The notes beneath the pieces are model-generated. The model saw nothing but the letters and a program-made list of their open reading frames with translations, was not told the origin of the DNA and made no database searches. Below are positions 1 to 64,000 of a DNA stretch of 64,000 bases, piece after piece (positions within the stretch are counted from its first letter, which is position 1; every line of letters starts with the position of its first letter). A program made the position numbers and the translations under genes. The stretch is from Eledone cirrhosa (lineage: Eukaryota), in assembly GCA_964016885.1 (NCBI GenBank), contig OZ024743.1, forward strand, positions 8,432,001 through 8,496,000. The letters run 5' to 3'.

Positions 1-1216
1 ATCCACCTCCACAGCTAATTTCGTCATATATGTATACACATATGTATATGTATATATATATGAAAGCATATACAATATGTTTATGTATAATAAACATACA
101 TAAGTCTTGTTATGAGTAAATTTAAGTTATGATAATTTTGCAACTACCTCCAGAGTAGGGTGAGAACACCAAACATTAGTGTTTCAGGGTTTTTATCCAT
201 CTTCATTGATCTTTACTCATTCAGTACTAAACCAGAATAAGCTATAGCTTATATAGATTTTGCGGATGATATATTTAAAGAGATGCTCATTTGCATATAC
301 TGCAGGTTTGGTGGTGGGGATTATGACGTGCTTGTGGATTGACAGAACCGAAGTTGTCCCCAGTTGTGTGGACAGTGAGCATGAGAAGTTGTGTGTGATT
401 TTTGGATAGTTGAGAGGTTTCTATAACTAGATATCCTTCCCATTACCAACCACTTTACAGGGCACTAGAGAGGTTGTTGAGTCATGACTGAAGTATTCTA
501 TCAACTCTTTTTCGCATAGTTTTTATAACTAGAAGCCTTTCCTAACACCAACTGCGTTATGGATTGAGATGTCTGCATTTATTGTAGCACTAACACTGCA
601 AATGAATGACAAAGGTACATGATGTAAAGTTTATTCATACATTTGTTTCAACTAAGATTTGGATCACTACTTGCATTTTACAATCTTCAATCATCTTCAT
701 CATTATCATCATCATCATCATCATCAACATCATTGTCGTCCATCTTCCATGCTAGTATGGGTTAGACAGAATTGTCCCATTTAGAGGCAAGTTGGGTCAG
801 ATGACCGCATCTTGCTCATACAGAGGACTATTTCTGGCTGGTTTTCTACAGCTGGATGCCCTTCCTAGCGCCAACCACATTTACTGTGTGTGCTGGGTGC
901 TTTTTGGCATGTCTTTTACACGACCACTTTATAGTGTAGGCTGGATGTTTACGTCCATTTTCCATCCTAGCATGGGTTAGACGGGTTGTCCTGTTGTGGG
1001 TAATGCTAGGACAGGTGACCATGTCTTGCTGATACAGGGCTAATACAGGGCTGATTCTGGCTTGGTTTCTACAGCTGCATGTTCTTCCTAATGCCAACCT
1101 CATTTACAGTGAGTACTGGGTGCTAATATTTCAAATATCTTAGCAATATCACCATCATCATTATCATTGTAGCCTCATGATGATCATCGTCATCATCATT
1201 AACATACTTGTAATAG

Positions 1217-1380
1217 TTGTTTCTACGTTTGGCACAAGGCCAGCAATTACCCAGTACATTACTGGTACTTTATTTTATCGACCCCGTAAGGATGAAAGGC
1301 AAAGCTAACCTCAGCAGGATTTGAACTCAGAACATAACTCTATGCTACAGAGCGTGTTGTCTGATGCTCTACCGATTCTG
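1217..1380 (-). mobile_element. tRNA-derived SINE family A
   Basis: Core ctgagttcaaatcc.gccgaggttaactttgcctttcatccttacggggtcgataaaataaagtaccagt, tail ggccttgtgccaaa.gtagaaacaatt. Confidence 0.85.
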
Positions 1381-1454
1381 TGAAACTTCAGCTTTCTCAG
1401 TCAGTGACTACAGCTAGCCACTATCAGCATCAACACAATGGAAGCACATGCATT

Positions 1455-2455
1455 GTTGTGACATTCCAATCCTCACTTTGATATCACCACCATCACTATG
1501 ATATCACCAACCCCATTGTGGGATCGCTATAGACTGTGTGACATCACCATTATCACTATGACATGACAATTGCCATTGTGACATCCTAATTACCACAATC
1601 TTATCACAGTTATCATTATGACATTATCACTGAGACACCACCATTTCTATGATATCACCATCTTCATTGTATGATCACTATAGGTAGTGTGATATCACCA
1701 TTATCACTGAGACATCACCACCATTTCTATGATATCACCATCTTCATTGTATGATCACTATAGGTAGTGTGATATCACCATTATCACTGAGACATCACCA
1801 CCATTTCTATGATATCACCACCCTCATTGTATGATCACTATAGGTAGTGTGATATCACCATTATCACTGAGACATCACCACCATTTCTATGATATCACCA
1901 TCTTCATTGTATGATCACTACAGGTAGTGTGATATCACCATTATCACTGAGACATCACCACCATTTCTATGATATCACCATCTTCATTGTATGATCACTA
2001 CAGGTAGTGTGATATCACCATTATCACTGAGACATCACCACCATTTCTATGATATCACTATCTTCATTGTATGATCACTATAGGTAGTGTGATATCACCA
2101 TTATCACTGAGACATCACCACCATTTCTATGATATCACCATCTTCATTGTATGATCACTACAGGTAGTGTGATATCACCATTATCACTGAGACATCACCA
2201 CCATTTCTATGATATCACTATCTTCATTGTATGATCACTATAGGTAGTGTGATATCACCATTATCACTGAGACATCACCACCATTTCTATGATATCACCA
2301 TCTTCATTGTATGATTACTACAGGTAGTGTGATATCACCATTATCACTGAGACATCACCACCATTTCTATGATATCACCATCTTCATTGTGGCATCACCA
2401 TATTTTTGTGTAACCACTATCAGCCATGTGACATTAGCATCGTCGTAGTGACACC
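1455..2455. repeat. Minisatellite: 80-bp higher-order unit (4 x 20 bp), about 9.5 copies at 1625-2390, degenerate 20-mers on both sides
   Basis: ttatcactga recurs every 80 bp from 1701 to 2341; subunits gatatcaccattatcactga / gacatcaccaccatttctat / gatatcaccatcttcattgt / atgatcactataggtagtgt. Confidence 0.95.
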
Positions 2456-2546
2456 AGTTTCTTCTGTTTCATTATTTTTTATATTCTATACATCATGAAA
2501 CCATTTTTTTTTAAATTTAATGCTTAATTTCTCTCATTTGGTACAG

Positions 2547-2869
2547 GTTCTAGAAAATTTAAAAAAAAGCACTGATTTCAATCTTATCTTAATTGATATG
2601 CTTGAAAATAGCCCCATTGATAACCAGATCAATATTCTTAATGCATTCATTGATTTTGCCTCTAAATATGGATTAGATAACAACGAACTAATTGCTTTAG
2701 AAATTATTGAGCTTTTAAAAAACACTTACTTAAATACAGAAAATTCTGTTGAGAAGCTGAATGCACTTATGCAGGCTGCAATGAAGAGTTTGGAAATATT
2801 AGGTGTTACAAATGATGTGATCATTTTAGAAGTGATGAAATATTTCATTCATGGTGATGAAGTGACAAG
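2547..2869 (+). CDS. WDR97: WDR97-like gene, internal coding exon A (gene starts upstream of window)
   Basis: Pyrimidine tract + tacag acceptor, open frame VLENLKKSTDF...ILEVMKYFIHGDEVT-R, donor AG|gtttgt (phase 2). ILEVMKYF..RNCVINLLKTFGVED resembles the VLELMSYF..LKKLL.GLGLQDP segment I recall from vertebrate WDR97; identity from memory, needs BLAST. Confidence 0.8.
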
Positions 2870-3854
2870 GTTTGTATGTTATTTGATAATGTAATTGAAC
2901 TGTTTATTAATGCTTTTCTTTTCTAGATTGGGAGATTTATCCATGTAATGAATTGATTTCTGGACACTAAACTAATTTTTGTAAAAGTGTATAGTTCGCT
3001 AAATTCACCCAAGTATATTGCTTTTTGTTAGGGTTCACAACTGCATAGATTTCATGTGGCTCCTATGAGATAGCAGTTCTTAAGAAGTTTCTTAGGTGTT
3101 TTAGTGTTGGGGTCCCAGTCTTATCATATCACCATTTTTCCAGTGAAAGGAGAGGGTATTTGAATGTATAATGCACAGAGTCAGAATATACACTACAAGA
3201 CATTCAACATTCTATCAAATCTGCTAATCCCCAAAGGAGTACTTTATTGACTCCAAAAGTATGAAACAAAAGGATGAAAGTTAAACTTGACATCAGCAGG
3301 ATTTAAACTCAAAGTGCGGAGAACTGTAACAAATACTACAAGGCATTTTAACTGCCTTACCCAAGTATATTACTGTTACTTATTTTATTAATATTGAAGA
3401 CATAAAAATGAAGTTGATGCTAGTGGGATTTCAACTAAGAAATAAATGGGCTTAAACTATGTAACATTCTTTTTCAATCTGTCACTATATTTATGTATGA
3501 GTTGGTGCCTCAATAAAATGCAACAGTACACTCACAAAAGTAGTAGTGTTGGTGTATTGATAAAATGTACCCAGTGCACTCTCTAAAGTGGTAGTGTGGG
3601 TGTCATGATAAAATGTACTATGTACACACTGTTTAGTGGTTGGCATTGGGAAAAGAAACTCTGCCAAAATGAAACCTATGAGCAAAGTGTGGTCACTTGA
3701 CCTGTTTAGTCTCAGTTGGCCCATCCAACAAATGCCAGTATGAAAATGGGATGTAAAATAGTGACAATAGTGGTGATGATTGATACAAAATCATTACAGT
3801 GGTATATCTGTCAATAAATAGGTTGTGTTGAACATTGACTATTCTATATACTTA

Positions 3855-6490
3855 TCATCATCATCATCATCATCAGGTTTAGCGTCCGTGTTCCACGCTT
3901 GCATGGGTTTGGACGGAGGTTTTCCCACTTGAGGCAAGAGTGGTTGTCTTGCTCGCATAGGACTGTCTGGCGGGTTTTCTACAGTTGGATGCCCTTCCTA
4001 ACACCAACCACATTTACAGTGTGGGGCTGGGAGGTTTTTACCGTGTTGCCTACACGGCCACATTACAGCGTGGACTGTCTGGCGGGTTTTCTACAGCTGG
4101 ATGCCCTTCCTAACACCAACCACATTTACAGTGTGGGGCTGGGAGGTTTTTACCGTGTTGCCTACACGGCCACATTTACAGCGTGGACTGTGTGTTTTTT
4201 GTCGTGACACCTACACGATCTCATTTGTTTCGGCCTGGATGTTGTGGGACCAACATAACTGTACATTGAAAGGGATGGGGTGGAGGTGGTGGGACGGGGG
4301 GGGGGTGTTTTGATAGAGATGCCTACTGACTGTAGTAGGTTTTTACTTTGTATTTAGGTAAGGCGGGTCTTCTCTATTACTGAGTACCGCCAAAGGTCTC
4401 GGTCCAGTGACATTGTCTTGGAGAGGTGTAAGCGTGTGAGGTCGGAATTTATCAGCTCGTCCCATGTTATTCTGGGTCTGCCTACTCCGTGGCTACCGTC
4501 TATCTTTATTGCCCTGCACTTTGTTATACAGCTGTCGTCTTTCATGCGCATCACGTGACCGTACCAACGTAGCCTTCTCTCGAGTAAACAACATCTGATC
4601 CCTCTTATTTCTAATTTTTTCCTTAGTTCGTTTATGCTTTGCCGTTCACCTATATTACTATTGCACATCCAGCGGAGCATGCAAGCTTTGTTCCTCTCTA
4701 GTCTGCGTATATCCTCTGCACACAATGCCCAGGTCTCACTACCATGCAGCATTGCTGTTCGTATGCAGGCATCGTATAACCTGCCTTTCATTTTTAGGGA
4801 GAACCCTCTAGCGGCTAATAGTGGTATAAGCTCTCTGAACTTTTTCCATCCAGTTCTGACTCTAGCTACTGTACTTTCAGAGCACCCTCCCCCACTGCAG
4901 ATTTTGTCACCCAGGTAACGGAAGCTGTCCACTATTTCTATAGAACCCTCTGCGCAGTTGAAGGAGCTAGTATTTTGTGGGCACTTGCTGCTACTTATTG
5001 CACCAGAGCACCGGCCACATGTAAAATCTATGTTCTTAGTTAGCTTACCTGTGATCCCACTACATCTTTTATGCACCCATACTTTGCATTTGGGACATAA
5101 AATGGAGTTTCTACCTACGCCTTTCCTACACACTGAGCATGGCCATTTCCCAGATGAGACTGCCGCCATATTTTCTTTCCTACAAACTAGAACTTTTGTC
5201 TTAGCCAGGTTAATTTTAAGGCCTTTTGATTCTAGGCCGTGCTTCCATGTTTGGAATTTCTTCTCTAGTTCGGTCATTGATTCAGCTATGAGCGTTAGAT
5301 CATCTGCGTATAGGAGTTCCCATGGGCAGCCGGTCTTGAACTCCTCTGTTATAGCCTGAAGGGCAATAATAAATAGTAGGGGGCTAAGAACAGAGCCCTG
5401 ATGGACACCAACTTTTACGCTAAACTCTTCACTATATTCGTTGTTAATTCTAACCTTACTGACTGTTTCTTTATACATGGCTTGTATAGCTCTCACAAGC
5501 CATTCGTCAACACCTAGTTTTCTAAGAGACCACCAGATAATGGAACGGGGGACTCTGTCGAAGGCTTTCTCCAAGTCGACGAAAGCTAAGTATAGGAGTT
5601 TACTTTTAGCTAGGTACTTCTCCTGTAGTTGTCGTACAATGAAAAGAGCGTCTGTGGTACTTTTGCCTGACACAAATCCGAACTGCATTTCATCTAGATC
5701 AATTCTCTCTCTGATTAGTTGCGCTATTACTTTTTCCGTGACCTTCATGACCTGGTCGATTAATTTAATGCCTCTATAGTTACTCCTATCTAGGGCATCT
5801 CCTTTTCCCTTATAGCAGTTAACGATGATGCTGCTACGCCAGTCCTTCGGAACAACCCCATTCTGTACGACTTGGTTAACTATCCGGGTGACCATGGTGT
5901 GTCCCACCGAACCAGATGCCTTCAGCATCTCAGCAACTATTTCCGAAGGACCAGCCGCCTTACCCGTCTTCATATCTTTGATTGCCTTGCTTATTGTACT
6001 ACCCTGGACTAACACTGCTGGTCCCTCTATTGGGTCGATGTGGGGGAGACTGTCTTTCTCCCATTTGTTCTCCTCATTTAGAAGCCTTTCGTAGTGACAC
6101 TTCCAAGCTACCTTCTTATCAGCGTCGGTGATGGCAAGTATGCCATCATCGTTAAGCACACACTTCTCCCCGACAATATCACGGTTTTCCTTGACACATT
6201 GCCTGGCAATCCTGAACACCTCACGTTTTTGGTCCTCACGTTGTAGAACATGCTTGAACTTTCTTTCCTCTGCTTCCCTTCTTGCGAAGTACACTTGTCT
6301 CCTAGCTTCCCCCCTGGCTACCTGATAGTCTTCTCTACTTCCCCCATCCCGCCATGCTTTCCAAGCCTGCTTTTTGGCCTTAATTGACTCCTCCACCTTA
6401 CTGTTCCACCACCATGTTACTCTCCTCCTACCTACAGGCCTGCTCCAGCCACAGACTTCGTCTGCCGCCGTCAGCAGGTTTGCAAGCCAA
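3855..6490 (-). mobile_element. 5'-truncated RTE-clade LINE with 3' UTR and (GAT)n tail
   Basis: Contains the 716-aa RT ORF; (ATC)n at about 3855-3875 on + is the tail; 113-bp tandem duplication in the 3' UTR (3960-4190). Confidence 0.93.
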
Positions 6491-6504
6491 GAAATATGTG
6501 ACAA
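4354..6504 (-). CDS. RTE ORF: reverse transcriptase plus PHD-like zinc finger, endonuclease missing
   Basis: Motifs KGKGD..SNYRGI, QFGF, FVDLEKAFD, GVHQGSVLSP, LLYADD, FRYLG, RRLRWYGHV; insert CSVC..C..C..WVH..C..C..C. Confidence 0.92.
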   Translation of the reverse strand: MSHISWLANLLTAADEVCGWSRPVGRRRVTWWWNSKVEESIKAKKQAWKAWRDGGSREDYQVARGEARRQVYFARREAEERKFKHVLQREDQKREVFRIARQCVKENRDIVGEKCVLNDDGILAITDADKKVAWKCHYERLLNEENKWEKDSLPHIDPIEGPAVLVQGSTISKAIKDMKTGKAAGPSEIVAEMLKASGSVGHTMVTRIVNQVVQNGVVPKDWRSSIIVNCYKGKGDALDRSNYRGIKLIDQVMKVTEKVIAQLIRERIDLDEMQFGFVSGKSTTDALFIVRQLQEKYLAKSKLLYLAFVDLEKAFDRVPRSIIWWSLRKLGVDEWLVRAIQAMYKETVSKVRINNEYSEEFSVKVGVHQGSVLSPLLFIIALQAITEEFKTGCPWELLYADDLTLIAESMTELEKKFQTWKHGLESKGLKINLAKTKVLVCRKENMAAVSSGKWPCSVCRKGVGRNSILCPKCKVWVHKRCSGITGKLTKNIDFTCGRCSGAISSSKCPQNTSSFNCAEGSIEIVDSFRYLGDKICSGGGCSESTVARVRTGWKKFRELIPLLAARGFSLKMKGRLYDACIRTAMLHGSETWALCAEDIRRLERNKACMLRWMCNSNIGERQSINELRKKLEIRGIRCCLLERRLRWYGHVMRMKDDSCITKCRAIKIDGSHGVGRPRITWDELINSDLTRLHLSKTMSLDRDLWRYSVIEKTRLT

Positions 6505-7900
6505 AAAAAGAATTGATGGTAATATGAGGGTTAACTATAATCGAGGTCAATATTTTGCTGGTTTTCATCAATTTCAAAATTCTACATATATGTGGTGCTA
6601 AAATATTTTCACTTTGGAGGTGAAATTCATTTTTTGATGTGTTTTGAATGAATATGGCCTTCAAAATGGTTGGAAATTGGTAAAAATCATTATGTAATGG
6701 AGTTGTGAAACAAAAACTGTACTCTAAATGACACATAAAACATTTTAAATATCAAAATATTACAACCTCATAAATATATTCTCTATCAATGAGAATGGCA
6801 CCATCTAAACATTATATGTTGATTAGATTTGGCTTATGCATGGGGTTTGAATTTTTGCCTAGTATTTCTCAATTAAAAGGTATGGGTTGGGGGTTATAAC
6901 TGGATTGGCTTATATTTGAGTATGTTTTTTTGTTTATCTTGAAATAATAGTCCCCATTTTTCAATGAATCATCACAAAATTTGGCACAGATCCAGATCAA
7001 TGTCAGAATCATCCACAAAGGAAAAAAAAAATTCAACTCCCATCTGTTCCTGTGATGAAAGAATGAATTACAGAAAAGAGATGAAAGTATCAGTAGAATG
7101 GGTGTGGGAGAAAAAAAAGAAACAGAATGAACCAATTTTTATGTCAAACTCTGTTGTTCTCATTCTTTTCTTTTTCCTCCCCACTTCTCTCTTATATATG
7201 TTTGTGTGTATGTATATGTATTTATAAAATGAATGGAAATCAGTCAATGATTAGCAGTTAATAAATTAGCAAAATTAGCAAAAGGCTCTTCTGGTATATA
7301 TGGTAATGACAAGAAGCAGTAGATAATGATGGTGTATAACAATAGTTTATAAAATAGGGCTGAGAGAACTATTCTGTAGTATGTTGCTACAATAATATGT
7401 ATTCTGCAATATTGTCAAAGTCTTTACTCCTAGTTGTAGAGAAGATTACATTAATAAGGAAAAGAGTGATGGTTATAAGGATGGTGGAGATAATGATAGT
7501 AATGGTGATAATGCTAAAGTAATTGAAATACAGGCATGAAAACATTGGGAAAGAAGTGGTAATGGCGATGGTAGTAGCAATATTACTGAAAATATAAAAT
7601 ATGAAATGTTGAATATTAGGGCTAATACTTATGGCCTGGGAAGAGCTACAGTTTATGGTATGTGCCACAGGTATGACATTATTGCAAACTACCTATTATA
7701 GTAATTCTTTTAGTTTCTATATTTAATGAACAATCTAGCTACAGCCACTTCTGAGCTTTGTAGACTGTGGACAATCCAACATTGCAACAGAATTTTTACA
7801 AATTTTTTAGCTCTGCATCCTGTAAATGTTGATATGACAGCTATTTCTAGTAGGTTGAATGTCAATAAAAACGTTTCCTTATCTTTAGTTAGTAAATAAT

Positions 7901-8290
7901 TGTTTCTATTTTTGGCACAAGGCCAGCAATTACATCAGTGCATTACTGGTGCTTTATTTTATCAACCCCGTAAAGATGAAAGGCAAAGTTGACCTCGGCG
8001 AGATTTGAACTCAAATCGTAAAGGGCTGTAACTTTATGCTGCTAAGCATGGTGTCCGACCCTTTACCAATACTGCCAATTCACCACATTCAGTTAGTAAA
8101 TAATTGTTTCTACTTTAGGCACAAGGCCAGTAATTACCCAGTGCATTACTGGTACTTTATTTTATCGACCCCGTAAGGATGAAAGGCAAAGTCAACCTCG
8201 GCGGGATTTGAACTCAGATCATAAAGGGACGTAACTATGCTGGAAAGCATGGCGTCCGACCCTCTACCGATACTGCCAATCCACCGCCCA
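7901..8290 (-). mobile_element. Two tandem SINE A copies sharing one target sequence
   Basis: agttagtaaataat at 7887-7900, 8091-8104 and 8294-8307 brackets both copies. Confidence 0.9.
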
Positions 8291-8480
8291 TTCAGTTAGT
8301 AAATAATACCCTGACTTTGGTTATTTCATCAAAGATATGCTGTAACATTTCTAAAGAGGGTTGAAGTTAATGGGAATAATGAACTGTGGCTTAGCAACTA
8401 TTTCTCCATGATATTAAATGTATAAAAGTTTTATTGTCAATTGTTTTTATAGCTGTCAATTGTTTTTATAACTAATAAAT

Positions 8481-8950
8481 TCTTCTTTTTTCTTTTTTCT
8501 TTTTTCTTTTTTCTTTTTTCTTTTTTCTTTTTTCTTTTTTCTTTTTTCTTTTTTCTTTTTTCTTTTTTCTTTTTTCTTCTTTTTTCTTTTTCTTCTTTTT
8601 CTTCTTCTGTCAGAAGCAACCATCTCCAACTGATCTGGCCTAATCCCCAAGCGTGACCAGCCAAGCTCATGGATGTTATCCAACCATCTTGCTTTGGGTC
8701 TCCTGCTGGTTGGTTTTGCCTGTAAAATCTGTCCAGCGATTCTTTTCTGAGACATTCTAAACACATGCCCACAGTATCAGAGCTGTGATCTCTCAATTCA
8801 GAGAAGTAGCATCTCTACCTGGAGTGACTCTCTGATCTATGCACTCTATCGAGTAATGTTACTCCAAAGACCCTTCGGAGGAACCCCATTTTGGCCGCTT
8901 GTATTCGCAAGGATATTCTTTTGGCCATAACACAAGATTTGATTATGAGA
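8481..8950 (-). mobile_element. 3' fragment of a second RTE family with expanded GA-rich tail
   Basis: RMSQKRIAGQILQAKPTSRRPKARWLDNI is an RTE C-terminal motif; the tail runs into (GAAAAAA)n-type repeats at 8481-8606. Confidence 0.7.
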
Positions 8951-9110
8951 TATCTATGGAACCCATTATCTATCAAGAAAACTTAAACAAGCTGTTATGT
9001 GATTTATTCAGAAATACACCAAACTGGTCAGAGTCAGGTTTGAATTCATGACTAATGGCAATGTTAATTTTGTAGTTTAATTTGATTGAAGCTTCTTTTT
9101 TTTTTTACAG

Positions 9111-9257
9111 AAATTGTGTAATTAATTTACTGAAGACATTTGGTGTAGAAGATCATTGTCAATCCATCACCACGGAATTCGAGGACTTTCCAACAGAAGG
9201 GGAGACAACTTCTGTATGGACAAATACACATTTACAGCTTGGATTATGGTTCAATAA
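9111..9257 (+). CDS. WDR97: WDR97-like exon B
   Basis: ttttttttacag acceptor, 147 nt, (R)NCVINLLKTFGVEDHCQSITTEFEDF...GLWFN(K), donor gtaagc; phase 2-2 fits both neighbours. Confidence 0.85.
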
Positions 9258-9286
9258 GTAAGCAAATTGTTTCATTTTATTGTTTA

Positions 9287-9946
9287 CTAGCATTAAAGCC
9301 CGGCGTTGCTCGGGGTCAGTAAGTTACCAAAGTTAGGTTGCACCACCCATTTTATGGCAGCACTTTTTTGTCTGCCAGGCACTGGGTGAATGAATTGCAG
9401 ACCTGGACTGCCGAAGCAGGAGCTGCGCCAGCAGTGACAATTGTAGTTTCACCTATGGATATTATATCTGTGCAAAGAAGTGTTAAAATTTATTGTTTCA
9501 CAGTACTTGCGCAACATGTGCGTAGACGATGCCAGCCGAACAACAGAGCTGCGATGGAGTTGTTCTGCATGGTTGTCTAATGTGTGTTTTCTAAATTTAA
9601 GACAGTAGGGAGGGGTGTGATATGGGGGAGAGTTAGCTGCTGTTTCTAGCAGGTTTAGTGACCTCATAGAGGATATGTGTTTTCTAAATTTAAGACAGTA
9701 GGGAGGGGTGTGATATGGGGGAGAGTTAGCTGCTATTTCTAGCAGGTTTAGTGACCTCATAGAGGATATTATTGTGTATAGTAAATAAACTGATAGTTCT
9801 TTCTTCCACGTTCGTTGAGAGATGTTTTAAAAAAGATTTACCGCTATTTTTTTTTTGTTGTTGAATAAATTTATCTGTTGCTTTTGAATAATTGTTGTCA
9901 TTGAAGTAAATAAATGTTTGACCATTCCACACTCAAAAACAAACGT

Positions 9947-9996
<50 letters not shown>

Positions 9997-10340
9997 TCTC
10001 TCACTCTCTATCTCCTTCATTTCTTTCTCTCTTCTTTCTTCGGCGTTCCTAAAGGAAGTTTGTAAGTTTAAGCGTATATAAGAGAAAGTTGCAGCATGTA
10101 TGTAGTTTTAAGGGGAGTAGAGAGAGGTTATCAGATTGTATTAGAGGGGTAAAGCGTCATGTATTTAGTTTTATCGATTATTTCCGTAATTGTGGGTGAG
10201 TTTGAAATAAATAAATAGTCGTTGACCTAAGTTAGACCATTTACAACATTCTTACAGACTTTGAGTTGAATCGGTTTGAAATTGTGCAAATGTATAAAAT
10301 TGAAACATACAGACAGACACAAAAATCTGCCTTTTATAGA
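9287..10340 (-). mobile_element. Non-autonomous Helitron
   Basis: On - strand begins TC(TATAAAAG), ends CCCGAGCAACGCCGGG hairpin + 8 nt + CTAG, inserted between A and T with no TSD. Confidence 0.75.
9581..9768. repeat. 94-bp tandem duplication inside the Helitron
   Basis: tgtgttttctaaatttaagacagtagggagg...gacctcatagaggata occurs twice head to tail. Confidence 0.9.
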
Positions 10341-10846
10341 TAATGATTAGAAATAAATAAAAAAGTTAAGGATGCTTATTTTATTTTTACATCTTAGTCA
10401 GAGGGGGCTGGCCAACACCCATGATCCTTTGTTTTTTAGGGCTACTGAAATTGGTGAGAGGAAGAGAGAAAATTATCCTCAAGCCAGAAATCAGTCTAAA
10501 ATGCTTGCAACAAATTGAAATTTGCTAAAGGGGCTTTAGGATCCGATGATGGTGTTAACTTAAGCAATGCATTAAGTCTATCTCTCAAGAACATAGGATG
10601 CAAAAAAACTGGAACACATACTGCAAGGTAGCTTATCCAATGCTCTAAAAAATTCTGCCATCTTTATCAACCTTGAAAGTATGAAAGGTAATGTTGACTT
10701 CAGCCATATTTGAACTTGGTGTTCAAACCTAAAACAAATATCACATGGTATTTTCCCACTGTAACAACTGCCAATATGATAACTATATATGTTGATATCT
10801 TTGATGTAGAGGTTTACTGCAATACTCAGGTTGGTAATATAATATA

Positions 10847-10918
10847 CAGTGTTCCCAAAAAATGTATACACACATTTATTAGAATGCTGTTGAAGCGTGT
10901 ATACATTTTTGGGGAACA
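10847..10918. mobile_element. Tiny Tc1/mariner-type MITE (hairpin)
   Basis: TA-CAGTGTTCCCAAAAAATGTATACAC ... GTGTATACATTTTTGGGGAACA inverted repeats; related end near 13180. Confidence 0.6.
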
Positions 10919-11175
10919 TCTTTGTTTGAATGAATAAATCTGCAAAAAAGTACTAATAATTTCAAATAGTTGATTTGTTTTAGTGTGTTTACAGATAAAT
11001 GTATCACCTAACAATAACTACTTGACTTTGTGATTGTGGTCACCATTTTCAGCTCGACATGTATGACTAATGTTTTTTATTAATGTATATAATCATGTTT
11101 AGGAAACATAATGTAGCTTGTCAAATGAGCATGATGTAATATAACACAATTTTAGGCAATGTTCACTTATTTCAG

Positions 11176-11269
11176 ATGGAAACAGCAGTTTCGACAAGAT
11201 CTCAAAGCTTCAATTGGTGACGAAAGTAAAGATCATTTCAAGACAAAGTCAATTACTGGATATCTAGAG
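11176..11269 (+). CDS. WDR97: WDR97-like exon C
   Basis: tatttcag acceptor, 94 nt, (K)WKQQFRQDLKASIGDESKDHFKTKSITGYLE, donor GAG|gtaagt; phase 2-0. Confidence 0.85.
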
Positions 11270-14054
11270 GTAAGTTTACACACTTTTTTTTGTTGTGTAG
11301 ATTAGTTTCTGACAATGAATCCTGATATTAAACCCATCACCAAGAGATGGGATAAATACTTAAAGGTTAACCTATTGCTGATCTTGACTAAAGTAAATCG
11401 GGATCATTTTTAGGGGGGAATTATAGAGTAAATATTAGAAGCTTAATGTGTACTTCAAATTAATTAGATTAAATGAGATTAATTTATTAGTGTGAGCTGA
11501 TACAAATATTTGATAGTTAACTTGTTATTAAAAGTTTAGCAATTTATTAGGGATGTTTAAACTAATCTTCTCAATTCTTTCTTCTCTAGCCAGCACCTCC
11601 ATTCTACTTTGACCTTAAGCTACAATTCTTGCTTTGCCCTATTTGGGATTTACAGATATTATCCTATATTATTACCTTATCCCTATTATACTTTCTCCTA
11701 ATAGTGTAGTATCTATTTTCTATGCTTGCATGGGTTAAACAGCTGTCTTGTGCTGAGGCCAGACTGGTCAGGTGACTAGGTCCTGCTTGTACGCTTTGTT
11801 TTGACTTTGTTTCTATAGCTGGATGCCCTTCCTAACACCATCCGCTTTATAGCATGTACTGGGAGCATAGTTTCTATGGCTGAATGCACTTCCCAACATC
11901 AACCACTTTACAGCATGTGCTGGAAGCATTTTATGTGACTTCGATACTACTACCTTACAGTAAGGACTGGGTGCTTTTGTCATTACAACATTAGGGTGCT
12001 CAGTGTAATTGGTCTTGCTGAGGAATAGTTTAGAAAATGTGTTTACTTTTTAAAAAGCCACTACAATGCAGATGAACTATAAATAAGAGTTGAATAAGTT
12101 GTGGAAAATACTCCTGAAGTTGAAATATTTAATGTACTAAGAAAAGAACTGGGTATAAGAAGTATTGGATACACTGTACAAGAGAAAAGATAGCATTTGT
12201 ATGGATATGTGATGCATAATGAGGATGTCAGCTGCATAAAGAAATGTAGGACAACTAAACTGAACCTGTGTAAGAGGAAGACTAAGGAAAACACAAGAGA
12301 ATGTGATGAAGGCTGACATCATAAAATAGAAGCTCACAAAAGAGATGTAACAGGATTGAGTTGACTGATACTTTTCCTTATTACACAAGACTTGCTCTTC
12401 CATGTGAGCAGAATGAAATAAGATTGGGAAGGATGGTAGGGTATCAACATTTAGGTTTCCCCACTGCCAATAGGTCCCTTCCTCCCTTCTTCCTGACCCC
12501 TCTCCTTTTGTCTTCACCCATCTTAGTCTACCACACCTTATGTCACTGACGTCCCCTTTTGCTATCTAAACTATCCCCACCTACCCTCACTCATTCTCAT
12601 TGGCTACATAACTGGGGAATGGCTTGAGTTCTGTCAGGCGTCTACCACCCTCTTGTGTCCATCCAACGACCCCATACCCACTGAAAGATGCTGCCCACAC
12701 ATAAAGAGAGGTATCTTAATCATGTGTATATCCACCAATCTTATGAATCTACTGCCTCCCCCATACTCCACGATGAGCTACCAATCTTCACTCTTCTTCT
12801 CTTCAAGACCACCTCCATAAAGCAACAATTGCTCTCACTTTATTTCCCTATCTTGTGCAGCTGTAATGATGATGATGATCATCATCATATATATATAGTC
12901 AAAACATTAAAAAAAATAGTACCAGACTACATTACAATAATGGCATATTAGTATACCTCTTTAAAAAAAGGTTAGAAAAGTTTTGACATTTTGTATGTTA
13001 GTCCTTCATTGGAAGTTAAATACCTTCATTGGAAGGTAGATACAGAGAGGAGGAAAAAGAAGACAAACAAGAAAGAATGGAATATTGAGAAAAGAGGAAT
13101 GAGAAAAAAATCTCAAGTGTAGTTACTTGTCAGCCATCTTAGAAAACGATGTATATGTGATGATGATGATGATAAGAGGGTATTCCAAAAATGTATACGC
13201 ACCTTTAATGTTTATAAATACAATGTGTATTAAGATATATCTAAGTTTTATAATTCAATTTAAAGAAGATAAATGTTCAAACATTTTAAGTTATCACAAT
13301 GTTTAAATTGATGTCTGTTTGTGTTTAGACATTGCTTACAATATGGGTTAATGGAATTGCAAATATCACAAATAATTTGCTTTCATTTCATTGATTGTTG
13401 CTAGTTTTACATGATAAACCCTATATTTTAGGTGTTCCCATAAAAAAGTCCATTGCTACTCCTTTACCCAATTTATCTGCAGATTTTCATCAAGATAGGC
13501 CCTTACATAACAATGATAGGCACTCTATCATGCAGGAAATGAAACTCCTCTTGTCAACTTCTACTACAAGTTAGAAAAGTTAAGTGTCTATAGATAATTT
13601 TATATATATATATATTTGAGCGTTAACCTCCGACTTCAGAGCTATGATTCAAAGTACATGTTCAATGCTCAAACAGTTATTTAAGAATTGAGACAACTAG
13701 CAAGCAATATAAATCAAAAAAATATTTCTGCTTTTATTACAGCTGTCTCTTGCAGATTATCCAACTAAGCTTTAGTTTAGCATATTTCTACATTCAGTGT
13801 TAAGCTTTTTTTATTATTACTTTTTTGTTTTATCAGATGACTTTGAATAAAAGTTATTTCTAAAATAACAATCTGATTAAACTTGATTGACAATTGTTTT
13901 GGAACTAAAATCTGATACACAAGTTACTTCACTTTTCTGTTTTCATATAGTTTATACAAGTTCTTTTATGTGTTTTGTTCACTATGACTGTCAATGTTGG
14001 TGCACTCACTTCAGTTGCATAGTCCTTTATTCTTAATTAAATCATTTATTTTAA

Positions 14055-14274
14055 CCCTTTAATGTTCAAACCGGCCAAAACCAGCCAGAATTCTCTACCT
14101 TTTTCTGTTGAAACTGGCTGTAACTGGTCACTCAAACTGATGTTAAGGTATTGTTCTCAAAATAAATACTTTCAAAATCTCATAGATTCGATATTATGTG
14201 AGATAATTATGTGAGATAAAGCATTTACCATGAAAATATAATAGTATATATAGAGTAATGTGAATACTAAAGGG
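14055..14274 (+). mobile_element. piggyBac-type MITE copy 1
   Basis: TTAA-CCCTTTA ... TAAAGGG-TTAA termini. Confidence 0.85.
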
Positions 14275-14509
14275 TTAAAATAATAATATAGTTATAACTT
14301 ATTAATAATTCTTTGCACACTGTTATCCTCAATATAAAGTAATTCTAAGTTGTTGATTCCCCTTTGTAGTCATTTTTCACAATTTACATTACTTTCAGAA
14401 ATGCTTGAATATCATAAAAATACACATTCCCCTCTTTTATATATCTGAACTCCAATGACCATTGCAATAAATCTATAATTGCTCACATTTCATTATTTTC
14501 TGTTAAGAG

Positions 14510-14710
14510 CAGTGGATTGGCATTATCATAAAGCGTCTGAGTTCAAATCCTGCCGAGGTTAGCTTTCTTTGCCTTTCATCCTTACAAGGTCAATAAAATA
14601 AAATACCAGTAGTGCAATAAAATACCAGTAATACCAGTAATGGGTTGATTTAATCTACTTTCCCTTTCCCCCAAAATTGTTGGGCTTGTACCTAAATCAG
14701 AAACCATTAT
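14510..14710 (+). mobile_element. Degenerate SINE A
   Basis: gtggattggca...gagttcaaatcctgccgaggttagc...agaaaccatt. Confidence 0.7.
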
Positions 14711-15380
14711 TTTCTGTTAAATATACCCTCCTGCAGCAGTAAATATTATATTAATTATTTCTAAAAGCTATACTGAGTATATTAAAATCACCTCTGTTAA
14801 ACTATGCATTCTTCAATTGGTTGATAATGAGAATACTGGTTATTTACTAAGGAGTGTGGCTTAGTTATTAGGGTGTTTGGCTCATGAGTTTGATTTCTAG
14901 TGGTGCATTGTGTCCTTGAGCAAGATACTATATTTCCTTTTTTCTAGTCCACTTAACTGGAATAAATGTTCCTGTGATTCAAAGAGTGAACTTTGTCATA
15001 CACTGTGTCATGCTGAATTAGCAGAATCATTACAACCTTGGATAGAATGTTTTGCAGTATGTCTTATGCAGTATTTGTTTTGATTCTCGGCATTTCGAGT
15101 TCAATTTGAACTATGGTCAACTTTTCCTTTCATCTTTTAGAAGCCAATAAATATGTACTAGGGGTCATTATTCCTCTATCTCTTTTTCCTACCTTCTCTC
15201 ACTCTCTTTATTTTTCTCTGTTTCTCTGGAAGAAATTAACTGTGTTCAGACCTGGAGAGGGGTGAGCTCTGCCAGGTTTCAATGCCCAGGATACACTGTA
15301 TATCATAATGAAGCCCCTCCGATTCCAGCAGGAGTTAAGGGACCAAGTATACATATAGATATCACTGTTTACCTATTCAA

Positions 15381-15617
15381 TCCTTTAGCATTTATATTAC
15401 TCTATATATATATACTATTATATTTACTATTATTTTTTCCCAGTAGAGGCTTTACCTCACATAATTATCTAACAAAATATTGAATCTATGAGATTTTGAT
15501 ATTATTTATTTTGAGAACAATACCTTATCATCAGTATGAGTGGCTGGTTACAGCCTGTTTGAACAGGAAGAGGTGAGAGAATTCTGGCTGGATACAGCCG
15601 GTTTAAATGCTAAAGGG
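15381..15617 (-). mobile_element. piggyBac-type MITE copy 2 (opposite orientation)
   Basis: Reverse complement of copy 1, ends GCTAAAGGG-TTAA. Confidence 0.8.
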
Positions 15618-16371
15618 TTAATGCGGGTATCATTTGTAAAGCTCTCTAGAAATATTTATGCAGTGAGGCAGGGGAAAAAAACAATATTAGTCGTTTTTTG
15701 GTAACTGCAGAAGACAACACTTGAAATATTTGTCTTATTCTGACTATATCAGTGAACCATAGATTCTGGATTTAGTAATGAAATAACTAATGGGTGTATA
15801 CAAGATTATATATTGTTGGTGTAAAAAAAAAATACAATAAATTCAGAGATACTATCAATCATACTAATATGCAATGTGTGTTTATATATTTATTTATGTA
15901 TATTTCTGTCTGTAATACTTTAAAATTTACATACACAAATATACACTCACATGCGCACACACATACACAATGCATTTCCTCTCCCGGTCATTTTATAAGA
16001 AGTTCACTTTCCAGTCACAAAGTCCTAGGTTCTATCTTTACATTTGTCTCTGTAAACAGTTATTTCCCCAAAGTTATACATTTAATCTTGTATGTCATTT
16101 GTACAAATATGCTGAACATTTATGTAAATATATTCTAGACATAAATTACTAAGACATCATTCTCATCTTTAATCACTTCCAAATGTCAATCAACATAAAC
16201 AATAGGGCTTCTCTTATGCAAACCTTTAATTCATCAAATTCCCCAGTTTGTATGATTGTTCTTATATCTAGTAATCCTAATGTGTGTAGCAGACCAATCC
16301 TGAACTCAAAAATACAATATATTCAATGCTATTGTAGTCATTATTGACAGCATGAGTTTATATATAAAGAT

Positions 16372-16442
16372 ACATTGGTGGTTCAGTGGTAGAATACTCG
16401 CCTGCCACACAGGCAGCCTGGGTTCGATTTCCGGCTGATGCA
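16372..16442 (+). pseudogene. tRNA-Gly(GCC) pseudogene
   Basis: 71 nt colinear with metazoan tRNA-Gly-GCC (A box TGGTTCAGTGG, anticodon loop CTGCCAC, B box GGTTCGATT), T run downstream; about 9 substitutions break the acceptor and anticodon stems. Confidence 0.85.
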
Positions 16443-17482
16443 TCTTCTTAACTTTTTGTGGCAGTGCCCCAGCATGGCCTTAGCCCCTTGGATGGAACAC
16501 AAATAAATAAGTAAATAAATATGATTTGATAGCAGGTATTCAACTGATTTACTTATTTACTATTTTTACATAGGCTTGCTATTGTTTAGTGAACGTGAGG
16601 AGTCATGGTAAATACAGTGCTGTAATACATAGTAACATGTAGCAAGTAGTATACTTCATTTTTATTGATCAAATAAAATATTTTCCTTTTTTTTTTTCGT
16701 AGGTACATCTAATAATTTTTTTTATATTTCAAAATATCTATATTCATAGAATTACTAGATATAACAAGAAAAGAAAAAAAAAATTCATTTACAAATATTA
16801 GTATTAAGCTTGCTACGCATTGCTGCACATTGATGTGCTGTATTTACCATGGCCTGGAAGTCAGTTATATTTGTTTCTTTAGCTCTTAATATCCTGTAAA
16901 GATTAAACAGAAAATATCTAAAACAAGTTTGTTAATTCAAATGTTTACAGTATCTTTACTAGTGGACAGATGGTTGTAAACATTTGCAGTAAACTAAAGA
17001 AAAGATTTTCATTTCTAATGTGATGGAGTCATAGTATTGTTTTATACTTTTAGAGAATATCTTGCTGATCTGGTTTCATGTGGTACATGAAATGAAGAGT
17101 TAAATAGACAAAAGATCCTATATTTTTTAATGAAAGATGAAATGAGCAGATGTAATGTACATAACTTTCTCAGAGTTAGTAGTAGCTTAAGGGAATTGTT
17201 TTGATTTCAGTTGGGAAATGAAACTGTTACAAACTTGATTTGATGGGATTTACCTCTGCTCTATAAAGCTATGGCTATCCTATGCAAACAGTATATTATT
17301 GTCATATGGTTTAAATAAATGCCATTGATTAATTTGAATACAGTGTTAAAAATATGAAAGGGTTAAGCAGTTAGTGAAAGGCTGAGCATGAAGCTATATA
17401 ATTGTTCCAACAATATACAAATATTTAAAGTTGCAAAACCATTAGTTAATACAAGTATAAACAAACACATGTAAGATAGTAT

Positions 17483-17847
17483 TTTAGTGTTCTGTCAGAT
17501 TCAGGATTTTTTACTTGAGTAAATATCACCGGAATCTAACTACTAATTTTTATACAGAAAAGAATAAGATATATTTACAAAACGCCATATCGAATACAAG
17601 TCTTCAATTTATTGTAACTCCGTTATAATTGTGGTACACAAATATCCTCGCACCTATTTAGGTATAGTCCAAGCCCATAATTAACATGTTCATCTTCCGT
17701 GTTGTCGGTTTGAAGGAAAGCGCCAAAGAGAGAGAGAGCGGGTTGAGTTGCCGCTATTTATAACCTCTTTCCGGAAGTTGCAAAAGAGGGTTCTAGACTT
17801 TCGACGGGAAGTAACTCTAACTACTTCCCTGTCTAGAGAGCGCTACA
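17483..17847 (-). repeat. 3' LTR
   Basis: About 15 differences from the 22024-22389 copy by my count; preceded on - strand by PPT GAGAGGGGAG near 17851-17860. Confidence 0.93.
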
Positions 17848-18182
17848 AGACTCCCCTCTCAGACAAGAAGTCGAATGACCAAATGAAATCATTGTAGCGA
17901 GAACATGAAGAGCAAGGCAAAGGTACAAGAACATGAATGAATAAAATATGAGCAAGCAAATAGCAAAATGAGCATAAAACAAGTAATGCATTTTTACAAA
18001 GAATGTTTGAATGTAACGAATGATAAATCATAGTCATACAAAGGAGCAGAGAATATTGATGCTCAATGGTAAAATCAATGTTTTTCAAAGTCAAATAGTT
18101 CATACAACACTAGTGTACAGACTTTTCTGACACTAGTTCTATCTGAAAACTGAAAAAGAAAAGGTATGTTAATGCATGGGGT

Positions 18183-20900
18183 TTAAATGTATATTGTTTT
18201 TGAGAGTTTTCGTGGCCATTTTACCGTCCTGCCACCTCGTGTGACATAAGGTTGTGTGGTATGTGGTGTTTGCGGTGGAGGTGAAAGTGTTGGTGTAGGA
18301 GTGTATGTACGAAGTGTATCAGGCAGTGTGATGAGACTTTCGGAGAAAGCCTTTTTTGCTCTGTCAATGGATATTGTCTCTTTACGGCCATTGACAGCCA
18401 CTGTGAAATGTTTGGGTGTATGCGAAAGCACACGAAAAGGTCCATTATAAGGTGACGTAAGAGGTTCCTTGACGGAATCATTCAGTATGAAAATGTGTGA
18501 CCACGTAGAGATGTCCAATGGGACAGCAGACGAAATAGATTGGTCACGAGGGCTCATTGGTGGAAGGTCCGAGAAATACAAACGAATCCTGGTGACATAT
18601 GATGCTGGGTCAAGATGTGATGAATCCACTGGTGCTAACATTTTTCCAGGAAGAGTCAATGTGGTACCATAAAGAAGTTCAGCAGAAGAAAAACCTAAAT
18701 CTGTCTTAATGGCAGAACGACAACCAAGAAGCACGATAGGCAAAAATTCAGTCCAACGTTGCGGATCAGGAGTAGCGCGAAGTGCAGCTTTCAACTGTCT
18801 ATGAAATCTCTCGTCCATTCCATTGGAGGCTGGGTGATAGCTGGTCGTATGGATGTGATGAGCACCCAAGAGTCGTGATATTTCACAAAATAAGGAAGCC
18901 TCAAATTGGCGTCCACGATCCGTAGTTATTTTAGTAGGAACACCGAAACGAGCAATCCAATTGGAAATGAAAGCTCGGGCAACGGACTCTGCTGTTATGT
19001 CCATGAGGGGTATGGCTTCAGGCCACCGAGAGAAACGATCGATACAAGTCAATATGTATGTGAACCCACGACTAACGGGCCATGGACCAAAAATATCCAT
19101 GTGTATATGACGGAAACGTGCGTCAGGCGGGCTGAATTTCCCAAGAGGAGCGCAGATATGCCGATGAATCTTAGAATGCTGAGACTTCAAACAAGAACGT
19201 GCCCAACTGGTGATTAAACGACGCATATTAGGCCAGAAGAATCGAGCCGCAATAAGCTTCACCATGGCAGCTATGCCAGGATGTGACAAGGAATGAAGTG
19301 CATCAAAAACGGTACGCTGATGACAATCTGGAACAAGTGGTCTGGGTGAGCCAGTAGAAACATCGCAGAGAATTTTCCCCTCAGAAGATGGAAGAGGTAA
19401 ATATTCCAATTTGCAGCAGGAGAACTGGTCAGAGGAAATGTCCAACGAATCCAAAGTAGGTTGGTCAGTTGCAATGGCAACTAAATCGATATGTGCAGGA
19501 GACGCAAGAGAACACACAGAAAGTCGAGATAGTGCGTCTGCGGGTATGTTGGAAGTTCCAGCTATGTGACGAATGTCACTGGTGTACTGTGAGATGAGAT
19601 CCAGATGTCTATATGCTCTCGGAGAGTACTTGTCGGACTTGGATTGTAAAGCGAATGTTAACGGTTTGTGGTCCGTGAATATCGTGAACTCCCGCCCCTC
19701 CAAAAGGTGGTGGAAGTGCTTCACGGCAAGATAAATTGCCAAAAGTTCTCTGTCAAAGGTGCTGTATCTCTGTTCTGCTGGTTTTAATTGGCGAGAGAAA
19801 AATGCCAATGATTAAACTTGGTGATCGATTACATGATGCAAAACTGCGCCAATAGCACGATCAGATGCATCAACAGATAAGGAAAATCTCGCATTTGCAA
19901 CAAGATAGGCAAGGAAGGAAACTTTAGCTAGCTCAGACTTGACGGATTTAAAAGACTGCAATGCATCGGCAGAAAGTGAAATTTTTTCATCTTTCTTTTT
20001 TGCAGCTCTTAAAAACTGTGTTAAGGGGAATAACTTGTCCGTACAGTTAGGAATAAAGCGACGATAAAAATTAATTAATCCCAAGAAATGGCGTAATTGT
20101 TTCAAGGATGTTGGTGGTGCTAATTGCTGAATTGCCTCTACTTTAGCTGGCAAAGGACGAATGCCTTCTGAATCTAAAAGGTGTCCAAGGAATTCCAGTG
20201 AATCTGCACCAAACACACATTTAGCTGGGTTGATTCTGACTTGGTACGATTGGAGACGTTAAAATAACTGAGATAGATGTTGATGATGGTGTTCATCCGA
20301 ATCACTGGCTATCAGGAGATCATCAACGTAAGCAAACACAAAATCCAATCCACGCGTGACTTCATCGATAAAACGCTGGAACGTACTAGAAGAATTCCGC
20401 AAACCAAAAGGCATGGATAGGAATTCAAACGAACCAAAAGGGGTGGTCACAGCTATTTTTGGTATGTCTTCCGGATGCATGGGTATTTGATGGTAAGCGC
20501 GTACCAGATCTATTTTAGAAAATATCTTGCATCCATGCAGGGCGGATGAAAAATTTGGTAGAGGATAACGATCAAGTGTTGTGATAGCGTTAAGTCGTCT
20601 ATAATCACCCACAGGTCTAAAATCCGCTTCACCCTTACGAGCCAAATGAAGCGGGGATAGGGTGGGGTAGGTCCGCTACAACGAAAATCCATTTGAAATC
20701 CTGACGCAAAGCTAGGTCCAATGATAGAGATATTTGTCCATAAGTTTTTATAGGAGACTAGTTTACTGCATACAAGGAAATACCAGAAAAATTTGGCTTG
20801 GTACAGCTGAAATGAAGGGGCCAAATACTGCAGCTAGATCTTGTGTCGACCATAAACGATTTGTTTGAAGTTCGACCTTTTATAAAAAAAAAGGCACGAT
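18183..20900 (-). pseudogene. Gypsy pol (protease, RT, RNase H, integrase), frameshifted with an internal deletion
   Basis: MVDTRSSCS (protease), [59 protein letters not shown]. Confidence 0.92.
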
Positions 20901-20959
20901 AAGGAGAATTAATGAGGAAGAGATCTGCCGTGCCCAGATTCTCCAGGTTTAGTTTTCCG

Positions 20960-21750
20960 AAGTCCCGAAAGAGCAGGGTTGAATGCAATGATTCGCCTTT
21001 TCACGAAAACGCACGCGATACCAACATAAAGACGAGTCATTGGCGGAGGTTTCTGCACGACGTTGAAAAAAAGGAGAACGACTTCATGGACGCCATCTGG
21101 AATGTGTTCGTTCTTGACACACTTTAGTCACTTGACGAGTTAGCACGTCAATGGCTCTCAATATAGAGTCCTCACGAGGTGGAACAGGCTGTGCTTTAAG
21201 AGTAGCAGAAGCAATGTGTGGATCTGCTGAAGTAGGTACTCGAGAAAATTCCATTATGCGGTCCGCTGAGGCTGCAATTTGGTCCAGAGAACTGGTGTCG
21301 ACTATATTTGCCAGTATGGTCTGCACATTTGTTGGCAAACGGGAGAAGAAGAATTGTTTTACGAAAGAGTTATCCTCTGACGTTGAGTCGCTCAGCTCTC
21401 AGATGCACCGTAAAAACTGGGACGGGGTTCTATCTCCCAGGTTTTCCTCCTCCAACAAGGAACGAAATTTGCTCTCAGACGAACGGCTGTTCCGTCTGAA
21501 CACTTCTGCCTTAAGGGTCTCGTAAGTGGGGGATCTGGATGATATCCTTTACTGACACGGCGAGCGAGGCAGGGATTCCGCTTATGAGCACATGTAACCT
21601 TTGTTGTACCGCTTGTACGCCATATGCAACAAAATGCGAATCTAGTTGTGCAAACCACAACTCTGCATTGCCTGAATACGTCGGTAGCGAAGAATTGCTC
21701 ATCATGAATGTAGTAGCCGCCGGGTGAAATGTTTTTTTTAACTGCCGCAC
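20960..21750 (-). pseudogene. Gypsy gag, frameshifted
   Basis: LPTYSGNAELWFAQLDSHF, PTNVQTILA..LDQIAASADRIME, CHCC knuckle near 20975-21030. Confidence 0.85.
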
Positions 21751-22008
21751 ATGTGGTTTAACTTCCGCGAATCAGCCAATGACAACACATTTGAAAGAAA
21801 ATTAGTTGTATTTTCAAAAATATATATACGCACGTGGTGGTAACATGAATGGCTGAAGTGATGTAACACGGAGGAAACAAAATGGCGAATACAAAACGAA
21901 GGCTTTGTTGAAAATGAAAAACACAAGGTGTAAAAAAAATTTTTTTTATTTTCTTTATGCGTATCCGGGAAGTATCATTTTTTTTTTTTTTTTTTTTGGT
22001 ATTTCTGT

Positions 22009-22022
22009 ACGTCGGGTCACCA
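22009..22022 (-). promoter_or_regulatory. Primer binding site, tRNA-Trp-like
   Basis: TGGTGACCCGACGT versus TGGTGACCCCGACGT expected for tRNA-Trp (one C missing). Confidence 0.75.
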
Positions 22023-22023
22023 T

Positions 22024-22389
22024 TTTAGTGTTCTGTCAAACCCAGGATTATTTACTTGAGTAAATATCACCAGAATCTAATTACTAATTTTTTATACTGA
22101 AAAGAATAAGATATATTTACAAAACGCCATATCGAATACAAGTCTTCAATTTATTGTAACTCCGTTATAATTGTGGTACACAAATATCCTCGCACCTATT
22201 TAGGTATAGTCCAAGCCCGTGATTAACATGTTCATCTTCCGTGTTGTCGGTTCGAAGGAAAGCACCAAAGAGAGAGAGAGCGGGCTGAGTTGCCGTTATT
22301 TATAACCTCTTTCCGGAAGTTGCAAAAGAGGGTTCTAGACTTTCGATGGGAAGTAACTCTAACTACTTCCCTGTCTAGAGAGTGCTACA
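22024..22389 (-). repeat. 5' LTR
   Basis: Starts TGTAG on - strand; followed by the PBS. Confidence 0.93.
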
Positions 22390-23740
22390 GTATCATAGAA
22401 ATAGGTACACTGTATCAGTGTGTGTTGTAAGAAGTGACTAAAAGGGAGTAAAATGTCTCACCCAACCTATGCCAACATGAAAAGGTCAATATAAAAACAC
22501 TATCCATGTTCATTACTTCACATACAAACACTCCATAAAATTTTAACTCACCAGCTTTAACCTCCTCCACACACATATCTCCCATTACCCAAGGCAACTA
22601 CATCCTAATGCCTCATACTCTATCCAGATTAATCACTCTGCCTAAGATCACCCACAAGCCCTGAAATCCTAACATATCAGTCATACCATCATGCCCCTTT
22701 GGAGTAGGGAGGGCTCTTCAGTTGAGTCAATAACTAAAATCTTCATAGAACTGGAAACTATTCCAAAAAGGGTCAAGAGGACATTCCAGTTGTTTCAAGG
22801 GCATAACAGCTTCTCTACTTTTAGTGATTTATATGATAAACACACTCAATATACTGTTAAGTGATTGGTGACAGGAAGGATATCCAGCCATAGACAATTT
22901 GCCAAACAAAGGGTTGAGAGGACTCTTCAGTTACATGATAAACACATCCAGTACACTCTATAAAGAATTTGGTGATAAGAAGGGCATCAAGCTGTAGAAA
23001 ACCTGCCAAACAAAGGGGTGTGTGGGCTCTTCAGCTGTTTCAAAAGATATGACAACCTCCCTAGTGCTGGTGCCATGATAAAATGTACTCGGTAGAGCAT
23101 GGAAACATTTTTATAAGTGAAATGTGGGCCCCTAGCCTTCCTGAGCACTCAGTACAGTGTAAGAACATAAGTGAGTGAGACAGAGCCCTGGCACATCTGA
23201 GAGGTCAATAACTCTGTTTGGGTACTGACTTTGTCTGCTGCAAACAGTCTAACTCTTGCTAGCAGGCTAAAATGAATTTTAAATGATGATGATGGTGACT
23301 ATATAATATTTACAGATGTAGTTTAACCTAACTAGTTATGTTGTTGAGTGATAAATATATTTCAGAAGAAAAAACATCAGAAAAAATAGATTTAAAAATG
23401 TAATTTGAAAGATAGAAGGAATGACCAGCTCTCTGTAATATAGTAAAATGGACATCATGTAATTTGTGTCCCATCAGTGGTTCTGTTCCATTTTTTTTTA
23501 GACAAATCGGTGTTAATAATGACTAATATTATATGTACCCATGCTCCGTCTAACCCATGCTAGCATGGAAAATGGACATTACACGATGAGGATGATATTA
23601 ACATAAAACATTGATGATTTATGATGCAATATTCTGAAAGAACAGGAATATTGAACATTATTTTGATGTGATTTTTCAATAACTAATTAATGTATTAAAT
23701 GTTTAATTTATTCAAATGTTGTTCTTTTTCTTATGAATAG

Positions 23741-23765
23741 AAACATGGACACGATCCAACATCAG
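23741..23765 (+). CDS. WDR97: WDR97-like exon D (25-nt micro-exon)
   Basis: ttctttttcttatgaatag acceptor, KHGHDPTS, consensus donor CAG|gtaagt; its 0-1 phase is exactly what joins exons C and E in frame. Confidence 0.75.
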
Positions 23766-24229
23766 GTAAGTATTCTGATTTCTTTCTAAGTTTCTTAAGA
23801 TTTAATTGGAAATAATTGATCAGATAAAAGAAAATCTAGTTAGAATTAACAGATGAGTAAAAGAACTATTTCCAAGAGGCCATTTTGCAAACCACTTCAA
23901 TAATGATTCACAATGGCTGGTGACTTTATTGGTATGGTACAGGGAATGAGGAGAGATCAAAGATCCTCTGATACAATTAATAATTTTTATAATTTTATCA
24001 TTTTGAATAGTACTAAAATACTAAAACTAGCACTAAGATTAATAAAAATAATTTTATCAATAATAAATATAAATATATATTAAAGAATAATTTGATAATA
24101 ATGATAATAAAAATAATAATATGACTCACAACATCATGAATATCAAAAATAATTTTACTAATGATAGTAATAACTATGGCGAAGTATTTGTTTTGCAAGG
24201 TTTTTGATATGAAATCGTGAGTTGAAACA

Positions 24230-24410
24230 GATATTGTTATATTTGAGGAGGGTCATATTATCCTAATATTGCCAAAAATTAGTAAAACATACTTACTGTT
24301 TGGTTTGGGTTTTACTTTAGTTTCTGAAAACCAAACCAAACAGTAAGTGTGTTTTACTATTTTTTGGCAATATTAGGACAATATGACCCTTCCCAAATAT
24401 AGTAATAACT
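24230..24410. repeat. About 180-bp palindrome (MITE-like)
   Basis: gggtcatattatcctaatattgccaaaaa.tagtaaaaca.acttactgtttggtttgg pairs with its reverse complement across about 15 nt. Confidence 0.85.
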
Positions 24411-24503
24411 ACCATATCAAATTAAGATATAATGATCACTTCTATCCACCCAAACTGATCATCTTCTCTCACTGAATCCATATTTCATCACATTAATGAA
24501 ATA

Positions 24504-24690
24504 GGCGGTGGATTGGCAGTATCAGTAGAGGGTCGGATGCCATGCTTTGACGCATAGAGTTACGGCCCTTGCCATTCTGAGTTCAAATCCCGCCGAGGTT
24601 AACTTTGTCTTTCATCCTTACGGGGTCGATAAAATAAAGTACCAGTAATACCCTGTGTAATTGCTGGCCTTGTGCCTAACGTAGAAACAA
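24504..24690 (+). mobile_element. SINE A with TSD
   Basis: Full length; attaatgaaata at 24492 and 24690. Confidence 0.9.
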
Positions 24691-24771
24691 TTAATGAAAT
24701 AGGGATTTAATGAATAAATAAAGATAAAGATGTTGTCTGTGAAGTAATGTTTAGTTAATGTTTGTTAATAA

Positions 24772-24950
24772 TTGTTTCTATTTTTGGCACAAGGCCAGCA
24801 ATTACCCAGTACGTTACTGGTACTTTATTTTATCGACCCCGTAAGGATGAAAGGCAAAGTTAACCTCAGCGGGATTTTAACTCAGAATGGCAAGGGCCGT
24901 AACTCTATGTGTCAAAGCATGGCATCCGACCCTCTATCGATACTGCCAAT
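24772..24950 (-). mobile_element. SINE A with TSD, inverted relative to both neighbours
   Basis: tttgttaataat at 24761 and 24950. Confidence 0.9.
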
Positions 24951-25157
24951 TTGTTAATAATGTTTCATCAGATATAATAAATGTTTTTTATAATAACGTT
25001 CTTTTTCTTAACGTAATTACTTTATGCCTTATACTGTTCAGATCATATAACATGTTTGAATATGTTTACTTCTCATAATAAGATTTTTATTTCCCCCTCT
25101 AAGGGACATTTTTACTCATTCATTATTCCTGATAAGCTTGATAAACATTAATTAATT

Positions 25158-25295
25158 TATCGGTAGAGGGTTGGATTATGCTTTCCAGCATAGTTACGTC
25201 CCTTTACGATCTGAGGTTAACAGGGGTCGATAAAATAAAGTACCAGTAATGTACTGGGATAATTGCTGGCCTTGTGCCAAAAAGTAGAAACAATT
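25158..25295 (+). mobile_element. SINE A with internal deletion
   Basis: Head and tail present, central B-box region deleted. Confidence 0.8.
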
Positions 25296-25442
25296 AATTA
25301 ATTTATAGACATAAGTAGAATAAAGAATATTTTGACCCTGCAAATTCTTTGGTTTTTGTTTCAACGCACATGCACACTCACACACACATGCACACACACT
25401 AATATCTTTTTCTTCAAATATTTGGTGTAAAATTGTATTAAC

Positions 25443-25640
25443 CCATATCTGGCAGGAATTCTCTCACCTCTTTCTGTTCAAATCGGCTGTAACTTGCCAC
25501 TCATACTGATGTCAAGGTATTGTTCTCAAAATAAATATCAAAATCTCATAGATTCGATATTATGTGAGATAATTATGAGAGGAAAAGCCTTTACTGTGAA
25601 AATATAATAGTAAATACAGAGTAATGGAAATGCTAAAGGG
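25443..25640 (+). mobile_element. piggyBac-type MITE copy 3 (small 5' deletion)
   Basis: Same internal sequence (gaattctctcacctctttctgttcaa...tgctaaaggg). Confidence 0.8.
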
Positions 25641-25691
25641 TTCAATATAAATCGTTTCTCAAGACTTTTTTTCCCCAATCTTGTCATATAG

Positions 25692-25836
25692 AAAAGAAAT
25701 TTGACCCATATAATGTGGAAATATCTCATCTGGACACACTGAAGAACTTCTGTGATATTAAAAATAAAAGATCACAAGAAATGTCGTTATCTGCTGTTTC
25801 CGAAACCCAAGAAACTAAATCTGAGATTAAATCTGA
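25692..25836 (+). CDS. WDR97: WDR97-like exon E
   Basis: catatag acceptor, 145 nt, (E)KKFDPYNVEISHLDTLKNFCDIK...EIKS, donor gtaagt; phase 1-2. Confidence 0.85.
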
Positions 25837-26513
25837 GTAAGTAGACATTAATTAAGGATTTCAAACTTAAAATAATGGCAGTGGAAAATTTCCTCAGAGT
25901 ATCTTCTGCATAAAGAACATATAACTAAGTGTAGACTAATGTGATGCGTTGGAAATAATTTTTTATCAACTGAAACTATAATCATAATGAGAATAAGTGT
26001 TTAGTGTTAATGAAAGTACCTTTGAAAGGGGCTAGGGGAAGAACTTCAAAAATTTCTATTGACCCAAAATTAAATGGAGATCTACAGTGGGAAGTGAGTT
26101 CAATCTGTGGTGACTGTGATGGTAACTTTGGACTTGTTTCAATCTTGTTATACCTCCTCAGCAAAATTTAGTCAACACACAACTAGTAACACTTCAGAAT
26201 AACTAAAAGATCCGATCTCAAATCAATGAATCTCACAGCTGGGTTGATGAATGACCCCAATGAATGGAGGGATGCTGTGCTGGAAAGGACCCATCCAACC
26301 CTTGCAACCATGGAAAAATGGACATAAAACGGTGATAAAAATGATGACATAATAGACAACTATGTATATTAACCCACAGGTTTTTAGATAGATAATCATA
26401 CATATTTCATGTATTAATGTTTAACCCCACCTTTTTAAAAAGCAGTGATAATGACTGTGATAAGCAGTGATAATGATAATGATAGTTGTTTGTTATAAAT
26501 AAGATTAACCTCT

Positions 26514-26680
26514 GAAGGCACATGGCTTAGTGGTTAGAGCATTGGGCTTGCAATCGAAAGGTTGTGAGTTCAATTCTCAGACCGGGGGATGTATTGTTTC
26601 CTTGAGCAAGACACTTTATTTCACATTTCTCCAGTTTACTCAGCTGTAGAAATGAGATGATAGGACTGGAGTCCCTATCA
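26514..26680 (+). mobile_element. tRNA-derived SINE family B (CORE-like centre)
   Basis: A box tggcttagtgg, B box gagttcaattc, tccttgagcaagacacttt; decayed relative near 14850-15030. Confidence 0.75.
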
Positions 26681-27010
26681 TTCCACTGCAAAGTGGTCGT
26701 GGAGGTACCATGGCAAAAAAAGCACCCAGCCCACACTGTAAAGTGGACGTGTAGGGGCCACGGAAAAAAAGCACCCAGCACTCACTGTAAATGAGGTTGG
26801 TGTTAGGAAGGGCATCCAGCTTGCTAGAATCAGTTCCTGTATGAGCAAGACAAGGTCAGCCAACCGGACACTGCCCACAACAGGACAACCCATCTAACCC
26901 ATGCTAGCGTGGAAGAACGGATGTAAAACGGTGATGATGATGATGAAGATTGTCTGTGTATTGTTATAGATTAATTTTCTATGTTGTTAATTCATTTTTA
27001 TCATATCTAG

Positions 27011-27172
27011 ACACTCTGACACTGCCATGGATGAAATCAGCATTCCTACCAAAGTTTCTACATCCACTTCTCATATATCTAAGTCAGAAGAAAAAGAAAA
27101 AACTGCAGTGCCACTGAAGTTGCGCAAAAAACGAGCCCACCTGTTGAGACGCAGACATAAAATGTTCGCTAG
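27011..27172 (+). CDS. WDR97: WDR97-like exon F (Ser/Thr-rich then Arg/Lys-rich)
   Basis: atctag acceptor, 162 nt, (E)HSDTAMDEISIPTK...KLRKKRAHLLRRRHKMFA(R), donor AG|gtatgc; phase 2-2. Confidence 0.8.
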
Positions 27173-27410
27173 GTATGCAGACTTAATTATTAAAGATTTC
27201 AAAATTAAAATAATGACAGAAGAAATTTTTTTCAGGGTGCCTACTGCATAAAGAACTAAGTGTAGGCTACTATGCTTAATGTGATGAGCTGGAAGTAATT
27301 TTTAATCAACTGAAAATGGAATTATAATAAGAAAATAAGTTATTACAGTTAGTGAAAATTGCTCTAAAATGTGGAGTACAAGGTAGAGAACTCATAAAAT
27401 TTATATTAAT

Positions 27411-27631
27411 CCTTTAGAATTTAAACCGTCTGTATTCAGCCAGAATTCTCTCACCTCTTTCTGTTCAAACCGGCTGTAACCAGCCGCTCATACTGATGTT
27501 AAGGTATTGTTCTTAAAATAAATAATATCAAAATTTCATAGATTTGATATTATATGAGATGATTATGTAAGGTAAAGCCTTTACTGTGAAAATACAATAG
27601 TAAATATAGAGTAGTGTAAATGCTAAAGGAT
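27411..27631 (+). mobile_element. piggyBac-type MITE copy 4
   Basis: TTAA-TCCTTTAG ... CTAAAGGA-TTAC, same internal sequence. Confidence 0.8.
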
Positions 27632-27908
27632 TACCAACAAATCAGTTATATACATATAATAGACAGCTATGTGTTACCTATGCATTTTTAGATAGATCAT
27701 CATACATGTTTAATGCATTTCTGTTGTAATTTTACTGTTACTTTTACTGTCACTTTTATAATCAGAAGAACCTGTCTTCTTCCAACTAACAGAGAAGGCA
27801 GTGGTAATAATAGAGATGATGATTTTAGATAATGTACAGTTATTTTATATAAATATGATGTTGTGTTTTATTATAGATGAGTTTTTAATGTTAATTCATT
27901 TTCATTAG

Positions 27909-27983
27909 ATCTAGGCGTTTACTCCGAAGAGTGAGTTTTACCGTGAGAGGAGCACACATTATCATTCCCCAATGGAAAATTAA
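27909..27983 (+). CDS. WDR97: WDR97-like exon G (alternative in-frame acceptor would start at 27915)
   Basis: ttcattag|atctag| tandem acceptors, (R)SRRLLRRVSFTVRGAHIIIPQWKI(K), donor gtaagt; phase 2-2. Confidence 0.75.
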
Positions 27984-28384
27984 GTAAGTAGACTTACATA
28001 TTAATTAAGGATTTCAAAATTGAAATAATGACTGGAAAATTTCCTCAGGGTACCTTCTGCATGAAAAACATATAACTAAGTGTAGGCTACTCTGTTTAAT
28101 GTGAGGAGATGTAAATAATTTTTGATCAACTAGAAATATAATCATAATGTGAAGATAAGAGATAATTGTTAATGAAAGTACCTCTGAAAAAAGCCAGGGG
28201 AAGAACTTCCTAAATTTCTATTTATCAAAAATCAAATGGAGATCTACAGTGGGAAGTGAGTTCAATCTTTGGTGGCTGTGGTGGTAACTATGGACTTGTT
28301 TCAATCTTGTTATACCCCCTCAGCAAAGTTTAGTCAACACACAACTAGCAACACTTCAGAATAACTAACATATTTAATTTTCTA

Positions 28385-28567
28385 TTTTTCTACTTTTGGC
28401 TCAAGGCAGGCAATTTGAAGGGAAGGTGAAAGTTGATTAAAGCGACCCCGTATTAATGAAAGGCAAAGCTAACCTTGGCGGGATTTGAACTCAGAATGTA
28501 AATGGTCATAACTATATGCCACAAAGCATGTTGCCGAATGCTCTACTGATATTGCCAATCCACCGTC
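28385..28567 (-). mobile_element. SINE A
   Basis: Matches the family consensus. Confidence 0.8.
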
Positions 28568-29147
28568 TTATATAATAATGACACCATGATCATCATCATA
28601 ATTTAATACTCATTTCCCATGACTTTCCTATCACTACCCATTTACAGAGTGTACTGGGTGCATTTATCCTGTAGACCACCAACACTAGAAAGGTTGCTGT
28701 GCCCTTGATTCAACTGAAGAATCCTCTTGATCCTTTTTTTTCTCCATGGTTTCTATAGCTGAATGCCCTTCCTATCACCAACCACCTTGCAGGCTGTACT
28801 GGGTGCATTGTTCATGGTAGCAGCATTAAAGGTGCCATTGTGTCATGACAGGATGGTCCTCTCAACCGTTTATGACATTGTTTCTATGACTTGAAGCCTT
28901 TCATAACACCAAGCACTTTATTGGGTGTATTTTTCTTGACACCAGGACTAGAGTGGTTGTCAGTCATTGACTCAACTGAAGAGCCCTCTCAACACTATGG
29001 AGAGGGGTGTAGGATGGGAATAGGATGTGGGATGTAAGTGAAAATGGAAAATTAACTATATGTGCAATTCTGCTTAAACAGACATATAATTACATGCAAT
29101 TGATCTTACCTAATGTGGTAAAGCAAAAATACTTTTTAATCAACTGT

Positions 29148-29781
29148 GAGAGAAGACTACGTTGGTATGGTCACGTGATGCACATGAAAGATGACAGCTG
29201 TATAAAAAAGTGCAGGGCGATCAAAATTGATGAAGTTAGGGAGTAGGTAGACCCAGAGAAACCTGGGACAATTTGATAAATTCCGACCTTACACACTTGC
29301 ACCTCTCTAAGACAATGTCACTGGACCGAGATCTTTGGCGCCACGTAGTAATACAGAAGACCCGCCTTGCCTATGTACAAAGCGAAACCTACAGTCAATA
29401 GGCACCTCTTAACCAAATATACATCCCAACCCACTACCCCTACTCCATCCTCCCACTACCACCAACACCACCCTTTCTCTGTAAAGTTATGTTGGTACCA
29501 CAACATCCAGTCTCCAAACTAATGAGGTCACGTAGGTGTCACGATAAAAAAAACACAGTCCACGCTGTAATGTGGCCGTGTAGGTAACACGGTAAAAAGC
29601 TCCCAGTCCACACTGTAAATGTGGTTGGTGTTAGGAAGGGCATCCAGCCATAGAAAACCTGCCAGATAGTCCTATACAAGCGAGACATGGTCACCCGACC
29701 AAACTTGCCTCAAGTGGGACAATTCCCATCTAACCCTTGCTAGCGTGGAAGATAGACGTTAAACGATGATGATGATGATGA
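29148..29781 (+). mobile_element. 3' end of the same RTE family as 3855-6490, opposite orientation
   Basis: ERRLRWYGHVMHMKDDSCIKKCRAIKID, colinear 3' UTR, (GAT)n tail. Confidence 0.9.
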
Positions 29782-30435
29782 CTACATGAAGAAAAGTGAC
29801 TTTTGTTAGTGAAAATTTATCTCAAAAGTGGCAAAGTAGAGAATACTTAAAATCCAAATCCACCAATATACAGATAGTAGACAACTTGTGCATTTTCAAA
29901 TAGATAATCATACATGCTTTATGTATTTATGAAAAGGAATGTATGTATATAAGATGTGATGTTGCATGGCTGTGAGACATGGCAGGGAATGCAGAGGATA
30001 TGTGAAAGCTGAAGACAAAATGTAGTGTGAATGCTTCATTGGATGTGTCATGTTAGTGTGCATGAATGAAGCAGCATGCTGAACTGAGAGAAAAACTGTG
30101 TATAAGAGGAATCAGATGTAGTCATCATCATCATTCTATGTCCACTTTTCCCTGCTTGCAAGAAAATATTGAAAATTAAAAAGAAAATAATTATAAATTA
30201 GTTATTTCCTTTTGATTGCCTACTTGTCTAATAGAGCTAAGTTTGTAAAGCTGAGATTATAAAGGACTCCATGATGAGAATTAAGCTTGCCATAAGGCCC
30301 ACAATGTTTATCCTTTCCTTAGCAGGGGAAATGACCTTGAAATGCTTGTTATTGTATTTGATTACTTTAAAATCCTAATCATCTGTAACTAACTACATTG
30401 GCAGTCAGTAGGTTAATTCTAATTTTCATTTTCAG

Positions 30436-30506
30436 ATATCTTACACGCTATGGAGAGACAGCTATCAGAAAATGTGATCCAAGAAGGGAAACTACGTTTT
30501 ATACCA
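30436..30506 (+). CDS. WDR97: WDR97-like exon H
   Basis: ttttcattttcag acceptor, 71 nt, (K)YLTRYGETAIRKCDPRRETTFYT, donor gtaagt; phase 2-1. Confidence 0.85.
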
Positions 30507-31600
30507 GTAAGTTTAAATCTTAATTTCCTTGATGAACATTATGATCTTGGTGAAAATAGTCAATATAGTTGATTTGTTTGTTTTTAATAGCTAAATGATT
30601 TTTTTTTTCATCTATAGCCCATATTTTGTAGTCTTCATTTGTGCTTGAAATTTTCTGTATGCATCGAGTTTAGAATACTAGTACATTGTATCTCTATGTG
30701 ACATAAGAGATGACTAAAAGAGTTAGCAGCAAGAAAGGCATCTAGCTGCCTTTGATGAGTATGATACCAACTTTTAGGCCTGCTTTTTTTTTTGTTCTTC
30801 CCTCTTTTATTGTTTTCTCTGTAATGACGGATAATACTGTAGGTTGTACATCATCATCGTCATTTTAACATCCGTTTTCCTTGCTAGCAAGGGTATGACT
30901 AATTTATATTTTGGATATAAATTACTGATGAATTAGAGCATTGGTATTTGTTTTCACTGAGGTTAACTTAGCCTTTCATCCTTTCAAGGTCGATAAAAAA
31001 AGTACCAGTCTAGTACTGGGGCTGATTCTTCCTCTATATCTCTTTCTCATTTCCTCTCTCTCTCTCTCTCTTTCATTCTTTCTCTGGAAGAAATCTGCTG
31101 TACTCAGGGCTTGGAGAGGGATGGGCTCTGCCAGGCTTTAAATGTCCAAGAAACTCTGTATGTCAATACGGTGCCCTATGACTCTAACAGGAGTTACAGG
31201 ACCATACATACATATTTGTTTTCAAACATCTCTATTCCAAGCTCAAATCCCATCAAGGTCAACTTTGCTTGTCATCCTTTTGGAGTCGATAAATAAAATA
31301 CCAGATCAAGCTTGGTGGATTAGTGAAATTATTAGAGAGTCAGACAGAAATCTTTGCAGTTTCTAATCCACATTTGTGCATCCTCAGTTCAAATCCCACC
31401 TCCTGCCAGCAATTGCAACTGGCAGATAGTATCAGCAATGGAAAGACCAATTTGGTCCCATTTCATGATCAAAATTTTTCCTTACCTTTAGATTAGTCTC
31501 CTCTGAGGCATACATTTCAGAGGTAATTATATATATTTCTAATTAACTGTGCCTATCTTTTCTCACTCAAAAACTGTTATTTTTAAAACTTATGTTACAG

Positions 31601-31827
31601 ATTATGGAAAACCTCCACTTTCTTACATCAGTTATTTGCCCCACCAGCTGTATAAGGATCCCTGGGGTAGAAATATCCAGTTTCCTCTGTCAGTATTGGA
31701 GCTGGATCCATTTGATAGTATTCAGGGCAATGAAGAATTGAGACGAAAATATCCCCAACTGATTAGTTTACAAAATATGCGGAAGTATTTCATCCATGCA
31801 ATGTCTTTGGTCTCACCACTTAAATAA
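31601..31827 (+). CDS. WDR97: WDR97-like terminal coding exon
   Basis: ttacag acceptor, (N)YGKPPLSY...IQFPLSVLELDPFD...LISLQNMRKYFIHAMSLVSPLK-stop; resembles the recalled WDR97 C-terminus (LKLPLPRVEPQPFP...LQRYFLP). The nine exons total 1269 nt = 422 codons + stop. Confidence 0.85.
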
Positions 31828-31836
31828 ATATAACAA

Positions 31837-31842
31837 AATAAA
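31837..31842 (+). terminator. Candidate polyadenylation signal AATAAA
   Basis: AATAAA 10 nt after the stop (another overlaps the stop), followed by T/GT-rich sequence; weak evidence in AT-rich DNA. Confidence 0.35.
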
Positions 31843-32249
31843 TATCAATTGATTATGTTCTTTAGTATTTCATTAATTATTGGGAGCACGGCGTATATTC
31901 TTTTTATCATTTGTATGTATTTTATAGAGGGGCAAATGGCTGATATTAGCACCAAAGTTATTTGACTTAATCTATTGATTGCAATACATATAGCTTGTTA
32001 TCTGTTATTAGTGATGTACTGTGTGCATGATCCTAAATTCTCATTGACTTCATCTATCTAAATGAACAGAAACATGAATACAATATAGAAATGTCTAAAG
32101 ACAAACCTTCTTGGCCATCTCAAGTAATTGAAGCCAATTTTTAATAAAAGAGTAAAAAAAGGTTTGTCTAGTAATTCTGGAGAAAAAATCTTGCAAAGGG
32201 AGCTCTGATAGTTTACAGGAAACAACAACAAACAATAATCTCTGTAGTG

Positions 32250-32636
32250 TCTGGAGAGAAATGAAACAAGCATGCTCCGATAGATGTGCAATGTCAATGT
32301 ATGTGAACAACCAAGCATGGACGAGTTGAGAGTGAAACTGTGTATAAGAGAAATAAACTGTAGTGTGCAGGAGAGAAGTCTGCGTTGGTATGGCCATGTG
32401 ATGTGCATGGATGAAGACCACTTGGTGAAGAAGTGCCAAAAAATCCAAGTGGAAGGAAGACGCAGTAGAGGTAGAAAATGAAAAACATGGGTGGAGATGG
32501 TGAAAGCTGACCTCAGATCACTGAAGCTCACAGAGAAGGATAAAGGATCATGACAAATGGAGAGATGCTGTGCTGAAGAGGACCCGTCCAACCCCTGCAA
32601 GCAGGGAAAAGTGAACGTAAAAGAATGATGATGATG
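32250..32636 (+). mobile_element. Older RTE 3' fragment
   Basis: ERNETSML..MCNV..VQERSLRWYGHVMCMDED, (GAT)n tail; similar relics near 700-1120, 11710-12430, 22440-23300, 26680-26945, 28600-28990, 29935-30120. Confidence 0.8.
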
Positions 32637-33704
32637 TCTGTGTTGATGTTGGTGTTGGCTTTTAGCTACTTTCTCTCAGTTTCTTGTATGGGTAGAGTTG
32701 TCTCTTTCTTTTTCTCTCCCATCTTTGTTCAAGTAGAGTCCAGGTAAAAATTCAGTTCCTGAGTGAAAATCCAATGTAGGAATCTGGCGAATTTGAGGGT
32801 CCACGTTATTTCTGTTTACCTTTTGAATGAATCGGATATTATTATTAATATTCGAAAAACTCAGATTACATTTATTGTATTCAGCCATGTAGAGCAATAA
32901 CTATTTGTTAGTTATATATATGCGTGTGTGTGTGTATGTGGGTATATATATATATATATGCAAAAGGCAAACAGAAATAACAAAGCAAATGACACAGTAC
33001 AATGAAGAAATATATTATTAGATTTATGCTTCATCAGAATATAGACTAAGAAATAGAAAGATTGAGGAGATGGGCAGTGGCAGAAACGAAAAGATTTTTT
33101 AGAGGAAAAACAGGTCTATTCGTGTCTATTGGCGTTTTGTGCAAGATAATCTTGTTTTAAAAGGTGGCGATCAAGCATGTCTAGCTGAAAATTAAAAAAA
33201 CATTTTGTATATAGAGCTGTACATGTGCGCATGTGTACAGGTGTATGTGTTAGTTGTTGGTCCGCACAGAGCTGTGAATATATATATATATATATGATGA
33301 TGATGATAATAATAATATGGAGGAGGTGTCAAATTTTCATTACATTTATTGAGGTGTGACACACTTTGCTATATATGTATATATATATATATATATATAT
33401 AGGTTTCATTAAAACAGCAGAAAGCCAGACTGGCGATGTTCCTTTAAAGTTTTATTGTTGCAAAAACACTAATATATTTCAATGGCCTGGTTAAGTAAGA
33501 TCCTGGTGACAAAATCAGGTTTGGATTGCATAATTAGTTATTTCATAAAGGAATTCAGCAAACACAAACACAAATATTTGATTCAGGGACAGCCTGCGAT
33601 CTAGGTGTTATTGTTGTTGCAGCCAATCCCTGAATGGCAAGTTGGTGAATGCAAAGTATTGTGGGTTTGTTGGCCTAGTGTGTGTGTATATATATATATA
33701 CACC

Positions 33705-34100
33705 TTAGCCTTTGTCAAGGCAGAATTCTAGGAGAAGGAAAACTCTGATATAACACCTGCAACTCTGATGGTATCCAATGATGTTAACTTGTTCGTCTTT
33801 TTGGTAAATATCATCTTGGTTAAGAGAGTGGGACTGGCTTTGTGCAGTGCCTTTGCTCACTATAAAAGCTTCACGGCACAGGCATTGCTTTATATCTGGA
33901 GATCTCTCTGCACTTGTCGTGACATGGTACCATGGGCCCAGCACTATGTGTCAATAATTGTCACAAGTGTAGTGTTTGTACCCGAGTTTTCAAGTCGCTG
34001 GCTGGACTGAAAAGTCACACTCGTTTAGCGCATCAGTAGGGGTTCTCCTACATGGATATAAAGTAGTGGCCGTACTCGAAAACGAGTTGGCAGCCACCAT
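33705..34100 (+). mobile_element. RTE/BovB-like LINE 3' fragment with terminal C2H2 finger
   Basis: LCQGRILGEGKL, then CSVCTRVFKSLAGLKSHTRLAH-stop near 33978-34039, short UTR into (TA)n. Confidence 0.7.
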
Positions 34101-34985
34101 GTATATATATATATATGTATGTATATATATATATATATACATACATACATACAAAGAGAGAGAGGGAGATTGGTGAAATCATCGCTGGGTTAAATTTGAT
34201 GTATGACGAGATGGACGAAAATAGCCATGACGTCATCTAAAGGTATATTAAGGCAAATCAGACCGCCAAAATGGTTTTCCTCCTTTTTCACCTAACACGC
34301 ACTGATGATAGACTCAAAGGGGTGCTATATATGGCTGGCCATTTTTAGCTACACAGAAGCCGTCTAATATCTTAACCCCTCTTCACACATGCATTCAGTC
34401 TATCCCACAAATTCTACCACATAAATACATCACAACAAAATACACTTCAAGTTTGTAACTATATTTTCTGTGAACTGTGTAAAGTATTACGATGTAATAT
34501 GGTTTCGTTGCATTCCATGGTTAAAATAAATAGGTTTATCTCCTCATTGGTCCTTATCGCTTGTCCTACTTCAATCACACATCAACACATCCGACACAGC
34601 AAAAAAAAAAAAAATAATAACATTCTTACTAAATATATATATATATACGCGCGCGCGCGTGTGGGGTGTCATAATAACCAATAAGTAGTGAGAGCTTTAT
34701 AATCAGAATATATTACGCATTATACTAGAGATCATCTGGTTTCATATTCAAAGAATTCAATATATTTAAGATAATATATCGCATAATCTGTTTAGTATTC
34801 TACGGGTTCTTTATGTTTACATATCGTTAATTCGAGGAAATACGGGAGATGAGATATACAAGAATTACATATAGCTAATTAATTGATAAAAATAGAGGAT
34901 TAGATACATCAAGGGGGAAAACTTCTGTGTTATGTTTTGAATGTTGCTTCCCCTGATATCCCTGTACTATATAGTGAAATATAGC

Positions 34986-35200
34986 TTTTATTTTTGGCAC
35001 AAGGCCAGTAATTGGAAGGGAAGGGGAGAGGCAATTAAATCGACTTCAGTGCGTTGCTGGTGCTTCATGTTACCGACCCCATAAGGATAAAAGGCACAGC
35101 TAACTCCAGTGGGCTTTGAACTCAGAAAGTAAAGGGACGTAATTATATGTCGCAAAAAATGTTGTCCAACGCTCTACTGATACTGCCAATCCACCGCCCG
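34986..35200 (-). mobile_element. SINE A (longer variant)
   Basis: Matches consensus with extra gaagggaagggg segment; gtgaaatat on both flanks. Confidence 0.8.
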
Positions 35201-35229
35201 TGTATTGTGAAATATTAATTAAAACTTTG

Positions 35230-35800
35230 AATGGATTTCTGACATAAATATTCATCCTCTATACACACACATATTGATGTAAATAATGAAGTGGGCTCAA
35301 TAACTGGGGGGACACCACAACTAACTTTGGCTGAGCTTGATCGTATTCTTGCGATCAGAACATGCTGGGCTCTGTTCACCAGGAAAGATTTAATCCATTG
35401 TAGTAGCTTTACCCAGATTTTGGGTAGCTTCTTCAAAGTGATGCTGTGACGAACCCTGTCAAAGGCCTCGCTGAAATGAAGGTATGTAACATCGAAAGCC
35501 TTTAGGATGTCATCAAAGTGATGCAGAAGCTGCATAAACCTGTCCAAGCCATCGCAGAACCCATTCTGGTTGGAGTTCAAATGCCTTAATGGTATGAGAA
35601 GAGAGCGAGATCGGACGGGAATTCACTGCAAAGGATTTGTTTCCCTTTTTGAAAACTGTGACGACAGACTGAATAGAAAATGTTCAGAAATATAGAGATT
35701 AGCTAGAGGAGATACAAGTTGATGTCGACACTCATTCAGGACACGAGCAGGGAACCTATCCAAGCCTTGTTTACAGATCTTGATGGAGTATGTTTCGCAC
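35230..35800 (-). mobile_element. CR1/L2-like LINE RT relic
   Basis: NQNGF..QLLHHFDDI..DVTYLHFSEAFDRVRH..LLQWIKSFLVNRAQHV..GVP. Confidence 0.8.
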
Positions 35801-36198
35801 ATATATTTATAATAGTATCGACAAATATCTGGGGAAAAAAACATGTCTATTCACGTTGCCATCTCTTGGAAAATTTGATACTGGCGTTGTGTAAGATGAT
35901 CTTGTTTTAAAAGGCGGCGATCGAATACGTCTAGCTGAAAAGGAAAAGAAAATTGTTTTGTATATAAAGTGTGTACGTGTTTATATGTGTTTGTTATTCG
36001 TCCGTACGTAGCTAAGAGTATGTGTGTGTTTGTTGTTAATCTGTATAAGATAGAGAGAGAAAGATATGAGAGACCGGTATGTCGCGGCTGGAATGTCTTT
36101 GATAATAGGTCTCATGGATCAGGGGTGATTTGTAGGAAACTTCAACAGATGCATATTTTCAAGACTAGCGGGATGAAACATTATTTTGACGCTGCTAA

Positions 36199-36381
36199 CG
36201 GTGGATTGGCAGTATCAGTAGAGGATCAGACACCATGCTTTTCAGCATAGTTACGTCCCTTTACGATCTGAGTTCAAATCCCGCCGAGGTTTGATTTTGC
36301 CTTTCATCCTTACGGGGTCGATAAAATAAAGTACCAGTAATGCACTGGGTAATTGCTGGCCTTGTGCCTAAAGTAGAAACA
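36199..36381 (+). mobile_element. SINE A with 19-bp TSD
   Basis: attattttgacgctgctaa at 36180-36198 and 36382-36400. Confidence 0.92.
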
Positions 36382-36454
36382 ATTATTTTGACGCTGCTAA
36401 GATATGAAAATTCAATCCAGAATTGAGAGGAACGAAACCTTATATACATTAACC

Positions 36455-36623
36455 CAGGGACGTCGTAACAGCATTATAGCCCCCCCCCCCCCCCCGGGCA
36501 AAGCAGAGCACTGGGACCCCTACCTACACAACCACTCACAGGAATAAAAAGACAAATGGGCCCCCTATCCTCGTGGGACCCCCGGGAAACTGCCCAGCGT
36601 GCCCATGCGTTAAGACGGCCCTG
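36455..36623. mobile_element. hAT-type MITE
   Basis: TIRs CAGGGACGTCGTAAC / CAGGGCCGTCTTAAC and perfect 8-bp TSD CATTAACC (36447-36454, 36624-36631). Confidence 0.9.
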
Positions 36624-36920
36624 CATTAACCCAACTGTTTTGATAATCTTAAATGTCATAGATTCCAGATAATTATTAATGAAATTGAAATAGTTTTCTC
36701 CTTCCCCTCGTTCGAAGATGTAATGTAAAGTTTTCTCATGATAAACTTCATATATCCTTCTATATTCTCCTATCATGTTTTTGTATCTAGTTTATCACCA
36801 CACACACACAGACCCAAACACGCGCGCATACTTCTCTGTGTGTATGTGTGTGTGTGTGTGTGTGCATGCATATGTGTGTATATAAATAGATATGTATCTA
36901 TATCTATATATCTCTCTCTT

Positions 36921-36968
<48 letters not shown>

Positions 36969-37479
36969 CGTGTGCGTATATAAATATATGTATCTCTCTC
37001 TCTCGCTCTCCCTCTCTCTTTCTATATATATATATATATAAGAATACATTTGTAAATACCTGTACTGAGTGATACATGTTTACATATACGTAATAAAACG
37101 ATGCACATACGTATACTGTATAGCGAATATTCTAGTGGTTAACATTGAAAAGAAAAAAACATATTTTGACACGAATAGTATGTTAGTCTTTCTAAAATCA
37201 GATTAAGCTCTGAAACATTTATTATGACACTAAGTCGATATTACATCATTGGTTTTAAATTTAGTTAGATTATTGTGAATGTTTATTTCTGTTATTCAGA
37301 GTCATTTTTCTATTTACCTTATATTTCTAATGCTGGGAGATGTTTTATATTAAATATTATTTTGTCTTGTTTTCTTCGGTTTTGTTTTAAACAAGCACTT
37401 ATTGTTCTCTTGCGTTATTGAGCGGATAGAGACGTAAAAACATAAGTGACTTGGACAGCAAAGAGAGAGCGAGAGGGAA

Positions 37480-40400
37480 GGGGGGAGATTTAGAGAGAGT
37501 CAGGTAGATTTGGAAAATGAGAGAGAGGGGGCGATGAGAGAGATTTAGAGAGAGTCAGGTAGATTTGGAAAATGAGAGAGAGGGGGCGAGGAGAGAGATT
37601 TAGAGAGAGTTAGGTAGGCTTGGGAAAAGAGAGAGAGGGGGCGAGGAGAGAGATTTAGAGAGAGTCAGGTAGATTTGGGAAAAGAGAGAGAGGGGGCGAG
37701 GAGAGAGATTTAGAGAGAGTTAGGTAGGCTTGGGAAAAGAGAGAGAGGGGGCGAGGAGAGAGATTTAGAGAGAGTCAGGTAGATTTGGGAAAAGAGAGAG
37801 AGGGGGCGAGGAGAGAGATTTAGAGAGAGTTAGGTAGGCTTGGGGAAAGAGAGAGAGGGGGCGAGGAGAGAGATTTAGAGAGAGTTAGGTAGGCTTGGGA
37901 AAAGAGAGAGAGGGGGTGAGGAGAGAGATTTAGAGAGAGTCAGGTAGGCTTGGGAAAGAGAGAGAGGGGGCCAAGAGAGAGATTTAGAGAGAGTCAGGTA
38001 GATTTGGGAAAAGAGAGAGAGGGGGCGAGGAGAGAGATTTAGAGAGAGTTAGGTAGGCTTGGGAAAAGAGAGAGAGGGGTGAGGAGAGAGATTTAGAGAG
38101 AGTTAGGTAGGCTTGGGAAAAGAGAGAGAGGGGGTGAGGAGAGAGATTTAGAGAGAGTTAGGTAGGCTTGGGAAAAGAGAGAGAGGGGGCGAGGAGAGAG
38201 ATTTAGAGAGAGTTAGGTAGGCTTGGGAAAAGAGAGAGAGAGAGAGAGAGTGTGTGAGTGAGGCAGACTGAGGTTGAGATAGAAGGGAGAAGGAGGAGAC
38301 ACCTTTAGAGAGAGTTAGGTAAACTTGGGAAAAGAGAGAGAGAGAGTGTGTGTCTGTGTGAGTGAGGCAGACGGAGATTAAGATAGAGGGGGGAAAGGAG
38401 AGAGAGTGAGGTGGACTTGAGCAAAGAGAGAGAGAGAGAGAGAGAGAGGCAGACTGAGGTTGAGATAGTGGTGGAGAAGGAGGAGAGAGATTTAGAGAGT
38501 GAGGTGGACTTGAGCAAAGAGAGAGAGGGGCGATGAGAGAGATTTAGAGAGAGTCAGGTAGATTTGGAAAATGAGAGAGAGGGGGCGAGGAGAGAGATTT
38601 AGAGAGAGTTAGGTAGGCTTGGGAAAAGAGAGAGAGGGGGCCAAGAGAGAGATTTAGAGAGAGTTAGGTAGATTTGGGAAAAGAGAGAGAGGGGGCGAGG
38701 AGAGAGATTTAGAGAGAGTTAGGTAGGCTTGGGAAAAGAGAGAGAGGGGGCGAGGAGAGAGATTTAGAGAGAGTTAGGTAGGCTTGGGAAAAGAGAGAGA
38801 GGGGGCGAGGAGAGAGATTTAGAGAGAGTTAGGTAGGCTTGGGAAAAGAAAGAGAGGGGGCCAAGAGAGAGATTTAGAGAGAGTTAGGTAGGCTTGGGAA
38901 AAGAGAGAGAGGGGGTGAGGAGAGAGATTTAGAGAGAGTTAGGTAGGCTTGGGAAAAGAGAGAGAGGAGGTGAGGAAAGAGATTTAGAGAGAGTTAGGTA
39001 GGCTTGGGAAAAGAGAGAGAGGGGGCGAGGAGAGAGATTTAGAGAGAGTTAGGTACGCTTGGGAAAAGAGAGAGAGGGGGCCAAGAGAGAGATTTAGAGA
39101 GAGTTAGGTAGATTTGGGAAAAGAGAGAGAGGGGGCGAGGAGAGAGATTTAGAGAGAGTTAGGTAGGCTTGGGAAAAGAGAGAGAGGGGGCGAGGAGAGA
39201 GATTTAGAGAGAGTTAGGTAGGCTTGGGAAAAGAGAGAGAGGGGGCGAGGAGAGAGATTTAGAGAGAGTTAGGTACGCTTGGGAAAAGAGAGAGAGGGGG
39301 CCAAGAGAGAGATTTAGAGAGAGTTAGGTAGATTTGGGAAAAGAGAGAGAGGGGGCGAGGAGAGAGATTTAGAGAGAGTTAGGTAGGCTTGGGAAAAGAG
39401 AGAGAGGGGGCGAGGAGAGAGATTTAGAGAGAGTTAGGTAGGCTTGGGAAAAGAGAGAGAGGGGGCGAGGAGAGTGATTTAGAGAGAGTTAGGTAGGCTT
39501 GGGAAAAGAGAGAGAGGGGGCGAGGAGAGAGATTTAGAGAGAGTTAGGTAGGCTTGGGAAAAGAGAGAGAGGGGGCGAGGAGAGAGATTTAGAGAGAGTT
39601 AGGTACGCTTGGGAAAAGAGAGAGAGGGGGCCAAGAGAGAGATTTAGAGAGAGTTAGGTAGATTTGGGAAAAGAGAGAGAGGGGGCGAGGAGAGAGATTT
39701 AGAGAGAGTTAGGTAGGCTTGGGAAAAGAGAGAGAGGGGGCGAGGAGAGAGATTTAGAGAGAGTTAGGTAGGCTTGGGAAAAGAGAGAGAGGGGGCGAGG
39801 AGAGAGATTTAGAGAGAGTTAGGTACGCTTGGGAAAAGAGAGAGAGGGGGCGAGGAAAGAGATTTAGAGAGAGTTAGGTAGGCTTGGGAAAAGAGAGAGA
39901 GGGGGCCAAGAGAGAGATTTAGAGAGAGTCAGGTAGATTTGGGAAAAGAGAGAGAGGGGGTGAGGAGAGAGATTTAGAGAGAGTTAGGTAGGCTTGGGAA
40001 AAGAGAGAGAGGGGGCGAGGAGAGAGATTTAGAGAGAGTTGGGTAGGCTTGGGAAAAGAGAGAGAGGGGGTGAGGAGAGAGATTTAGAGAGAGTTAGGTA
40101 GGCTTGGGAAAAGAGAGAGAGGGGCGAGGAGAGAGATTTAGAGAGAGTTAGGTAGGCTTGGGAAAAGAGAGAGAGGGGCGAGGAGAGAGATTTAGAGAGA
40201 GTTAGGTAGGCTTGGGAAAAGAGAGAGAGGAGGTGAGGAGAGAGATTTAGAGAGAGTTGGGTAGGCTTGGGAAAAGAGAGAGAGGAGGTGAGGAGAGAGA
40301 TTTAGAGAGAGTTAGGTAGGCTTGGGAAAAGAGAGAGAGGAGGTGAGGAGAGAGATTTAGAGAGAGTTGGGTAGGCTTGGGAAAAGAGAGAGAGGAGGTG

Positions 40401-42289
40401 AGGAGAGAGATTTAGAGAGAGTTAGGTAGGCTTGGGAAAAGAGAGAGAGAGGAGGTGAGGAGAGAGATTTAGAGAGAGTTAGGTAGGCTTGGGAAAAGAG
40501 AGAGAGGGGGCGAGGAGAGAGATTTAGAGAGAGTTAGGTAGGCTTGGGAAAAGAGAGAGAGGAGGTGAGGAGAGAGATTTAGAGAGAGTTAGGTAGGCTT
40601 GGGAAAAGAGAGAGAGGGGGCGAGGAGAGAGATTTAGAGAGAGTTAGGTAGGCTTGGGAAAAGAGAGAGAGGGGGCGAGGAGAGAGATTTAGAGAGAGTT
40701 AGGTAGGCTTGGGAAAAGAGAGAGAGGAGGTGAGGAGAGAGATTTAGAGAGAGTTAGGTAGGCTTGGGAAAAGAGAGAGAGGGGGCGAGGAGAGAGATTT
40801 AGAGAGAGTTAGGTAGGCTTGGGAAAAGAGAGAGAGGAGGTGAGGAGAGAGATTTAGAGAGAGTTAGGTAGGCTTGGGAAAAGAGAGAGAGGAGGTGAGG
40901 AGAGAGATTTAGAGAGAGTTAGGTAGGCTTGGGAAAAGAGAGAGAGGAGGTGAGGAGAGAGATTTAGAGAGAGTTAGGTAGGCTTGGGAAAAGAGAGAGA
41001 GGGGCGAGGAGAGAGATTTAGAGAGAGTTAGGTAGGCTTGGGAAAAGAGAGAGAGGGGCGAGGAGAGAGATTTAGAGAGAGTTAGGTAGGCTTGGGAAAA
41101 GAGAGAGAGGGGGTGAGGAGAGAGATTTAGAGAGAGTTGGGTAGGCTTGGGAAAAGAGAGAGAGGAGGTGAGGAGAGAGATTTAGAGAGAGTTAGGTAGG
41201 CTTGGGAAAAGAGAGAGAGGAGGTGAGGAGAGAGATTTAGAGAGAGTTAGGTAGGCTTGGGAAAAGAGAGAGAGAGGAGGTGAGGAGAGAGATTTAGAGA
41301 GAGTTAGGTAGGCTTGGGAAAAGAGAGAGAGGGGGCGAGGAGAGAGATTTAGAGAGAGTTAGGTAGGCTTGGGAAAAGAGAGAGAGGAGGTGAGGAGAGA
41401 GATTTAGAGAGAGTTAGGTAGGCTTGGGAAAAGAGAGAGAGGGGGCGAGGAGAGAGATTTAGAGAGAGTTAGGTAGGCTTGGGAAAAGAGAGAGAGGGGG
41501 CGAGGAGAGATATTTAGAGAGAGTTAGGTAGGCTTGGGAAAAGAGAGAGAGGAGGTGAGGAGAGAGATTTAGAGAGAGTTAGGTAGGCTTGGGAAAAGAG
41601 AGAGAGGAGGTGAGGAGAGAGATTTAGAGAGAGTTAGGTAGGCTTGGGAAAAGAGAGAGAGGGGGCGAGGAGAGAGATTTAGAGAGAGTTAGGTAGGCTT
41701 GGGAAAAGAGAGAGAGGGGGCGAGGAGAGATATTTAGAGAGAGTTAGGTAGGCTTGGGAAAAGAGAGAGAGGAGGTGAGGAGAGAGATTTAGAGAGAGTT
41801 AGGTAGGCTTGGGAAAAGAGAGAGAGGGGGCGAGGAGAGAGATTTAGAGAGAGTTAGGTAGGCTTGGGAAAAGAGAGAGAGGAGGTGAGGAGAGAGATTT
41901 AGAGAGAGTTAGGTAGGCTTGGGAAAAGAGAGAGAGGAGGTGAGGAGAGAGATTTAGAGAGAGTTAGGTAGGCTTGGGAAAAGAGAGAGAGGAGGTGAGG
42001 AGAGAGATTTAGAGAGAGTTAGGTAGGCTTGGGAAAAGAGAGAGAGGGGGCGAGGAGAGAGATTTAGAGAGAGTTAGGTAGGCTTGGGAAAAGAGAGAGA
42101 GAGAGTGTGTGTGAGTGAGGCAGACTGAGGTTGAGATAGAAGGGAGAAGGAGGAGACACCTTTAGAGAGAGTGAGGTAAACTTGGGAAAAGAGAGAGAGA
42201 GTGTGTGTCTGTGTGAGTGAGGCAGACAGAGATTGAGATAGAGGGGGGGAAGGAGAGAGATTTAGAGAGAGTGAGGTGGACTTGAGCAA

Positions 42290-42324
<35 letters not shown>

Positions 42325-42410
42325 GGGGCAGACTGAGGTTGAGATTGTGGTGGAGGTGGAGAAGGAGGAGAGAGATTTAGAGAGTGAGGCAGACTTGGGC
42401 AAAAAGAGAA
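37480..42410 (+). repeat. Purine-rich satellite, 55-bp unit, roughly 80 copies
   Basis: agagagatttagagagagttaggtaggcttgggaaaagagagagagggggcgagg repeated; degenerate block near 38240-38520 recurs near 42100-42400. Confidence 0.97.
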
Positions 42411-42695
42411 AGAGAAAAATAAAGGGAGAGCGAAAAGTAAAGTAAAAATCAAAAGACAATATCGATGTTTACTGACACGCATTGGAAATAACAGTCTTAT
42501 TTTTTACGTAGCATAAAACAAGAATCTATTTTCACAAAATATATCCATAAAATACACATTGAATAAATGAAATACAAAGTTATAACAAAAGATAACGAAG
42601 AACATATATAACCATTTATTTCCTGTTGAATTCCTTCAGCTTTGAATTATGTATATGCGCAGGCGCGCGTGTGCATGCATGATGTGAGTGTGTGA

Positions 42696-42751
<56 letters not shown>

Positions 42752-42755
<4 letters not shown>

Positions 42756-42985
42756 TTGCCCCCCGGCATTTGCGGTCCCTGTTATTCGCGGAATTTTCCT
42801 TAAAACCTAACAAATTATTGTTCGTGGAAACCACCGCATATTCGCGGAATCGTAAATATTTTTCGCGATTATTTTTACAGCTTTTCTCGTGGCAATATAT
42901 ATTTTTAAAGCGAAATTATTAATAACAATATACCGTATTTGCCGGTCTATTGGACGCCCCTTCGCATAAGATGCTCCCTCTTTTT
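42752..42985 (+). mobile_element. Two adjacent Tc1/mariner-superfamily ends (Tigger-like, Tc2-like)
   Basis: TA-CAGTTGCCCCCCGGCATTTGCGG at 42752 and TA-CCGTATTTGCCGG..GACGC at about 42931; no partner TIRs seen. Confidence 0.45.
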
Positions 42986-43149
42986 TAATTATATTTTACG
43001 TTATATTTTAACGTTTATAGGCATTTTTCAACAGTTGAAACCCTGGAGTCTTGACTTAATCTTCCTTGAAAACTTTAAGATCATAATTTCTATTCTCACC
43101 TGTGAATCATCCTAACACTTCCCTCTTGAAGTCGTTGGAGATATGATTG

Positions 43150-44600
43150 GTGACGAGGTTTTACCTTCAAAGGCGATACTTCATTTCTTCGGCGAGTAGA
43201 ACGTTTGGTCTTTGACTGTTCTTTGTGACGGGTAAATTAAAGGTGCCTCAAACGATTTCATGTGTTAGCTGCAACCTATGCTGAGATTGATGTAAAAGTC
43301 CGCTTTTTTATTGCATCTTGTTAATATGTTTAGTTCAGGCGTTTTGTCCAACTTGGATGTCATAAATCACTTTTCCCCATTTACATACAACCACTCCCAT
43401 TGTTCATCCTATTGGTCCATGGTATCACCTGGCTGCACCTTCCCTTCTAATTGTGATTTTTCATTTTTGTAGTCATTAATAAATAAATAAAGAAATCATT
43501 ATCATCTGCATTCTTATGCATTGGAATCAAACAATCAAACATTGTTCGTAGTTTTCTTCCCAACATACATTCACCTGGTGATTTTCCACCAAGTGATTTT
43601 CCACCAGGTGATTTTCCACCTGGCGATTTTCCACTTGACGATTCTCCACCTGGTGATTCTCCACCTGGTACATTTGGATTAGGGGTGTTTCTGTATGCTA
43701 ATAGGAAGATTACTAATTCCTTTGGCACCCCTCTCTCTTTGACTTCAATAGCACCTGATTGAATGTATGGACGAAGCTTCCTGCCTAACCGTTAGACTGT
43801 GGATAATCAGAGGTGACTTCATATGACGAATGCTATTTTCATTGCACCTTCGAAACAAAACGCACTGGTAAATTGACTAACATTGTCTGTGACGATAGTT
43901 TTAAAAATTCCAAATTAACTATACAACTGTTTCAAAATGCCAACTGTTGCTGCACTACAGTGTTTGGCATTATTCTGATCTCTGGCGACTTTGAATATGT
44001 GTCGACCAAAATCATATACATGATTCCATTAATTGGACCAGCAAAATCTACGTGAATATGGTTCCATGGTTGATCTTGTGGTCAGCTTTCTGGTTCATTT
44101 TTCGGCGGATGTTTAAGTACACAAATACAGCCATCACAGTTTTTACAAAACTGCTCTAGCTCTTGAACCAGAAGTGGCCAATAAACGAAACTTGGTACGT
44201 TTGCTTTTCTCCGGTTGATGTGGAATTGCCTGATGGTTGCTGTCTGTAGCGGCCGTAGAACCACAACGCGTTCACCAAACACTAAACATCTATTGACCAC
44301 AGATAATGGGTGACGGCGATTTATGATGACATCATTTGTCTGTGGTCACTCCAAACGTAGATAACTGATAACTTGTTGAAGGAGCTTTTTCTGCTGTGTA
44401 ATGTTTAATATGATCTGCTAATATTGGTAGCCCCCGGACTGCATCTGATAGTATTTTTTGTATTGCTCCTTCTGCCTCAACTGTTGCCACGACAACTCTT
44501 CTTCTGGTGGTGTGTGATTGCAAGTAAGACGAGATAATGCGTCAGCTTCACCAAATTCATATATTGACAGATATTGGATTTTGAATTTAGTATGCAGAGT
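43150..44600 (-). mobile_element. Decayed Mag-like Ty3/Gypsy RNaseH-integrase fragment
   Basis: EFGEADALSRL, FVYWP..C..C, PWNHIHVDFAGPING, HPQSNG, FLLAYRNTPNP..SP..GRKLRT with many stops; no LTRs found. Confidence 0.8.
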
Positions 44601-45132
44601 ACTCTCTTAGGATATTTTGTCTTCGGTCATCTTGTCTCCTGTCATGGATTTGAGTCGACCAAAGCTTTGTGAGTAACATTTAGTAGCTAGAAACTATATA
44701 GAAACCCGCCGGGCGGACAACACTTATTCTTAACCCCAACACATGATCTATGATTGCGTTTAGTGGAGTCAACTCTGCAGTAAGCATTCGGGCCAGATCT
44801 CTCGTCTGATAATAGTTCTCTGTTTCTTCCAATAAGTCTTGGGTCACTAAACTAGGTCATTATCTGATTAAATCATTACAAAAAACAATACAAACCAATT
44901 CTGTCATTAAAACCTCAATAAGTCTGATATGAAGAAAATATTGAATGACTTTTAAGAAGATACAACCCAGACAGAAGGGATCTATGATATACTACACACC
45001 TGTGCATTCCGTCTGTTCTTTCAATGGTATTAAGGCACCGAATCCGTATTGTACTTCTTCAACCTTTGTGTAAAACTAATAGCATATCCTAACTGATTTT
45101 TACCTCCCACTATACACTACAAACGCCCAATT

Positions 45133-45265
<133 letters not shown>

Positions 45266-45336
45266 CAAGTATATATATGTATATATATGTATATATATAT
45301 ATATGTATATATATGTATATATATATATATTTATAA

Positions 45337-45427
<91 letters not shown>

Positions 45428-46528
45428 CTTCTTACCTCTACACTTTACCTATTCAGATAGAGATCAAAAATAGGGATTAGAGGCCTGCTTTTCGTTGTTT
45501 TTATTTCGTTTTGTTTATAATCTTTTTTTCTCTATTTCTTTGTTATATTTTCTCCCTACCCAACCCATTTATTTGTTTATCTTTATTTTTCTTAATTCTG
45601 TATTTTCATTATCCCCCACCCCTTTTTGTCCTTTGTTTTTGGCTTTTTCCTTCTTCCTCTCTTTCTCCCCCCCCCCCTCTCTCTCTGCTATATTTTAACC
45701 TCATCCCATGTTCCTTCTTTTTTCTTTTTTTTTCCTTTCTTAAGTATTCCTCTTTACAATATTTTCAGCCTCTGATGTTTTCTGCAGATTACTGTCCGTC
45801 CATTTTCATGTTATTTTAACTCGTTTCTAGCGCTCCCTGGTGATTGACATTAAGATGTCTTGCTAATGTCAGTCATTGTTGCTGTCAAACCGATAGAAAT
45901 GCGCACTGTCTCATGAAAGTTGTTTAAAATAGGTTAGCTTTAAGTGAATTTAGCGGGGCGGAAGACACAAAGAATGTCGGTTGTCTCACCTAATACTCTC
46001 CTCCAGGAGGAAAAGAACTTTTAACAATTCATCTGCTCAAGCGGAACTCACTGTTGTAATCGGATTTAAAAGGTCTGCTGCTCCAGAATATCATTTCTTT
46101 ATCACTGTCTTACTTTCTTGTTTCCCCGTAAGCTATCCTGAAGGGCGGGCGCGAATAAAATGAGAGAAAAAGGATGATCCTTTATGCTACAATGTGAACA
46201 TGCTGATATGAAACCTGTTTTTAAAACTGCTTTTTTCTTTATTTTTCCTTTCTTTCTTTATTGTATTCTTTTGATTTTTAAAATCAGATCACCAGAAGAG
46301 GTCTGTTGCTCATCACACACCCTATATACTTATTTATTTATCTATCTGTTTCTTTTTTTGTGTGTGAAGATCATTATCCCTGGGTGGTGGGGTCAACGGC
46401 AATATATTTGTGATAACTGCTATATCATACACAAACCACCGGTAAAGCAAACTCAATTCTAATCGATTGTTTATATAAATTTTGCACCCATTTTCAGTCC
46501 ATGTTCGCATACAAATACGCTTGCACAG

Positions 46529-46622
<94 letters not shown>

Positions 46623-46648
46623 TACGCACAAAGGCACACACATACACA

Positions 46649-46686
<38 letters not shown>

Positions 46687-48471
46687 AAGCAACAGCAGTA
46701 AGCTTAGTTACTCACCAAATACATACATCAAATCGTTTTTGTCTCAGTTGGCTCCAAAGAAGCGCCATCATTAGTTGGAATAGAAAGAAAACAGAATGCC
46801 ATGTTAAAAACTTGAAGGTAAACAAAAAAAATATTTTGCTTATTTTATTTGAATTATTGTCAGAAGCACAAAGAATGTTGGCCAACTTCGATGAAAATAA
46901 TAATCATTATCTATAATTACAATTTATAACAAACAATTCTATACTCTCTTGTAATAGAATGGCAACAATTCCGGTTCTTAAATTTCTTTAAATATTATTG
47001 GTTAACTCATGTTTTTGCGATTGGATATTTTTCTCTTCTCGCAAAATATCTCTGTAAAGTGAATCAGTCATCACACAACCTCAGGATATTTGTCAATATA
47101 GTCGCCATTATGTAAAAAAATGCAAAATTACTTAAAACAAAAAGTGAAATAATGTTTAACGATGTTTTTATCTTATGAAAAGATAAAAACAATATAAGTT
47201 CTTCGAAAATTTATTGATTAACGTATTCTCTTAGTATGTGATGTCGTCTGCTACATTCCACAAACATGAACGACAATAACAACAACAACTAAAAAGAAAT
47301 AAACTTTGGATGTAATATGCAGGATGATGTGTTCAATGTGTATGCAACATAATGTGGTTTATACAATTGTATGTATGTATGTATGCATGTATGTATATAT
47401 ACATGTATGTATGTATATATACATGTATGTATGTATATATATATATGTTTGTACACATGTATGTATTGTATGTATATACATACATACTCACATATATATA
47501 CACATATATGTGTGTATGTACGTATTTATGTGAGTGTGTGTGTGAAATGAGGCATGAATAAACATTCAAATGCAAGCATGCACACATATAAAACACATAC
47601 AAATATATTAGAATAATAGGTAGACGTCTCTACACATATGTATAGGTCATATAGGTGATAGTATATTTTATATATGATTATACATGTGAGAATAGTCTTG
47701 TAAAGCTGTTACCGTTTTATAAATATTGAACAGTACAAAATACTATCTCTATCGTCAAATCTAGAGGAAGCAACTTACATAACACGTTCGATTTTAATTT
47801 AGTGTGAAAATGATATTATCTAACATAAACGTCACATTATTGACTTAGCGCAACTCAATATACACTATTAAAAAAAAAGGTCTTAGTTGGAATACCGTTT
47901 TGATCAATCATAGAACAGCTCAATCTGTGGCCGACATTACGTTAAATGAGGATGCCTTTACTGAGTAGCCTGACCTGTAAGAAATAGCAACCAAATCTTC
48001 CTCATATGCACACAGGTTGCTGCAATTTTAGAAAGTTGTTCTTTTTAACCCCGGACAAGGTATGTTATATATACCCAAGTACTGCAATAGACAACAGAAA
48101 AAGAAAAAAATTACTGACAAGAAAAATAATTCATTGTGTAGATTAGTATTGTATTTTGAAAAGAATGTTTTCCCAGAAAATAAGAAAACATAACAGTAGA
48201 ATTTTATTTTCAATTCTGTATTTGTTTGTGCATTTCTATGAAGCTCAGCTTGAAACATGTACTGGGTGTTTTGGATGCAGCAATTCCTTGCGAATCAACA
48301 TTCCCAAACAAACTGAAGATTGTTGACATCTTTTAAAAGAAATTGATCCATGTGATTGTATTCATTTTAGGTATTAATAAACCTGTGCCAAACCGGGTAC
48401 GACTGCTAATACTTTATAAGAAAGGGGAGAATAGATTGAAAACTTTTCCTTATTCAAACATTTCTCAATGT

Positions 48472-48746
48472 GGAGGCGTGTGGTCTAATGGTAAGGGTGT
48501 TGGATTTACAATCATAATATTGAGGGTTCGATTCCTGGGCGAGGTTGCGTGTTGTTTCCTTGAGCAAAAAACTTAATTTCACGTTGCTCTAGTCTGCTCA
48601 GAGTACCAGTAATAGCTGGAGGTTTGACTCTGCGATGAACTGGCGTCCTGTCCAGGCATGCAGGTATTGTACTCCCAGTCGCTTCACGCGACGAAACAGG
48701 GATAAGCACCGGCCTTAGGAACCTTCTGGCTTGGGACAGACTTTAG
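48472..48746 (+). mobile_element. tRNA-derived SINE family B-like, near full length
   Basis: A box tggtctaatgg, B box ggttcgattcc, tccttgagcaa core, 3' ctgcgatgaactggcgtcctgtccagg...gacagacttta. Confidence 0.8.
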
Positions 48747-49313
48747 ACATTTCTCAAGTACGTTAATAACAAAAGTAAAAGGAATAAAGTTAAATTGGAA
48801 ATTACTGTCATCAACACCGTTTCGTATTACTTGGGACTTACCACTTTACCACTGGGTTTCATATATATTAGCATTTACGAATATAGATATATTTTCACCA
48901 ATTCTTCATGACATAATCAAACTACAAATTATGGTTCTGCTCACACTAAATCGTTTTTCTAACTAATTTTCTTGGGTTGATGTCATAATGATATTGATTT
49001 AATTAAATTAATGAGTGAGTGGGAAAACGACCCAAGATACATCGGTTCTAGCCAATAACTTCATTTCAATATGGTGTATACGAAAAAAGAGTAACAAATG
49101 TATTTTATTTTCGTTGACATTTTCGTGGAGTGTTTAACGCATTCACCCAACATCCGAAATATGCGGGATTCATTTCCTTGCAGGCGTCGCAGTTCATTTT
49201 TCCGTCTACAATTTTTTAAACTATTATTTATAGTGATCGACTCTTATGGTTATTTGCGTAGGAACATATTTCAAGTTTCAAGATTCCCAGGTGATTAATA
49301 AGTCAACCGTTGT

Positions 49314-49354
<41 letters not shown>

Positions 49355-49387
49355 CATCTATCTATCTATCTATCTATCTATCTATTT

Positions 49388-49630
49388 AGGAAGATAAACA
49401 GAGGGAAGACAGGAACACCTACAAAACGTGTTCGTGGTGTTGAGGGTTGTTCTATCCACGGGGTGTAAAACAATCCTGCAGTAACGTTCCCTCCTATTGG
49501 GGATTTCAATTGTTATTTTATTATATATAGTTTATTGTTATTTATTAATGTTAAAGTTATTTTTATGTAAAACCCCCGCCACCACGTCTTGTAATGTCCC
49601 ATTTTTGTACATCCCTGTGGCAAATAAAGA
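49388..49630 (+). mobile_element. LINE 3' end (Tx1/L1-like) inserted in (ATCT)n
   Basis: Unique segment ending ttgtacatccctgtggcAATAAAg + (ATCT)n, with (ATCT)n on both sides; clade is a guess. Confidence 0.5.
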
Positions 49631-49667
<37 letters not shown>

Positions 49668-49719
49668 GTTTGTTTATCTATCTATATCTCTCATATATAT
49701 ATATATCTACTATAATAAA

Positions 49720-49890
49720 TGTTTCTACATTTGACATAAGGCCAGCTATTACTCCAGTGCATTACTGGTACTTTATTTTATCGACCCCATAAGGATGAAA
49801 CGCAAAGTTAACCTCGGCAGGGTTTGAACTCAGAACGTGAAGGGCCTTAACTCTATGCCACTAAGCATGTTATCTGACGCTCTACCTATA
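49720..49890 (-). mobile_element. SINE A
   Basis: Matches consensus; flanked by (TAA)n. Confidence 0.85.
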
Positions 49891-49974
49891 CGGTAACAAT
49901 AATAATAATAATTATTATTATTATAAATAATAATAATTATTATAATCATTATTTTTGTATCGGTAGAATATCAG

Positions 49975-50570
49975 TGGAATAAAGAGAATTGACACAAAAA
50001 TTCGTAAGTTGCTGACTTGCAATAAAATGCACCACCCAAAGGCAGATGTGGATCGTCGTTACCTTCCGAAAACTCAAGGAGGTCGAGGTTTGGCCCAGTT
50101 TGAACTGTCTTACAAAACCGTCAGAATTGGCCAAATACCTTGAAACAACAAACGAGTGGATGCTGAAGCTTGTTCAAAAAAAATGAGAGGAGTAAGAAAC
50201 TTTATTCTATATTGAATGAGAGCAAAACATTCGCTGCTGATTTCATGACTGATATCCAGGCTGGACAGACCGAGAGAACTGTGGCAACTGTTGTTGCAAA
50301 GGAAATAAAATTAATGGCTAAGAAAAAGGGGGATGAAAAATTAACATCGAGGTGGGAGCAGAAACCCTTGCATGGCAAATATGTTGTTCGTAGCAAAGAA
50401 GGTGATGTTGACCAGAGACACATTCATTTAGTGGTTAGCTACCTCAGGGCTAATGACAGAAAGTGAAGGCTTCATCTTAACTGCTCAAGATCAAAGCTTA
50501 TCAACTCGGAACTATCAAACCAATGTGATGGGAAATGAAGTAGATCCAAAGTGCTGAGTCTGTAGAAGAA
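49975..50570 (+). mobile_element. Dong/R4-clade LINE fragment
   Basis: IDTKIRKLLT..MHHPKADVDR.YLP..GGRGL, WEQKPLHGKY, SEGFILTAQDQSLSTRNY; (TAA)n on both flanks. Confidence 0.8.
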
Positions 50571-50611
50571 TCTTGTCCGAAATATAATAATAATTGTAGT
50601 AATAGTAATAA

Positions 50612-51089
50612 TTGTTTCTACTTTTGGCACAAGGCCAGCAATTAGCCAGTGTATTACTGGTACTTTATTTTATCGACCCCATAAGGATGAAAGGCAAAGT
50701 TAACCTCGGCGGGATTTGAACTCAGAATGGCAAGGGCCGTAACTCTATGCGTCAAAGCATGGCGTCCGACCCTCTACCGATACTGCCAATCCACCGAGTA
50801 ATAGTAATAATGATTTCATTTATTGGCCACAAGGGCCGATGTAGTAGTAATAGTAATAATTGTTTCTACTTTAGGCGCAAGGCCAACAATTACCCCAGTG
50901 CATTACTGGTACTTTATTTTATCGACCCCGTAAGGATGAAAGGCAAAGTTAACCTTGCGGAATTTGAACTCAGACAAAGGCCATAACTCTATGCTGTAAA
51001 GCATGGCGTCCGACCCTCTACCGATACTGCCAATCCACCACCCTAGCATGGCGTCCGACCCTCTAGCGATACTGCCAATCCACCACCCT
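50612..51089 (-). mobile_element. Two SINE A copies, second with duplicated 45-bp head
   Basis: Copies near 50612-50797 (TSD gtaatagtaataat) and 50860-51043; head repeated at 51044-51089. Confidence 0.88.
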
Positions 51090-51214
51090 GAGAGGCATGA
51101 ATAATGCTAGGGAAAAACCGGCTTACAGTTATAATGTCCACTCTGGTCCTACTGATAAGTGTGGTAAATATTTTAGAAATAAAATATGTAAAATGGTGCA
51201 TTATTTATAAACAT

Positions 51215-51415
51215 GGTGGATTGGCAATTACCGGTGGATTGACAGTGTCGGTAGAGAGTCAGACACCATGCTTTGAAGCATAGAGTTACGTCCCTTTATG
51301 ATCTGAGTTCAAATCCCGCCGAGGTTAACTTTGCCTTTCATCCTTGCGGAGTCGATAAAATAAAGTACCAGTAATGTACTGGTTAATTACTGGCCTTGTG
51401 CCAAAAGTAGAAACA
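51215..51415 (+). mobile_element. SINE A with 15-bp TSD and doubled 5' start
   Basis: attatttataaacat at 51200-51214 and 51416-51430; ggtggattg occurs twice at the head. Confidence 0.9.
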
Positions 51416-51544
51416 ATTATTTATAAACATATGATTCAGTTGTATAATCATATGTCTGTTGTTATCTAGATCTTGCATTAACATATTTAAGGATAACCTT
51501 TTTTTGCTCATACTTATATATACATACACGTAAAAATGTTCCTG

Positions 51545-52670
<1,126 letters not shown>

Positions 52671-52826
52671 ATATAACTACTCTGTAGAACAACTGATGTT
52701 ATTACATTGAGCTATTTATCTTACTGGTAATAAGGTAGTAATAAATTATTGACCTTCACTGTTTAGGGTTTAAAATATACATAACTATAAAAAGTTTTAG
52801 TATATACATAACCATAAATAGTATCC

Positions 52827-52908
<82 letters not shown>

Positions 52909-53066
52909 GTATTCACATTCGCATTCTCACCCGCATACCCACAGATTCGTTCATACAGTCAAATATACTCATGTAAGAACTGTCGTATATGTACACCTGC
53001 ACATATATGTACACCTGCATATATACATACTCATGTAGATATATGTTTGCCCGTAAACCCCCCCCC

Positions 53067-53105
<39 letters not shown>

Positions 53106-53439
53106 GTGCCGGCAAAGATTTTCGTATATATGATTGCTCTAAGCTCCACGTTCATATACATTCAGACGTACCTGCATGAATAGGCACGCGTGTATGTACG
53201 TTCGTATACACGTACTCATACAAGCATATATACTCAGTCATACATATCCATACGTACATATAGATGTGTATTCACATATACATGAACAAATATGTTCTGT
53301 ATTAGAAATTTGCACATATAGAAAACAAAATTGAAATTTAGAATTTAAAAATCATAATTGTTCTTTAGCCGCTGTGTCATGATGTATTTCATCTGGGAAC
53401 TATTAGGGTATTGACCTATCTCATCCTTTTAGATACAGT

Positions 53440-53960
53440 GTGGGGCTGAAGCATAAAAGGGTCTTGTATAGTTTGTGTTTAGAAACTGAAATCATCACTG
53501 ATTTTTTTTTTTTTTTTTTTTTTAGTTCAGAATGCTTTCATTAATGTTAAGGATTTCCAGGTATTCCGCAGCGCAGAGTTCACATGATTTTCTGTTGTCG
53601 TTTCTGTTGTTAACCAAGATCTCCCAGTGTAGCTTCTATCGGATGTTTCAGTCTTTCAAACTCCTCGTTTAGGCCGAAAGTGAAGTCATATTCCTTCTTA
53701 TAGAATTTTGAAACGAATTCGTGAGCATGTGTAAACGTTGTTTAAGTCTATTGGCTGTTAACCCTATGTAAGCAATGCTAATTGAAGGAGTGTCAACGTT
53801 ACATTTGTATACGATATTGCTAGATAAGCAATTCCCTGTAAGAGGACAGTTTTTCCTATCAATACAATTTCAGCTCAAGTTAATTCCAGGTTGCCTGTTT
53901 TTCTAGTTATTAATTCTGCCATTGCATTTGGTTTTCTATATTGTACATACCTTAAATTCA
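53440..53960 (-). mobile_element. Penelope-like element GIY-YIG endonuclease relic
   Basis: NCIDRKNCPLTGNCLSSNIVYKC..AYIGLTANRLKQR..KSCELCAAEYLEIL..ILN. Confidence 0.8.
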
Positions 53961-54007
53961 GAAGATATTTATTATTTATTACTATTATTATTATCATTAT
54001 TATTACT

Positions 54008-54513
54008 CGAGGTTAACTTTGCCTTTCATCCTTACGGGGTCGATAAAATAAAGTACCAGTAATGCACTGGGGTAATTGCTGGCCTTGTGCCAAAAGTAGA
54101 AACAATTCAATTCTTATCATTATTGGCAGTATCGGTAGAGGGTCGGACGCCATGCTTTCCAGCATAGTTACATCCCTTTACGGTCTGAGTTCAAATCCCG
54201 TCGAGGTTAACTTTGCCTTTCATCCTTACGGGGTCGATATAATAAAATACCAGTAATGCACTGGTAAATTGCTGGCCTTGTGCCAAAAGTAGAAACAATT
54301 ATTATTGTTATTATTTTTCACTAGATGGCGGTGGATTGGCAGTATCGGTAGAGGGTTGGACACCATGCTTTGAAGCATAGAATTATAACCCTTGCCATTC
54401 TGAGTTCATACCCCGCCGAGGTTAACTTTGCTTTTCATCCTTACGGGGTCGATAAAATAAAGTACCAGTAATGCACTGGGTAATTGCTGGCCTTGTGCCA
54501 AAAAGTAGAAACA
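54008..54513 (+). mobile_element. Three head-to-tail SINE A copies in an (ATT)n tract
   Basis: Copies near 54008-54106, 54122-54300 and 54327-54513; the last has TSD attatttttcactagat (54310-54326, 54514-54530). Confidence 0.9.
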
Positions 54514-54599
54514 ATTATTTTTCACTAGATTTCAATTTTATTTCATCTTCCGGCCGGGTCCCAACCAGAAACTTAAAGGACGTATACATTAGATGGAGA

Positions 54600-56740
54600 G
54601 CAACTTCCAGAGACTTGTTTGAACCTCGTAGATTGTTGGTTTCGGTCAGTTACCACAGGCTAGATCCATCTTTCACTATTCTTAGTCTACAGGCCTAAGA
54701 GATTGGTCTTGTGCAGCTACTAGGAGTCTCTCTATCTCTGCTTTCAGACGAGCACTTCTGAGCTAGGCTGGTGAGCCATGCTCATCAATACCATTGTCAA
54801 ATAGGTGCTCTGGGAACCTACCATATAATGGATTTGCCTTCCCTTCAGGGTTAGTTCCATTGTTTGAAGTTTCTTTGCTTTGATCTTCACAATCTTAGCT
54901 AGCTGTGCAATACTCGGGTGTTCATCTTCTATGAGTTTATTTTGTTCCCTCTTCATATTTTGTCTAAATTTGCTTGCTTCTTTTGTTAGTTCATCTTGGG
55001 TGTGGTGTAGGTAGCTATCTAACCAAATGGTTGTTGTTTTGTATGCAGTTTCCATTCATAGGAACCCTAGTCCGCCTTCGCTCCTTGAGATATACAGTCT
55101 ATGTACATCGGCTTTAGGGTGATGCATTTTATCGGCTGTCAGTAGTTTTCTAGTCTCAATGTCCATCATTTGTAGTTCCAGCAGGTTCCATTTTATTATG
55201 TTAAAGCTGAATGTTTAACTTGTTGGGTGAATTAAGGTAACTTCTATTACCAGTCTTACTCTCTCTATTCATTCCTTCCGTATCTTTTCTGTTGTGTTTG
55301 CCTACTAAATCCTATCTCCTTCATTAACTCCAAGATATTTGTAAAGTTCTTCGTTATTCAGTTTCTTCATGGTAGTTTGCTGGTCTATGACAGTGCCTTG
55401 ACTGCTAGAGAGCAGCCTCTCTTGAATGGTGGTGTGGTGGTGTTGATGTAGTAGTGGTGGTGGTGGTGTGTTGGATGGTGGTGTGGTGGTGTTGGTAGTT
55501 TGCTGGTCTATGACAGTGCCTTGACTGCTAGAGAGCAGCCTCTCTTCAATGGTGGTGTGGTGGTGTTGATGTAGTAGTGGTGGTGGTGGTGTGTTGGATG
55601 GTGGTGTGGTGGTGTTGGTAGTTTGCTGGTCTATGACAGTGCCTTGACTGCTAGAGAGCAGCCTCTCTTCAATGGAGGTGTGGTGGTGTTGATGTAGTAG
55701 TGGTGGTGTTGATGTAGTAGTGGTGGTGGTGGTGTGTTGGATGGTGGTGTGGTGGTGTTGGTAGTTTGCTGGTCTATGACAGTGCCTTGACTGCTAGAGA
55801 GCAGCCTCTCTTCAATGGTGGTGTGGTGGTGTTGATGTAGTAGTGGTGGTGGTGGTGTGTTGGATGGTGGTGTGGTGGTGTTGGTAGTTTGCTGGTCTAT
55901 GACAGTGCCTTGACTGCTAGAGAGCAGCCTCTCTTCAATGGTGGTGTGGTGGTGTTGATGTAGTAGTGGTGGTGGTGGTGTGTTGGATGGTGGTGTGGTG
56001 GTGTTGGTAGTTTGCTGGTCTATGACAGTGCCTTGACTGCTAGAGAGCAGCCTCTCTTCAATGGTGGTGTGGTGGTGTTGATGTAGTAGTGGTGGTGGTG
56101 GTGGTGTGTTGGATGGTGGTGTGGTGGTGTTGGTAGTTTGCTGGTCTATGACAGTGCCTTGACTGCTAGAGAGCAGCCTCTCTTCAATGCTGATTTTGCA
56201 CACTTGTTCAGTCCAAATTCTATATGGATATCATCACTAAATTGTTTCAGTGTGCATTGACCATCCAGCTGCCTACCATTTTTTCAAAACAGCTATCATC
56301 CATATAGAGAAGGTAGTATTTGTTGTCCATTTTATATCTATAGCCTGCTCTGCGAAGTAACTGAGGGGAATAAGTGACATATAGAACAGCAAAGGGGAAT
56401 AGTTCACGATTGATCTTGGTCTACCTAGATTCCAGTGATCTATTGTGGTGTTGAAGGACCAATATAGTTTTCAATTTTGACATCATTTCCTTCAGAAAAT
56501 TTGTGACATCATGTGTTATATAACACATTTCTAATGTCTTTGTTATCCATGAATAAGGTAAGCTGTTAAATGCCTTCCTGTAGTCTATCCAAGCCAATGA
56601 GAGGTGTTTCTTCTTTTATTTACAGCTTTCCATTATGAATCTATTTATTAGTAGCTGATCTTTGTACCCAAAGCTTTTTCGTTTACAGCCTTTTTGCTCA
56701 TGTGGCAATAGTTCTTCACAGTCGAAGTAACTGTAGACAC
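54600..56740 (-). mobile_element. Dong/R4-clade LINE fragment (RT to C-terminal region) interrupted by a minisatellite
   Basis: EQKGC..KDQLLIN, AWIDYRKAF, YMDD, YKYLG, MHHPKADVHRLYISRSEGGLG, LVAAQDQSL. Confidence 0.85.
55371..56188 (-). repeat. 123-bp minisatellite: 7 copies of an RT segment separated by (CAC)-rich spacers
   Basis: tgctggtctatgacagtg at 55378, 55501, 55624, 55767, 55890, 56013, 56139. Confidence 0.95.
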
Positions 56741-56836
56741 CCCAGCATCATTGTTATCATATCTTTATCTACCGTCCAATTTACATTGTGGTAGCTGTAA
56801 AAGAAAACACTAATTTCTATACTTTACACAAAGCTT

Positions 56837-57047
<211 letters not shown>

Positions 57048-57108
57048 CAAAGGTGTGGTGGGCCATAGCGCACCAGAGTACTTGATATTTAGGGTAGTAG
57101 AGTGGGTA

Positions 57109-57203
57109 ATATGAAAAGTGGCAGGACCCCGACGGCTGAGCTCCTGCCGTTTCGCATCTAGCTGTCGTTTCGGCCGGAGCTCAGCCGTCGGGGTCCTGAC
57201 TCT

Positions 57204-57211
<8 letters not shown>
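57109..57211. other. GC-rich 103-nt hairpin
   Basis: Perfect 23-bp stem 57122-57144 / 57176-57198 plus outer 10-bp stem atatgaaaag / cttttcatat. Confidence 0.9.
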
Positions 57212-57281
<70 letters not shown>

Positions 57282-57920
57282 CAATAATAATAAATTTGAA
57301 GACTAAAATCCAAAGAGGGCTCGATAAGGATAAATATATATGAGTTTCAGAAGATCCCGTTAAGGGTGAAAGCAGCGATTCTTTGCTTAAACTTTAATCT
57401 GTTATTTTAATAAATATATATATATATATATGTTGTATGTATGTATGTATGTTTGTGTGTCTGTGTGTCTGTGTGTGTATGTGTGTGTGTGTGTACACAA
57501 ATACACACGCACACACATATGTACGTATGTATATTAAATATTGATTCATTGCATACGAAGTTTCCTTAATTCTAATGGTTTTTATCTGAAGGGACGAAAT
57601 TATTGATAATGTAAAATATTGGATTGCCAACTCAACTCTCGTGAATTCCCTTCATTCTAGTCAGGGCGTTCACGTCTATATGGCCTCAACTGTATAAACT
57701 GCAGAATAGTAACCGAGCTTCCCAAAGTGTTGTAACGTTCATTTTTTTAGACAATAATTAAACACTATCGAGCTAAATAAGAAATGTAGATTGACTATAC
57801 ACTTCATATCGAACATTATATTAGATAATGTTTTAATCCTTCTCTAACATAGCCCCATAGAAGTACGTAAATTTGACCTGTTATATGTCTGATTATTCAA
57901 TGTACAAATTCATATACATA

Positions 57921-57996
<76 letters not shown>

Positions 57997-57999
<3 letters not shown>

Positions 58000-59703
58000 A
58001 TAATAATAAAATTGAAGACTAAAATCCAAAGAGGGCTCGATAAGGAAAATATATATCAATTATATAAGAACCGTAGAGCAAATATTTATTAAAATAACAG
58101 ATTAAAGTTTAAGCAAAGAATCGCTGCTTTCACCCTTAATGGGATCTTCTGAAACTAACAAAGTCAATCTGTAAACGCAGAACTGGATATTTCAAAAAAC
58201 GTTGCAACCGGAGGAAGACAGGAAGACGATACTTTGGTTCGTGGAAACGTTCGCTGGCAAAGAACGGGAAAAAACGAATAATACGTCATTATGTGGAGCG
58301 GTGAAAAACAATTACGCGCAAAGACAGAACCACGTTTATGGTATAAAAGAGGTCGTAGACTAATGTTCTCTTAGGTAGTGCATAGAGACGTTCTCTGGCA
58401 ATGAACGAAGAAACGAAGATAATAAGTCATATGTGGAGCGTGGAGAACAATAACACGCAAAGACAAAACCACGTAAATGGTATAGCAGAAGTTGTAGACT
58501 AAAATTCTAACTAGGAGACCAAATGAATCTCCGCTACAGGGTTAAGAACAAAGTAAATAAATACAATACAGAAGTAATAGAAACAAATAAATACATACAC
58601 GCAAACAGATACGTACATACACAAGCATCAGCAAAACCTTACCATAGGTATACAAAACCACGCACATATAAATATGTGTATGTGTGTATGCTTGTGTACA
58701 AATAAATAAATAATTATATAAACGGATAGCACGATCTATACGTGGATATTTTACGTCTTGATGTGGGAGCTAAGTATATGTTTTGTTTATTCCTTTACTT
58801 ATTTGCATAGGTAAGTATATATTACCCGTATGTTTTGTGAAGGTATGTATACCTTCTCGTATGTATATTTGACTGTTATGGCGTATAATTTTTACATATT
58901 CTGGCACTTAGGGTTTGGCTATGTGTATACGGGAGTTTTGCGTCTGCGTGAGTATGCAGGTTCGTACGTATGGTGGGTGTGTGTATATGTGTACGTCTCC
59001 GAACATTCGTGTATTAATTTGTAGGTATGTGTGTGCGCTTGTTATATACGTATTTATTTACTTATATACGTTTATATAATTATTTATTTATTTGTACACA
59101 AGCATACACACACACACATATTTATATGTGCGTGGTTTTGTATACCTATGGTAAGGTTTTGCTGATGCTTGTGTATGTACGTATCTGTTTGCGTGTATGT
59201 ATTTATTTGTTTCTATTACTTCTGTATTGTATTTATTTACTTTGTTCTTAACCCTGTAGCGGAGATTCATTTGGTCTCCTAGTTAGAATTTTAGTCTACA
59301 ACTTCTGCTATACCATTTACGTGGTTTTGTCTTTGCGTGCTATTGTTCTCCACGCTCCACATATGACTTATTATCTTCGTTTCTTCGTTCATTGCCAGAG
59401 AACGTCTCTATGCACCACCTAAGAGAACATTAGTCTACGACCTCTTTTATACCATAAACATGGTTCTGTCTTTGCGCGTAATTGTTTTTCACCGCTCCTA
59501 TTAATGACGTATTATTCGTTTTTTCCCGTTCTTTGCCAGCGAACGTTACCACGAACCAAAGTATCGTCTTCCTGTCTTCCTCCGGTTGCAACGTTTTTTG
59601 AAATATCCAGTTCTGCGTTTACAGATTGACTTTGTTAGTTTCAGAATATCCCGTTAAGGGTGAAAGCAGCGATTCTTTGCTTAAACTTTAATCTGTTATT
59701 TTA

Positions 59704-59802
<99 letters not shown>

Positions 59803-59916
59803 TAACAGATTAAAGTTTAAGCAAAGAATTTGCTCTACGGTTCTTATATATTTGATATATATTTATCCTTATCGAGCCCTCTTTGGATTTTAGTCTTCAA
59901 ATTTATTATTATTACT
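57997..59916. repeat. About 1.9-kb compound inverted repeat (inner arms 58082-58727 and 59066-59710)
   Basis: Inner arms are near-exact reverse complements; outer module 57997-58083 pairs with 59830-59916. Confidence 0.93.
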
Positions 59917-59929
59917 ATATATATATATA

Positions 59930-60390
59930 ATATCTGCATTTGTGAAGTTATTTTGCGCCAGAAATGATATCGTCCGGGACTTGAGATTTTTACTTTTATC
60001 TCTTCCAAAACAGTCACCGTAACTGCTATTAACTAGATGTGTGCAGGTGCATTACTGCAATTTGGCAGATTCATTAAGTGAGCTAGACGTTGGCCGAAAA
60101 ACGTTAACTTAATACCAGCGATTCCGTCACATTTATATATAACGCCACCACCAACAGTTTTGCAAGAGATGTCAACATGAATGGAGCTGTTATTTTTATC
60201 TAAAGACATTTTTTCCAATTACATCCCGCCCGTACCCTCAATCTATTTTATTTCTCATTCTTTCTTCTGATGAAGGACTAGCGTCCGAAACGCTAAAACC
60301 CTCTTCCTGCTACATCAAGCGTTAACCTAATATATACCTTCCATATACTATACCGATTGTGTTGTTATTTCTGTTTACCTTTTACATACA
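59930..60390 (+). mobile_element. Penelope-like pseudo-LTR fragment
   Basis: Carries a hammerhead motif and runs into (TA)n; homologous - strand pieces near 12880-13150, 32960-33230 and 35835-35990. Confidence 0.6.
60267..60296 (+). ncRNA. Minimal hammerhead-like motif
   Basis: CTGATGA-A-GGAC-tagc-GTCC-GAAACG; stem III imperfect. Confidence 0.6.
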
Positions 60391-60400
60391 TATATATATA

Positions 60401-60525
60401 TATAATAACTAGAAATTGATTAACATATATATAAACATGAATAATCACAGGAGATAATTTTTACAAATGTGTAACCTGTGATTATTCATGTTTATATATA
60501 TGTTAATCAATTTCTAGTTATTATA
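60401..60525. repeat. 51-bp perfect inverted repeat
   Basis: 60401-60451 pairs with 60475-60525. Confidence 0.9.
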
Positions 60526-60648
60526 AAATGCTCGGACCTACTCGTTAGAATCTTAGAGCTTATTTTTCGGGTGATATGGCGCATGTCTTTCTGGCATGAC
60601 ACCCATAACTTTGATCTAGATTAAATTCATTTAATTTATCTTAATTTT

Positions 60649-60730
<82 letters not shown>

Positions 60731-61191
60731 GTAACAAACCGGGAGGTTATATCCATCGTAAGTAGAGCACCCGGTCCAGAGGACAAGTTCGGTATAGAGT
60801 TAGTTCCACGGTTTGTTAATTTGTTGTGGAACTAACTAACTCTCTATCTCTCTCTTTCTCTCTCTATATATATATGTATATATATATATATGTGTGTGTG
60901 TGTGTTAGATATTAGTTTAACAATGATAATAATAACAAAGGCAAGTTATTTTATATATTCCTTTCATTGTTTTACGATCGTTTCGGAGGGGTGATCATAT
61001 TGATACATTGATTGATCTATAGCAGTTGGAGAACTGAATACTAATATCTAATATATCAGTCTCTGTATCTGTAGGATTGACTCAGCGAAACACGGAACCA
61101 TTCTCTGGATCTCATTGAATTATTGCTAACGGATTACATTAAGTTCTAACTACGGTATAGACCCTACCACGGAAGGTATAACACATTGAAG

Positions 61192-61314
<123 letters not shown>

Positions 61315-62390
61315 TTTTTTGGGGAAAAGCAGTACAATGCAACTTAGAGTAAAAAACTAGAGTAGAATGTAGTAAAACAAACAATAGTTTAAACTGTTAA
61401 CATATATTCCATGATATTTTGATGTTAAGATCTCTTTTTCAAAAGAAAAAGAAGTGGTGTGGCTTAAACAACACGAGGACATGTGATGGGATTATGAAAT
61501 AACACCATGAAACATTTTCTATGTTTATTATTCAGTTTTGTTTTGTTTTCTGGACTTAAATTATTGCTTTTATTTTATTTCTATCAAAGGTGAGATGTTT
61601 TTCATAATAAAAGGGTTAGGGTTTTAAAGAGGATTTTATGGACTGAAATTGATGTTTCTGGCGTCCCTAATATTCTATAACATTTTCTGTCTAATAACAT
61701 TGTCAACTATATGGAATCAACAATGTTACCATTAAGGTCAGTGTCATTAGAAATACCATCACCACCAACACCAATACTAACACTTTTGCCACTTACTTTT
61801 TCCTCTCTCCCTCCCTTTATCTCTCCCTCTATCTCTCCCTCTATCTCTTCCCCTCTCACTCTCTCAATCTAAATATAAATCTATCTTTCTCTTCCACAAT
61901 ACCCTTAATTTATAAGATTCTGATAGTCCTCTCTCTATGATTGTCATTTATCATCATAAAGGTAATTCATTGCATGGATACAACCAATATAGCTGTTTCC
62001 ACTACCTTACCATTTTATAAGTTACTAATACAAACATCTCTATCACAGTTAATACCACCAGCAAAACAAACACATTGGAACCATAAAAACTACCGGTTCA
62101 ACCAAAAGTATTAAGATACAATGAACACTGCCAAAGAATAAATTGGCATCGATATTAAGCTCTTCTCGGAACAAACAAACGTAGAAAAAATAAAAGAAAA
62201 ACAAAAATCAAGGAGTGGATGGAAAATTAATATAAGAATAAACATGAGATAAGTGTTGCACGGAGTTTTGAATGTCTTCCATTAGTGAAAGATAGATAAA
62301 TTAAGAGAGGGCGTCACTTAGCTTGCGACGTTGCTGCAGTATTCCACAGTCTGACAGCGTGCATGCAATGTGTACATGCAAACGAATGAA

Positions 62391-62430
62391 CCAATAGGCG
62401 GGCGGGCCAAAGGGCTCTTGTAATATATAA
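62391..62430 (+). promoter_or_regulatory. Pol II core promoter: CCAAT box, GC box, TATA box
   Basis: CCAAT 62391-62395, GGGCGG 62400-62405, TATATAA 62424-62430 in order, about 110 nt upstream of a Kozak ATG in a locally CpG-containing unique segment. Confidence 0.7.
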
Positions 62431-62536
62431 GTGTAGCTTGGTTCTTATCATAAATGGGTCGATGAAACACAGCCAGTGGTCAGTATCTCTTATCTTCTCT
62501 GCCTTTATTTTCCACTTGGATTATTTGACCGGCACC

Positions 62537-62598
62537 ATGACGGAGGAGCCTTCAGAAAAAGACAGACTCAGTCGGTATAATTTGGCAAAAAATGATAG
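62537..62598 (+). CDS. First coding exon of an unidentified downstream gene
   Basis: GCACC-ATG Kozak context, MTEEPSEKDRLSRYNLAKND(R/S), donor AG|gtaagt; too short to name. Confidence 0.7.
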
Positions 62599-62750
62599 GT
62601 AAGTCATTACAGATATTATGTTATTTGTGTTATTAGAGATAAAAAGGTAAATTATTCACGGCCTACCACCAATAGATGCGAGTGGTATACTCCTCAAGGG
62701 ACGTGTTTCTACGTATGTTTACATGTATGTGTGTATGCATGTATGCATAT

Positions 62751-62803
<53 letters not shown>

Positions 62804-63226
62804 AATATATATCATATACATACATGAATGCAGACACATATATCGAAAAACATACATCCATACATACATGCATATATACATACATAAATAAATACATGCA
62901 GTAATGCAAGCATATACACATTCAAACATATACAAAAGTATATTATATGCATGTGTATGTATGTGAGAATGTATTTATGTGTGTATGTAGATATATAGGT
63001 ATAGATATGTATGTTTGTGTGCATGAACGTAAGTTTTTTTGATGAAGATAAAGATATATTTAAGTTATAAAAATGTATACACATAAATATATATATGTGT
63101 GTGTGTGTATGTCTCTATATATATGTATATATATATATATATATGCATACATATTTATACGTATATATATATATATGTGTACATGCATACATATATATAC
63201 ATATATATAAATATGCACACACATAG

Positions 63227-63309
<83 letters not shown>

Positions 63310-63603
63310 AATACAATTATGTATATAGAGATATATAGATATAGATATAAATGCATACATATATACATATGTATATTTATATATACATATACAGACATAT
63401 ACAGGTATAGATGCACATATATATGTATATATATATGTGTGTGTATGTGTGTGTGTGTATATACATATATCCACAGACATGTATGTGTGTGTTCATTATA
63501 TATTACGTAATTATTTAAGATGGTTTCAATATGACTATCTCTACTTTTATCGAAGCTCACCTATGTCTACATATATATTTATATATCTATCGATTTATTT
63601 ACT

Positions 63604-63711
<108 letters not shown>

Positions 63712-63763
63712 GGTAGATGTATCGATGTATATATATAAATATCTATATCGATATATATTTATT

Positions 63764-63821
<58 letters not shown>

Positions 63822-63849
63822 TGTGCGTGTGTTTATATATACACCCAAC

Positions 63850-63942
<93 letters not shown>

Positions 63943-64000
63943 ATATATGTATATATGTATGTTTGATATATATATATATAGAGAGAGAGAGAGTGAGACT

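Follow-up and report, generated by a model that had tools for sequence, protein, structure and literature searches.

The WDR97-like gene of Eledone cirrhosa appears to have gained two exons, here called F and G, through two rounds of tandem duplication, in each of which an exon end, the whole intron behind it and the start of the next exon would have been copied together, and these chimeric phase-2 exons would then have been remodelled faster than the introns. We assign this reading a probability of about 0.6. All positions given below are those of the window, i.e., the 64,000-nt stretch of genomic DNA that was analysed.

The host gene is, by its sequence, an intact and single orthologue of the Octopus WDR97-like gene, the names being those of the databases. 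It was the only match to P0001 (XP_036357017.1) genome-wide, its exon order was collinear with that of WDR97-like proteins, and it was without stops across the 756 + 342 amino acid residues examined, in line with the original assignment. The other WDR97-like proteins compared were P0013, P0005, P0029, and P0030. In the tree, the host protein was sister to Octopus (100/100), to which its N-terminal pieces were 58% and its C-terminal part 36–37% identical. Acceleration of the whole gene in the lineage was not significant (relative-rate chi2 of 0.15–2.88 over 6 tests). The Octopus protein was recovered by a profile scan, and word-based protein searches with single exons gave no match. No Pfam match was obtained with exons A, F, G and I or with the C-terminal half of the decapod protein. 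The exons around the insertion are as follows.

25692..25836, forward strand: exon E, 145 nt, phase 1 to 2; 5' half conserved, 3' half remodelled
30436..30506, forward strand: exon H, 71 nt, phase 2 to 1; the conserved LTRxGET exon
31601..31826, forward strand: exon I, the last coding exon, with the stop

The introns following E, F, and G, here U1, U2, and U3, are all of phase 2 and, as judged from their alignments, are copies of one intron. Their layout is listed below, in which "a" and "b" are copies of an old dispersed repeat.

25837..27010, forward strand: U1, 1174 nt; donor, repeat copy a, mid motif, later repeat insertions, acceptor
27173..27908, forward strand: U2, 736 nt; hybrid repeat (5' half a-type, 3' half b-type), inverted-repeat element, mid motif, acceptor
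27984..30435, forward strand: U3, 2452 nt; donor, a copy, other repeats, b copy, mid motif, acceptor
26349..26403, forward strand: mid-intron motif, copy 1, locus-specific
27656..27707, forward strand: mid-intron motif, copy 2
29874..29915, forward strand: mid-intron motif, copy 3
25865..26212, forward strand: old dispersed repeat, full a copy in U1
28028..28372, forward strand: old dispersed repeat, full a copy in U3
29038..29866, forward strand: old dispersed repeat, truncated b copy (U4), interrupted at 29148–29781 by a 3' fragment of a LINE
27407..27632, no strand assigned: inverted-repeat element inserted in U2, high-copy, MITE-like

The original prediction that these introns begin with homologous sequence held, coordinates included: the identities were 85% over 388 nt between 25836–26206 (U1) and 27983–28368 (U3), 76% between 27170–27369 (U2) and 27981–28189 (U3) and 74% between 27189–27357 (U2) and 25851–26015 (U1). 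With gaps left out and boundaries set by eye, the matched segments were 79–90% identical from the donor GT onward, i.e., the donor 130 nt (112/132, 120/141, and 123/137), the b-type half and mid motif of U2 compared with U4 (114/144), the mid motif (57/72 and 51/62) and the acceptors (48/60). Donor-proximal segments were 85–90% identical, and distal ones 79–82%. The first 30 nt past the GT are not covered by the profile match of the dispersed family; in them, 0 of 5999 random GT-anchored stretches matched better than U1 matched U3, and likewise for U1 and U2. The mid-intron motif recurred as predicted: a pattern built from these same three copies had 3 matches in the 3.0-Gb genome, all at this locus (26349, 27656, and 29874), and its reversed control had 0. 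Moreover, the acceptor regions before F, G, and H aligned in 5 of 6 test pairs at p<0.05 (1/12 for the control pairs, namely I/H at p=0.027). The copies are adjacent, direct and within one gene, and they resemble one another more than they do copies elsewhere, as is characteristic of internal tandem duplication.

The shared 5' intron block is evidently part of an old dispersed repeat family, with 23 other genomic matches at 66–88% identity. The family's 5' end falls at about the donor position, and its profile matched neither the mid motif nor the acceptors. Genome-wide dispersal of the shared sequence had been set as one possible refutation of local duplication. Although the dispersal is real, local copying stands, because U1, U2, and U3 formed one clade relative to 21 dispersed copies (97/94) and the mid motif is confined to the locus. 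The proposed fourth, exon-less copy of the intron fared differently. A repeat match was indeed present at 29038–29146 and 29788–29866, but U4 was only 59–64% identical to the other three local copies and as distant as the dispersed copies, so U4 was probably present in the ancestral intron already, as a second copy of the old repeat. The fragment that splits it, putatively RTE, matches the end of a LINE at 3858–4581 of the window. Intron 2 looks like a hybrid of the a and b copies, a reading formed after the data had been seen: its 5' half was 83% identical to U1/U3 and 60% to U4, and its 3' half was 69% identical to U4 and 62–65% to U1/U3. The last ~120 nt are missing in U2 and U4 and kept at least partly in U1, U3, and most dispersed copies. 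A whole-element sister relationship of U2 and U4 was marginally rejected by the tree test (p-AU 0.043), the outcome that a mosaic U2 would give.

Between these introns lie the two predicted exons.

27011..27172, forward strand: predicted new exon F, 162 nt, phase 2-2; over its first ~30 nt it resembles the start of H
27909..27983, forward strand: predicted new exon G, 75 nt, phase 2-2; end resembles the linker end of the orthologues

As proposed, both are phase-symmetric and of 3n length, as cassette exons would be, and have canonical splice sites; the frame is open throughout B-C-D-E-F-G-H-I, and E joined directly to H is in frame too. A second in-frame AG at 27913 would alternatively start G at 27915 (69 nt). 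The GC contents of F and G were 0.41–0.42, exon-like, versus 0.26–0.32 in the introns. The donor of F (GTATGC) is weaker than the neighboring GTAAGT sites. At the other end of F, the acceptor homologous to those of the other copies appears to be shifted by 8 nt. Logan contigs of three runs, which are of one sample that may be the assembly's own and whose type is not on record, showed 0 differences from exons E to H, junctions included, indicating that the exons are not an assembly artefact. Two DNA searches, one using F together with its acceptor and the other using G together with the 3' part of U2, returned nothing but the query, as did a search with the protein sequence of F. In a crude simulation of neutral decay at 12.5% change per lineage, 0.004 of the runs kept both exons open and in frame with their splice dinucleotides; the proportion was 0.057 at 6% and 0.0004 at 20% change.

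The original statement that the exons share no clear similarity was correct for whole exons, as 0 of 10 pairs aligned better than shuffles at p<0.05. However, short relics are present. The match between the starts of F and H was beaten by only 8 of 8000 AG-anchored stretches (shuffle p=0.003), and the ends of F and G agreed ungapped at 25 of 51 nt at an in-frame offset (p=0.006 and 0.010; 1 of 8 control exon-end pairs reached p=0.013). A gapped anchored test of the exon ends found no match (1764, 3517, and 1874 of 6000 for F/G, E/G, and E/F, respectively), nor did the start of G match that of H (4020/8000). Resemblance to the linker end of the orthologues was p=0.024 for G, 0.66 for E and 0.89 for F. 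Although the introns following E and G are the most similar (88%), the two exons have only about 8 nt in common. The relics are faint, and the likeness of the F start to the H start and of the G end to the orthologues' linker end weakly suggests shared ancestry. The comparisons are in keeping with the proposal of chimeric new exons, and the exons are more diverged than their introns. The F/G matches by codon position were 9, 9, and 8 of 17; third positions as diverged as the others are not what simple positive selection predicts.

With predicted F and G, the linker at the E/H junction is 108 amino acid residues long, and with E alone it is 29. It is 37, 37, and 47 residues in Octopus, 43 and 43 in decapods and 42 in the short isoform of a crinoid, which makes the window linker 61–71 residues longer than those of the cephalopod orthologues at the protein level. 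The orthologue alignment suggested for dating F and G found neither in the annotated Octopus or decapod proteins, a comparison of protein annotation rather than of genomic exon structure, and their age would thus be capped at the split from Octopus. The crinoid protein has its own unrelated alternative insert of 89–90 residues at the same junction. When the C-terminal half of the decapod protein was modelled from 7 sequences (mean pLDDT 48.6), a helix was predicted at 375–392 and confidence was low from 393 on, where the insert would land, the model being too shallow to prove disorder.

These observations are consistent with the following course. The WDR97-like gene would have started with one ancestral phase-2 intron, which may have held both old repeat copies, a and b, ahead of the mid motif. 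Two tandem duplications of the end of E, the whole intron and the start of H would have fused an H start to an E end each time, giving F and G. Intron 3 would retain both a and b, and so probably the ancestral layout, intron 2 would have collapsed both by recombination and intron 1 would have lost b. Indels and substitutions could then have altered the redundant coding copies more quickly than the introns. G would have kept the ancestral linker end adjoining H, E would have lost it and F would have drifted to an Arg-rich run. This would probably lengthen a flexible linker by a basic stretch of 79 residues with a net charge of +15, and one may guess at a putative patch for binding nucleic acid, microtubules or import receptors. 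A protamine is a small free protein dominated by Arg clusters. The basic stretch found here, in which 14 of 27 residues are K/R and 10 of these Arg, is internal to a large WD40 protein, and the description of the insert as protamine-like is not supported. A nuclear localization signal directs import into the nucleus; what the insert has in common with one is its basic composition, and the NLS-like description is likewise unsupported.

The pattern could also arise if F and G stemmed from older duplications and gene conversion later homogenized the introns while selection spared the exons. The sharp drop of homology at the donor GT, the greater similarity of donor-proximal segments and the third codon positions fit this account, which we consider unlikely: no F or G was seen in any Octopus or decapod protein, every intron segment, acceptors too, falls within one band of 79–90%, and the converted tracts would have needed to span exactly the full length of three introns. 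Slightly less credible is that the linker exon first grew by ~65 residues and that the whole downstream spliceosomal intron was then copied twice, by reverse splicing or at the DNA level, into new phase-2 sites of its own gene. The exons would then be different parts of one old exon and their relics due to chance. That homology begins at GT and stops near AG, that the ends of E and G are unrelated, that G alone kept the ancestral linker end and that whole exons do not align all favor such transposition, but F resembles H ~30 nt past the acceptor, the ends of F and G match in frame, and a separate linker expansion at the same spot would be required in addition to three phase-2 introns. Moreover, transposition should bring no coding gain, yet the linker is longer, and only 14 such events, in Mycosphaerella and Oikopleura, are listed in the parts of PMC3443670 consulted, none demonstrated in vivo.

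It is improbable that F and/or G are unused pseudo-exons in a block that is spliced out whole, from E to H, and decays neutrally. In-frame E-H splicing, the weaker donor of F and the fast divergence of the exons agree with lack of constraint. However, exons that decay neutrally are expected to resemble each other no less than the introns do, the two reading frames have persisted with every splice dinucleotide intact against the simulated odds, and the E-only linker is shorter than that of every orthologue and lacks the conserved end. Independent insertions of the dispersed repeat just behind three pre-existing donors, to which the 23 other matches and the position of the family's 5' end would point, are largely refuted by the local clade, by a mid motif common to the copies and found nowhere else, by the common acceptors and by a mean identity of only 62–64% between local and dispersed copies.

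Duplication of the unit around the intron belongs to internal gene duplication, an already known process of which the octopod case would be a clear instance (Gao and Lynch, 2009, and Kondrashov and Koonin, 2001, as cited in PMC3342872 and bioRxiv 10.1101/009282). Tandem exon duplications are put at 7–17% of metazoan genes (PMC3342872) and this class of internal duplication is termed thoroughly studied (bioRxiv 10.1101/009282). Similar to that process, local DNA duplication within one gene would have added exons and paralogous introns. Different from tandem exon duplication, the octopod unit would be centered on a whole intron instead of a whole exon; the exons would be serial chimeras of two exon ends, not mutually exclusive, and are nearly unrecognizable while the introns are still 79–90% alike. 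Classical mutually exclusive tandem exons need whole exons that align, which those of the octopod gene do not. Similar to intron transposition and introner-like elements as described in PMC3443670, homologous introns occur at different positions with dissimilar coding sequence between them; in contrast, the octopod copies lie at one locus, the coding length grew and homology appears to leak into F. Introners are many whole-intron copies in unrelated genes, whereas here the mid motif is local and the dispersed relatives are fragments without it. Intron gain by tandem genomic duplication of an AGGT-containing exon segment, also described in PMC3443670, likewise raises intron number, but it makes an intron from an exon with new splice sites, whereas a pre-existing intron was copied here with its sites.

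Exons more diverged than adjacent introns are also seen in the octopod coding sequence. In abalone sperm genes, the work of Metz et al. from 1998 reportedly found exons outpacing introns with measured nonsynonymous rates; orthologues were compared there, whereas the octopod copies lie within one gene. In the literature searched, no paper was found on paralogous introns flanking divergent new exons or on introns more conserved than exons.

If the duplication reading is true, the gene offers a readable case of an intron and scraps of its neighbors duplicated into frame-safe new exons, whose origin exon-to-exon searches would miss and the introns alone record. It would also single out the E/H junction as a place in WDR97-like proteins where basic sequence was inserted on two occasions, once in the octopod and once in the crinoid. 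If transposition were true instead, this would be a datable metazoan case outside Oikopleura, bearing on how new introns spread. The biological reach is small for now because the function of the gene is unstudied in the literature surveyed: titles and abstract openings of the papers listed for WDR97 revealed no functional study, and the titles among the matches listed for cephalopods held nothing on the host gene.

Three further candidates were rejected. The inverted-repeat element found at 25456 and 27443 is a high-copy one, and its resemblance to its neighbor (89%) does not exceed that to the copies at 14088 and 15584 (83–89%), so it is not a duplication marker. Duplication of a two-unit block, [U1,U2] to [U3,U4] with loss of a fourth exon, conflicts with the 59–64% identity of U4 to all local copies in the alignment of the family and with the a-type 5' half of U2. 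A candidate exon preceding the dispersed copy in L005 was dropped on a sub-threshold Pfam match (E 0.01). Finally, a GT-type word occurred near the projected donor in 6 of 17 dispersed copies, compared with 83 of 642 background windows, and is read as the element's own end.

Self-comparison of the 24.5–31.5 kb region of the window, run to test the intron homology claimed in the original prediction, showed that the paralogous introns are real. The start of the intron after exon E (25836–26206, U1) was 85% identical to that after exon G (27983–28368, U3), and the block after exon F (27170–27369, U2) was, as claimed, more diverged, at 74–76% identity to both. The phase 2 assigned to these three introns was true of all of them. 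Over the first 30 nt past GT, the likeness of the intron copies exceeded that of all controls (5999/5999). The exons concerned are as follows.

23741–23765, micro-exon D, 25 nt, required for the frame and of the same length as in orthologues
25692–25836, exon E
27011–27172, exon F
27909–27983, exon G
30436–30506, exon H
31601 onward, exon I

Exons B to I formed a stop-free reading frame, and direct joining of E to H also kept the frame. The exons and their junctions showed zero differences from contigs of three runs of one sample, which may be the assembly's own. Two in-frame AGs, 6 nt apart, precede exon G (27907–27914), of which the second aligns best with the acceptor of F and the first with that of H.

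The proposed WDR97-like identity of the host gene was upheld. The single clear relative of exon A was a WD40 protein of Octopus sinensis, XP_036357017.1. The name WDR97-like is carried by its relatives in O. vulgaris, O. bimaculoides and a crinoid; it also has decapod relatives. In a search with a stricter initial pass, all 15 genomic matches of the Octopus protein were collinear in one locus ending in the window. The examined 756-aa and 342-aa pieces of the Eledone protein lacked stops. The Eledone protein had a long branch and grouped as the sister of Octopus (100/100), and its rate excess was not significant in 6 of 6 tests.

Whether the shared intron DNA is a genome-wide repeat received a divided answer: the 5′ block is one, but the mid-intron motif is not. 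The 5′ block had at least 26 genomic matches, 3 local and at least 23 elsewhere at 66–88%, whereas all three genome-wide matches of the mid-motif pattern lay at the Eledone WDR97-like locus. Against the introns, the profile of dispersed copies (31 copies from 22 loci) began to match at about +28 and had no match in the mid motif or the acceptors. Searches with F, G and their acceptors recovered the query alone and were insensitive, given that the known local paralogues escaped them too. In a tree with the 21 dispersed copies of at least 150 columns (10 shorter copies left out), U1, U2 and U3 formed a clade (97/94) with U1 and U3 as a subclade (98/90), and the mean identity between local and dispersed copies was 62–64%. 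Given the local clade, the local-only mid motif and the shared 30 nt past GT, one intron carried an old repeat at its donor and was later copied locally; independent insertions of the dispersed repeat, for which its abundance speaks, are thus very improbable. The dispersed element is old, AT-rich and about 350–430 nt long (mean 61% between copies), often occurs in direct or inverted pairs and has a GTGAA-like 5′ end.

Tandem duplication is our preferred explanation, with a probability of roughly 0.6. From a duplicated unit spanning the whole intron one would expect new exons that begin like H and end like E. Consistent with such a unit, the start of F resembled that of H (only 8 of 8000 controls as good; p = 0.003 separately), the ends of F and G matched in frame at 25 of 51 nt (p = 0.006 and 0.010), and the end of G resembled the end of the orthologue linker (p = 0.024; one of three tests). 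Both significant results among the 15 start comparisons were F–H. Against it, the start of G did not match that of H, no exon end passed a gapped anchored test, and E and G have about 8 nt in common despite introns 88% alike. Gene conversion of the introns is a much less probable account of such alike introns beside unlike exons, and intron transposition is slightly less probable still; few cases of the latter are reported and none is demonstrated in vivo, according to PMC3443670. As predicted, the exons lacked clear mutual similarity (0 of 10 whole-exon pairs aligned) and diverged more than the introns, since identity between the F and G ends falls clearly short of that between the introns (binomial p = 3e-5 for 76%, an intron figure that is generous because gaps were excluded). 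The F/G matches were even across codon positions (9, 9 and 8 of 17). Selection, indel remodelling or intron conversion may have caused the extra divergence. By eye, a 12-nt tandem repeat occupies the extreme end of exon E (25813–25837), a sign of recent remodelling there.

F and G are putative used exons, for which the support is indirect: they are open, 3n long, AG/GT-bounded and exon-like in GC. In a crude simulation with one-base deletions only, at 12.5% change per lineage, both stayed intact in 0.004 of runs. The linker from the NYFC-type helix to the LTRxGET motif of exon H measured 37, 37, 47, 43, 43 and 42 aa in orthologues, compared at the protein level only, and 108 aa in Eledone with F and G or 29 aa without them. 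If F and G were pseudo-exons, the linker would be unusually short and its conserved end missing; we regard that reading as unlikely. F and G contribute 79 aa with a net charge of about +15 and had no Pfam match, and "protamine-like" does not suit them under the usual definition of protamine. As a guess, they could form a putative binding or import patch. In a decapod orthologue modelled from a shallow alignment, the insert site falls in a low-confidence stretch following a helix, weakly suggesting a flexible linker. Crinoid isoforms (P0030 versus P0007/P0031) differ at the F/G junction by an 89–90-aa insert with a basic run and, by eye, no sequence likeness to F/G; it is an independent insertion, so the junction tolerates inserts.

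The predicted fourth copy, U4 in intron 3, is a relative of the repeat but no closer to U1–U3 (59–64% in the family alignment) than dispersed copies are. It paired weakly with one dispersed copy, and the tree analysis neither supported nor rejected a four-copy clade (p-AU 0.36). U2 is a mosaic, its 5′ half 83% identical to U1/U3 and its 3′ half closer to U4; U2 and U4 both lack the element tail and continue directly into the mid motif, and the 3′ half of U2 plus the mid motif matched U4 at 114 of 144 positions. Two repeat copies occur in intron 3 and at several dispersed loci. In the simplest account, proposed post hoc, the ancestral intron would have carried a copy a near the donor and a copy b ahead of the mid motif, a layout kept by intron 3, while intron 2 would be a fusion of a and b and intron 1 would have lost b. 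All matched intron segments would then be 79–90% identical, and loss of a third new exon would not be required.

These introns add one more case to internal gene duplication, a known process. Tandem exon duplications are reported to affect 7–17% of metazoan genes (PMC3342872), intragenic duplication is described as well understood (bioRxiv 10.1101/009282), and PMC3449122, PMC8975721 and PMC7853320 give general background only. Different from internal gene duplication generally, the introns in Eledone preserve the event better than the exons. A literature search, mostly outside subscription journals, found no paper with paralogous introns around divergent new exons.

Other elements in the window are as follows.

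1622–2390, tandem array, 80-nt unit, 9.6 copies, 97%
4357–6534, minus strand, LINE-like element with a 726-aa open frame, in the intron after exon A
about 17500–22390, minus strand, LTR-retrotransposon-like element (by eye)
24229–24410, inverted repeat, 84-nt arms, 89%, intron before E
24512–24950, inverted repeat, 182-nt arms, 92%, intron before E, high-copy element
37464–42101, tandem array, 55-nt unit, 4.6 kb

The 3′ end of the LINE-like element matches a fragment at 29148–29781. The LTR-retrotransposon-like element has frames that we take to be reverse transcriptase- and integrase-like, interrupted by stops, and, by eye, similar-looking ends near 17500–17850 and 22040–22390.

Follow-up and report, generated by a model that had tools for sequence, protein, structure and literature searches.

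The question raised by this locus is how two short sequence modules, A and B, came to recur in both orientations beside (TA)n tracts in the window (the whole 64-kb stretch of Eledone cirrhosa DNA analysed here, which sits in a 3.0-Gb genome). The initial annotation had counted four inserts and had explained them by breaks in (TA)n that were healed by reverse transcription from both broken ends with two RNA tails. The modules were found at the places and in the orientations noted earlier. Our reading, to which we give a probability of roughly three in four, is that the window holds three 5'-truncated insertions of one element, whose endonuclease would have cut a (TA)n tract and whose reverse transcription would have started in twin fashion from two sites of one RNA. 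This statement is built on observations of the identity of the element, its two fixed ends, their strict pairing, the motif common to both, the excess of an extra G and the coupling of the arm lengths, each of which is described below.

The outermost units were A+B+ (57281-57413) and B-A- (59795-59916). Between them, A+ (57997-58083) leads into B- and a 647-nt arm, and the inverted long arms (58082-58728 and 59065-59711, each 647 nt) were 98.3% identical with 11 mismatches and no gaps. The 336-nt spacer between the arms (58729-59064) is 3' UTR of the element and runs without a break into the right arm, so that 57997-59711 forms a single head-to-head insertion; the window thus has three insertions, not four, each composed of a tail-ended arm and an inverted tail-less arm (Table 1). 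In insertion 2, the tail arm (to reference position 2524) and the tail-less arm (from 2160) are joined at a 4-nt microhomology (58721-58724). At the inner junction of insertion 1 (57342), the element has T, a continuation of the tail arm would give C, and the window has G. The tail allele of insertion 2 differs from the tail alleles of insertions 1 and 3; therefore these were separate insertion events. The unique flank (57600-57899) was at single-copy depth in two sequencing runs of one sample, and the A-to-B joints were present in short-read contigs and also in the raw reads of a second study; among the short-read contigs and RAD reads, none spanning the window locus was found.

Table 1. Coordinates of the three insertions and their target tracts in the window, with the matching part of the reference element
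Feature	Window position	Strand	Reference positions, identity	Remark
(TA)n target tract left of insertion 1	57209..57280	.		
Insertion 1, tail-primed arm	57281..57341	-	3196-3253, 94.9%	last ~60 nt of the tail (module A), ending short of the B site
Untemplated G of insertion 1	57342..57342	+		directly before the putative RNA start; putative copy of the 5' cap
Insertion 1, tail-less arm (module B)	57343..57413	+	3096-3170, 98.7%	from the putative RNA start (A of TTAGTT) to the B end
Hammerhead-like motif of insertion 1	57343-57393	+		core CAGAAGA...GAAA; cleavage predicted after 57388; by-eye parse on the model of the hammerhead table for the Hydra clade
(TA)n target tract left of insertion 2	57929..57996	.		
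Insertion 2, complete tail (module A)	57997..58083	-		87-88 nt; lies within the 5' UTR in tandem copies
Insertion 2, remainder of tail-primed arm	58084..58724	-	2524-3254, 97.4%	native B end and 3' UTR
Internal duplication in the tail-primed arm of insertion 2	58244-58508	-		139 nt
Insertion 2, tail-less arm	58721..59711	+	2160-3170, 96.5%	ORF end, entire 3' UTR, hammerhead-like motif, B end
Last two ORF codons and TAG stop in the tail-less arm of insertion 2	58721-58729	+		
Hammerhead-like motif of insertion 2	59637-59687	+		core G-to-T change at 59647
(TA)n tract separating insertions 2 and 3	59709..59796	.		
Insertion 3, tail-less arm	59795..59829	-		final 35 nt of B; shares a 2-nt microhomology with the tail arm
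Insertion 3, tail-primed arm	59828..59916	+	3169-3254, 95.4%	complete tail, then (TA)n

Judged from their sequence context, A and B lie side by side in a single young Penelope-like element (PLE) that has Hydra-clade motifs, and the identity of this element as a PLE is in our view virtually certain. A is an 88-nt tail, B is the end of the pseudo-LTR (pLTR) with a hammerhead-like motif, and the tail comes after B in the element sequence. That the modules are real was borne out by a 32-mer of A, which had 14,236 exact genomic matches (reversed control, 0). The genome search with the long arm gave at least 41 scored places, 40 of which were full-length at 98-100% identity (the best 41 of 1,485 candidates). 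At one locus (L080) the order is B, reverse-complement A, about 45 nt of 5' UTR, a 708-codon ORF, about 1 kb of 3' UTR, B and reverse-complement A, that is, a partial tandem forming a pLTR; adjacent inverted 5'-truncated copies occurred in the census described below. Reference positions count along a 3,254-nt slice of L080, in which B ends at 3166-3170 and the tail at 3254.

The 708-aa single ORF of L080 contains the reverse transcriptase motifs FD..YY, MG..DSAE and YRDDG and, at its C-terminus, the GIY-YIG-type motifs VY..YIG..R..E..N (VY585-587, YIG600-602, E667 and N680); the Y, G, E and N were invariant in 37 aligned relatives, and the Arg-bearing endonuclease motif was present in most translated copies. 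By motif, then, the element carries its own GIY-YIG endonuclease domain. Pfam and PDB sequence searches with the element protein gave no match; its homologues numbered 1,599 at E 1e-20 or better, the closest of which (P0002) matches PF01541, and the five best Foldseek matches of its AlphaFold model (pLDDT 87.6) were all TERT structures. The link to Penelope elements drawn in the initial annotation is upheld by the YRDD and GIY-YIG motifs of the ORF, the TERT-like fold model and the tandem structure of L080.

The Hydra clade consists of PLEs with a C-terminal endonuclease (EN+), for nearly all members of which (TA)n insertion has been reported, and includes Hydra-1_Obim of Octopus bimaculoides (PMC8557442, Craig et al. 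2021). By motifs and by eye, the present element resembles this clade. It shares the single ORF with the reverse transcriptase followed by GIY-YIG, and the counterpart of RWK is RW(R) (LRWRAF; RW invariant and K in most relatives of the alignment). The DKG-to-DKT change (SDKTGN), the CxCx5C linker (CNCRNRADC566-574) and the CxxC..E..N..CxH arrangement (CDLC661, E667, N680 and CKH689-691) are present as well, and the Cys and His residues of the linker and of CxxC/CxH were all invariant in the alignment. Further likenesses are the (TA)n insertion, the hammerhead layout with 'gaagat...tgaa', the inverted 5'-truncated copy and the one-sided tail. Compared by eye only, the N-terminus and the hammerhead differ from those of Hydra-1_Obim, so that the element appears to be of another family. 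Its unit is about 3.25 kb with a 1-kb 3' UTR, whereas the members of the clade are described as 'generally <3 kb' (PMC8557442); its tail is 88 nt, against the 30-40 bp reported for PLEs, and the hammerhead core is CAGAAGA instead of the reported CTGAAGA of the Hydra clade. Hammerhead variants have been located in the pLTRs of PLEs (PMC4209133). In the present element, helices I-III and GAAA can be parsed by eye in the layout of the clade, but the core has A for U4; there was no hammerhead among the 44 weak matches of the Rfam scan, the hammerhead was not the minimum-energy fold of B in the folding predictions, and the element arms showed no 5'-end pile-up at the predicted cut.

Both ends of the element are base-precise. 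Exact genome-wide matches numbered 18,224 for B-to-TA, 14,528 for tail-to-TA, 10,857 for B-to-tail and 451 for tail-to-5' UTR, with reversed controls of 0. The earlier observation that the fixed outer ends adjoin (TA)n was upheld: among 30 position-ordered A matches, 24 bordered on TA, two ran on into the 5' UTR and four were flanked by AAT-rich runs. The internal copy of B at 58082, which had been set aside as an exception, is not one, because in the element itself B leads straight into reverse-complement A, as seen in L080 and in the 10,857 exact copies. Just beyond the two ends, both start sites read TAT|TTG(G)CTC..CGGTT; each site thus has 3-4 nt of target homology, followed by a shared motif. 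A hairpin was weakly predicted by folding, after the tail end only. A and B would accordingly mark two places, 88 nt apart, at which copying of one element RNA starts, rather than the two RNA tails initially proposed.

The pairing of the two ends was examined in a census of the first 100 listed tail-to-TA sites and of entries 31-70 of the first 100 B-to-TA sites, each followed for 5 kb inward; the census covers exact-match (younger) copies in the first 45 Mb of one contig. Among the 100 position-ordered tail-anchored insertions, the far end was B in 57, truncated or single-ended in 43 (nine of them with a short B remnant of 7-17 nt) and a second tail in none, and the tail was one-sided in all of the double-ended ones (57/57). 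About 44% tail-tail pairs would be expected if the ends were chosen independently (observed 0; p 5e-15). The 40 B-anchored rows had a tail in 22, a truncated far end in 16 and a second B in two, which represent one insertion; this one B-B insertion counts against strict pairing. Five apparent tail-tail pairs in the arm comparison were rejected, as each runs into the 5' UTR on one side and does not have true ends. The variability of the inner junctions, suspected earlier, was seen across the census copies: the junctions differ from copy to copy and, in 58 simple insertions, mostly had an overlap of 0-4 nt (31/58), with inserted bases in 14. At L087/L169, L257 and L293, the inner arm ends carry an extra piece of the 5' UTR and ORF start (reference ~1-117), which suggests template jumps between the 3' and 5' parts of the RNA.

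One inner stop is peculiar. In 192 arms from loci that were not selected by likeness, an exact start at A3096 (TTAGTT) was found in 11, nine of which are preceded by G where the element has T. TTAGTT resembles what we take to be an initiator motif. Exact genome-wide matches numbered 1,226 for G-AGTTT and 984 for A/C-AGTTT. All of 30 sampled G-AGTTT loci were junctions, 24 of them without an explanation from mutation or the partner arm; the 30 sampled A/C-AGTTT loci comprised 13-14 point mutations in continuing copies, nine partner-templated bases and 7-8 untemplated ones (L359 was classed two ways). Hence G made up about 80% of the unexplained non-T bases against 27% by composition, in a count to which T-preceded junctions are invisible. 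The extra G occurred on both arms at some junctions (L304, L310 and L325/326), and the 26 G-marked rows that have a partner arm, which represent 23 distinct insertions, all have a partner ending at or before 3096; four rows were without a partner. We infer that the extra G before A3096 is a trace of the RNA cap, in which case both the start site and the cap would be read from DNA alone. It is like the untemplated G at the run-off 5' end of L1, which has been read as a reverse-transcribed cap (PMC9341517). A preference of terminal transferase activity at a structured stop could also produce the extra G. For the pile-up of arm ends at 3099-3103, a near-palindrome that would promote microhomology joining is an equally good explanation. 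A set of 22 arms scored as starting at 3094 was put aside, since most belong to an older subfamily that continues upstream.

The lengths of the two arms were compared in 69 distinct double-ended insertions. When the tail arm passed upstream of 3090, the B arm did so too in 25 of 26 insertions; when the tail arm ended at 3090-3159, the B arm passed 3090 in 2 of 15 (Fisher p 8e-8 between the two groups), and with tail arms shorter than this stop it did so in 13 of 28. The two arms were concordant at the main subfamily site in all 39 pairs compared, and at polymorphic sites they differed from each other in 41 of 655 comparisons, against 7,926 of 27,037 (29%) between insertions. Differences at one or more common polymorphic sites were found in 19 of 43 arm pairs (14 of these pairs being from loci picked by likeness to the window), mostly inside the 139-nt internal duplication or at one site, and because of this clustering the polymorphisms are not decisive between one and two templates. 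At reference position 3007 (around 59522-59523 in the window), arms with common rare alleles still differ in L031, L034, L049, L056 and L059; the site may be a hot spot of mutation or reverse-transcription error, or two repeats of one source may be involved.

The following course of insertion would fit these counts. The element's endonuclease would cleave a (TA)n tract on both strands, and each of the resulting ends would prime reverse transcription on the same RNA at one of the two fixed sites 88 nt apart, where UAU/AUAU (3-4 nt) could pair with the nicked TA strand. The RNA would carry a cap, and its first base would be the A of TTAGTT, where the hammerhead-like motif has its 5' edge. If the cap-proximal sites were used, both copies would run off within 75 and 160 nt and leave short A+B+ stubs; with the downstream sites, both arms could be long. 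The two cDNA ends would then be joined head to head by microhomology or blunt joining. The priming of reverse transcription from both DNA ends, as had been proposed in the initial annotation, is supported as an interpretation of the data. In L1 twin priming, the second-strand nick serves as a second primer on the same RNA, this primer anneals at variable internal sites and the segments abut; in the present element, both start sites are fixed and the arms often overlap.

Overlapping arms require that the same stretch of RNA was copied twice, which counts against a single template, and they are common (47/69 by the overlap rule). They are what would be expected if the two arms were copied by twin priming from two RNA molecules of one source locus, for example one for each subunit of a protein dimer, and a dimer has been predicted for Poseidon_Ac (PAc) (PMC11167929). 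Two like RNAs from one source locus would predict the same pairing and coupling, and arms with common lineage alleles are sometimes discordant, as at five linked sites in L276 and at site 3007 in 5 of 17 pairs; many of the discordant alleles, however, are those of the adjoining unit of the 139-nt duplication and may have come from conversion. We consider this two-template explanation unlikely, since it needs the extra rule that the tail site goes to one subunit and the B site to the other (0/57 tail-tail) and that both subunits use either the cap-proximal or the downstream sites (25/26 against 2/15). Considerably less probable is the proposal made for rotifer Penelope elements, that one cDNA or antisense RNA snaps back and copies itself to give the inverted arm (PMC3846280). 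The arms do have alleles in common, and symmetric junctions were seen among the 69 insertions (3099|3099 in four, 3096|3096 in two and 3123|3123 in one), but the tail arm stops short of the B site in 22 of 69, it is exceeded at the 5' side by the B arm in 46 of 69, and the extra G sits at an initiator-like site of the sense strand. The arms of window insertions 1 and 3 do not overlap, and in non-overlapping insertions self-priming of this kind is excluded, as neither arm could have been copied from its partner; a minority of insertions, with symmetric junctions, may still have arisen in this way.

Passive patching of pre-existing breaks in a fragile (TA)n locus, without an element nuclease and from two different RNA tails, was the process originally suggested, and as a general account we find it highly improbable. 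Three insertions within 2.7 kb with differing tail alleles (separate events), stubs of other families in the neighbouring TA tracts and the enrichment of close pairs would suit it. A and B, however, are contiguous in one element, the ends are base-precise at tens of thousands of sites, the conserved GIY-YIG residues are encoded (the Arg-bearing motif being found in most translated copies), and the preference for (TA)n is a reported trait of the clade (PMC8557442). Self-made nicks are a simpler source of the ends than passive breaks, given these endonuclease motifs and the (TA)n insertion of the clade, although endonuclease-independent repair may have been involved in any single insertion. Nor is the window a special hot spot of retro-repair: there are about 14,500 tail ends genome-wide, and on another chromosome six of 99 gaps between insertions were <3 kb against 0.66 expected, which is about 9-fold enriched; since close pairs are enriched there too, local clustering is a general property of the element family. 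Hardly credible to us are two other views, one of which takes the short A+B units for a MITE-like DNA transposon whose ends are asymmetric, and the other the region for a fold-back of the assembly. Dispersed short units that have fixed outer ends do occur in the genome, and no contig or RAD read spans the locus. Against a mis-assembly stand the 11 differences between the window arms, the A-to-B joints in the two kinds of short-read data and the single-copy flank; against a transposon, the variable inner junctions and the ends that belong to an element encoding a reverse transcriptase. A TIR DNA transposon or MITE was thus rejected as a candidate, since the flanks lead to the reverse transcriptase ORF, the A and B ends are unlike and not TIRs, and the architecture is present at thousands of unrelated loci. 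A non-LTR retrozyme was also rejected: non-LTR retrozymes have been described as tandem arrays of short hammerhead-bearing monomers (10.64898/2026.07.22.740005), and the short copies here are single head-to-head pairs of varying length.

Twin priming on one RNA, our preferred reading, has its closest biochemical parallel in PAc, for which nicking and extension of both strands, internal starts at two sites bounding the tail, and no need for hammerhead cleavage have been reported in vitro (PMC11167929, Frangieh et al. 2024). Both elements have two internal initiation sites that lie downstream of the hammerhead and bound the tail; the present element is of another clade, its start sites lie in the 5' UTR, and it has 3-4 nt of (TA)n homology, whereas the PAc starts were reported to lack homology to the cut DNA. 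End pairing, arm-length coupling and a cap trace are not addressed in the accessible text of that paper (PMC11167929). The Penelope elements of Adineta vaga share the head-to-head inverted pLTRs, an optional tail at one end, an Inr-like pLTR sequence and palindromic junctions; the model of self-priming on an antisense template put forward for them misfits the non-overlapping arms and the sense-strand extra G seen here (PMC3846280). In the Drosophila virilis Penelope, transcription begins within the pLTR, at an initiator accompanied by downstream promoter elements (PMC2377424), a position like that proposed for the present element from its DNA. The origin of the inverted repeats of PLEs with a tail at one end was named as open in two papers (PMC8557442, PMC11167929), and in the literature within reach of our search (most subscription papers and bioRxiv supplements lay outside it) we found no description of twin priming, a cap G, arm coupling, an 88-nt tail or strict pairing in PLEs. 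The layout, the one-sided tail and the (TA)n bias have already been published, and the locus is therefore an ordinary cluster of a TA-targeting element, for which no special repair process is needed. What the young family of about 15,000 insertions adds is numbers, by which strict pairing, non-overlapping arms, a cap-like G and coupling discriminate between models. We lean slightly towards the broader statement that twin priming on one capped RNA gave rise to every double-ended Penelope insertion, in one particle with two (TA)n nicks and starts at two motifs 88 nt apart, in either the cap-proximal or the downstream repeat, and that the thousands of short stubs are run-off copies of the capped front end. 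If this is true, the genome itself would preserve a record of where transcription starts, of the cap and of the joint use of one template, and twin priming of one capped RNA would explain the inverted pLTR and the one-sided tail of the whole class.

Several other features of the window lie near the three insertions. A stub at 57047-57207 belongs to a second dispersed family, for which a 32-mer had 1,923 exact matches and which also has a tailed arm and an inverted tail-less arm in (TA)n with a tail of about 85-90 nt; the 20 sampled copies were all short, no parent ORF was found among them, and there was no clear extra G in 20 loci. The region 60405-60650 consists of a 120-nt near-palindrome followed by about 125 nt of single-copy sequence and (TA)n, and looks like a third family with the same tailed and inverted layout; the same arm flanks L021. 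A canonical-looking minimal hammerhead core, CTGATGA...GAAAC (~60267-60292), lies in 60140-60390, which has a weak likeness to 32957-33125 and 35835-35888 and is probably another PLE end. The short sequence at 60728-60840, which comes after a (TA)n tract and ends in a 12-bp inverted repeat, is possibly another stub. The region 55370-56850 comprises a 123-nt tandem array and, after it, about 650 nt ending at (TA)n, the composition and (TA)n end of which suggest a decayed retroelement. Elsewhere in the window, a 55-nt purine-rich unit with 92-95% matches forms a 4.6-kb array of extreme GC skew at 37464-42101, and 7887-8307, 50596-51039 and 54008-54515 are tandem copies (203-248 nt) of one SINE-like repeat.
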